Part shown: one piece after another, positions 1 to 34,923 of the stretch | Numbering within the stretch: position 1 is the first letter of the stretch | How the letters are laid out: each line of letters starts with the position of its first letter | Assembly (NCBI GenBank): GCA_026025075.1 | Contig: JAPEUI010000152.1 | Coordinates: 1-34,923 of the forward strand | DNA length: 34,923 nucleotides | Source of the DNA: Vezdaea acicularis | Taxonomy: Eukaryota | Direction: 5' to 3' | Notes under the pieces: model-generated | What the model saw: the letters and a program-made list of their open reading frames with translations, nothing else | Told to the model about the DNA's origin: nothing | Database searches by the model: none | Made by a program: the position numbers and the translations under genes

Positions 1-676
1 AGGGCCTGGACCCAGCCCGAGTGGCCCTCGAGCGTCTGCAGCGATGCTCCCGTGGCCGCGTCCCAGAGCCTGACCGTGCCGTCCCACGATGCCGATGCGA
101 CCAGCTTGCCGTCCGGCGAGAATGCTACGGCCTGGACCCAGCCCGAGTGGCCCTCGAGCGTCTGCAGCGATGCCCCTGTGGCCGCGTCCCAGAGCCTGAC
201 CGTGTCGTCCCCCGATGCCGATGCGACCAGCTTGCCGTCCGGCGAGAATGCTACGGCCTGGACCGGGCCCGAGTGGCCCTCGAGCGTCTGCAGCGATGCC
301 CCCGTGGCCGCGTCCCAGAGCCTGACCGTGCCGTCCCCCGATGCCGATGCGACCAGCTTGCCGTCCGGCGAGAATGCTACGGCCTGGACCGAGCCCGAGT
401 GGCCCTCGAGCGTCTGCAGCGATGCCCCCGTGGCCGCGTCCCAGAGCCTGACCGTGCGGTCGTCTGATGCCGACGCGACCAGCTTGCCGTCCGGCGAGAA
501 TGCTACGGCCTGGACCCAGCGCGAGTGGCCCTCGAGCGTCTGCAGCGATGCCCCCGTGGCCGCGTCCCAGAGCCTGACCGTGCGGTCGTCTGATGCCGAT
601 GCGACCAGCTTGCCGTCCGGCGAGAATGCTACGGCCTTGACCGGGCCCGAGTGGCCCTCGAGCGTCTGCAGCGATG
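1..676 (-). repeat. Near-identical 126 bp tandem repeats encoding 42 aa WD40 units (at least 5 full units plus a partial one)
   Basis: Anchor gagtggccctcgagcgtctgcagcgatg recurs at 19, 145, 271, 397, 523 and 649, an exact 126 bp period. Confidence 0.97.
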
Positions 677-3172
677 AGTTCCACTCTCGTTGCACTTTCG
701 GCAGCCCAGTAATCCAACTAGGGATCTGGTTTTTGAAGAGCATTCGAACCATGCTCATCTTCGGCGCGAAGACGAGGGCAGAGCAATATAGTTGGAGAGG
801 CGCCTCTTCGATAATCGATCGATTATAGAGAGCAAATCTTTTAACATCGTGGATAAATGCATACAGACAAGGAGCCTCACTAGCCTTAATATTACACGTT
901 AGCTTATAATTTCATGTATACACTAACGCCACTTACCGTAACCATACTCTCTAAAGAGATTATCGCAAGAAGACTTTCTGAAGTCTTCCCCATTAAGCTG
1001 AGGGCCTCAAGCCAGTGAAGCAAATGTTCCTGCAAAAACACATGAACTTCTCCATCATCACAAAGTCGAGCCTTGCTCTTCTGAAGATGTTGGACCCAGT
1101 AGAGACATGCGTATTGAATCGACGGTGGAAGGAATAGATTTACTCGAGTGGCTTCTACATCATCCACAAGAGCGCCGGGATGGCGGAGGTCGCAGATGTC
1201 ACGTTTGAGGGTTGACATCAGCCGGATGCAATTTTTGGTTAAAACGCCATGTGCCTGTTTCTCCTTCACCAAGAAGTTTAGATCACTACACCTACGTTTT
1301 TTGAGAAGAAAGTCCCGAAAGGAGGGATGATGTAAACGGATCGGGCGACTTTCCTCCTTCGGAATGTCCAAGATAGCATGAAGATCTTCTAGCGTCTGAC
1401 CAATATATCCTTTAGTAACATCAAGTAACTTGGCTAAAGCGCCAGGGGAAAGGGAAGAGAAGATGACAGCAATACTACCAAGAACATGTCTTAGCATTGT
1501 GTGTAAATCTTCCTTTTCTTGCTCATCATAGACATCGCCGACACTGTTCTTAAGGACAGTAAGATAGAGTTCGTCAAGATACTTTTCCGGAGCAGTAACA
1601 GATCTATCACCCTGCAGGAGAGTGGAAAGACGTGTAGCAGCAAATATTTTTTTACCAGTGCGAATAAAACGGCAGGCAGTTTCTGCCCATATGAACAAAC
1701 CACCAGCATCCTGGATCAGGCGCCTGATGACATGCTCACCGGGCCAACTAGGACCAAGGGAAAGTTCTTGTCCGATACCGTCAAGCTTGTACTTCAAAAA
1801 AGTAGAAATATCGTCATTCGTAATTGCTTGCGTTATGTCGTGAAGCACAAAGTCCCGGTATTCAGCATCTGATATCTGGCAGAAGCTGTATTGAATTGGC
1901 GTTTCGGGTCTGCTTGTCATGAATACTCGTAGCCGAATATTTCTCAATGATCGTATTTCGGCCAGAAGATGGACGATCAACTGGATATCGTTTTCACCGT
2001 CACATTCATCCAAAGCATCAATTACAAGAACGAAAGAGGATTGAAAGGACCTACTATCGAGCTTCGATAGCGGACGAAGGATGATTTTATGCCACTGATC
2101 ACGAAGAGATTGGCTTCCAACGCCAGTGTGGTCCGCAATGGCTTTGCAAATGTGGGGTTTGAGGGACGGCAAATTGCTAGCCAGCTGCGTAGCGATAGTT
2201 GTGAAGAACCTGCTGGCTTGACGAGCATCTCCGTCATCTTTGGAGAAGAAAAAACTTGCTCCTAGACGTTTTTGTTTGTCGTATGTCTGTGCTACCGTTC
2301 GGGCAATGGTAGACTTTCCTGTGCCAGCCCAACCCCTCAGCCAGAAGATACATCTCTCGTCTTTACCACTAGCCCAAGCCTCTATCTCTTGTAGGATATC
2401 GACGCGGGTGTTCGGTAGGCAAAGAGGGTCGTGCCGCCTGTCGTAAGAGTTGAAAGCGGCCTGGACCGCGATCGGCAATTTGTCCAGGCATCGTTGTTGA
2501 TCTTCAATATCCCGCTGTTGCCGTTAGGAGACGATTGATTACAATGTCAGATATGCTATGGAGGAGTCTTACTATCTCATCACGAGTAATTTTATGCTGA
2601 AAGACGTCTTCCTGTTTGATGATAGCATCCAAGACTTTATTGGTTATCAGATCGAGGTCTTGAAGTCGATTCAAATGCTCTAGCCTGAATTGAGAGAAGT
2701 TTTCCCTGTGTCGCATCAATAGCTAGTACCGCTAATCGAGTGTTGAGCATATACACCTTAAGTCTGCAGTCAGATGCAAGTTCAACTCATCCCTAAACCC
2801 TGCGAGCTGTTGATCCAATTTCATTATTTTCTCCTTGCTCCAGACACTTTGCAATGCTTTCCTCAAGCTCTTCCATTTCTGTTGCCCGCTTTTCAACTTG
2901 ACTTTATCCAACGCCATCAGCAATTCATTCGCCACAGTATTGCATGATGCGCAGAGACGCTCAAGCGCTGCATCACTACTAGCATTAGTGGTATCTTCAA
3001 GACTTTTATTCAATGTAAGCAAATGCTTTGTTATGGTTTCAATATCGATGTTCTCTGCGAGGGCACCTTCGCTCGACCGATAAAGCTCAGTCGACTTTGA
3101 GATGAGTTTGCCGCTAAAGTCGATGAACTGAACGATATTTCCAACAAGGCCGATGATAGCAAGGGCCTCCAT
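1..3172 (-). CDS. Fungal NLR of the NWD/HET-E type: SesA/HeLo-like N-terminal helical domain + NACHT NTPase + WD40 repeats; 3' end lies outside the window
   Basis: Exons 3172-2757, 2705-2573, 2514-937 and 884-<1, joined in frame by GT..AG introns 2756-2706, 2572-2515 and 936-885. N-terminus [25 protein letters not shown]; Walker [15 protein letters not shown]; Walker [15 protein letters not shown] motifs TSRPE and GLFIWA; WD repeats [40 protein letters not shown]. Confidence 0.95.
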
Positions 3173-3882
3173 TATGATATAGTAAGACCGAAGGAGGGAG
3201 GGAGTCTTGCATCAATTTGAGACCAGCGGATACACATTGACTACAATGATGAAGATATAATGCTTTAAGGCTAACATGTATTTACGGGCATGCCACGTTA
3301 AGTGTAGCGGACGCTGAGGCTGTGGCTTTTTCAATCTTCAAAGCCATAGCTCGAACTGGAATAACAGTTTAATTACGACCCTAGTTTCCTACAATTCGAT
3401 CCAAATCGAGCAAAGTAAGGCCAGCCGAAAATGGAAATGGGATTCAAGGAATACAATATGTATTTATGGTGGTATGGGCTCAAGTGGTGTCTACGCTTGA
3501 ATCAAGAGAAACAAGGAGCGGCACACAACTCACTAAGTAGCAGTCACTTTGCCGACAATCCTATTCTGTCTGTAATGCTGGGATTGCCCGACATTACAGC
3601 TCCATTGAACAAAGCTAAGCGTCATCTGATCGTTGGACAAACATCTACTTATACAGATGGTTATCCCACTCAGATCGTCTCTGTAGTTTCACTCATTCTT
3701 TACGATACACACAGCAGAACAAATCTGGCATGTACAAGGAACAGTCTCGCCTCCTGTTGTCAATCTCACACCGGTGGAACGATCAGCACAACTTAGTCAG
3801 TTGAGAACCTGTGGTCTAAAGAGAAACTTGAATACTTCATCACCTCCTAACGAACACAGTAGACCTACAGAAATACCAACCT

Positions 3883-5106
3883 CTAGCTTAACAATTTCAG
3901 CCCGCCAAACCCCATACCTTTCATCTCCTCCTGCACATACTCTACCACGCGCCTAAAAGTTTCCTTCCCTCCATCACAAGCACCACTCTCAAGATGCTGT
4001 GCTAGCCCACTCACAGTCGAGAATTGCCTAACAGCCTTCCCTTTGCTCCCCTCGCCCATCAAGGCACGTGGGCAATGGAATGATATCTCATTGGGTACTG
4101 GTAAGCACAAGGACACAGATGCTTGAGCGTGGATGCGTGACGACAGATGTTGCTGAAGTGCGCTATGCTTGAATGTACGAGTACAGGACGGAGGGCAAAG
4201 GGGACATGTTTGATAGCCACTCTGAGTGCGAGGCCGGAGGGTAAGCGCAGAGTGGAAGTTCGTGCTAGTTGAAAGAGTAGATGTAGGTGTAAGGATCGCG
4301 GAGGGTGGATAAGAGTCGAGGAATTCAGTCGAGGTTGGAGTAAGTATTGGACTCCAAATCTGCGATGTCGAAGTTGCAGACGGGTTGTCCTGTAGCAGCC
4401 ACAGTGCCATGACTCCTCCTGATGTTATAATCTGTTCTATATCATTTGCTGCAATAGCTGCATTCAGTTTCGTCTTCGTCGTCCCTGAGACACATCTCCC
4501 AGCCTCCAAATGTTGCAACTGTGCCGACGGGCAATTAAACTGCTTCTTACACTCCTCGTCTGCTATACACTTAATGTTGCTCAGCGGATTATGCCGTACT
4601 GACGTTAAATGCCGTCCTAGCGCATTATGATTCTTGAAAATCCTTTTGCATTTCTTGCACTTCGTTTGCTGATTGTCTTCCTCTTGTTGTTTTTGTTTCT
4701 TCGTCTTCTTGTTGCTCCCCTTCCCTAATCCGTGTACCTTGCTACAACGAAGATGATCTGCAAGTGCCCCTTGACTTTTGAAATCGCGCTCGCAGTCGCA
4801 GCACCGAAATTGTGTCGCGAAAGATGGTGTTATTGCTAGGACGGGGGCGTGCGATTGTATGTGAAGTGCGTGTAGCCGTCTCGTAGGAGAGAAGATGTCG
4901 CATTTGTAGCAGTAGGCATGCAGGCTCTCACGCTGGTGGGCTTCAAGGGATGGTTTGTGTGTGAAGCGCTGCCTGCATTCGGGACAAGAGTATCTGTCAA
5001 TGGACGGCAGGCGAGCTTCGAGCAGCACTTCAAAGCTGTCAGAGAGATCGCAGCGGGGGCAGGGACAGTGCTTGGTGGATTTTTGGTGTTGGATCAGAGA
5101 GGGCAT
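3883..5106 (-). CDS. Multi-C2H2 zinc-finger protein (407 aa, intronless ORF)
   Basis: Repeated CxxC..H..H units (CPECRQRFTHKPSLEAHQRESLH; CCDCERDFKSQGALADHLRCSKVH; CKKCKRIFKNHNALGRHLTSVRH) and two HLEAG/HLESG-C motifs seen in fungal C2H2 proteins. Confidence 0.88.
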   Translation of the reverse strand: MPSLIQHQKSTKHCPCPRCDLSDSFEVLLEARLPSIDRYSCPECRQRFTHKPSLEAHQRESLHAYCYKCDIFSPTRRLHALHIQSHAPVLAITPSFATQFRCCDCERDFKSQGALADHLRCSKVHGLGKGSNKKTKKQKQQEEDNQQTKCKKCKRIFKNHNALGRHLTSVRHNPLSNIKCIADEECKKQFNCPSAQLQHLEAGRCVSGTTKTKLNAAIAANDIEQIITSGGVMALWLLQDNPSATSTSQIWSPILTPTSTEFLDSYPPSAILTPTSTLSTSTNFHSALTLRPRTQSGYQTCPLCPPSCTRTFKHSALQQHLSSRIHAQASVSLCLPVPNEISFHCPRALMGEGSKGKAVRQFSTVSGLAQHLESGACDGGKETFRRVVEYVQEEMKGMGFGGLKLLS

Positions 5107-5310
5107 AGTGGTGGTGGTGAGAGAGACTGAGTGGGGGAAGTGAGGGATATTCAGGATAGGTATGGCAGGATTGCGGGGTAAGCAACGTCTGTGTCTGTCA
5201 TTGGCGGGTTCTTATCTCAGATTCGCCTTAGGCGACCATAAAACTAACTAAGGCAATTGATGAGTAATATTGCCAGCATTTGCAGCGCGATTTGAGTTGG
5301 CATTTGATAT

Positions 5311-5422
5311 CTCCTCGCTCAGACAGTTCTCCTCGCCCAGACAGTTCTCCTCGCCCAGACAGTTCTCCTCGTCCAGACAGTTCTCCTCGTCCAGACAGTT
5401 CTTGTCATCGAGACAATTCTCC
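5311..5422. repeat. 18 bp minisatellite (cagacagttctcctcgYc), about 5-6 copies, degenerating to the right
   Basis: Directly visible. The minus strand reads as a 6-codon repeat, (D/G)EENCL. Confidence 0.85.
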
Positions 5423-6735
5423 TAGTCAAGAAAGCTGTTAGTTACTATTACAGTTGTCGTCATCAACACAGTCGTTGTTTGAACAGTTGTTATTTTGCTC
5501 AAGCAGTTATCGTGAGGCATATGTTACATTTAGTAGTCTATATGTAACGCATACCTAAACCAATCTTTCATCATCCCTTCAGATCATAGCATCTATATCC
5601 TCATATGCTTGGACAATTGTTATCTAGTCAAAACTGACGATTGGTTGATCAAGCAACTTGCTTAATGAGCAGTTTTGTGGTGCCAGTAGCAAATTCTGTG
5701 GTGCAAATTCACACTTGAAAAGCTTGTTGGATCTCCTATCGAACGCCTCTCTGGGTCAGTATACTTTCTAGATAAGCTGCACCTGCTTTCACCTGATGAG
5801 CTGCAATTTTGTGGTATTCATCATGAAAGTTTAGTAATTTAATTGCCAGTCTAATGAAGTATTTTCGATTGGTGATTGGTGATCGTTCTTCTAAGTCGTT
5901 ACCATGATAGTGGTGATTGCGTACTGTCTCTATGATGTTATCGACATGAGATCTTCATGTCATTGGTCTTTTCTCTGATTTAGACTTCTTAGTTTCTATG
6001 CGATCTCTTTACTGGCCAAGAGGAGTGGGTCAGCGGTGATATCTGCAGCCGCCAGCTCTCCTGCATTCTCAATTCTAATTCTCCCAAACCGGTCTCCCAA
6101 GTTGTCCTCCTTGAGCGAGCTGGGGGTTTTTTTGGATGGGATGATTCATCCGCTGGTTCTTCATTTTAGTTGCTGTTGATCCAGTCATTAGAGCTTGATA
6201 GTCCTTTACAACCCCTAAAAACAGAGTGGTGATAGCGGACTGTCTTGCGTCTTTTCAATCCCGTCTCCTGCTAAGTTGGATCTATCCTTTGCGTAATAGC
6301 GTTCCAAGTGACGCTCGACTATCAACATAGAAGTAGGGAGTAATAGGTGTAATTCATCGCAACCACAATACGCAGACTTTGGCCAGATCCGCGTTAAGTT
6401 TAATGGTACGGGATGGAAAGCGTAATAAGCAGATAATGAGAAAATTGCATTAGGCGCAAAGATAAGTTGAGATTTGACGTCAACCTAAATGAAAGTTTCT
6501 GATGTGGGGAGGTCGGGCAAAAAATTGTACTATCAAAAACAAGAAGCGACAAAAATTTGAGGCTTCTGATCGTTCATCTCATCACCGCTTTCTTCACCAT
6601 CACTTACCTCACTTCTCTCTGCAGCTCTCGGTTAATGTTGGGAATAGTGGTGCTACTATTGGCGGATTCTTGATCTTCTTGAGATATTTGGTGCTCATTC
6701 AGCTCTTAGGTGCTCAAATTACGCATCTCAACAAG

Positions 6736-9224
6736 ATGCCTGACGGCGATGGGTCCAGGGCAATTCTTGCAAATTGTGATTCGGATTTCACGCCACTTCG
6801 AGACATGAATCACGAATGTCAATTCTCGAGTACGATGAGTTACTCAGAGCTAATTAGTTGGATCACCACTTCTTTCTCTTTAAAGGAGTTAGAGCATCAA
6901 GTTTCACGCATAACCGTTGATCAAATAAACGCATATGGAGAGAAAGAGTCGATTATCGTGGAAGATGATGAAGATTGGGCCAACGCGATTGATCCGCAAT
7001 TTTCAAAAACAGCTAGCTTAATCCGTGTTCAATTTCGTGTAGAGCCAGCTACTCAAGATATTGGCAGGCGACATTGTACACCTCTCGATGATGCTCTACA
7101 ACAGAGAGATTCAACCAGCAAAGTAACATTGCCTGGCTCATTTCCTTTGTTATCTCAGGCAGCGGGAGATCCACAAAAAGTGTTTCAAAGAAGAACAAAA
7201 GAGGAACAGACCCAAATGCTCCAATATGTGGTTTACTTAGCTGAAAGAAATCCAGGGATCACCAATCAAAGCAATTCTGGGGACAAGCGCGGGGAGACGG
7301 ATCTCACCTATCAAATGTGCATGAAGTTTCTCGATAACAAGAAGCTTCAGCGCTTGCGCGATCGCACTGCAGCTGTGGAAGCAATCACCCGTAGGCTCAA
7401 CTTATACGGCACTTCTAACATCAAGCAAACCATAGTCTACCGTCTTCCTCCACAGCGCCATCGCCCCAATGGAGAGGTGGTGTTCGGAAATGAACACAAA
7501 GCTCATCAGCAGACGTTTCTTGCTTGGGCGCTCTGGATGGAAGAGAGCATTCAGTGCGGAATTTGTGCAGACTATATGGGACTGGGCAAAACGCACGAAT
7601 GGCTTTCTCTCATCGTGGCTGGTACCGATTTCTGGGAGCAACGAGCTACAGGGGGTGCTACACTGGTGGTTGTGCCAAATAACCAAGGTAAAGAAGCCTA
7701 TGATATTGCTCAAAATCAACTTGGAGAAGGGTTCAACGTTATGCGATATGGTATAGGTGGAGGAGTAAGCCATTCGAGATGCGTCAAAAAGATCATGTTG
7801 ACGCCTAAAGATGAGCATTTTGCGGATCCGATCAAACGACGCCGACCTCCCGTCAAAGTGGTACTGAGCATTCTGGACGGAATGAAGAGCAAGGAGAGAG
7901 AAGCTACGCTCAACGGCCTGTCATAGCTACTAATCTATCAAAGAAGCAAGAACGTGATGCCTCAGGAACTGAAGGCTCAGTGCAGGAGTTGAATCATTCA
8001 GATTGTCCTCAACGATTGCAGGCTAGCAGACTATCCGACGTTCCGGAAACCATGATTTCATCTCTAGCCAATCCAATAGAAAATGAGCAAAAGGAAGTCA
8101 GTTCAGCATCTAATGCAATTCGCGTATCTAAAATCGTGGAAACCTGCCCTCGAGTTTTTAGCTCGGCGTTAACCATCAACCGAAAGCCACTTCCTCAAAC
8201 TACTCAGGTCATCACAAAACTGCCATTCTCAGTAGATTCTACTTCCGCCCGTGTCTTCATTGAGAAAGATGCTAAGAAAGAATTCAATGATTCTACAAAT
8301 ACCTCTGCATCATCTACAGCACCCATGCCGTCACAACACGACAATCACACACCGAGCGCAATTCCCAAGTTCAAGCTGAAGATACGGCCGGAGCAGACCA
8401 GATCCGCTCCCGCAGCCCCTGAGCTCTGGCCATGAAACTACAATGAAAACTATCCATGGATAGAAGCATCGTCCGAGCTTGACGTTCGGCTGTCTGAACC
8501 AAAGCCATTCCCGGTCAAAACTAGCCGTCCTCCATGATTCAAGCTCAAAATCAAGCGACCTTTGGCTTTGACGCAGAGTACTGATTTAATTGGCCAAGAA
8601 AAGACTCCCCCCAAGCGTGGCACTCATCTATCATCTTCCTCGCGGGCACCGAGTTCTGTCTCGCCTTCGCAGGCAGAGGATGTTTTTATTTCCCCAACCA
8701 AAGTTGCTGCACAGTCAAAGTTCCTAGAGAGTCTACGGCAGAGGTTGGGCCTCTCCAATAGTCCACGAGAGTTCCAGGAGAGCCTTGTACAGAAGAATTG
8801 GGGCAGCAGCGAGCCGGCGCTCCAGACCATTAGGGCCATGATGCGGAGCGATCTAGCTGAGCTGCCTGTTCGTACCTCGACGGGCCAGCCACCCAGTTTC
8901 TTTTCAGATGAGAGTTCCCAGGTTGAGCCACGGTTAAGTTTCCGGAAGCGACTTTCGCAGTTCAGGCCTCGCCTGCCACCTGCTCGCGCGCGGAAGTCCT
9001 GGATTCCGATGGAAGATATCCGCCCGGTCAGGGAAGAAAATGTGGCTAGCCTTGCCACAAGGCCAACTACTTCTGAAACGGAGCCCAAACGTTTACCTCG
9101 AAAGGAGAGGACAGAATTCCAACATCCTTCCACCGGCTTTCTAGCGAAATTGCGAAGGTGGTTGGCAAAGGGCAAGGAGAAGATTCGAGGATGGAAAGCG
9201 AGTATGAGTCGGAGGGGGGCCTAG
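6736..9224 (+). pseudogene. Disrupted long gene with a truncated SNF2-like ATPase N-terminal fragment and a low-complexity Pro/Ser/Arg tail
   Basis: GICADYMGLGKT resembles SNF2 motif I and ATLVVVP resembles motif Ia; no DExH or later motifs. ORFs 7980-8435 and 8562-9224 share one frame, broken by TGA at 8433 and 8535, and that frame stays open back across the 7926 stop (apparent frameshift). Start at 6736 is a guess. Confidence 0.6.
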
Positions 9225-9772
9225 AGGGAGAGCATTCGGAACCAGCAGCTTTGTGCAAAAGAGGACTGATGTCGAGGCTCAAGATCTCTCCGGCGCTTTA
9301 CAATGTGGTCTTGTTACTAATAATAAAAGTTCGGATAGATTGCGGGGCTTGAGCGTGGCTTGAGCGTACGTCGGTGGATGTTCCGTTCACCGGAATGGTC
9401 TAACTCATGTTCAAGAGAAACTCAAGGCATGGTAATGTGCACGAGACTCTCAAGGCCATGCAATGCGATGACGTTTATAGTACCTTACCTTTACAGTGGC
9501 TCTTGTGCCTAAACACTTAATTCTTAATTCAAGAACACCTCGCCCACAAATTGTGGAAGATTGCCATTGCCCCCAGTATGCCTTCGTCTGCCCATCACTA
9601 GTCGATATGGCACGCAGCATGCCTATCTGTTAGTAGAAGCATTCCATCTGTTCCTTTTAGTCGCTCGTTATATACAGAAGTCTCACAGTCGGCTTCACCA
9701 CAAGACCACCACGGCACACTCACTCCATTCAAACAATCGTTCTTGCTTTACGCCGCCCAAGCATCCCTCGTC

Positions 9773-10450
9773 ATGTCGTCTGTCCATCCCAACGTCTCGA
9801 CCTCTAATATTGTCCCTATCCTACAGCGCACTTTATCCAAGCTCCCTTCGCTCTCGCCCACCAACAGCTGCTGATGCAAACGCATCTCCAAGAAGAGAGC
9901 GCGACGGGCGCAGCATCTACGTGCCATCTCCGAGACCCATTTGCTCTATCACCAAAACCACCACTTCTGGGAGTCCACGAGGAGCCTAGGCTATTTCGAA
10001 AGCAGCTATAACGCTCACCCCGCCCACAACAGCACCGGGCAGCTCTACGGCCTCTCCAACGACTCGGGAATGGGCACGGAGAGAAATCCCTCCTGCGAGG
10101 CGCACGGGGCTGCCAGTTCCGACGATGACTCGGAGGACGGAATCCAAGTGGCTGAGACGCTGCCAAGGTCTGTCTCGGGAGCCAGTGACGGGAAGCGGGA
10201 GGCTGGGTGCAAAGAAGTGGACGCCAAGGGGAAGAAGAGCGTGTATGACCATGCGCGTGAGGTCAAGGGCTTTGCCCAGCGGCAGTTGGGTAAGTGCGAC
10301 TCTTGCCTGGAAAAGTGGTGGCAGAGGAAGGACAAGGTCAAGGAGAGGGAAGAGGTGGCCGAAGAGAGGGAAGGCAAGAAGAAGTGGGGCGTGTTTGGAA
10401 AGAAGCGGCAGAGTATCGTGCCCGCGGAGACGAGAGCGGTTATTGATTAA
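9773..10450 (+). pseudogene. Small hypothetical protein gene with one in-frame TGA at 9872
   Basis: ATG at 9773 is in frame with ORF 9941-10450 and has coding-like composition; a single TGA interrupts a basic stretch (SC*CKRISKKRARR). Confidence 0.5.
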
Positions 10451-10585
10451 TAAGGGGAAAGGTAGATCTCCACGTACAAACGGGCAATACAGTCGTCCAG
10501 CATTTCGTTTTTATCTCGGTCAGCGAGATGGGTTAAGAGCAAATGTGAAAATGGTAACAAAGAGTATTGGTACAGCCTTATTTTC

Positions 10586-11445
10586 CTACTTCTTCCCGCT
10601 CACCCATCCCTCCACGCCTCCCCTTGCGCCTTCAACGCCCTGCTCAATCTTCTTCTTGCCCAGCTCCGCGTGAACCTTGCCGAACCGCCATGCCTCTTGC
10701 AAGAAGCCTCGGGTATACAAATGCGCATTCCTGACGGCTGGCACCTTTTCCTCATAAGTCCAGACTAGATCTCCAACATTGCGACTGGTGATTGGGAGCA
10801 CTATCCACCCGACGGTGATCCCAGCGGCGAGGGGCACGGAGAAGCGAAGGAGGATGTTGCGATTCCGTGTGAGGATGCTGCCAGCCATTGCTGACACTAG
10901 GACGTAGATTGACCCCGGTAAGACTTTCTCGGAAGAGCCCTTGGACGGTGCAAGAGATGCGATGGTGCTTGTGAAGGAGTTTTCGAGGTGAAACCCTTGC
11001 GTGAGAAGATTGTTGAGCTTGTCCTCGCCTGTAGAGACGGCTCTCTGAAGAGACAGTCGGGCCGCCCGAACATGTTTTTCTAGGCGGTCTGTCGGAGTCG
11101 GGTTTGAGACGGATTGAGAGGAGCTTGGATGGGCGGCTTTGGAGGTCGGCTTTGGATCTGCTTTCACGGCTGAATCGGCGGCGGCTTTCAGAGCGGCTTT
11201 CGAAGCGGCCGAGGGAAGCATTCCCACGTCATCATATATCGGCTTCTTCAAGTACTTTGGAGAGGAATCAGGTGCCTCGGCGTATGCGGTTCTGGAGGAA
11301 AAGAGAGCAATGCCGGCGGCCAGTGCAGTGGCTGCGACTGGGACCACTGAGCGCTGCACATGTGTTAGCCCTTCGCTGTGGATAGTCGCCGGCTGTTCAT
11401 CAGGAGGCGACGGTGGTGTCAAGGAAAGATCTTACCTGCCGCAGC
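10586..11445 (-). CDS. MIC26: MICOS subunit Mic26/Mic27 (apolipoprotein O family), apparently lacking its start codon region
   Basis: Motifs KKPIYDD, TPTDRL..VRAARL, LENSFTSTIASLAP, LPGSIYVLVSAMAGSILTRNRNILLR and NVGDLVWTYE. Intron from a GTAAGA donor at 11435 to GCTAAC..TGCAG near 11354. The upstream exon frame (..ALRQ) meets a TGA within six codons with no ATG. Confidence 0.85.
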
Positions 11446-12653
11446 GCATATCAAAACACCACAGCCCAATGGCAGTTCACCTGCGATTCCAATGGACAGA
11501 GGAGTAGTGAAGATGACACTGTTTGCTGTCCGGTTTCGATAAAGTTATGCGAGACAGGCTAACTGAATTTAGACCCCTGCCATCTTTGCACAACTTTGTC
11601 TCGTGGGTATAGGAGTCTTCCTCTCACCCGGATTTTTATCGTACTCCTGTATAATGGAAGTCGAGCGCTAAGAGCCAGAGTATAAAAGCTTTAATGGTAT
11701 CGAATCATTTTGTAGCCACAAATAGGCATATTGTACCGTCTTGGTGGCCTCGCTAACAAAAGGTACCTCGTCGAGGGTCCGATCGTCGACGACCCATCAC
11801 TCTTTTCACTTGAACCTCCACCGCCGCCGTCCGTTTCCCCAGCGCCATTGATATGTTAGCTTGATCACCCCAGCACTGACGGTGCTATGATCTAATGCTA
11901 GTGTCAATGTATTGGCTGGAGCTGCCCTCTTTGTCAAGTGGAGCTGCATGGATCCATCCCCCTACTGGTAGCACGCGGAAGTGGCCTTGGTGCGGGGAGA
12001 CTGATCTCCCTCACAGCGCCTCACTAAGGTTTTTCGATTACACTTGCTATTTCATCGTAGTTGCCATATTCAGCTCCACAAAGGCCTCAATATTTGCAAT
12101 TGTGGAGTTTAATTACAGCCATATCCATGAGTTGTGGAGCTGATTGAGGGGCATGCAGATCTGGCGTTGGGCGGACGGTCGTCTACGTGCAACGATGTAA
12201 CTATGTAACGCCATCATCTCTGCAAGCTTTCCCGCCATCTGCCATGGCTAGCTGAACCCAAGGAGAGGTTATCAGCTGAGAAATATTGGCACGGGATGCG
12301 ATCTTGTGCTCTGCTGTCGACTATCCAAGAAGAGTAGCGACTGTAAATCGAGATTCACGGGTGGGTTACATTTCAGCTTCCATCTCATCTCTTCACGGAT
12401 ACTTTTGATAGCTGTGCCCGGATTCAGCTCCATCGCGCACAACTTGGCGCCCGGCGAGGCATTAACAATGTTACATTAGAGATGGCCACAAGGCGGGATG
12501 CTCTGCGCTTTGCCGTCCTATCATGTTCAATGATAATATGGTCTGGAAATCTATATAAACCTTCACATATCGTTTGGATTCGATCCTTAGAGACACCCGA
12601 ACTTCAATTCATCTCACTTCAGAACAAGTATTAGCAAGCCCCCGTTTGACGAA

Positions 12654-13726
12654 ATGAGTGACAAGAAACGGGAAACCACGGGGGAGACCTCTGTCCCAAC
12701 AGTGGTTGGAGAGCTGGAAAACTTTCCCGGCGAGACTTTGAAGGCAGTCAAAAGCCTTGGAAGTTGGTATGGTTACAAATACATCATACTTCTTTGGTAT
12801 GTATCATTGCGACGAAGACGAAAGGTGACTGACAAAAAGTAAAGGCCCAAAGCATTCACCCACATTAACAAAGCCACGAAACCATCAGCCGAAACCTTCA
12901 ACGGTAGTAGGCTTCAAGAATTTGCCCCGGCCGAACAAATACTCCACTATGTCTTCTGTTTCAAGAAAACTAAGGAGGCTTCTAGCTACCGAATTTGTGA
13001 ATTCCCAGTCAATAAAGAACACCTGCCAACCGAAGAAGTCAAGCGTACTTTATCCCGCGAAGGGGTACCTCTAGGCCAGGGTCCACCTGCAAGCCCACTA
13101 TTCCTTCTGGAAGAAACGCAGACACACGATATTGGTCCTGCGCAAGGTCCGATTGAGGTCGACAGCTATGTTTACTCTGATATGATGGTAGGATGGCCAT
13201 TAGTGAAAGCATATGCCATGGCCGTTGGTATTGCTATCGCTCAGTGGAAGAAGGGCATACCTTTTCAATATGCCATCATCCGGTACGCCTTACCTTGTAA
13301 CCTAAAAACATCATACATAGCTCTTGAACAGCCTCGCTGACAAGCAGTAGGAGTGTGTTGCATCCTGAGAAGGGTAAAAATCATGGAGATGAATCCACTC
13401 ATATGACCATGTTCTACGGGACGACGAGACCTGCTCGCCTTGGTGACCCGTTTGAGACCGCGCCCGCACACATCTACACGACAGCTCTGTTTGACAAGGT
13501 CGATGACAAGATCAAGCTTGTGGTTGACTCTTGGTCATATGGCTATATTAAATGGTATCCACAGGCCACAACACCGGAAAAGGCTGCGGAAGTACTGAAA
13601 TCCCCAGCAGAGGATAAAAGAGAAAGGAAGAGAGAAGAGGAAAGAGGGAAAGTAAAAGCAGATGAGGCAAGAGTAGCGGAAATAGATCGGCTGTATGGTG
13701 ATGACGACATGGATATTTCAACATAG
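12654..13726 (+). CDS. Hypothetical protein, about 318 aa, 3 exons
   Basis: Exons 12654-12796, 12845-13282 and 13351-13726 join in frame via GTATGT..CTGAC..AAG and GTACGC..GCTGAC..TAG introns. TATA-like ctatataaa near 12552. Confidence 0.75.
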
Positions 13727-14189
13727 CTTTTGTTGAAAGAAGAGTTGTATTTGGTGTTTGTGAAAGGTTGTTAACACCCAGGCACTGTTCAACTCAAACT
13801 TACTTCAGATGTCTGGGTTTACAGATAGTTCGAGAATAAAGGCACATTTCGATCCATTTTTTTTCCTCCCAGGACTGTGATGTACAACAAGGTTTTAATT
13901 GATTGAATATCCTGATACTTACCGTCGAAAAGGGGCTGTCTCCTTCGTACAGATGTATTTTTTTTCTTCTGATATATGTGTGACTTGGACATGAGGAGAA
14001 ACCCCGGGATATATCCCTTGAAGTACTACTACTACTTTCCTCTAGCTTCGAGGAGTAGTCCAACCTAAGCAAAGGATTCCGCTACCGTCGAGCTTACTGT
14101 CTCTGTATGGTCGCGCGAGGCAATTTGCACGGCGCATGCGTGTCGCAGATTCACATTCTCCTTTGGATTCACTTTGACTCAGCACGTGT

Positions 14190-16000
14190 AATGGGGCTGG
14201 CTGCCTCTCCTCCTCCTTGACTCCACCATTTCATTCTCATCTCGTCCTTTGCACATTGTAGCTTCCTGTTCCGTTTGGTGGTGCTGCTTTGGCATAAGTA
14301 ATAATCCTTCCAGTCCCCTTCGCAGCACCCGCCTTCTCAAATCATCCTGGTCATTGCGCATATCCTCTTGGAGAGCTCCCCCTAAAGCTGAGGTGTGTCT
14401 AAACAAAATGTCCAGCAATCCTAATTGTGGCACCTGTTGGAGGGCACTGCCCACATGATCCATTGCCTCCCTATGAAGGGTAAAGCGACCGTGTAACTTA
14501 GCTAGATAACTTCCATCACATCAGTCAAATTCGGTGTGATCATCACTCCCGCTCCATTCCAACAGCACCCAAGATGAAGGTTTTGGGGTTCGACGTATAT
14601 GTCGCAGTGAGAATGAATGAGTTGCTATCTACGTTGAGACGGGGGGAAGGGGAAGCTTATAAGATTCCCCTGAGTACGGGCCAATCCTACATGGGTATGG
14701 CAGGGGTGAACCACTCGAAACACTCCCTACTAATACAAGAATATACCCTAGTGCCACCTCGTCGACACACTCTCGCTGACAGCAAAGGAAAATGGGCATA
14801 TCGCTTTGGGTGGATATGATTGAAAGTCAGAATTGTTAAGGGTGAATGTATAGAGGATATAAGGATTTGGGGGGGATCTCAAGGGACAGTGTTGGTAGGG
14901 AGTGCCTCACGTGGGTTCACCCCTGCCTTACCCATGTAGGATTAGCGCGTACTCTCAGGGGAAGCTTATAAGCTTCCCCTTCCCCCCGTCACAACGTAGA
15001 TAGCAATTCATACATTCTCACAGCGGCATATTGGTCGAACCCCAAAACCTTTTATATTGTGATAAGCATGAGTCATCAGACCAGAACCGTGTCGAAGGAT
15101 GCCGTTAGAAGTCGCTCAAGAGTAGGAAGAGAGGGCGCTATATAGACTACCAAACCCCCTCAGCCAGAAGAGTAAGCAATTCACAAAATTCTTATACCCT
15201 TCTAGTACCTGTGTGTTTTTTCCACGCTAAACTGTCGTGATGGCAAGAGGAAGAGTGCGCTTGTCCGGCGACTGGACACCCAAAAACAAACTGACGAAAC
15301 ATGGAAGCAACGCCTTTGTGATCAACAAGCCGAGTCAAATTTACTAAATGCTCATGACTGGTTCTGCAGCTTCGCACAAATTTAAATAGATCCTGCATCT
15401 TCGTGCCATATCTAGAGCCCAGCAATCGAAGCGAATACGCTTGGACGCGGCTGACAAACAAGACAAATGGTTTTGTCTCGGGCATCTATCACAACGCTCT
15501 TAAGCTTTGTGGCTCACGTTTGATGTCCATTGGGCTGACTTGCCATTCTTTCCCCAAAGCAAAGTCAGATCCCTCTGTCCCTGAGCTGGCAGCTTTCCCA
15601 GGCCGCCCAAAGTTTGGTGCTCCAAACAATGGCCTCTTTTTCTCTGTGTCAACTTTAGACCAAGTAAGTAAGATAGAGACATGTGTAAGCAAAAACAATC
15701 GACGCTGTATAGGTATGATGATACATCACAAAGACGATTCTGTTGAAGTACTTGCCAGTGGTCGCTCAAAAAGAGTGTGATATCGACCATTTATTCAGAG
15801 CATGACGGTTCGTTTACGGCGTTACGCTACCAAATGTCTGGGAACGGATCTAAAGCCTTCGTCCGTCAAATCTTAGTGTGCACTGATAATAGCGATAAAG
15901 CATTATTTGTGCCTTACAGAGAGCTCAGGTTAATCAAAACAAGAGTAAGTTCTGGAAGAGACATCTTGAAACCTTTTGTGCGCTTACTCATTGTCAAATG
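14190..16000 (+). pseudogene. Relic of a fungal hypothetical-protein gene with stops and frameshifts, interrupted by the MITE
   Basis: Coding-like fragments on both sides of the MITE. CVSKNNRRCIGMMIHHKDDSVEVL is followed by an out-of-frame QW (cttgccagtgg), and ORFs 15403-15780 and 15777-16220 abut in different frames. Boundaries are approximate. Confidence 0.4.
14577..15051. mobile_element. MITE-like non-autonomous element (~475 bp) with ~160 bp imperfect terminal inverted repeats
   Basis: Left arm aaggttttggggttcgac...caggggtgaacc...cactccctactaatac (~14577-14738) is the reverse complement of gtgttggtagggagtg...ggttcacccctg...gtcgaaccccaaaacctt (~14889-15051). No transposase; target-site duplication not clear. 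Confidence 0.88.
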
Positions 16001-16307
16001 TAGAGTATCATCTGGTGGTTTTCTGAGCATTACGACCATCTTGAAGTGTATAAAGAGGCATTGTAAGATACAACCTCCAGGCGAGCTTACTCTTGAGGCG
16101 TTCATGTTACATTACAGTAGCTTGGTGTATGGTAATAGGCTTTCCCTTTGGATTACGTGTTTTGCAGGGATTGCTGCGATCTATATTATCTCTAGAGTTG
16201 AACTTCCAAATTCCAAGTAGCCTAAAGAAACCAAACCAATAGCGCCCCATTCTTGCAGAATCCACTATCGTGTTCAGCAAGCACACCGTTTGTTCAATCC
16301 AGTGTCC

Positions 16308-19300
16308 CTAGATGGCATGAGTTTTGGGCATTGATAACAGATATTCAAACAAATCCCCCGAATCTAGTAATCGTGGTTCCCTTTTACGTTGGAGACTGGC
16401 GAGGTGTTCTAACTTAGAAATCGTACTCTCGTCAACTTGCATGGATGTTCCATAATTTAGCAAACTAAGGATCGGGTTATCGACAAGGCATTTCAGTTTG
16501 GGGCGTAAATTCTCAACCATCTCCACAAAGAAGTTGAGCTGATCATTGTCTTGAGAGATCTTATTATACCTAGAAACAGTTAACGGTGGGGAAAATTGTT
16601 TACGTTTAGATATCAGCTCACATTTCGGGATGCACCGTGAAATTACAATCAAAGGGACTTGAAACCTTTCGGGTAGGAATCAGCGCAGCCACTGGTAGGT
16701 CACAGCATCCTTGTAACCTTTGAAGAGCGTTGCCTTCGTTTACTATACTCTTTATTTTTCGTCTCATCTTGTCTGATTCCGCATCCTTCTCCAGTTCTTC
16801 AATCGGCTTCTCATAGCTCTCGGCAATAAGTTGATCATATACGTAGGCGCCAGCGCTTTTACCTGGATAAATGACTCCAGTTGCTTGACCACTCCTGCCC
16901 TCTCTAAGTCTCTTAAGCTTCTTGTCCTTTAATTTCTGCTGTTGAATTTGCTTCAACTCAGAGAACCGCTTGCTCAGGTAATGAGCAGCCACGCGTTTTT
17001 GAATCTGATAGCAAGCCATGCCGACTCGGGCACCAACATGCAGGGCAAGAGCTCTTGCTGAACAATTAAGTGGTGTTTTGAATTGGGTGACGCCTTGAGA
17101 TTTTAGCATAGTGACTACGTCGACAAGTGTCTGGGGACCGCCAAAAGCAGACACCAGCATGAGAATGGTATATATTGTGCCTGATTGCATCTTCCCGGAT
17201 TTAGACTGCTTGTTGTACGCTTCCAACCACTTTAAGCCAGCGACTTGTAAGATTCCCGTATGTGTAGCATTTGTTGGGCGACATGCAGTAGGGATGTCAT
17301 CAAAATCGGTAAGCTTACGCACCTTTGTCAAGTTCTCTACACCAACACCACCGGAAGCCAGGTCCCTTTTTCGTTTAGCGGAGATAATACGAACTTTGTC
17401 TGTTACATGCTGAATGAGCATTTTGAGATAGTGCAGTCGGAGCTCAACGGGACTTTTGCTCAAGATGTTGCTATTATGTTTTAACAATGCTTCAGCGTGA
17501 GCAATCACATAAATAGCACAGTTAACGCCGTCTTGATGTCCAGGGAAAAGCTGCGATCGTTCTTTAGACCAGTTGATAGATGTTGATAAACTCTTATTTA
17601 CTGATTTTCCGATAAAGTCAGCCACCTCAAAAGATCTGGTTGATTGATCGATGAGATCAATCTTAGCCGAGAGAATGTTGATGACAATAAGATACCAATG
17701 GCAGCCGCCAATAAAGTATGGTGCAATCACCACGGTTGCCTCTGCTGGAATCACAAGCTCGGATATATCGTGACTTTCGAAAGCTTTAGAAAGACTCAAA
17801 GGATCTATGACGAACTTTGTTTCGTGGTCCACACACATGAGTCGAAGGAGAAAGTATACTACACGATCACTCAACCAATTGTCTGGCGGCGAAAGATCAG
17901 GGTCAAATCTGCGAAGTTCAGAGGAGCAGTTTTCTAAACTTTCCATGGATGTGGGCCACATGAAATGCTCATGATGTTCTGAAGCAAATTCGATGCACTG
18001 CTTGATTTCATCACATGCTGAAGCGTTAGAGCCAGGGTTTCTGTCCTTTTTTTGGTCCTCTTTTTCGATTTCTCTTTCGCTGTTGCTATTGACCAGGCTT
18101 CCATTTTCACTTGTGTTTTTGCTCCAGCTCTCACTCTGGTTGTTGCCATTGCTCGGGCTTTCATTGCTGCTGCTGCTCTTGCTCTTACTCTTGCTGTAGC
18201 TAATAGCCAGGCTTGGACTTTTGCTCCGACTCCTGCTCCTGCTCGCAATTTCATCCTCGTCCTCGTCCTCGCCCTTGCCCTCGTGCGTGCTATCGCTCTG
18301 AATTTCGCTATTGCTGTTAACTGGGCTTCCATTTCTACTGCTGCTACCGCTCCTGCTGCTCCTGCTGCTGCTCTTGCTGCTGCTCCTGCTCTTACTGTAG
18401 CTAGTGGCTAGGCTTGGACTTTTGTTCCGACTCTTGCTCCTGCTCGCAATTTCGTCCTCGTCCTCGTCCTCGTCCTCGCCCTCGTCCTCGCCCTCGCCCT
18501 CGTGCGCGCTATCGCTCTGACTTCCGCTTCTGCTCTTGATCCTCATCTCGCTCTCAAGATTTACACCTTTGGGGTTTGAATACTTCTTTCGAATAGGATA
18601 TCTAGTAGTAGTTGATGATGGCCGTGTGGTCCTCCGTGGTTTAGATTGTGTTGTAGGCTTGTCGTCATTCTCCAAATCCACTACATCAAGTGGACGACTA
18701 AAGTTTATCTTCATTCCTCGTGAAGTCATAAACTTGCGTCCACTACCACAACCGGCGCGACTAGAACAATCCCTATGGGTTGGAGGACAGAACCATTTTG
18801 GATTGATACAACAGTTACACGCCTCCGCAATGTTTTTACCAAAGTTAAGACCACAATGATATGCGCCGTACAGGATAAGCATTAAGGTTTTAGGCTCCTG
18901 GAGAGCCACGGAGAAATCAATCTCCCATTCACGCAAAAGGGAGGGACGTATGATTATGGGATAATGGCGCACAAATTGACTGCAGGCCGCTGGAATATTT
19001 AGATGGTGTTTTAGTCGAGACTCCAGCTTCTCTTTATGATGTGGATAAACAATTAGCCAGAGCTTTGGACAGCCCTCAATGACGACATTTATTGAATCTA
19101 AGCCAAAATCCTCCGAGTGTAAAGGGAATACTGTTTCATCGTCGCTGGAAACATAAGCATAAGACGAGTGAATGCCGAGATAGTGTTGCTGAGTGCTGAG
19201 GAGACGATCGTCAGGTTGAAGAATAGAAACAGCAGAAAGGCCTAAATCGCTGCGTTGTTCCTCAATGTGAGCGCTAGCAATATAATATCGTGAAGGCTTG

Positions 19301-19872
19301 TTCGATGATGACTTAGCTATTGCATCGATTTCTTGCTCCATGATTCTTTCAAGATCAGATGTGTCATATGTCCTTGTATCTGGAGGAAATTCGGGCATAT
19401 AAAAACACTCATTGTTACCCAGCTCTATAGTCGACTCCTTAAGCTCAAGTATACCATTCTGATGACGGAGTTTCTGCTCTTGTACTTCACCTCGACGGAT
19501 TTCACCAAGGGTGTGAGACAAAGGTGGTAGATTTGGAAGCTTCACGACAAGGAAGCCTGCTATTGATTTATGTCGATTGACCTTCTCCAAGCCTCGTAAC
19601 TGTTGTACAAGATTTGAGGTGTCTTGTAAAAAAAGTGTTTCACATTCTTCGCGGGATCCAACAGTTAGAGCTGGAGATTGAGAGCTTGCAGCGCTTCCAA
19701 GGCCGGTATCCAAGCGCTGCCTTATTGACTGAGCTGCTTCTGGATGGTTCTTGAGATATTGTAGGAGGGGGCCTAATATCTGAATTGAGGCTTAGTAAAA
19801 GTCTTGCTGTGCTCAAGGTATCGTACTTACACTATCTAGTGTGGCGTTCTGTGATCTGGTGGACCTTGCCAT
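16308..19872 (-). CDS. JmjC (KDM4/Rph1-like) demethylase domain + Ser/Arg/acidic linker + Ulp1-like (C48) protease domain + helical C-terminus, about 1,150 aa
   Basis: Exons 19872-19831, 19779-16622 and 16569-16308 with in-frame introns 19830-19780 and 16621-16570. JmjC: FPLHSEDFGLDSIN (HxE), PKLWLIV, CSQFVRH, GAYHCGLNFGKNIAEACN. C48: WLSDRVV, GCHWYLIVIN, IDLID, HQDGVNCAIYV (H, D, Q, C). Confidence 0.88.
18160..18540 (-). repeat. Internal duplication and low-complexity linker within the JmjC-Ulp1 gene
   Basis: QSDSAHEGEGEDEGEDEDEDEDEIASRSKSRNKSPSLATSYSKS and QSDSTHEGKGEDEDEDEIASRSRSRSKSPSLAISYSKS, built from ctcgtc and ctgctc micro-repeats. Confidence 0.85.
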
Positions 19873-19930
19873 GATTCGTTCGCGTTGCGTCGTGGGCGTC
19901 GTGTACGTTGTGTGCGAATCTATGGTTGGG

Positions 19931-20000
19931 GTGTTATATCACGTGAGTCGCGGCTCCGTACATCGGATTGTACGGAGCCGCGACTCACGTGATATAACAC
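19931..20000. repeat. Perfect hairpin, 32 bp stem and 6 nt loop
   Basis: gtgttatatcacgtgagtcgcggctccgtaca - tcggat - tgtacggagccgcgactcacgtgatataacac, about 60 bp upstream of the JmjC-Ulp1 ATG; each arm contains CACGTG. Confidence 0.97.
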
Positions 20001-22255
20001 TCTAAGTGTGACCAACCACCATACAGTGCGTGGCATACGAGAAGCACTACATAGAGGCGTCACCTTTGAATGCGGCACCATGCTGTCACTGAATCGTTGC
20101 AAATTCAATCAATGCTATTGTGGGCTTACATTGGGGAGAATTTATGTAATACTATGTTTTGGATTTAGATGCATTGTCGGTAGAACTTTGTCATCTCAAC
20201 CCTTTTGCTCAGGGGCCTGCCTGGGTAGGTAGGTGCTGCTCTAATAAACTGCCCTCTCAAAGAATCGAGCGTCCTAATAGCTAATTGGCACAGACAAATA
20301 TCTTTCCTGTATAGACGAGAATTGACATCTCACATCTGTCGCTCTCGCTGTTGTGGGTAGCCCCTCAACTGCCAATGCAAGTCGGTGTCAATCCAACGGA
20401 AATCCGACTTATCAGGCTCACCCCCAGAAATTGCCTCGTCCCTAGTGTCCGTTTCTTTGCAATGGAAAGGTCGCTCTGTCGTGATATCTGTGACCGTCCG
20501 GTGTACTTACGACTGATCTCGCTGGCAAGTTACATCGGGCCAGTCATTTGTACACGTACAGCGAGGTTGTTTGCGGCAGTCAAAAATTCGAGAGAAGCCA
20601 TCACATTGGATTGCCTAAGCTGCAAGTATTGTACTGATCAGCGATTTGTCGAATACAACCAGTGGCTCGTCAAGTTTGCAGGGAAGAGTGACCGAGTGAT
20701 CCTGTCTCCGCTGGGTGTCAGACAGGAGACTGAAGGCATCCCAAGCTGTCCTCCATGCAACATCGCGATTTGGCTTTTCCTCGGTATACCTCGCTGTCTC
20801 AGCCACGATCACTCTTTCCTCCTTTGTTATGGTACTCGTGCTATCGCCTGTGACCGGTCCCTACATGCCTTGCAAAGCAGACAGAGTCCTCTTTATTCCA
20901 TTCACGTAACAGTCTTTCATTTTAAGATGTCATAGATCGGCGTTGATGACCTTGCGCTAACATTGGACAGGATTCCGAGCTTTTGGAGTAGTTCTCTTTA
21001 GGTCAGCTTTCCACTGGCGTAATGTTATCTGTTGGGCCTACGCGGCCATCAATGAAGAAATAGCCTGCCCCCTTTTGACACTTAGCTTGGAGTTACCTCG
21101 GCGCACTTTCGACAAGTATGAGGCTAGAGCTATATCCTCGTATGGTAGGCACTTAATCGATATACCATTGCCAAAAGCTCGATCGTCGCAATTAACCTAT
21201 ATGGGAAACGCCATTAGGTGCCCCTTCTCTGGCCGCACAGATTCTTGCTACTAACGCTGGAAGTAGCTCTACGGTCGGAGGGAAAGAAATTCTCACACTC
21301 TAAATCGCCATGTCCATTAGACAGTTGCGATCTTTCTTCTGGGTATTCCAAATCAAGGTCTTGCCATTATGGATTTGCTGTTTAGATCTGTTTCAAAGTT
21401 GACGACGGCTTGACCAGTCAGTCCACCCTGCTTGGGAAATGAGACGTGACGAGTCGGCGTATTCCTTATTTAGATCTCTCATGATGTTGATAATCTTAGG
21501 GGATCTTTAAGAATGGCTCACTGGCTGTGTCTGTGTCATCTCAAAAACATGTGGCAATGAATGTTATCCTCTGCTAGTTGGCTGGATAGACCAAAGTTAA
21601 CGTAGATCGTGTCAAAGATCACTTACTTGGTCCACTTTGACTGCCATGAGCTTACAACCGGTACATAATTATTAGTAGCGTGAATAGAGTCTGGCCTCAA
21701 GTCGTCTGTTGTGAGGGCCAACCTGCTGCGACGGCCCAACCTGCTGTGAGGAGTGTACTGTACAGTACAGTGAGTAAGTGCTGCTTGAATAGGAATATTC
21801 TGTAGAAAGGCGACCAAACAAAGTCCGGCGATAAGTGAAGTGAAGATCAATGGGGTGAATATGAGTGAGGTGAAGTGAAGGTGGGAGTAATACGTACATA
21901 AAGTTTAGCAAGAGTGGTTTCTTGGGAGACGGATTGTTTCTCACTTGATTGCATCTGCGCCTCTTGTATCAATATCGCCCCTGATCTGCGCCCCAACAGG
22001 GATAGACGACGGCGCATGAACATACCAAACCAAAAACACTGGTTGTTTTGGATTCAGACATCGAGTCCTGGCTTGGAGAGTTCCCGTTGAACTCCAGTCC
22101 TTAGATTCTTACAATTAGGCCCAATCTATCCCTCCAACAAGAGGATCTGCTCATCGGGAGCTTACGCAGTCGATGAACGCCCATATAAGTCAATGCCGAT
22201 CGAATCCGATCAACGTCCTCAACGCTGCCGCCGACATCAGTACCCGCAAGATTGT

Positions 22256-22820
22256 TCATCCGTGCATTACGAAGACGTTAACTGTTTGTGCTGCTGGTAT
22301 CCTTCGGTTGCTACAACTTGAAGAGGGAGATGCGCAATTGCCAAAGACAGAGTTTGGGCCAAAGCATTTCTTTTCCAACTCTTTCATAAGGAGGTACTTT
22401 TCTTCAAACCTTTCCACCAGTTTTCTCCGCACCTCATCCTTCAACCTAATTGAACGTTCCTTGTCTTCCCCAAGGAGCACAATTACAGTTTCAATCACTT
22501 CGCGCTTGTCATATCTTGCATCTCCTGTTGTTGCATCACCAATAGACCACACGTTGGATAGTTTCACCGCTGCGGGAAAAGCATGGGCTGGTCGACCATA
22601 TGCGCTGGCACTTCGTCCGCTTGGCGACTTCAGATAGGCCACCATTCTCCGATGACAATCCGCCAGCTCGCTCCGTTTCTCGCTCTCTTTGTTGTCAAGT
22701 TCTTCGTGATCCTCCTGAATGCCCAGTGAACCAAGGGAAAACCAAGCGCCGTCGTTGTTCAGACATCTCAGTAGAGCCGTGCGCAACCTCCGGCCTGGTG
22801 ATACGAATTCCTCCTCTTGA
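22256..22820 (-). pseudogene. Truncated, frameshifted paralog of the C-terminal part of the 23429-25870 dioxygenase
   Basis: RGGIRITRPEVAHGS..RRLVFPWFTG, one extra G, then IQEDHEELDNKESE..KSPSGRSASAYGRP..AAVKL..WSIGDA. This matches RGGIRITRPDIAHGS..RRTIFPWFTGIRDDHQTLDNEESE..KSPSGRSADAYGRP in the intact gene. Confidence 0.9.
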
Positions 22821-22926
22821 GTCCATAAATCTCTGCAACTTCTTGGTCATTAGCACCATTTCGATTACGAAGTACGTAGTAGAGATGAGAAAGAATCAGC
22901 AGCCCAAGATGCAGCATCACTGTCCG

Positions 22927-22974
22927 GCTTAGTCAGCAGTTGACCACACTAGCGTGGTCAACTGCTGACTAAGC
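22927..22974. repeat. Perfect hairpin, 21 bp stem and 6 nt loop
   Basis: gcttagtcagcagttgaccac - actagc - gtggtcaactgctgactaagc. Confidence 0.96.
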
Positions 22975-23351
22975 TAGGGTCATGTTGTAACTATAGGACA
23001 GCTGGAGGTCGCATAACTCCTTCCTTCTAGCAACGGTGTTTTGAATGCTTTGAATCAAGAAGGGGAGAATATTTTTGATAAGCTACTGATTCGTGAGGGT
23101 CCACTCGTTGGTGTTTATGTATGGCAAGGTCACCTGACTTGGCTCGGTGATCGCATGGCGTTCTCACTTCTTACTTGATAAATATTCAGCCAGTGGTATT
23201 TGCCCTCTCATCCATCAACACAAACACAACATCATACTCAACCTCTTTGCCCCTGACTCTCTTTACAAGACCTTCATCTTTCATCCTTACGATCTATTCC
23301 ATCACCTCCTTCAGTAGATACCGTGTTGTCAGATTCGGAGCGAAGCCTTAC

Positions 23352-23415
23352 GCAGCATCCCTGCACTGCAGCATCCCTGCACTGCAGCATCCCTGCACTG
23401 CAGCATCCCTGCACT
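23352..23415. repeat. Four perfect tandem copies of the 16-mer gcagcatccctgcact
   Basis: Directly visible; ends 13 bp before the ATG at 23429. Confidence 0.96.
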
Positions 23416-23428
23416 AATTGTCGGTCCA

Positions 23429-25870
23429 ATGGCGCACGTTATTTTTCCGAGCCACACGGCCACAGGCAAAGCTCCTTTCGACAGCGGAAGCCCGAGTGAT
23501 GAGCCGCAAGAACTATCTGAGAGCCAGCTGCAAGGGCTACCTCTGAGCAAGCAGCTCCAGCTACTGGTTGAACGCATCAAAACCGCCGCAGAAAAGCAAG
23601 AACCTTTGGTCGAGTCGGCAATCGAAGCCTGGGATTACATTATCAACCACCAGACATGGAGAGCAAACTACCCGACATTGGAAGCTCTGAAGGACGAGCT
23701 GAACCGCAGCGCAGGCCTCGATTGCATAATCAAGACACATGAGTCGATCGTGTCTCGCAAGCAACTTGAAATTACAGGAATCGAGAAAGAATGGAAGTGT
23801 TCTCCAGACCAGGCGTTGCCGTCACATATGAAACCTGAACAGTATTCACATATATTACTCAGAGGTTTGAATCAGCTCAGCAGAGTTCTTCCCAAGGAGG
23901 AAGCTATACGCCAGTTGACCATCGCAATCACAACCCGTCAAAGCAAAATCCGAACTAGAAAATCTCCTTTTTTATCATATCCAGACATCAAAGCAGTGTT
24001 GGACCAAATTCAGTCAAAGAAAAATGCTTGCGAAGTTGCCAAGGCCAACGATACGAATCTTGGGGATGTGGCAGGCTCGGAGGTCGTTGCCGAAGAGGAC
24101 ACTTCCATGACTGGGTCAGATTTGGAGACGATCACGGGTGCATCCACTCACAATGAGGAAGAGAAAGGTGGTGACAACGAGGAAGATGATGACAGAGATG
24201 AAGAAAATGAAGGCGACAATGACGATGATGATGACGATAATGTTGACAATGACAAAGATGAAGACATGATGGAAGCTGGAGAGGACCAAGAAGACCAAGA
24301 CATGACGGAAGCTGGAGATAGCCTCATTAGCAATGATAAGGGGCAGAATCAGAATATTCAGCCCTGTTTGGCAAAACTCATGTCCAAGAGGAAGAAGATA
24401 TCATGTCGCTGCCCAAAGGCGTTGATCAAAGAGATGGAATGCACTCGTGCTGGCAGGCTAGAGGACAAGCCAAGTAGCGGGATTAAGCTGCTCAAAAATG
24501 GCAGGAAGTATGGCCTCGGGAAGCTGTGCCACAATCATCTGAGAGTATTGGCCGGCAAGGCCATGATGCTGAAGACAAGTCGTCCGTCGACGGCCCTCAT
24601 TGAGCGACTGGAAACCTTGTGGCAGAACCACGGACAGCTGGACCAACAGAGAGTAGATAATGCGGAATGGTTCACAGGGATGCCGCCTGCCAAAATGTAC
24701 AAATTCATCCCTCTTCCAGCTCCAGCTTTCGATTTCAACTCTGCTATCATATTCGACTGCTTTGCAGGAGACGGCATGTGGTCAAGGTGGATCGACCAGG
24801 GGACTATCAACATTCCAAAGTTCTTTAGTTATCTGGTGGATTCTCCGACAATCTTCTCCAAGGTTGAGCAAGAGTTTGACATGTACCAGCATCACTACTC
24901 TGCACCGGAGAACACAAGGGGCTGGCTGAGGATTATGTACTACTCCTTGACCCAGCAAGTCATTCGACAGGATCCAGCGTACTACGCCGTCACCGTTGCC
25001 AGCCGACCGGACAAGAATTGGCGTCTGATCAGTTACCCGTACTACACCAAGGACACCACAAACCTAGGTAAGAGCACCGAGTTTCGCCACTTTGACATGA
25101 ATGTTCGCAAGTTCTTGAGCACTGGCAAGGGAGGGAACATTATCCAGGGCTGTGTGGCCCTGGATGATGAGACAGACAATGACTGCACTATGCTGATTCC
25201 TGAATTCCACAAGCATATTGCTGAATGGTGGGGAGAAGTGACGAGGAGAAAACAAGCTATCGGAGAACAGCTCCCAAATGGGGAAACCACGAACATTCCA
25301 TCAGAAATGTACACCCCAGAAGACAAGAAGAGGTTTGGTGCGTTTGTTCCCTGCCCCAGTCAGCGAGGTGGGATCCGCATTACCAGGCCGGACATTGCAC
25401 ATGGCTCCAGCAAGAAGGCTGGGCAGCGGCGGCGGACAATTTTTCCTTGGTTCACTGGCATTCGGGACGATCACCAAACGCTTGACAACGAAGAGAGCGA
25501 GACCTGGGACCAGCTGGCTGCTTATCACAGGGCTCTGTTAGCCTGTTACAAGTCACCGAGTGGGAGAAGTGCCGATGCTTACGGCCGGCCAGATGCGCCC
25601 TTTGCCGCGGGAGTGAAGCTATTCAGCACATGGGCCATCGGTGATGCATTGATTGGAGCAAGAAGATGGGATGATCCTATGGTTGTGCGAGACCGAAATC
25701 GGCTCTTGGGACCGGACTCCGAATCCAGAATTGCTTTGGTACAAGAGGTGCGGCAAAGGCTGCTGGACAACTTTTTAGAGGCGTTTCTCATTCTGGAAGA
25801 GGCTGAAAAGACTTCCTTTGGCTCAGACTCCTTCTTCCTGAAGCATGCCTCTGTAGTTTCGTGCTCCTGA
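23429..25870 (+). CDS. 813 aa intronless protein: helical N-terminus, acidic tract, Cys/His cluster and C-terminal PhyH-like 2OG-Fe(II) dioxygenase domain
   Basis: FRHFDMN (HxD), IQGCVALDDETDNDCTMLIPEFHK (PhyH-type strand), RGGIRITRPDIAHGS (distal His) and RRTIFPW (2OG-binding Arg); SCRCP...LCHNHLR upstream. Confidence 0.8.
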   Translation: MAHVIFPSHTATGKAPFDSGSPSDEPQELSESQLQGLPLSKQLQLLVERIKTAAEKQEPLVESAIEAWDYIINHQTWRANYPTLEALKDELNRSAGLDCIIKTHESIVSRKQLEITGIEKEWKCSPDQALPSHMKPEQYSHILLRGLNQLSRVLPKEEAIRQLTIAITTRQSKIRTRKSPFLSYPDIKAVLDQIQSKKNACEVAKANDTNLGDVAGSEVVAEEDTSMTGSDLETITGASTHNEEEKGGDNEEDDDRDEENEGDNDDDDDDNVDNDKDEDMMEAGEDQEDQDMTEAGDSLISNDKGQNQNIQPCLAKLMSKRKKISCRCPKALIKEMECTRAGRLEDKPSSGIKLLKNGRKYGLGKLCHNHLRVLAGKAMMLKTSRPSTALIERLETLWQNHGQLDQQRVDNAEWFTGMPPAKMYKFIPLPAPAFDFNSAIIFDCFAGDGMWSRWIDQGTINIPKFFSYLVDSPTIFSKVEQEFDMYQHHYSAPENTRGWLRIMYYSLTQQVIRQDPAYYAVTVASRPDKNWRLISYPYYTKDTTNLGKSTEFRHFDMNVRKFLSTGKGGNIIQGCVALDDETDNDCTMLIPEFHKHIAEWWGEVTRRKQAIGEQLPNGETTNIPSEMYTPEDKKRFGAFVPCPSQRGGIRITRPDIAHGSSKKAGQRRRTIFPWFTGIRDDHQTLDNEESETWDQLAAYHRALLACYKSPSGRSADAYGRPDAPFAAGVKLFSTWAIGDALIGARRWDDPMVVRDRNRLLGPDSESRIALVQEVRQRLLDNFLEAFLILEEAEKTSFGSDSFFLKHASVVSCS

Positions 25871-26985
25871 GGAGACTTGCATTTATGGCAAAGTTCAGAC
25901 TGTTGGGAAAGCCCCATCCATCTACGATTACCACCAACCCGGGGATATCCCTCTGGGCGAGCATTGACTAGTATCGGGTAAGCTGAGAGGTTCAGTAGCT
26001 GGCAGGAAACTCATACTCTCCGTGGTGATAGGGTCAAAAGCCCTCCTATCAAGGATAACTGTGAGAAGCCGCTGAAACCGTTCATACATGGGATGGCAAA
26101 AGGTTGGTTTTGCAAGACCTTGATCTGGCTGGCCTACTGAGCTTCGGCTTAGAATGCTCTGTGGGGTTCTTTGCTTTGATTCAGCCATTTTTCTGACAAA
26201 CGCCATGGGCCTTTCCAGGTCGCGGTCCACGCTGTGAGCCAAATAGTTGAAACACCAAGAAATTAGCGAGGTATCTTACCAGCAAGCTTAGGGGTGAGGG
26301 TACCTCGCTGCGAGAGAGGTGTGCCAACTTTTCTGCTCATCGCATGCGGTCGATATTGATTTTGAGCGCAACCGCTACTAAAGTCGACGATTGCCGTTAC
26401 TACCCGACCTTGTATATATATAATCACTTCCCTGTGACTCCAAAGAGCCTCTCTATGGCTTAAAACCTCGAGCCTTCAGCTAGAATTGACTACTAGGTAA
26501 GCGCCCTCACACACTCTGCTCACTGTATGAGCGGTTTGAATGATCACCATCCCTTCGTACGCCCATAGAGAGCTGTACTCAACCTCAGCTTTTATCTCTG
26601 GTTCCTGCCATCAACTTCATCATTACGTCTAGGCCAAAATCATCTTTCCATTTCACGCCTAACCGAGAACTGGTTATCAGTCTCGGCTCCCCACAGGGGA
26701 AACAAATGTCTCTATATATATATAATGTGAGTGTATGGAGCACCTGCTGCCTCTATCTTCCATAGTCTTAGCCTGCTTCTATCATCACAAGTGCTACTCC
26801 AATATCAGGCTCGCTGACGAATATTAGTCAGCAGAAACGTCCCTTCTACACCCTTTTCCCACAAAAGTCACCTCTTGGCTTCTCAAGGTAGACAAGCCTT
26901 CAAGGTCTCTATCTTTGACTACGTCGTGTATATACATTAACGAACCATAGATCCTAGGACGTCTTTTCTCCTTGATAAAGCCGTC

Positions 26986-27900
26986 ATGTCCGGCCAACAA
27001 GGACGCGGCAACCACCCTCGATCAACCTCACCTCGCCGAGATGGGCCGTCAAACTATCGCGAAAGGGACTCCGGATACAGTGGCTCTTCTACTCGTGGAA
27101 AATTTTGGGATGATCGTGGAGGCCATGGCGGACATGACGTCCGGAGCCGTGGTGGACGCGGAGCTTTCCAAGGTGGGCGAGTTGTGCATAGCCGTGTCTC
27201 GACCGGATCTAGCCTCCCAGACTTGCCTGCCAAAGTCGACGTACCTGCATCCGGCAGAAACCTTCCTGAGATGGGTTTGAAGATAGTGAGGGAGGTTGGC
27301 ACTACAACAAAGATCATAGTGAATCACTACGAGCTTCAAAGTCTTCCAACAAACAAAAATCTACCAGTACCAAGTATGGTCTATAAACTAATTGGCCATG
27401 ACAGTTACTAAATAAAGGTGTTAGATCCGAATGCGCGTTCCTGAGTCATCCCAAAGAAAAGGTAGCGAAAAGATGTCTGCCGCTCAAGAAGACAAGGCTT
27501 ATCGTCCATGCAAGCTTCCAAGGGACTGTAGGACTAGCATTCGTTGATGATGGTAAGTACATTGCCGAGCTGGTATGCACGCGTCTTGACCATTAGTTTA
27601 GATGTATCCATGGGATACTCACCGCAATACCTTTCCAAGATTGACTTTTTTGGCCATACAACGGCACGCTCAAATCAAGTGGAGGTTACTATTCTCAACA
27701 CAGGCACTCTGAATATTGGTTTACTTGTCAACTATATGCAGAGCAGGAAAATGCCTCTCAACACGATGGGAAACAAAGCTCGAACCGTTACTGAAAATGG
27801 TTGAACGGAGTGTACCCCAGCGATCCCTCGTCCAGATTTGTAACTCGATCAAACGATGATGCCTATTTTTAATGAACTCTCGATGTGTACTTTCAACAGA
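26986..27900 (+). pseudogene. 5' fragment of a fungal Argonaute gene (RG/G-rich tail + N domain), frameshifted and truncated before PAZ/PIWI
   Basis: RGG-rich N-terminus, then GTTTKIIVNHYELQSLP with KIYQYQ in a shifted frame near 27355; intron ~27374-27424; AFVDDG|intron|VSMGYS; VEVTILNTGTLNIGLLVNY; DPSSRFVTRSN..AYF. TATA run near 26712. No PAZ, MID or PIWI sequence follows. Confidence 0.7.
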
Positions 27901-27960
27901 GATACCCGTTCTTTGACAATCTGCTTTTCAGACCGTACATCGTGGTAACAAATCATCCCT

Positions 27961-29321
27961 TTACACAGTACTACCTCTTGCCCTAACAGGCAGTTTATTA
28001 ACCTTATCATCAGTTATGCGACCTTGCTCAGTATCTGAGGGTGAATCTGCTGGCAGAGATGTGTCATCACTTTGACTATCAATTTCAGAAGTCGTTGAAC
28101 TTGGCGCAGTTTGGGCCTGGTGAGCAGCGCTAGATCCACTTGGTTGAGCACAAATGGAGAAGCTAAATGAACTTTAGTGCAGCACGCCTGACATGAGATA
28201 TGAATCCTACTTACACTCGCCAGAATCCATGTATCCTTGTATCTTTTATCTCTCTTCTTACGTGGCCAAGAAGAACCTCTACCTCATATCTGGACCATTT
28301 TAACCCTTCGATGAACGGCGCCAACGTGAAGCCTGAAAGTCCTTCTAGCAGATTGTGCAGGGCCATAGCTCCAATTATCTTCTCCTCATGATCTTTAGGC
28401 CAAGAATTGATTGGCCACTTGCGTTCTTCCCTTTTGATACTAGTAAATCCAGTCTCTGTGAGTGTCTCGATTAAGCCCTGCATCGAATAAAGGGGACGAG
28501 CTTTTTTTTGATATGCTTCCTTTCTGAGATCCGACCATTTCTTTAAATATGAGTCTTCTGGGATTGATGAATCATCACATTCAAGTTGAAGACTAACGTC
28601 CTGTATTTCTAACCATCCATCCGAATTGAGATGTTCTCTACACCATTGTAAGACTCCCAACCAATTTCGAAGGCTTCCAACAAGACCGCGAGTATGAATA
28701 TAATCCCATTTTGTCAAGGGATGCCATTGGCACGTCTCAACATCGTCGACAACAAAAAAGACACCTGAAGGGACCCTGAATTGTTTGATTAGTTGTAAGG
28801 AGTATCGATTCGGACGTGATTTTTCTACTAACAAAGTTGGTTGAATTGCGCTGAGATCAATTCCTGTTACTATCATACCTGGATTCATCTCCGCTATAAT
28901 TTTCATGTTAAACTTGAAATTTTACGTGCAATGGCCTTTGGATTTTTACCAAAATCCATCACCCATATTCCAGTCCCAGTCCCAGTACCAATATCAAGAA
29001 CATTCTGTGCTCCTGATTTAATGGGAGCCTGATATAATTTCCGCCGAATGTATTCAGAAATAGCTGATGTTGCCAATCAAGACGATCTTGCTCCGCCTGC
29101 AATGCATGGTGAGTGAGAATTTTCAACATCAAGTTCTCGTTATGTCTTGCCTCGTCATTAGGTAAAAGATAGCCCTTACTATACGCTTGATAGGTGCGCC
29201 CATACTTCTCAATACCCTCTCTTACTGATGAACTCACGGAAGTGGAACCTTGACTTTCTAGATCTACATTTATTCCTTCGTCTTCGTCGACAACATCTGG
29301 ATTTGGCTGAGTGGTAGCCAT
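27961..29321 (-). pseudogene. LaeA-like (Methyltransf_23-type) SAM-dependent methyltransferase with a 1 nt frameshift
   Basis: STSVSSSV..KYGRTYQAY..YLLPNDE|AEQDRLDWQH, VLDIGTGTGIW, GIDLSAIQP, VDDVE, WDYIHTR, DGWLEIQD and KWPINSWPKD. Four introns, the first GC-AG (29150-29097). ggaaattatat near 29035 lacks one A, so KLYQAP..VLDIGTGTG is out of frame. Confidence 0.88.
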
Positions 29322-30549
29322 TGATGATTCTTGCCAGAGCGAAGATGAATTTCAGAAGATGAGTGATTGGCTAGTCTTTCACTTGATGGATTTGGCGTTC
29401 ACGGCTGGGTATTTATAAGATGGCTTGGACACTAGGATATTGCAGTCATCAACGCATGAAACGTTCAAACAGCTCTGCCATGTTTAAAACTTTAAGATAT
29501 ATGGCTACAGTAAGTTTATACATCGGCTCTGTCTTGGTGTTGTGTTTCCGCTCTACAACCAAACCAGGCCAGGGATACCAAGACCCAAACACATGCGCAC
29601 CCCCTCCTGCGTAATCTAGACCCGGCTATAGATCCAAAGGCCAGAAATATTTGCCATATGTACTTGTATCTGTTGCATTGGTATCTGTCCCATTAGTACT
29701 CAGCAAGGAAGACTCTCCCGGACGGAGAGGCCTCTAAACAACGCTCCGTTACGCCCAAACCGCGACAGCCTCCGGATATGGAGTAGCAATATTCGCCTTG
29801 CCGAACTGGACCACCCCCTTTAATCGAAATGCGCGCATCAACTGTAGCCCCCCGCTCACTCAATTGCTTAGCTTTAAAGTTGCCATATTCAAAGAGTAGA
29901 AGTCTCCCAGGCCAAGATGCCGCTAAGATTCGAGGCTCAAAGCAGGCAGACTGATTGCCGGCTATGACCTCATATTTAGGCAGGCGATCAACATGAAAAA
30001 GCCTTCGGATTCCGAATTGGAGATTTTCACGATCCAGATCAGCCACACTGCGGCCGCATTCGTGAGACTATCACCAACAGATGAATCAGCAAAGAGGCCA
30101 GTTAATAGAACCAAGTCTTACAGTACTCGAAAACTACCAAGTTCTTCAGCTTCCCAAGCTGGGTCAGTTGGATTGAGATGAGTTTGGCTAGAACATGTTT
30201 TCGAGTGAGGCATAACCAATGTATGTCTTTGGTAAGGTTAGGCAACGTACAATGCAGATTTAGGCTAGAATTTGTTTGAGGTCCTCCAGCCTTGCGATTG
30301 GAGAATATATAGAGGCAGCATCATTGAATAGTGATGTATCAGCGGTCAACGGATGAACCTCCCGCAAATACGTCAACCATGCTTGATCCAGATTATTGAT
30401 CAACCTGGCGCCAATGTCTCAATATTGAAATTACAAAATGGCGCTAATCTTTGGACAGGACGGTTTCCGATCATTTTAGAGGGGCGCTAAATGATGTCGG
30501 GCCGAGGCGTGCGAGGCTGCCGCTGGAAATTAGCGAGTATGGCTTACGA

Positions 30550-30590
30550 CAGGGATTGTTCTACAAGGCTATCCTATAGAACAATCCCTG
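30550..30590. repeat. Hairpin, 14 bp perfect stem and 13 nt loop
   Basis: cagggattgttcta - caaggctatccta - tagaacaatccctg, about 90 bp upstream of ATG 30679. Confidence 0.85.
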
Positions 30591-30678
30591 CCATGCTTTT
30601 AGGGGGTTATTGAACATCTCTCCGCCTGGATCTCAAGAAGAAACCGTCCAGGCTACTTCAAATGTCATTTCTTACTCA

Positions 30679-32400
30679 ATGAACGAGTTGACCCTCTCGT
30701 CTCTATGCAAGCCGCCCTCTTCCTACTATCATTCTTTAGACGGTCAAAGGAGCACGGAGCAATTGACATCCTCATCTCGTCTTTCGTTGTCTACAGCGCT
30801 AGATACTCAAATCTATTTTGTGGTCCCATTTGAATCTCATTGGACTGCCGTCTGGATCAACATAAAACCGAAGTCTCCAAAAGAATATCCACGTCAATGC
30901 TTCTATGCATGCTGCCTTCGATATGGGCCATGTTGTCGTACAGTTCTCACACCTGAAGGGGCAGACAAAGTCAAAGCTACCGCTCAAAACTTTGTGGATA
31001 CCCACTGCCGGCGTGTTTCATGGGATTTTGCTGCGCAAGATGACTGGTAAGATATCTGTAATTTATCTTCAGAACAAAGACTAAAGGGGTATTCAGCTGC
31101 ATAGTTGATGAGCCTAATTCTGGCATCGTCACCCCGTGCGTTAATAATGTGTATGAAAGATATAGGGTGTACACGCAAGCAGATCTTGACCGGCCAAATA
31201 TCAGCTCCCTGGTCAGAAAGCGTGGATTGGATAGTTCCCGTGATCAAAGCTCCCGCAGAGAGCATTTCCAAGATTCAGCTTTAGAAGAAATCATTCAGAG
31301 TGAACCAATTGAAAAACGTCAGAAAACATCTCCCAAGAAACCTCTCGAGAAATCTCTTGAGACGTCGGAAGTTGTAACCGGCCTACTGGCACATATTCGA
31401 TGTAGCTTACGTCCTGAACGCATCAAAGACTTCGGTTTTGGGAATGATAAGCTAGGCGGTATTGATACACCCATTGATATTCCTGGTAAAGCCGTTTACT
31501 TCGAGGACTTCTTTGAAAGTGTGGCAGAGCAGCACAAATCCTCAACTCAGATGATAACTTGGGCATATAGATATCTTGCAGCGTGTAGTTACTGGGTTGG
31601 TGTTGCCAATCAAAACCTAAGTTCGGATACTCAAAACCTAAGTTCGGATACTCAGGTAAGGTTTTCATTTACGTGTTCAATTTTACATCTGTGCTAATTA
31701 TCTTTAACACAGCATGTTGTTACTGCTACTCTTGAAAAGGATAAAAAGAATTCTAGATCCACTCGTTTTTACCGGCGGCGTGAAGCTCGATTGCTTAATT
31801 TGATTGTGAATGAACTTCTTCCTCAGTGGGGTAGGAAAGCTTTCCTTATATTTCACGTAATAGCAAGTGAGCACCATGTTTTCAAAAATTATTGGATAAG
31901 TATAACTAACATGGCCGGCAGATAAACGTATGATACTTCGTAAATACCTGAAAGGAAATCATGGCAGTCTTGAAGATCTCGCAAGAGGAGTTTCAACTGA
32001 TCTCCAATCCCGCCCGCCAAAAGAATCATTTGACAATATAGCTGTGCTTAATCCTGTGCCAGTTTTGTGCTAACTGTTTGCCTTGGAGTAAGATTTTTGA
32101 GCTATCCAATATTGTTAAAAGTGTTAAACTGACTCAACTCATCTTATTAGGCACTCAATAGTCTGTCGGTATCTTGAGCTTACTTCAGCTATAGAAGACA
32201 TACCCGGTCTCTTTAACAGCAGTTTAATGCAAAGATTTAACCAAGAGAGCAATGATCAAGTTGATCTGGATTCGTGTCAACAAGAAAGCGAAGTGAGGCG
32301 CGAGAGCACAATTACATCGAATAATAGTTCCGCAGGCCCCATATCTCCTGAGAATGGTAAGATATATACGAGCTTTGTGAATTTTGAGCTGCAGCTGATG
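30679..32400 (+). pseudogene. Multi-exon hypothetical gene with a probable premature TAA at 32071 and a possible degenerate C48-like N-terminus
   Basis: In-frame splicing across donors near 31047 (GTAAGA), 31655 (GTAAGG), 31867 (GTGAGC) and 32087 (GTAAGA) with branch and acceptor sites; 21 bp tandem duplication encoding QNLSSDT twice; 3' end uncertain. Confidence 0.55.
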
Positions 32401-32575
32401 AACTAAATGTGACAGTCGAGGTTGGAATGGATTGGGATACGAATTTTGGTCTTGGTGTTGGTCTTCATTCTGGGCTATGCTCGACAACCACACTAGCTGA
32501 GCTGGAAAAAATACCTTGTGATCCCAATTTTGAGCTATCTGAGATGGAAAAAGACCTTGGATTCCCAATTTCCAG

Positions 32576-33139
32576 CTAATCTCTACTGGCTCGCAATAGA
32601 ATACAAATCATCTTGCCTTTTCCCGAACATTTAAGTTTTGATGTTCCAGAGAGATATACTATAGCTACTTTATTCCAATCAATCTTGAATTCTTGATTCT
32701 TCGAATCAATCACCACCATTTCCAGTTGCCCGTCAATCATCATTGGAATGGCAATGTATAAAGATAACTCCCCTCCAGGTAAATTAAATAAATTAAATAC
32801 ATCACTACCACCATAAAAGGCATAAACTCCGCCTCCAGTACGTTTCACTTCCTGACGATTGATGATTTTATGCTCGGGGTAATCTTCATTGATCTACCGC
32901 TAAAAGTTAGATATGATATTATCGGAGGTCTGTGTGCTAACCTTGCGATAGTATTGCGCATATTCAACCTTCAGCTTTTCGCAACTCGAAGACCATGTTA
33001 ATTGTTTATATTTTCGTCCGTCGTCGAGTGGAACTGCCTCCTCGCTGACTTCGTTCACAGCACTGTCAATCAAAGCAAGCCATGTGGATTGTACAGGCGT
33101 GACCCAATAGCTGTTACTACTGGTAGTACTCAAAGACAT
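32576..33139 (-). CDS. Small hypothetical protein (~170 aa, 2 exons)
   Basis: MSLSTTSSNSYW...EYAQYYRK | GTTAGC..CTAAC..TAG intron | INEDYPEHKIINRQEVKRTGGGVYAF...RASRD* joins ORFs 32900-33205 and 32576-32848 in frame. Confidence 0.6.
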
Positions 33140-33233
33140 CGTAAAGACAATTATTGGTGATGGCCTTTTTGGGTAATAAGCTTGCTCAGCGGGGCGATTC
33201 GACACAGCTGCACGTGCGATATAGCGCGAATTT

Positions 33234-34745
33234 CACCCTTGACATGCGGTTTTTCGTAAGCGAGTGCCTTTACGAATAGGTGGATGGTAGCCCTTCGACC
33301 GCCTATTCGTAAAGGCATGAGCCGTTAGCGAGCTATTAGCTACCGGCTTGCCTGCGCTTCAAGCGCTCGAAGCCTGGGGCAGCCGGCTTCACCCTGGGGT
33401 CGCTGGGGCGCTCCCGCAAGCACTTGAAGCGCTCAAAGCCCCGGGCAGCCGGCTTCGCTCCGGGCTCGCTGGGGCGCTACTTCAAGCGCTTAAAGCGCTC
33501 CAAGCCTAGGGCGGCCGGCTTTGCCCTGGGCTTGCTAGGGCGCTTCCGCGAGCGTTTGAAGCGCTTGAAGCGCTCAAATCGCCAGGCAGCTGGTTTTGCT
33601 CCAGGCTTGCTGGGGGTTCTGCTTTAAGCATTTAAAGCGCTTAAAGTCCAGAGCGGCCGGCTCTGCTCTGGGCTTACTAGAGCTCTATTTTAAGCACTTG
33701 AAGCGCTTAAGCCTGGGGCGGCTTGGCTCTGCTTTGGACTAGCTGGAGCGTTCCTACAAGCATTTTAAGTGCTTTAAATGCCTAAAATTTAATACATTCA
33801 TTTTTGTAATATGTTTATTAAATCAAAAATTTTAAATCTTTACGCAATTGCGGTTTTGCTTATACTTAATATTTTAATTGCTTCAACTATTCTAAAAATA
33901 TTAAATTAATTATGATACAATATGTATCAATATGAACTGCATAAAGTTTTAGGTGTCGCGGATAAAATAAATGAACGCATCTATTAAATCTAATTGATTC
34001 ATGTTTTAATTATTTTTTAAATATCAAATTGCAAGGAATTTTTCAAAAATGTTAGTATTAGTTATTTTCAAATATAAATTGTTTTATTGCTCCAAAAAAA
34101 TTCTTGATAAAATCGTACCAATGTTTTTCTATTAATTATTTTCATCAATATCTAACAAGATTTTAACTATTTTTATCAATTATTTTTACTTTTAATATTA
34201 GATTAATTAATTTAGGAATTAATAATATTAAAATACTAAAATATTCTATTCAATAATTAAAAATATTTTTTTAGCAGTGCAAAAGCTCAAAATCGGCAAT
34301 TTGAGCGTGAATAGCATTGCGCTTTAAGCGTTTCAAACGCTTGAAGCGCTCATAGGAGCGCTCTAGCAAACTCAATGAGAAGCCGGCTGCCTGGAGCTTG
34401 AAGCGCTTAAAGCACTTCAAGCACTCTTGAAAGCGCCCCAGCGAGCCCAGGGCACAGCCGACTGCTTTGGGCTTCAAGCGCTTGAAGCAGCGCTTGCTGC
34501 AGCACCCCAGCAAGCCCGGAGCAAAGCCGGCCGCCCCAGGCTTGGAGCGCTTCAAGCGCTTGTGGGAGCGCCCCAGCGAGCCCGGAGCGAAGCCAGCTGC
34601 CCCAGGCTTCAAGCGCTTGAAGCGCAGGCAGCTGGTAGCTAATAGCTCGCTAATGGTTCATGCCTTTACGAATAGGCGGTCGAAGGGCTACCATCCACCT
34701 ATTTCGTAAAGGCATTCGCTTACGAAAAACCGCATGCTAAGGGTG
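33234..34745. mobile_element. 1.5 kb foldback-type non-autonomous DNA element: ~500 bp inverted arms with subterminal tandem repeats around an AT-rich core
   Basis: Ends cacccttgacatgcggtttttcgtaagcga / tcgcttacgaaaaaccgcatgctaagggtg. Arms carry ~60 bp repeats (aagcgcttgaagcgctc..cccggggcagccggcttcgctccgggctcgctggggcgct). Core ~33790-34270 is extremely AT-rich. No ORF of recognisable function and no clear target-site duplication. Confidence 0.92.
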
Positions 34746-34923
34746 CTGCTAGATGAGGTTCATCACGTGATATTTGCGATTCCCATTGGGGATCGGATAA
34801 AACGCAGGCCGCATCAGTGCTCTTGCTACTCGTATTACATAATTGACACGAAGGGGATAACATTTGTCACAATTATCAATGGCAATGGTAAGATGCTCCC
34901 TGGCTCTGTCTTAACTCTATTCA

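Follow-up and report, generated by a model that had tools for sequence, protein, structure and literature searches.

The minus strand of bp 16308–19872 in a 34,923-nt stretch of DNA from Vezdaea acicularis (the whole of which is called the window here) carries a single gene whose product joins a KDM4-type JmjC domain, a peptidase domain of the Ulp1/SENP fold and a helical C-terminal module on one chain, with disordered linkers between them. The protein may be a chromatin enzyme with two eraser activities on one chain that opposes methyl- and SUMO-dependent silencing, a reading whose chances we put at about even. The JmjC domain would demethylate lysines as KDM4 enzymes do (at H3K9 and/or H3K36), the C48 domain would remove SUMO or another ubiquitin-like modifier, and the third module or a linker would recruit the protein, with silencing being opposed at the site of recruitment; each of these functional steps is drawn from homology.

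The gene, as read from its reading frames and splice signals, is intact from ATG to TAG in three exons and encodes 1153 amino acids (coordinates of the gene and its parts refer to the minus strand). Its spliced product is 100% identical to the deposited 1153-aa protein P0002 of the V. acicularis metagenome-assembled genome, which bears out the intact spliced reading frame of the initial annotation. Exon 1 (bp 19831–19872) has 14 codons, MARSTRSQNATLDS, in agreement with the P0002 start, and intron 1 (51 nt, GTAAGT..CAG, bp 19780–19830) joins it in frame to the long middle exon (bp 16622–19779). By itself, this exon is a 1057-codon open frame that encodes the N-terminal family region, JmjC domain, linker and C48 domain, the last three uninterrupted, and most of the C-terminal module. 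Intron 2 (52 nt, GTGAGC..TAG, phase 2, bp 16570–16621) is removed to give ..HPEM/YNKIS.. as in P0002, and exon 3 (bp 16308–16569) supplies the last 86 residues and the TAG, again matching P0002. Both introns are of the GT..AG type, and each has a CTAAC-like branch site. Independent DNA runs from two studies contain the gene at 90–99% likeness; the contigs of the four runs inform only on its presence and on one bridged junction, uncovered bins being uninformative. Strain differences within the gene number six synonymous and eight non-synonymous in one 190-bp stretch, too few to read.

The same arrangement recurs in other fungi. The C48 domain together with the C-terminal part is matched by 56 representatives (50%-identity clusters) among 1.84 billion, and of the 55 non-self matches 18 have the family JmjC domain and 16 of these the C48 domain as well. 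All three modules are present in seven full-length proteins and at three independent loci, L001, L002 and L003. Named members come from Vezdaea, Stictis and Exophiala, all Pezizomycotina, and with two canonical JmjN–JmjC proteins as outgroup the family is monophyletic on a long branch (100/100). A word-index search with family alignment A3 added one protein, P0063, and the same kind of search with alignment A7 returned nothing beyond a protein that the query alignment already contained. A literature search, with matches judged by title and the opening of the abstract, gave no JmjC-Ulp1/C48 fusion, and combining Starship with JmjC, or JmjC with Ulp1, transposon and fungi, gave nothing; a match for Starship with Ulp1 concerns a fish element, and one for Vezdaea acicularis is floristic. 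The family is small, scattered and divergent, and no publication on it was found in that search. An 80-bp palindrome (bp 19926–20005, inverted repeat I13; 37-nt arms that are 95% complementary, a 6-nt loop, and a CACGTG sequence within it) lies 54 bp upstream of the ATG, and its two arms are the only copies of that sequence in the window. It was rejected as a family feature; a short and imperfect palindrome lies at the start of homology in L002 and L003, and none is visible at L001.

The JmjC catalytic core (P0002 aa 216–363, bp 18733–19176) was delimited by Pfam, by alignment with KDM4D and by its catalytic columns. It matches PF02373 at E 1.1e-17, scoring 65 bits where the cutoff is 24, and all 22 of the family members examined match this Pfam family. 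The iron ligands reported by the initial annotation as HSE..H are there: in alignment with KDM4D they are H235 (bp 19117–19119), E237 (bp 19111–19113) and H322 (bp 18856–18858), and the 2-oxoglutarate residues N245 and K253 likewise align with those of KDM4D. The latter is the nearest solved relative (E 1.3e-17; Rph1, E 6.6e-10), and a family profile matches it at E 2e-35. At a putative zinc site of the KDM4 type, Cys280 and Cys352 are invariant, His286 is kept in 21/22 members and Cys358 in 19/22, with spacing unlike the KDM4 CxC. A JmjN domain was found by Pfam in none of the 22 at E ≤ 0.1, and hhalign of the family profile with a JmjN–JmjC protein aligned the JmjC core only (a comparison at the sequence level), so that the architecture is indeed unlike that of Rph1/KDM4, as had been proposed. 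KDM4 enzymes require JmjN for a stable fold, and this weighs against the two-eraser reading. Sixteen of the 22 members have a complete Fe triad, and six, spread over at least three tree branches, have lost it; demethylase catalysis therefore seems to be dispensable in part of the family, and this too weighs against the two-eraser reading. These losses, like the third module of about 290 amino acids, had been missed by the initial annotation. A conserved RPLD(V/I)xD sequence that follows the JmjC domain was considered as a SUMO-interaction motif and rejected; a simple SIM pattern occurs in 6/22 members, and in 4/22 at this motif.

The peptidase domain (P0002 aa 595–824, bp 17350–18039) was placed by AF2, Foldseek, VIA and motif alignment. 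Of the two Pfam families that the initial annotation had named, PF02373 is clearly above its cutoff, but PF02902 scores 19.6–19.7 bits against 20.7 (E 8e-4), so the query falls just below, which counts against the two-eraser reading. Four of the 22 JmjC-bearing relatives reach this cutoff (P0031, 26.8; P0043, 22.9; P0045, 21.3; P0009, 20.8), and ten have a C48 match at E ≤ 0.1. A profile built from the 22 JmjC-bearing members alone matches SENP1 at E 9.5e-8, and the C48 homology thus holds in spite of the missed single-sequence cutoff. BLASTP matched two canonical C48 proteins, at E 8e-13 and E 1e-14, and placed the His, Asp and Cys in line with theirs. An AF2 model from a 57-row alignment has a mean pLDDT of 85.5, with most 10-residue blocks across residues 11–220 above 90; five rows of this alignment were canonical C48 proteins, on which the fold result thus partly depends, and the family-only profile is independent of them. 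From the single sequence, AF2 gave the C48 region a pLDDT of 37.8. The best Foldseek matches of the model are to Ulp1 (E 3.4e-7) and SENP5 (TM 0.70 on the target), with probability 1.00, and VIA, which is independent of Foldseek, gave SENP3 (Z 17.9), Ulp1 (1euv; Z 17.8, rmsd 3.8, 199 residues aligned) and SENP1 (Z 16.8). A C48 fold is therefore predicted where it had been expected, at bp 17480–17880. Identity to solved C48 enzymes is 13–17%, and C48-type clusters in the ESM Atlas reach only 0.81, below the level that counts.

The catalytic residues of this domain, assigned by alignment to canonical C48 proteins only, are His708 in CHWY (bp 17698–17700), Asp725 in LIDQ (bp 17647–17649) and Cys768 in VNCA (bp 17518–17520). 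The initial annotation had listed a complete H/D/Q/C set, of which these three stand; the Gln, however, is one residue off, since the canonical oxyanion position six before the Cys is occupied by His761 and is followed by Gln762. The canonical Gln is missing in most fused members (among the full-length ones only P0008 has it), and this also counts against the two-eraser reading, as does the finding that C48 is the least constrained of the modules, with a dN/dS between L002 and L003 of 0.41–0.82 compared to 0.15–0.19 for JmjC and 0.29–0.33 for the C-terminal module. All three of these features, the Pfam score, the Gln and the dN/dS, would fit a pseudo-protease that serves as a SUMO- or ubiquitin-like-binding module and brings the demethylase to modified chromatin. 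Nevertheless, all seven full-length proteins and loci L002 and L003 retain His, Asp and Cys, including the clade in which the JmjC metal ligands are lost; such persistence would be unexpected of a triad in a domain that only binds, and in P0002 a Gln lies within one residue of the canonical position. Loss of peptidase activity thus seems unlikely to us, and the two-eraser reading is preferred. In six matches the C48 domain occurs without JmjC; one of these, P0044, joins it to a linker-histone domain and another, P0052, to a PHD finger, which suggests that this protease branch operates in a chromatin context.

The surroundings of the gene hint at a link to mobile DNA. Two paralogues lie on contigs that share one assembly prefix, and L002 and L003 share 4.1 kb at 90% identity in flanks that are dissimilar by blastn and tblastx; this suggests accessory behavior. 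Together with the count of 56 representatives, it also shows that the fusion does not belong to a widespread syntenic core. At L002, DUF3435 ORFs (E 3.9e-54 and 1.4e-15) lie 3 kb downstream on the opposite strand. In the Starship architecture described in PMC11162782, the captain sits at the 5′ end of its element, and with the orientation seen at L002 the fusion gene would lie within an element whose captain is so positioned. The window itself contains an NLR gene and two foldback/MITE-like elements. No repeats bracket the gene within the window, and across it the dinucleotide indices of RIP fall short of the usual thresholds.

These features, and the small number of family representatives, could mean that the gene is an anti-silencing factor carried by a Starship-like or other large element, as cargo that shields the element from H3K9me- and SUMO-dependent silencing. 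Several observations argue against this. No recombinase, transposase, retroelement (or reverse transcriptase) or DUF3435 was found among the 37 longer ORFs of the 34.9-kb window, which is the entire contig, and none of its 96 shorter ORFs matches any family. The DUF3435 frame at L002 has an in-frame stop, as judged from ORF coordinates, and no DUF3435 lies within 10 kb of L001 or L003, so that the domain is present at one locus of four, which is an anecdote and not an association. The 4.1-kb block has no terminal inverted or direct repeats, its 3′ end falls within the coding region, and contigs of related strains share the same 3′ junction. In addition, none of 13 viral-contig pattern matches is a relative. 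Carriage by such an element is accordingly given a low probability.

The suggestion of the initial annotation that the enzyme protects a mobile or accessory region is thus weakly supported, with no recombinase, transposase or retroelement among the ORFs of the window and a Starship link that comes down to L002. Its statement that many neighbors have decayed is not borne out either; the NLR, the C2H2 protein, ApoO and an 850-aa ORF have long open frames, and only an SNF2 fragment looks truncated. The fuller scheme, in which a mobile module on Starship-type or large fungal elements would strip H3K9/K36 methylation and SUMO from element chromatin, its C-terminal module would recognize the element or its recombinase, and the cargo would escape a heterochromatin-based defense, appears to us decidedly improbable. 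The reading preferred here, two erasers acting at a site of recruitment, is the one carried forward below.

The linker between the JmjC and C48 domains (bp 18040–18699) is of low complexity, rich in SR and acidic residues as first described, and has an internal repeat of about 200 bp (bp 18165–18530; seen in the translation, as direct repeat D2 and among the tandem repeats). A short disordered spacer (bp 17239–17328; residues 238–267 of the AF2 model, pLDDT below 50) separates the peptidase domain from the C-terminal module (bp 16311–17232, within which intron 2 lies). This module of about 290 aa is conserved in the family alignment and helical at high pLDDT in AF2, and 25 representatives match the C-terminal module part only. 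No consistent Pfam family was found among 25 members, no PDB sequence match at E ≤ 10 and no ESM Atlas match, and the fold-search matches cited above cover model residues 1–255 only, outside this module.

A protease placed between long disordered linkers could belong to a self-processing polyprotein, in which a CE-clan enzyme cuts the linkers in cis, as in adenovirus, ASFV and poxvirus, and frees the demethylase and C-terminal proteins. The viral polyprotein proteases do share the fold, and there is a Gly-Gly pair just past the domain (..LASGGVGV..). Their Z scores are lower, however (ASFV pS273R, 10.1; poxvirus I7L, 9.1; adenain, 8.7), than those of the SUMO and Nedd8 isopeptidases that are the nearest folds (Z 16–18), one GG is expected by chance, and the linker sequences differ between family members, so that no conserved cleavage site is visible. 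Self-processing is therefore considered very unlikely, and the C48 domain is taken in what follows as a putative isopeptidase that would act on SUMO or a related modifier. That the gene is a neutral or decaying chimera without joint function, one that arose by accident in gene prediction, in assembly or through a recent rearrangement, might be feared for a metagenome-assembled genome in which the gene structure is known from DNA alone and many database relatives are truncated models, but it is scarcely credible given the single uninterrupted 1057-codon frame, the recurrence of the module order in the 16 other representatives and at the three loci, a dN/dS below 1 in each module, the presence of the gene in independent DNA runs, and the ..VS ends of the truncated models, which are what read-through of a GTAAGT intron donor would apparently give.

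In heterochromatin formation and transposon silencing, H3K9/K36 methylation works together with SUMOylation, and a natural protein that combines a demethylase with a SUMO-type isopeptidase would serve as a ready-made eraser of both marks. Since the fusion is under purifying selection and recurs across fungi, it could offer a direct handle on how the methyl and SUMO marks are coupled. The family supplies its own natural controls in the clade that lacks the JmjC metal ligands but has the protease triad and in members without the protease, and it adds an uncharacterized C-terminal module. If the link with Starship-type elements were true, this would be a eukaryotic mobile element that carries its own chromatin counter-defense.

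With the KDM4/JMJD2 enzymes (human KDM4A–D and yeast Rph1) the fusion family has in common the HxE..H iron ligands, the 2-oxoglutarate Asn/Lys and the Cys/His half of a putative zinc site, and the fusion protein has a resemblance to the AEAxN pocket motif of KDM4D. The family differs in having no JmjN, PHD/Tudor or C2H2 tail, with an N-terminal region of its own instead, and in that its JmjC domain shares a chain with a protease and with a new module. The Ulp1/SENP enzymes (MEROPS C48, clan CE) share the fold (Z 17.8 for Ulp1, 16.8 for SENP1 and 16.1 for NEDP1), and their WLND-like motif, His-Trp, Asp and Cys line up with the fusion protein, in which, by contrast, the oxyanion Gln is replaced and the domain lies midway in an 1153-aa chain, after the demethylase.

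Two further comparisons bear on function more than on sequence. Epe1 of fission yeast is a JmjC protein that limits the spreading of heterochromatin, and it is not known to have a protease domain; the likeness, made by description only, is to the idea of a JmjC anti-silencing factor. Plant KI-MULEs are DNA transposons with Ulp1-like proteases, and genes for TET/JBP dioxygenases are linked to fungal KDZ transposons. In these systems a CE-clan protease or a 2-oxoglutarate dioxygenase that acts on chromatin marks travels with mobile DNA, whereas the fusion gene has no linked transposase, and a DUF3435 recombinase lies near one relative only.

The gene at 16308–19872 on the minus strand had been annotated as an intact spliced reading frame, and this is right, since its spliced translation is identical at every letter to the deposited 1153 amino acid protein P0002 (titled "MAG: Lysine-specific demethylase 4B [Vezdaea acicularis]"). 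A 1057-codon frame is open on this strand (16618–19791). The first exon begins with the ATG at 19872 and terminates after 14 codons at a GTAAGT donor; once a 51 nt intron (19830–19780) is spliced out, its reading frame continues into the long exon, and a second intron of 52 nt (GTGAGC donor at 16621, TAG acceptor at 16570) separates this from the last exon, which ends with the TAG stop at 16308–16310.

The JmjC module of P0002 matches Pfam PF02373 with 65 bits (cutoff 24; E 1.1e-17). Its top matches among solved structures are KDM4D (E 1.3e-17), KDM4C, A and B (about 1e-14); yeast Rph1 follows at E 6.6e-10, with KDM5 and plant JMJ14 far behind. In alignment with KDM4D, H235, E237 and H322 fill the iron-ligand places, confirming the HSE..H ligands of the initial annotation, N245 and K253 fill those for 2-oxoglutarate, and Cys280 and His286 align with half of the KDM4 zinc site. 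By these alignments the active site is KDM4-like, and the canonical KDM4/Rph1 architecture is not present, as had been proposed: none of 22 family members matches Pfam JmjN at E ≤ 0.1, and hhalign of the family profile with a JmjN-JmjC protein aligns the catalytic core only, not the JmjN part. Directly 3′ of the JmjC/zinc region lies an acidic motif, RPLD(V/I)xDxxE (residues 375–385; window about 18667–18699), that is conserved in about 14 of the 22 members; considered as a SUMO-interaction motif, it shows no clear SIM.

The second domain was more difficult to recognize. P0002 does match Pfam C48 (PF02902) at E 8e-4, but its 19.7 bits miss the gathering cutoff of 20.7; a sequence search of solved structures gives an insignificant match to SENP8 (E 0.22), and the fold predicted for the region from the single sequence is of low confidence (pLDDT 37.8). 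An HMMER search with the 473 amino acid C48 and C-terminal part found 56 matches among 1.84 billion cluster representatives (E ≤ 1e-3), and these include unambiguous Pfam C48 proteins (P0052, 4e-27; P0061, 5e-23; P0048, 5e-20; P0044, 5e-9); in pairwise BLASTP the window's C48 domain matches P0061 at E 8e-13 and P0044 at E 1e-14. A profile of the 22 JmjC-bearing members, which contains no canonical C48 row and so is independent of them, matches SENP1 at E 9.5e-8. An AF2 model built on a 57-row alignment that did contain five canonical C48 rows has a mean pLDDT of 85.5, with most 10-residue blocks of the domain above 90. Foldseek with this model places Ulp1 on top (E 3.4e-7), followed by SENPs. 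VIA, a search independent of Foldseek, ranks SENP3 (Z 17.9), Ulp1 (Z 17.8, 199 aligned, rmsd 3.8), SENP5 (17.2), SENP1 (16.8) and NEDP1 (16.1) above the bacterial and viral CE-clan enzymes (Z 13 to 8); the C48 fold looked for at 17480–17880 is present in the model. The P0002 motifs WLSD, CHWY, LIDQ and VNCA align with canonical WLND, HW, D and C. Homology search, independent profile, modelled fold and motifs settle the question in favor of a predicted Ulp1/SENP-type C48 domain.

Its predicted catalytic residues are His708, Asp725 and Cys768. The H/D/Q/C set initially annotated stands for these three, but the canonical Gln place, six before the Cys, is occupied by His761, with Gln762 one place later; of the full-length fused relatives, P0008 alone carries Gln at the canonical place. 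A less likely rival reading takes the domain for a pseudo-protease reader; the canonical Gln missing from its place speaks for it, the retained His, Asp and Cys against it. That the domain is a cis-processing protease is unlikely.

In the AF2 model the C48 domain is followed by a disordered spacer (model residues 238–267) and a helical module of ∼290 residues, inside which intron 2 falls. This C-terminal module is conserved (25 of 55 non-self matches cover solely that part) and common motifs are visible in its alignment. Pfam gives no consistent family for 25 members, a PDB sequence search nothing at E ≤ 10, and an ESM Atlas search no lead. The JmjC and C48 domains are joined, as the initial annotation had it, by an SR/acidic linker, seen in the translation with an internal ∼200 bp repeat; the linkers of relatives are likewise long, charged and internally repeated, and are unrelated to it in sequence. 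For one pair of related loci, L002 and L003 (90% identical across 4.1 kb), Nei-Gojobori dN/dS is 0.37 over the whole first exon, 0.15–0.19 in the JmjC core, 0.41–0.56 in the linker, 0.41–0.82 in the C48 halves and 0.29–0.33 in the C-terminal module. Every module is under constraint, the JmjC most strongly and the C48 most weakly.

The 55 non-self matches fall into three groups. Eighteen have the family N-terminal/JmjC region (E down to 8e-71 with the query), and 16 of these also have the C48 region, P0058 and P0060 having JmjC and C-terminal module only; the 25 C-terminal-module pieces form the second group; and 12 are C48 only. Six of the 12 are protease-only fragments like the fused family's domain, and six (P0044, P0048, P0051, P0052, P0054 and P0061) have a C48 domain and no JmjC, four of them with strong Pfam C48 matches. 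In two of these six the C48 domain is joined to a linker-histone domain or PHD finger, which fits a chromatin role for the protease branch. Many short entries end in ..VS shortly past mid-protease, which we infer to be the product of a read-through GTAAGT donor; since L001, L002 and L003 have an intron at the corresponding place, most short entries are probably fragments of longer genes.

All three modules are present in seven full-length proteins (P0002, P0005, P0008, P0009, P0022, P0028 and P0039), and named holders are Vezdaea acicularis, Stictis urceolatum and Exophiala spinifera; Vezdaea and Exophiala belong to the Pezizomycotina. In a JmjC-region tree the 22 members form one group relative to two canonical JmjN-JmjC proteins (support 100/100). 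The Fe ligands are intact in 16 and lost in six, four of them in one clade (99/95) and P0035 and P0059 elsewhere. That clade has kept the protease triad (His, Asp, Cys) along with the C-terminal module; conversely, P0004, P0058 and P0060, which group with protease-bearing P0009, have an intact JmjC and no protease. The modules are therefore separable, and natural single-activity variants are predicted from these residues; the JmjC-dead clade suggests that protease and C-terminal module are the constant functional core.

Several observations speak against a syntenic core gene: only 56 representatives among 1.84 billion match, no relative of the query exceeds about 33% identity over the C48 and C-terminal part, L001 and L002 (contigs with one assembly prefix) are paralogues 69% identical over JmjC, and the L002/L003 homology has sharp edges, one about 110 bp upstream of the ATG and the other about 30 bp short of the L002 stop, with no similarity in 10 kb of flank on each side (blastn, tblastx). 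The gene behaves as a member of an accessory, fast-moving family, and carriage by an element is a lead; the initially proposed protection of a "mobile or accessory region" is weakly supported. DUF3435 ORFs (E 3.9e-54 and 1.4e-15) lie 3 kb downstream of the L002 fusion gene on the other strand, L002 being the one locus of four with DUF3435 nearby (none lies within 10 kb of L001 or L003). Starship "captains" are described as DUF3435 recombinases at the element 5′ end (PMC11162782), and the L002 orientation would by analogy place the fusion gene within a Starship-type element. This fits the less likely rival reading of the protein as an element-borne anti-silencing factor; against it, the 37 longer ORFs of the window match no recombinase, transposase or reverse transcriptase, its 96 shorter ORFs match no family, no repeats within the window bracket the gene, and the 4.1-kb L002/L003 block has no terminal repeats or target duplications. 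The gene is also carried by contigs, 90–99% alike, of four DNA runs from two studies, and one contig continues past the 3′ end of the gene into the flank seen in the window; this counts against a link to mobile DNA, and also against the rival reading of the fusion as an artefact. Two further results against a mobile link are that a viral-contig search found no relative and that dinucleotide indices, judged against the usual thresholds, gave no RIP signal across the window.

The L002 DUF3435 coding region (16432–19679, minus strand), for a tyrosine recombinase of Starship-captain type, has one in-frame stop (18019–18021), which likewise counts against a mobile link, and a 19-bp tandem array (13899–14055) lies between it and the fusion gene. 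L001 (16569–17359) and L003 (15805–16573) share a gene without Pfam match (about 40% identity by tblastx) that lies some 3 kb past the fusion gene on its downstream side, in opposite orientation, and may be a second family travelling with it.

The left end of the window holds a SesA-NACHT-WD40 NLR gene (1–3211, minus; SesA, NACHT/NPHP3_N and WD40 matches) that runs off the contig. The WD40 segment consists of 126-bp tandem units (5.3 copies, 96% alike). Near-identical repeats of this kind typify hypervariable fungal NLRs and probably explain why the assembly stops there. Genes for a C2H2 protein (3886–5211, minus), ApoO/MIC26 (10589–11431, minus) and a methyltransferase (28214–28921, minus) are also present. 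A 477 amino acid SNF2-related ORF (6493–7923, plus) covers the first 61 of 290 profile positions only, with no family match in frames 3′ of it. It could be a helicase gene that has been truncated or has decayed; as no other neighbour fits that description, the suggestion that many have decayed is not supported. An 850 amino acid ORF (23318–25867, plus) has no assigned family, a PhyH (2-oxoglutarate oxygenase) hint below cutoff (E 2e-3) and no match among PDB sequences; a perfect 16-bp ×4 tandem repeat (23352–23415) lies at its start, and the X1 and X4 contigs lack two of the four units (32 bp). Stretches of 4.9 and 3.4 kb either side of the fusion gene have no recognizable coding capacity. An 80-bp near-perfect palindrome (19926–20005; 37-nt arms 95% complementary, 6-nt loop, CACGTG inside), lies 54 bp upstream of the fusion-gene ATG and occurs only once in the window; it might act as a promoter element or hairpin, or be a tiny foldback insertion. 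At 14577–15051 a foldback/MITE-like element (about 475 bp, arms about 136 nt) lies in a region, 14055–15336, that the contigs of three DNA runs (X1, X2 and X4) leave uncovered. All three runs have loose ends at 15337, and X1 alone has them at 14054 too, so that strains may differ here by an insertion or a replacement. A 1.5-kb element (33234–34745) with long terminal inverted repeats, 66-bp subterminal tandem repeats in its arms and no coding match looks like a non-autonomous DNA transposon.

Two enzyme folds with key residues, a conserved third module and purifying selection are the observed base for function. From the established roles of KDM4 and Ulp1/SENP enzymes, P0002 would be a nuclear protein that demethylates H3K9 and/or H3K36 methyl-lysine and deconjugates SUMO or a related modifier from chromatin proteins in its vicinity, which together would oppose silencing; this function and the mobile-element link are what we infer. 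Each domain is of an already known kind (automatic annotation names one member KDM4B and another ubiquitin-like protease), and none of the literature searches returned a description of this fusion or family. The recurrent architecture, which is solid, and the uncharacterised C-terminal module are new here, and the fusion makes the coupling of two marks, methylation and SUMO, testable. Compared with KDM4 and Rph1, P0002 lacks JmjN and, by Pfam search, PHD, Tudor and the C2H2 tail, whereas the Fe and 2-oxoglutarate residues are shared.

Follow-up and report, generated by a model that had tools for sequence, protein, structure and literature searches.

A PhyH-like dioxygenase family adjoining several transposon classes, and a JmjC-Ulp1 gene, in a repeat-rich region of the Vezdaea acicularis genome

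TET/JBP dioxygenases are carried by fungal DNA transposons, and their involvement in escape from silencing has been proposed (Kojima 2025, PMC12730594). The same article, whose introduction also names the VANDAL/VANC anti-silencing system, describes TET/JBP as the sole enzyme group actively modifying 5mC. In Amoebidium, endogenised giant viruses carry KDM4-like JmjC genes proposed to counter H3K9me3 silencing (PMC11244446). Among Starships, degraded elements are defined by at least three of the DUF3723, FRE, PLP and NLR genes (PMC9156397). What is said here of published articles applies to those portions of their texts that were accessible.

The window, i.e. the whole stretch of DNA analysed here (34,923 nucleotides), corresponds to an entire 35-kb contig of Vezdaea acicularis (JAPEUI010000152.1, assembly GCA_026025075.1). 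It carries two large, divergent and intact enzyme genes, one encoding a JmjC-Ulp1 protein (minus strand) and the other a PhyH-like 2OG-Fe(II) dioxygenase (plus strand), both with acidic low-complexity linkers. A first-pass annotation had recognised this arrangement and had proposed that the two genes, an Argonaute fragment, a LaeA-like methyltransferase gene and a SNF2-like relic constitute a co-inherited module. The anatomy that it described is real, whereas the five-gene module is unsupported and already largely refuted. The best explanation, for which we find belief and doubt evenly balanced, is that the window represents accessory DNA rich in repeats, with broken copies of host genes and two intact passenger genes of mobile DNA that were likely acquired separately, the PhyH-like gene belonging to a transposon-associated family that has its own palindrome and likely weakens the silencing of its carrier.

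The JmjC-Ulp1 gene (16308..19872) is predicted from Pfam matches and splice sites to have three exons encoding 1153 aa (model P0038; open frame 16618-19791 on the minus strand), and its product comprises a KDM4-like JmjC domain, an acidic linker, an Ulp1-like protease and a C-terminal domain. Pfam recognises the JmjC domain with an E of 1e-17 and the protease (Peptidase_C48) with an E of 8e-4, marginally under the cut-off, and the best solved relative is KDM4D (E 1e-18). Like the KDM4/Rph1 histone demethylases, the protein keeps the Fe/2OG ligands (H235/E237/H322/K253) and the Zn residues (C280/H286/C352), all matching those of the host KDM4, and its Ulp1 part has kept the His-Trp, the Asp, the catalytic Cys and the oxyanion Gln. 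Unlike these demethylases, it lacks any Pfam match to JmjN, is fused to an Ulp1-like domain, and carries Tyr287 in place of the substrate-pocket Lys of the host KDM4, a Lys found in only 13 of 149 JmjC relatives, so that histone trimethyl-lysine may not be its substrate. It also belongs to a clade that is separate from the host KDM4 (contig C146) in a tree of the JmjC relatives built with FastTree, in which the Ulp1-like domain (35 of 152 relatives) is nearly confined to one side, apart from the host KDM4. The protein likely combines a lysine demethylase or hydroxylase with a deSUMOylase, and its family, distinct and evolving fast, would share the promoter type of the PhyH-like genes. It resembles the Amoebidium viral genes in being a divergent KDM4 paralog without reader domains (PMC11244446), and differs from them by the Ulp1-like fusion and by a context in which nothing viral was found, its mobile carrier being putative. 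No relative of this protein or of the PhyH-like family was detected in viral contigs, and nothing in the literature searched joins JmjC and Ulp1 with fungal transposons or accessory DNA.

The PhyH-like gene (23429..25870) encodes 813 aa from an ATG at 23429, within an open frame at 23318-25870 on the plus strand. Its product displays successively an N-terminal domain of no known family (no usable match in an atlas search), the acidic linker, a CxC..CxxH motif and a catalytic domain with an intact H554-x-D556..H658..R668 set. Across the family, these residues are conserved in 33/33 (H554), 31/33 (D556), 32/33 (H658) and 31/33 (R668) members, and we take the HxD...H triad and the 2OG-binding Arg to play the roles that they have in the superfamily motifs. 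Besides this catalytic motif, the assignment relies on Pfam: the PhyH model gives an E of 0.0024 for the window protein, under the cut-off, and E<=1 for 27 of the 33 family members (9e-9 at best); at that threshold none of the 33 matches Tet_JBP. The nearest neighbours of the protein in a language model are PhyH clusters (0.91-0.92, fewer than 170 shared features). A PDB profile search with the family returned chance-level matches only, with no relevant solved relative, and phage records and PHROGs held nothing informative. The PhyH-family enzymes characterised so far mostly have small-molecule substrates. This family is not described in the literature searched, including the accessible parts of 10.1101/2025.11.13.688278 and PMC10104507; both it and the JmjC-Ulp1 family may already feature in Iyer et al. 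2014 (PNAS), Repbase or supplements.

Genes of the PhyH-like family travel as passengers of transposons: they adjoin several unrelated transposase classes, the class of the neighbour shifting across the tree. Indeed, among 80 metagenomic loci carrying a homolog (long flanks in 29, at least 3.8 kb upstream in only 21), 12 have an adjacent gene encoding OrsD, recombinase-like and RecQ domains, which in 10 of them precedes the homolog in the same orientation, and three have Helitron Rep/PIF1 neighbours. Other homologs lie beside Plavaka and DDE_3 (L039), hAT (L092) or patatin (L054) genes. RecQ-, Helitron- and hAT-linked members occur together in one well-supported clade, and further RecQ-linked ones lie outside it. 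The family thus resembles the TET/JBP dioxygenases, which have been passed among unrelated classes including Plavaka, hAT and Helitron (PMC12730594), through a linkage to several transposase classes that holds family-wide and not at the window locus; it differs from them in matching PhyH and never Tet_JBP, and in having the OrsD/RecQ gene as its main neighbour. The terms PhyH, JmjC, Ulp1 and hairpin are all absent from the accessible text of PMC12730594. The middle domain of the OrsD/RecQ proteins shows by eye an R-K-H-R-H-Y pattern in four proteins, and its designation as a recombinase has no Pfam or NCBIfam match, the PDB returning chance-level ones only. Neither OrsD nor this domain was found in the V. 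acicularis genome with the queries used, a search that had no positive control, and the literature searched holds nothing on the combination of CryptonH with a helicase.

Such neighbours might reflect nothing more than a repeat-rich compartment in which both enzymes serve the host as domesticated genes. This reading, which we judge quite unlikely, is consistent with the many loci that are short and in which no transposase is seen and with the lack of a visible carrier in the window. It fits poorly, however, with the 9.7-kb tandem unit of L086, which contains both the Helitron and the dioxygenase genes, with the RecQ genes lying directly upstream (in L080, the RecQ stop codon falls inside a hairpin arm) and with the near-identical PhyH-like genes of L039 and L108, which have different flanks. 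Comparison of related strains gives domestication further weight: three runs from one study contain the region and a second study contains it in part, so that it may be long fixed, and divergence is lower in the catalytic parts, the PhyH pieces differing by 1.4-2.8% without gaps and the retrotransposon relic by about 6.5% with gaps, a contrast that also speaks for the favoured reading. Positions 28100-31400 have no cover in runs X1-X3, nor do positions 14156-14819 in any of the four runs; these gaps are not taken as absence since no contig joins across them.

Both enzyme genes are preceded by a hairpin, as first noticed, although the hairpins are near-perfect rather than perfect. Hairpin 1 (19926..20005; 37-bp arms, z -13.5) lies 53 nt upstream of the JmjC ATG. 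Its arms carry TCACGTGA, presumably E-box-like, and its paired-motif pattern occurs only once in the 18.9-Mb genome. Hairpin 2 (22927..22974, z -7.3) lies 454 nt upstream of the PhyH-like ATG, and its outer arms consist of TTAGTCAGC, which we regard as AP-1/Yap-like. None of 200 shuffles folds as well as these two hairpins. The paired AP-1-like pattern has six matches genome-wide, of which three are long hairpins corresponding to the promoters of two paralogs and to a copy on contig C143, so such hairpins are found in this genome only at promoters of the PhyH-like family or as one captured copy. More generally, a palindrome is found upstream of 31 of 41 PhyH-like genes, as against 15 of 644 control windows (Fisher p 3e-22; the count includes one four-gene cluster scored via a long-loop tandem array and one match 624 bp away), and in 19 of 26 sequence clusters; it is absent from the other 10 genes. 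Its sequence is variable, with recurrent AP-1-like outer motifs. The homology between L039 and L108 begins 4-10 nt before the hairpin, as it does among L082, L086 and L087, and the palindrome marks the 5' edge of the conserved PhyH-like block. No palindrome or terminal structure is reported at the ends of TET/JBP genes in the accessible text of PMC12730594.

This edge could also be the signature of recombination or processing sites, the hairpin-gene cassettes being mobilised by the recombinase-like RecQ protein or picked up by rolling-circle elements. In addition to the position at which homology begins, the presence of the same 67-bp palindrome on both sides of the gene in L044 (97% identity) and of a related pair in L074 speaks for such a process, which we nevertheless consider highly improbable: only 2 of 80 loci have a copy on the downstream side, the palindromes are located at promoter distance, their sequences differ by lineage except for short motifs resembling transcription-factor sites, and covariation in the hairpin is not above that of shuffles (one pair, 170/500 shuffles, three sequences). 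Rfam gave no match over 16000-30000, and RIP indices indicated no clear RIP in either enzyme gene.

Around the two enzyme genes, the window contains relics and copies. Between them lie two features that had been overlooked, both on the minus strand. The first (20687..21718; tblastn 24-42%, stops and frameshifts) is a decayed 3' accessory ORF from a Gypsy LTR-retrotransposon family, whose homologs occur on six other contigs and lie downstream of pol or integrase on C313 and C112; a "gene X" common to the window and contig C42, once considered as a module member, is this retrotransposon ORF and was rejected. The second (22259..22846) is a 5'-truncated, frameshifted PhyH-like copy reduced to its C-terminal part, with a DNA identity of about 70%. 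A 435-bp stretch including hairpin 2 and part of this copy (22570..23004) recurs at 99% on C143, where a Gypsy integrase ORF precedes it, and run X3 has a loose end at the C143 junction. An adjacent 313-bp segment (22992..23304, plus strand) is shared with contig C108 (85% identity), and its presence may explain the long distance from hairpin 2 to the ATG. Further right, a dispersed repeat of about 83 bp (26227..26310), which other contigs often carry as inverted pairs, is likely a DNA-transposon end. The Argonaute fragment (26419..27879, plus strand), which Pfam alone failed to detect, is a truncated copy of a gene that is complete on contig C242, with whose 5' part it has 83% gapped DNA identity over 26766-27879; it ends at 27879, before PAZ/PIWI, where a loose end in the strain runs is consistent with this paralog. 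The LaeA-like gene (28211..29321, minus strand; Methyltransf_23, E 3e-11) is frameshifted just before the SAM-binding motif. On the left, the SNF2 relic (6493..7926, plus strand; Pfam E 1e-7) covers positions 1-61 of a 290-position model, i.e. the motif I region only, with no later helicase motifs in three frames up to 9300, and ends 8.4 kb from the JmjC gene. Between them lies a duplicate of Mic26/ApoO (10586..11431, minus strand), 69% identical to a second copy located among housekeeping-type ORFs on C157.

That the JmjC-Ulp1, PhyH-like, Argonaute, LaeA-like and SNF2 genes travel together as an anti-silencing module is accordingly very unlikely. The two enzyme genes are intact, neighbouring and hairpin-led; an E-box-type hairpin resembling hairpin 1 precedes a PhyH-like gene in L054; SNF2 (2/80), Ulp1-like (3/80) and chromo (1/80) genes flank some homologs; and Ago1 has been reported as Starship cargo (PMC9156397). 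However, JmjC, Argonaute, LaeA-like and this SNF2 genes are found in none of the 80 loci, a one-sided comparison that covers the contexts of PhyH-like homologs and none of JmjC homologs, and no fusion occurs in 189 fetched proteins. Moreover, three of the five parts are broken, the Argonaute being a host-gene copy, and the retrotransposon relic and the Mic26 duplicate interrupt the supposed series. An ORF on C42 (17289-17933) that looked JmjC-like by eye fails both tests and is cupin-like. Of the broader proposal of mobile or accessory cargo with chromatin-type features, what remains is that both enzymes fit it; likewise, many of the 80 homolog neighbourhoods do contain transposase-class genes, and none of them the other genes of the module.

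Alternatively, the genes could be ordinary cargo from a degraded Starship or a comparable region, the PhyH-like enzyme hydroxylating a metabolite or playing a selfish toxin-antidote role, with no relation to silencing. We think this unlikely, even though PhyH is the best Pfam family and a PhyH-like paralog on C42 is accompanied by DUF3723, FRE and patatin-like genes, a set corresponding to the definition of degraded Starships (PMC9156397). The window also carries a SesA-NACHT-WD40 NLR gene. With this NLR, duplicated host genes and an Argonaute, the window shares cargo types with Starships (PMC9156397), and C108, with which it shares 313 bp, holds a DUF3435 captain and NLR genes. Conversely, the window has only one of the four conserved Starship genes, without DUF3723, FRE or patatin, and falls outside the definition that C42 satisfies; a Starship-type gene (patatin) adjoins only 1 of 80 homologs; and the mobile neighbours are mostly small elements carrying little else. 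JmjC and PhyH are absent from the main text of PMC11162782 and dioxygenase from that of PMC9156397, as far as accessible, and the literature searched links no Starship work to JmjC/PhyH. No transposase, captain or element end encloses either enzyme gene. The KDZ/Plavaka transposases suggested as candidates were detected neither in the 29 of 62 window ORFs scanned nor by tblastn of 795 neighbour ORFs, and DUF3435 captains are found in this genome only on C108 and C293; as the window is the whole contig, a captain may lie beyond its ends. The two genes are likely stranded here, with no carrier in view.

In the favoured reading of separately acquired passengers, the palindrome would be a symmetric promoter made of paired transcription-factor sites, which would render the PhyH-like gene self-contained and functional in any element. 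Its product would have an anti-silencing role and, more tentatively, may oxidise a methylated base or a chromatin protein, by analogy with what is proposed for TET/JBP. VANC is an element-encoded anti-silencing protein, not a dioxygenase, that acts via a short, fast-changing DNA motif; the PhyH-like protein, also element-encoded, may similarly act on its own element via the palindrome, putatively bound by its N-terminal domain. A bolder version, rather improbable in our estimation, would make this family a second, non-TET eraser, a PhyH-fold enzyme oxidising a methylated DNA base or chromatin mark, spread on several transposon classes as a palindrome-plus-gene cassette, whose N-terminal domain binds its own palindrome and protects the carrier in cis, the KDM4-Ulp1 gene having the same design and the main carrier being an undescribed recombinase-RecQ element.

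As a source of new nucleic-acid or chromatin modifying activity in ascomycetes, a second dioxygenase clade that hops between transposons in the TET/JBP manner is an immediate candidate. The palindrome in front of the gene provides an easily scored tag for further passengers and a testable cis-element. As both proteins are intact, they can be expressed and assayed, and JmjC-Ulp1 proteins would give fungi a counterpart of the viral KDM4-like genes.

The assembly is fungal (18.9 Mb, 315 contigs), and the window, which covers the whole of contig C60, is accessory-type DNA. All the parts named in the first-pass annotation are present, but the proposed enzyme set is unequally preserved. Judged from sequence, the JmjC-Ulp1 gene (16308–19872, minus strand; protein P0038, whose source is labelled Vezdaea acicularis metagenome-assembled genome) and the PhyH-like dioxygenase gene (23429–25870, plus strand) encode intact enzymes, whereas the Argonaute, LaeA-like and SNF2 genes are broken. 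The spliced JmjC protein retains H235, E237, H322, K253 and the Zn residues common to the host KDM4 on contig C146, and its Ulp1-like domain has a complete catalytic set. Its closest solved relative is KDM4D; the pocket Lys of the host KDM4 is replaced by Tyr, Lys being found in just 13 of 149 relatives. Of the 33 aligned members of the PhyH-like family, 31–33 conserve each of H554, D556, H658 and R668; a CxC..CxxH motif lies N-terminal to the catalytic domain. The Argonaute piece is a 5' copy of a gene complete on C242, the LaeA-like gene carries a frameshift that lies outside read coverage and could be an assembly error, and the SNF2 relic retains motif I alone. The hairpins upstream of the JmjC-Ulp1 gene (19926–20005) and of the PhyH-like gene (22927–22974) both fold much more stably than shuffled sequences.

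The remainder of the contig carries an NLR (1–3211), a second Mic26/ApoO gene with an open frame (10586–11431; 69% identity to the C157 copy), a 475-bp MITE-like inverted-repeat element (14577–15051) and a foldback-like element of 1.5 kb whose arms contain internal repeats (33234–34745). A third, weaker hairpin with 18-bp arms (30548–30592) lies at two ORFs without assignment (30580–31697). Between the two enzyme genes are found a truncated second PhyH-like copy and a decayed accessory ORF (20687–21718) of a fungal Gypsy family. In this family, the accessory ORF (580–820 aa, 3' of pol, no Pfam family above cut-off) has further copies on C298, C212, C313, C112, C64 and C42. A 435-bp stretch comprising the hairpin of the PhyH-like gene and a portion of the truncated second copy is common, at 99%, to 22570–23004 and to 11306–11740 of C143; the latter appears to be a capture by a Gypsy-type element, and its junction recurs in sequencing run X3.

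The first-pass annotation had grouped the five genes in a candidate co-inherited chromatin and silencing module. In the best 80 of 242 metagenome loci carrying PhyH-like relatives (583 kb in total, 26 loci of at least 8 kb), tblastn with the JmjC, Ulp1, C-terminal domain, SNF2, LaeA and Argonaute pieces gave no match (0/80), nor did a JmjC HMM or the complete Argonaute, and none of 189 fetched proteins combines JmjC and PhyH-like domains. The test ran in one direction, from the PhyH-like side, and as flanks reach at least 3.8 kb upstream in only 21 loci, and on either side in 29, its power is moderate. What stands of the grouping is a chromatin-flavoured neighbourhood in a few of these loci (SNF2 in two, Ulp1-like in three, chromo in one), but a fixed five-gene module is very improbable.

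The PhyH-like genes are instead linked, across the family, to several classes of mobile elements. Named homologs are scattered over Pezizomycotina (37 matches among 8000 scored candidates); the closest, P0002, is named gamma-tubulin in its source, a name without support in its sequence. According to a Pfam run on 103 non-redundant neighbour ORFs (out of 146 of at least 190 aa), the most frequent neighbour is a gene in which a middle domain separates OrsD (DUF3505) from a RecQ helicase. It occurs in 12 of 80 loci, of which about 8 are independent (the 12 include L080:500–4921, L095:2213–5965, L062 and L097), and in 10 loci it lies upstream of the dioxygenase gene in the same orientation. The middle domain lacks a profile match and shows, in four proteins, an R..K..H/R..H..Y pattern, which we take to be tyrosine recombinase-like. 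These genes may represent a class of elements that is poorly described or not yet described; in L080, the stop codon falls within a hairpin arm. Helitron Rep/PIF1 adjoins the PhyH-like gene in 3 loci, L086 repeating a 9.7-kb unit with Helitron and dioxygenase genes. Other neighbours are Plavaka and DDE_3 (L039), hAT (L092), patatin (L054) and retrotransposon pieces (3 loci). A family without Pfam or NCBIfam match, up to 1155 aa, also recurs beside the dioxygenase (L107:14980–18444, L104, L105, L069, L064) and may be another mobility gene. Within the genome, an intact paralog (40% identity) lies on C42, a degraded-Starship-like contig (18184–20862, 28166–38278), with DUF3723, FRE and patatin-like companions; it has its own hairpin (20894–20946), and a cupin-like ORF without assignment is found at 17289–17933.

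In a FastTree phylogeny of 87 domains, with long-branch warnings, one clade (support 100) brings together members linked to RecQ, Helitron and hAT, and those linked to RecQ occur in further clades too. TET/JBP genes are likewise linked to several transposon classes, according to PMC12730594. No PhyH-like member searched matched Tet_JBP.

The upstream palindrome is also a family-wide feature. Among 51 located N-terminal domains, 10 had less than 450 bp upstream and 41 were scored; 31 of the 41 genes, representing 19 of the 26 clusters formed at 75% DNA identity, have a hairpin with arms of at least 14 paired bases no more than 700 bp upstream, versus 15 of 644 other windows in the same loci. 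Controls gave 6 of 57 other long ORFs in these loci, four being PhyH-like N-termini missed by the filter, and 2 of 59 in genome stretches, one being the JmjC gene. The hairpin sequences vary between genes, yet outer-arm motifs repeat: 14 genes from both sides of the tree have TTAGTCA or TGAGTCA, 5 have GATTTCAAT or ATTTCAAT, 4 have TTACGTA/TTATGTCA types and 1 has TCACGTGA. The motif types are presumably AP-1, CRE and E-box. In the whole genome, 6 sites carry the paired AP-1-like pattern, of which the 3 long hairpins correspond to the promoters of both paralogs and to the C143 copy; the paired E-box pattern is found at the JmjC gene only.

Hairpin covariation was not significant and palindromes can correct themselves by template switching; therefore, their symmetry does not prove that selection acts on a folded structure. 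The simplest interpretation is a symmetric promoter. The palindrome may alternatively mark a cassette boundary, as a second copy lies 3' of the dioxygenase gene in two loci (L044:16–86 and 3136–3202; L074:4770–4820 and 7541–7584). Conserved blocks start at the hairpin, and the palindrome is rather probably a portable promoter. In L043 (604 and 4974–5820), five related hairpins with arms ending in telomere-like repeats surround an ORF of 905 aa that belongs to no known family.

In one study, contigs from three runs span most of 11.5–28 kb at roughly 97% identity; a second study contributes one run, which covers parts of the window. Variable presence between strains left no sign among the 32 pieces listed out of 237, none of which bridges both enzyme genes. 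Divergence is 1.4–2.8% in PhyH pieces and 1.3–2.6% in JmjC-domain pieces, both gap-free, against 5.6–7.5% in the 3' part of the JmjC gene and about 6.5%, with gaps, in the retrotransposon relic, a pattern consistent with selection on both catalytic regions.

A full scan for JmjC relatives gave 42 clusters at E ≤ 1e-30, rising to 744 at 1e-10. Among 152 examined, the Ulp1-like domain is found in 35 and the C-terminal domain in 9; more distant members show SET, Zn2Cys6 and kinase fusions (Pfam, 57 of the 152), and 34 of the 35 Ulp1-bearing members group on one tree side, apart from the host KDM4. P0044 (1604 aa, 15 stretches matching JmjC) may be a tandem array or result from misassembly. The long branches and shuffled domains of the family would fit mobile or accessory DNA. 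As precedent, the KDM4-like genes of endogenised giant viruses come closest (PMC11244446).

We infer that both enzyme genes are stranded in the window. Transposon-borne dioxygenases are already known as a kind, of which the PhyH-like family is a variant; no earlier description of these families was found in the literature searched. The PhyH-like gene would travel with its palindrome as promoter, and its enzyme would, more tentatively and at somewhat below even chances, serve the carrier by acting on chromatin or nucleic acid. Taken whole, the reading of a transposon passenger with its own palindrome, which would weaken silencing of the element carrying it, stands at about an even chance.

Follow-up and report, generated by a model that had tools for sequence, protein, structure and literature searches.

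A predicted two-domain PhyH-like dioxygenase of Vezdaea acicularis belongs to an ascomycete family with paralogs in Ty3/Gypsy retrotransposons

Within the 34,923-nt stretch of Vezdaea acicularis DNA analysed here (contig JAPEUI010000152.1; the window), one gene, P0001, encodes a protein which, judged from its predicted structure and conserved motifs, is a PhyH-like member of the Fe(II)/2-oxoglutarate (2OG) dioxygenase superfamily at the level of the fold. The family to which it belongs is undescribed, and its shared architecture is a helical N-terminal domain, a linker of variable and frequently acidic character, a basic CxC...CxxH segment, the dioxygenase domain and a long C-terminal helix. 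The same two-domain architecture is found in distant paralogs that form ORF3 of Ty3/Gypsy LTR retrotransposons, 3' of gag-protease and RT-RNaseH-integrase. On balance we lean towards the view that P0001 is a cellular member of a two-domain dioxygenase family whose substrate is linked to genome conflict.

P0001 lies at 23,429..25,870 on the forward strand (stop codon included) and encodes a complete protein of 813 amino acids. The first-pass annotation described a large intronless gene, and this was borne out, as a single frame runs without interruption from ATG to stop and homologs align from end to end with no intron required (the homolog P0003 spans 96% of the P0001 query). The family is large: 2547 representative clusters (50% identity) were retrieved at E<=0.001, of which 594 remained at E<=1e-30. 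All members for which an organism is named come from ascomycetes. No fused form longer than 1423 aa was found in a search that counts as weak evidence.

Residues 330-813 were modelled with AlphaFold (pLDDT 90.1, pTM 0.79); the model contains a PhyH-type double-stranded β-helix, and its comparison with solved structures by VIA and Foldseek defined a PhyH/DUF1479-like catalytic core at residues 436-750 (24,734..25,678, forward strand). The best VIA match was GIG2/DUF1479 (6akz; Z 21.0, 282 residues aligned over model residues 107-421, rmsd 3.6), followed by YbiU (4rgk; Z 19.8, 282 residues aligned), a group of PhyH enzymes at Z 15.3-15.8 (AusE, ColD, EasH, EvdO1 and AsqJ) and PAHX (2a1x) at 14.6. 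Foldseek gave 237 matches in the PDB at E<=0.001. DUF1479 and PhyH-type enzymes headed the list with probability 1.00, the top matches being 7twe, 4rgk, EvdO1 and PrhA. Prolyl hydroxylases (PHD2, P4H, OGFOD1) share the fold at lower VIA scores (Z 9-12). The protein had been thought to resemble neither AlkB nor TET/JBP, and in agreement with this the AlkB and JmjC proteins among the VIA matches listed reached at most Z 8.8 (ALKBH6, NMAD-1 and JMJD3 8.8, JMJD5 8.6) versus 13-21 for PhyH/DUF1479 proteins. No TET/JBP chain appeared among the 50 matches listed, an absence that does not by itself exclude TET/JBP. In a viral structure library, the matches were all to generic PhyH-like proteins from giant viruses or phages.

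The relationship is much fainter in sequence. Pfam PF05721 matched P0001 with E 0.0023 and 18.7 bits against a gathering cut-off of 22, over the C-terminal half of the profile only, and the alignment ended at P0001 residue 669, corresponding to profile position 211 of 213. P0001 falls below the Pfam cut-off and was therefore filed as a superfamily relative rather than as a member of PF05721; its PhyH-like identity is supported by the fold and weakly by sequence. At E<=0.05, Pfam PhyH was matched by 24 of 30 family members, the strongest match having E 1.6e-10, and Pfam DUF1479 (PF07350) by none of the 30, despite DUF1479 providing the best fold match in the PDB. Searching PDB sequences with P0001 alone retrieved only PHYHD1 (E 0.91), and a search with the family profile gave nothing significant, its top rows being low-complexity matches.

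The first-pass annotation had also pointed to an HxD..H..R set in the C-terminal half of the protein, which we found to be conserved across the family. In 193 aligned domains H554 was kept in 182, D556 in 188, H658 in 184 and R668 in 186, and all four residues were present in five of five retrotransposon ORF3s. The H-F-D triplet at 554-556 (25,088..25,096) falls on a β-strand of the model (model residues 223-226); the distal H658, within AHGS (657-660), falls on another (model residues 329-331), and R668, within RRRT (667-670), lies beside a third (model residues 340-342), the interval from H658 to R668 covering 25,400..25,432 of the forward strand. The double-stranded β-helix called for at first reading is present in the model, which places the residues of the candidate H/D/H triad and the arginine on or beside β-strands. 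From the fold and the conservation of these positions, H554 and D556 are proposed Fe(II) ligands, H658 the proposed third ligand and R668 the proposed arginine that would bind the C5 carboxylate of 2OG. P0001 is very probably active as an Fe/2OG dioxygenase on this combination of model and motifs. The family-specific polar residues H489, R513, D515, R526, K541, E581 and R650 may hold the substrate. The core itself is not basic: its pI has a median of 6.56 and exceeds 8 in just 45 of 193 domains. It is followed by the long C-terminal helix (residues 751-813; 25,679..25,867), seen in both alignment and model, in which E793 is invariant. Over 35 highly conserved columns P0001 departs from the consensus at two (G592E, C644S), the family median being one.

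We next consider the region upstream of the β-helix. The earlier annotation recognised an N-terminal extension; its presence and conservation were upheld, but it measures about 435 residues rather than the roughly 400 first estimated. An all-helical, family-specific N-terminal domain at residues 25-212 (23,501..24,064, forward strand) was defined by profile matches and a predicted model (pLDDT 90.2, pTM 0.73). Its profile matched 17 locus ORFs, including retrotransposon ORF3s, whose N-termini gave E values from 6.9e-17 to 1.7e-5. When this region was examined separately by structure search, as the annotation had suggested, a helical domain without a known fold relative emerged: Foldseek gave no match at E<=0.001, the best VIA match (Z 7.2) was to generic helical repeats over residues 1-86 only, half of the domain, and the ESM Atlas search (best score 0.76) identified no relative.

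The helical domain is followed by an acidic tract, a variable linker at residues 228-306 (24,110..24,346) delimited by windows with at least 40% D/E (residues 216-300 are 46% D/E), and by an NLS-like basic patch, KRKK, at residues 320-323 (24,386..24,397). Next comes a basic helical segment at 24,404..24,733, with CxC at residues 326 and 328 (spelled CRC, 326-328, in P0001) and CxxH at 367 and 370 (CHNH, 367-370). The tract, the patch and the CRC...CHNH cluster had been listed at first reading and all are present in P0001, although neither the KRKK patch nor the acidic tract is general to the family: five or more K/R within the 20 residues preceding CxC were found in only 35 of 120 sequences, and a tract of at least 40% D/E in 47 of 110, so the tract is recurrent and not universal. 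The CxC...CxxH arrangement is more widespread, occurring in 120 of the 157 sequences in which 110 aa or more precede the core, and its spacing ranges over 27-57 residues; in the family alignment C367 is invariant and H370 is kept in at least 90%. The segment is basic family-wide, ORF3s included (median pI 9.55, above 8.5 in 98 of 120 sequences; median net charge +7), and has a pI of 9.7 in P0001. In the model, residues 349-434 form helices, and the CxC pair lies N-terminal to the modelled 330-813. Motif conservation and charge make this segment a candidate zinc module, possibly one that binds nucleic acid.

The check proposed at first reading that proved informative was that of copy number and repeat association of homologs, which revealed the paralogs in Gypsy ORF3. 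That the family is carried by LTR retrotransposons is, in our assessment, nearly certain. At two loci (L015 and L017) gag-protease, RT-RNaseH-integrase and a homolog of 986 or 988 aa lie on one strand between LTRs that are 99.6-100% identical. Three further loci (L045, L052 and L077) represent a second element lineage, with pol 36-50% identical to that of the first, and in 30 of 80 loci gag or pol was found immediately upstream on the same strand. ORF3 was shown to be under strong purifying selection, its dN/dS (0.083) being close to that of pol (0.086) and below that of gag (0.197). A 10.66-kb LTR-bounded repeat forms a set of at least 28 degraded copies (one, L053, matches 27 of 27 others), which the L015 proteins match along their full length and which carry RIP-like C-to-T hypermutation at CpA and CpG. 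Gag and pol of this degraded element were identified via its intact relatives; Pfam searches of 47 stop-free fragments from the degraded-element loci gave one significant match, a piece of MULE transposase located in L070 but not within the element, and stray sub-threshold matches in two other fragments.

The retrotransposon ORF3s are 29-34% identical to P0001 and are placed in other clades; their role need not apply to P0001. An exclusive clade of the five ORF3 rows against all 62 other rows was rejected (AU p 7.5e-9), but this comparison is unfair because the context of most of those rows is unknown; against the four rows of known non-transposon context, a single ORF3 clade was not rejected (AU p 0.53).

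P0001 itself is a solo cellular-type gene and is not embedded in a transposon. No gag or pol match was obtained at E<=1e-3 in the 35-kb window, and no LTR or direct repeat flanks P0001 there. The P0001 clade is supported by an SH-aLRT of 100, apart from the ORF3 clades; its loci L003, L007, L008 and L009 have at least 6 kb of upstream sequence without pol, and these loci share neighbours between related contigs and show dN/dS of 0.07-0.27. The window copy is probably both cellular and functional. Directly upstream of the ATG is a 16-nt tandem repeat, GCAGCATCCCTGCACT, of about four units (23,352..23,415). MITE-like and foldback repeats also occur in the window. Head-to-head with P0001 and 0.6 kb upstream lies a truncated, frameshifted paralog fragment on the reverse strand (22,310..22,817; inverted repeat I5) that matches residues 646-813 (BLASTP 70 of 145 identical, E 6e-38; tblastn in two pieces in different frames). 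A local inverted duplication left this fragment behind as a pseudogene. JmjC-Ulp1, SNF2, C2H2 and methyltransferase ORFs of the window have no counterpart in 80 related loci. SNF2 neighbours were seen in four independent locus groups; those SNF2 genes share only generic helicase motifs.

That P0001 is a stranded ORF3, or a relic of the duplicated segment drifting to a functionless pseudogene, is so improbable that we give it little weight. The broken inverted paralog, the MITE-like and foldback repeats and the substitutions G592E and C644S at highly conserved columns would fit such a history, as would the finding that the sequencing runs listed as containing the gene were three DNA runs of one study and included no RNA run. 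Set against them are an open frame of 813 codons with all four catalytic residues intact, a deviation count that is typical of the family, the lack of gag, pol or LTR within 35 kb, and the grouping of P0001 with conserved, syntenic and selectively constrained cellular copies.

In the reading that we favour, H554, D556 and H658 would hold the iron and R668 the 2OG, and oxidative decarboxylation would yield a ferryl species by which the substrate would be hydroxylated or demethylated, with the basic Zn-like segment serving as a putative targeting module. The strong purifying selection on the Gypsy ORF3 paralogs suggests a substrate tied to genome conflict, which may be a modified DNA or RNA base, chromatin, or a protein that the host uses for silencing or defence. 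The window copy would perform the same chemistry for the host, as either the ancestral cellular form or a domesticated one. That the substrate is macromolecular, as the first-pass annotation suggested, is a tentative proposal with circumstantial support from the Gypsy ORF3 paralogs and the basic charge of the CxC...CxxH segment, and we give it a little less than even weight. The main competing explanation, which we judge somewhat unlikely, is an ordinary PhyH/DUF1479-type metabolite oxygenase with regulatory or oligomerising extra domains and an incidental capture by retrotransposons. All well-matched solved relatives of known function act on small molecules (AusE, EasH, AsqJ, PAHX, EctD and KanJ), the core is near neutral, and 2.3 kb downstream of P0001 there is a Methyltransf_23 ORF, belonging to a family that is frequent in the secondary metabolism of fungi. 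Yet incidental cargo is hard to reconcile with an ORF3 as constrained as pol in two deep element lineages, and the roughly 435 conserved extra residues, with their basic CxC...CxxH segment, are absent from metabolic enzymes of 220-320 aa. Several PhyH small-molecule dioxygenases are encoded in biosynthetic clusters. The first-pass annotation had named a consistent location of homologs in such clusters as evidence against its reading, and this was not borne out: none of 40 neighbour ORFs of homologs belonged to a PKS, NRPS, terpene cyclase, P450 or transporter family.

Very unlikely, in our estimate, is a protein hydroxylase for which nucleic acid is not the substrate, the retrotransposon copies modifying gag, integrase or a host restriction protein and the cellular copies a chromatin or defence protein. 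The neutral core would suit such an enzyme, PHD2, P4H and OGFOD1 have the same fold, and the acidic tract and helical N-domain may resemble protein-interaction modules; nothing specific favours it, however, the closest folds are PhyH/DUF1479 rather than prolyl hydroxylases, and nucleic acid would be at least as good a partner for the basic Zn-like segment. A narrower version of the genome-conflict reading, which we regard as clearly unlikely, makes the family a counter-silencing oxygenase of ascomycete Gypsy elements that removes or rewrites a genome-defence mark. The mark would be 5-methylcytosine or another modified DNA or RNA base, or a chromatin protein that is methylated and acts upstream of RIP-like hypermutation. 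P0001 and other cellular copies would then represent domesticated or ancestral forms with a part in the host's own regulation of chromatin or defence.

The closest structures, DUF1479 proteins (Candida albicans GIG2, 6akz; Yersinia YbiU/YPO2976, 4rgk and 7twe), combine a PhyH-type β-helix with helical insertions in a core of about 300 residues. They are only 13-14% identical to P0001 and are single-domain proteins of 395-451 aa without the helical N-domain, acidic linker or CxC...CxxH segment, in addition to the missing Pfam match among the 30 family members. DUF1479 was not named in any title or abstract among the papers listed in a literature search for its function. The small-molecule PhyH enzymes (PAHX 2a1x, PHYHD1 3obz, AusE/PrhA, EasH, AsqJ and EctD; Z 13.4-15.8) have the same fold and the same HxD...H...R set, with the arginine 10 residues past the distal histidine. 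They differ in being single-domain proteins of 250-320 aa whose known substrates are metabolites, and P0001 scores below their Pfam cut-off.

For dioxygenases in mobile elements, the comparison extends to other families. AlkB is present in plant RNA viruses as well as in retrotransposons. The nearest precedent for the ORF3 arrangement that we found is in orchid Ty3/Gypsy elements, which carry an AlkB-type m6A RNA demethylase as an extra ORF, proposed to counter host surveillance and described there as a recent acquisition of one lineage (PMC9289625). The present case differs from that account in dioxygenase family (AlkB reaches at most Z 8.8 here, the fold being PhyH/DUF1479), in host (fungi rather than plants), and in that the elements fall into two deep lineages and cellular paralogs are numerous. 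TET/JBP dioxygenases, whose presumed role is to oppose cytosine methylation or C-to-T hypermutation, are encoded by fungal DNA transposons, and according to a 2025 survey of dioxygenases in fungal transposons no TET/JBP enzyme is encoded by a retrotransposon (PMC12730594). The elements described here are likewise fungal mobile elements with an Fe/2OG dioxygenase, and their degraded copies are CpA/CpG-hypermutated; their carriers, in contrast, are ascomycete LTR retrotransposons. Our literature searches turned up no account of LTR retrotransposons of fungi that carry a PhyH-like ORF.

Dioxygenases in mobile elements are rare, and they reveal which host marks are important for silencing. A large family that is strongly selected inside Gypsy elements, one lineage of which was later destroyed by C-to-T hypermutation at CpA and CpG, provides a handle on the conflict between ascomycete retrotransposons and genome defence, and points to a role of the family in genome conflict rather than in ordinary metabolism. 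It may also offer the first functional clue to the DUF1479-like branch of the PhyH fold. If the counter-silencing proposal were true, the PhyH/DUF1479 fold would gain its first enzyme directed at nucleic acid or chromatin, and these would be the first fungal LTR retrotransposons armed with a dioxygenase. For P0001, otherwise an anonymous "hypothetical protein", the analysis supplies domain boundaries and proposed catalytic residues with which it can be tested as an enzyme.

P0001 is encoded by a single ATG-to-stop frame of 813 codons in an ascomycete host (window 23429-25870, + strand), with a 16-nt tandem repeat shortly before its ATG. The first-pass annotation had called the gene intronless, which agrees with homolog alignments spanning up to 96% of its length with no need for an intron. 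Every motif it had listed was found: an acidic tract (residues 228-306; 46% D/E over 216-300), KRKK (320-323), CRC (326-328), CHNH (367-370), H-F-D (554-556), a distal histidine (658) and RRR (667-669). A word-indexed search returned 31 relatives of 27-55% identity, with all named ones from Pezizomycotina and many from lichen-formers. In an exhaustive profile search, the number of representative clusters was 2547 at E ≤ 0.001, falling to 1589 at 1e-10 and to 594 at 1e-30, indicating a family much larger than the word-indexed search showed. Among 193 aligned catalytic domains, H554 was retained in 182, D556 in 188, H658 in 184 and R668 in 186, and further family-specific polar residues were near-invariant (H489, R513, D515, R526, K541, E581, R650); these are candidate substrate contacts. 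P0001 departs from the family at 2 of 35 columns conserved at 90% or more (G592E, C644S; family median 1), a count at which it looks intact. The closest named homolog, P0002 (55% identity, 797 aa), carries the label 'gamma-tubulin' in its source record, which looks like a misannotation.

The sequence tie of the catalytic half to known families was thin. Pfam PhyH scored 18.7 bits, under its 22-bit cut-off, and spanned residues 562-669 only; PHYHD1 appeared at E 0.91 when the PDB was searched with the P0001 sequence, and no solved structure was matched by the family profile among PDB sequences. PhyH matched 24 of 30 relatives at E ≤ 0.05 (best 1.6e-10). An AlphaFold model was built from 29 sequences for residues 330-813 (pLDDT 90.1, pTM 0.79), and in it the catalytic core occupies residues 436-750. 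In an all-against-representatives VIA comparison, the top match was Candida GIG2, a DUF1479 protein (Z 21.0, 282 residues aligned, rmsd 3.6), followed by Yersinia YbiU (Z 19.8) and then the classical PhyH-type enzymes (AusE 15.8; EasH, AsqJ and EvdO1 about 15; PAHX 14.6; PHYHD1 13.4). The earlier description of a PhyH-like and not AlkB-like enzyme is supported by Z scores of 13.4-21.0 for PhyH/DUF1479 chains compared to 8.8 or less for AlkB and JmjC chains; Foldseek agreed with this ranking, and the modelled catalytic half clearly has the PhyH/DUF1479 fold. One predicted strand (model 223-226) holds H554 and D556, another (model 329-331) holds H658, and R668 adjoins the next (model 340-342), a modelled placement that is the canonical arrangement for binding Fe(II) and 2OG.

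A profile of N-terminal residues 25-212 recovered 17 ORFs in related loci, indicating that this region is a conserved domain. Its model was all-helical (pLDDT 90.2) and gave no convincing structural relative: nothing at E ≤ 0.001 in Foldseek, a VIA Z no higher than 7.2, for generic helical repeats that cover half of the domain, and a top Atlas score of 0.76. At three loci the N-domain and the catalytic part occupy different frames that adjoin or overlap each other (L001:1395-2327 / 2158-4239, L004:1256-2155 / 2022-3863 and L007:7812-9764 / 9824-11428), so an intron, a frameshift or gene calling may have split some 'short-form' members (about 520 aa), which may possess the N-domain after all. 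Between the two conserved parts, CxC...CxxH was present in 120 of 157 sequences with room for the motif, at a spacing of 27-57 residues; its CxC pair falls just outside the folded segment 330-813, and the cluster is a candidate zinc binder. Between CxC and the core, the sequence is consistently basic across the family (median pI 9.55, above 8.5 in 98/120; median net charge +7), and the core itself is near neutral (median pI 6.56). The KRKK patch at 320-323 had been noted as NLS-like; it is present in P0001, but a similar patch occurs in only 35/120 sequences and, like the acidic tract (47/110), is lineage-variable, so the NLS reading is weak.

The decisive check was the proposed examination of homologs for repeat association, which placed P0001 paralogs inside LTR elements. 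In scanned metagenome contigs, 259 stretches were confirmed to encode relatives, and the best 80 of these were analysed. Same-strand gag or pol lay just upstream in 30/80 loci, with one more (L077) when contig wrap was allowed; in 12/80 an upstream stretch of 6 kb or more was free of pol, and 37/80 were too short to judge. Two loci, L015 and L017, hold intact Ty3/Gypsy elements with three ORFs on one strand: ORF1 (gag and aspartyl protease, 1059 aa), ORF2 (RT, RNase H and integrase, 1214 aa) and ORF3, the P0001 homolog (986/988 aa). The paired LTRs of these elements agree at 99.6% over 279 nt and at 100% over 127 nt reaching the contig end, respectively. A second Gypsy lineage (L045, L052, L077), with pol 36-50% identical to that of the first, carries ORF3s of 1097-1240 aa; the L077 contig self-closes via a 127-nt identical overlap, which restores the order gag-pol then ORF3. 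ORF3s retain H, D, H, R and R, the basic CxC...CxxH segment and the N-domain (profile E 6.9e-17 to 1.7e-5), and the whole P0001 architecture is common to them. These Gypsy-borne paralogs are under purifying selection: between L015 and L017, dN/dS was 0.083 for ORF3 (N part 0.099, C part 0.073), 0.086 for pol and 0.197 for gag, and the closeness of the ORF3 and pol values indicates that the retrotransposon needs the ORF3 protein.

Stop-codon-riddled copies were found at 28 loci, 24 from one metagenome, with a GC content of 0.36-0.41. They form a 10.66-kb repeat with sharp ends and 80-90% nucleotide identity, bounded by direct terminal repeats of 260-266 nt (93-94% identity), and one locus, L053, matches all 27 others. 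L015 proteins align along their entire length with these copies (67-72% identity) and match a transition-corrected consensus at 84-88%. Pure transitions account for 3388/3594 variable alignment columns, and C-to-T changes relative to an intact relative affect 53-56% of CpA, 45-46% of CpG and 12-15% of CpC and CpT sites, a CpA/CpG bias that identifies RIP-like hypermutation. A MULE transposase fragment just past one degraded copy (L070:10039-10644, E 8.2e-12) is a neighbouring insertion outside the LTR element.

The window gave no gag or pol match, and its P0001 gene is not flanked by LTR-like direct repeats. Catalytic-domain trees pair P0001 with P0002 (support 97-98), in a clade (SH-aLRT 100) apart from both ORF3 clades. 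In four loci of this clade (L003, L007, L008, L009) the upstream sequence lacks pol for at least 6 kb, neighbours are shared with related contigs (52-84% identity) and dN/dS is 0.07-0.27; these homologs behave as stable cellular genes. Retrotransposons may have taken up a cellular gene, in one event or in several, or the cellular copies may have come from elements; the tree is unrooted, and two AU tests of whether five known ORF3 rows form one exclusive clade point opposite ways depending on the comparison set. A truncated, frameshifted paralog fragment (22310-22817, - strand; residues 646-813, 46-72% identical) lies head-to-head with the P0001 gene, 0.6 kb upstream.

Consistent placement of homologs in small-molecule biosynthetic clusters had been set as part of a refuting outcome. 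Of 40 neighbour ORFs, 0 matched families typical of such clusters at E ≤ 1e-4, nor did any of the 19 unassigned ones when rescanned permissively (E ≤ 0.05), a context that speaks against a metabolic role. Most neighbours are large ORFs without a known family; a family of very large ORFs (1155-1279 aa, mutual identity 22-24%, no Pfam family) recurs near homologs in three locus groups (L023:392-4228, L029/L035:14944-18408, L031:18811-19701). Four independent locus groups (L008/L010, L031/L044, L018/L019, L042) have SNF2/Helicase_C genes 1-7 kb downstream of the homolog, as the immediate neighbour in three. The SNF2 genes have only generic helicase motifs in common and are not close to one another; the neighbourhood may be a functional pairing, and we treat it as a lead only. 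ORFs with an rva_4 integrase-core domain near non-retrotransposon homologs (L028:5111-6214, L042:6628-7674), one also with Clr5, hint at other mobile or heterochromatin-linked neighbours.

Within the window, P0001 neighbours a JmjC ORF, an NLR, a C2H2 protein, an SNF2 fragment and a Methyltransf_23 ORF. The JmjC ORF (16618-19713, - strand; 1031 aa, intronless, JmjC E 1e-17), a second large 2OG-oxygenase gene 3.7 kb from P0001, is entered in the source record under the name 'Lysine-specific demethylase 4B' with 1153 aa; it contains internal 165-nt repeats (18165-18548), matches a Ulp1/C48 protease weakly and below threshold, and returned only itself in a word-indexed search. The NLR-type gene (1-3211, - strand) combines SesA (2732-3211), NACHT/NPHP3_N (904-2478) and WD40 repeats (3-911) built of 126-nt tandem units with 95-97% mutual identity. 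The SNF2-related gene (6502-10673, + strand) starts its domain in ORF 6502-7926, which several shorter ORFs in other frames follow; the gene is either intron-rich or broken and has no close match among the SNF2 genes beside homologs elsewhere. Methyltransf_23 occurs commonly among regulators of fungal secondary metabolism; the window's copy (28211-28906, - strand; E 2.9e-11) lies 2.3 kb downstream of P0001, and no further biosynthetic gene was seen close by. The window also holds a MITE-like element (14577-15051, about 475 nt; terminal inverted repeats 92-93% complementary), a foldback-type element (33234-34745, about 1.5 kb; long inverted arms 87-96% complementary and composed of 66-nt tandem subrepeats) and a near-perfect palindrome containing CACGTG (19926-20005; 37-nt arms, 95% complementary, 6-nt loop).

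There are two precedents. Orchid Gypsy elements are described as carrying an AlkB ORF that is an active m6A RNA demethylase (PMC9289625). TET/JBP genes ride fungal DNA transposons; the authors of that study report none in any retrotransposon and speculate that the transposon-borne proteins act against C-to-T hypermutation (PMC12730594). Our full-text literature search, whose scope excluded most subscription journals and Repbase-type catalogues, yielded no description of the P0001 family or of fungal LTR retrotransposons with a PhyH-like ORF. We rate mobile-element-borne dioxygenases and the PhyH/DUF1479 fold as already known, and the family, its architecture and its carrier as new. The PhyH/DUF1479-fold core with its conserved HxD...H...R set is joined to conserved accessory domains, and the family would be expected to carry out Fe(II)/2OG-dependent hydroxylation or demethylation, and the basic, zinc-binder-like segment may serve in targeting. 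The non-basic catalytic core and the metabolic enzymes that are its nearest folds both count against a substrate in genome defence or chromatin, to which we nevertheless suggest the activity may be tied.
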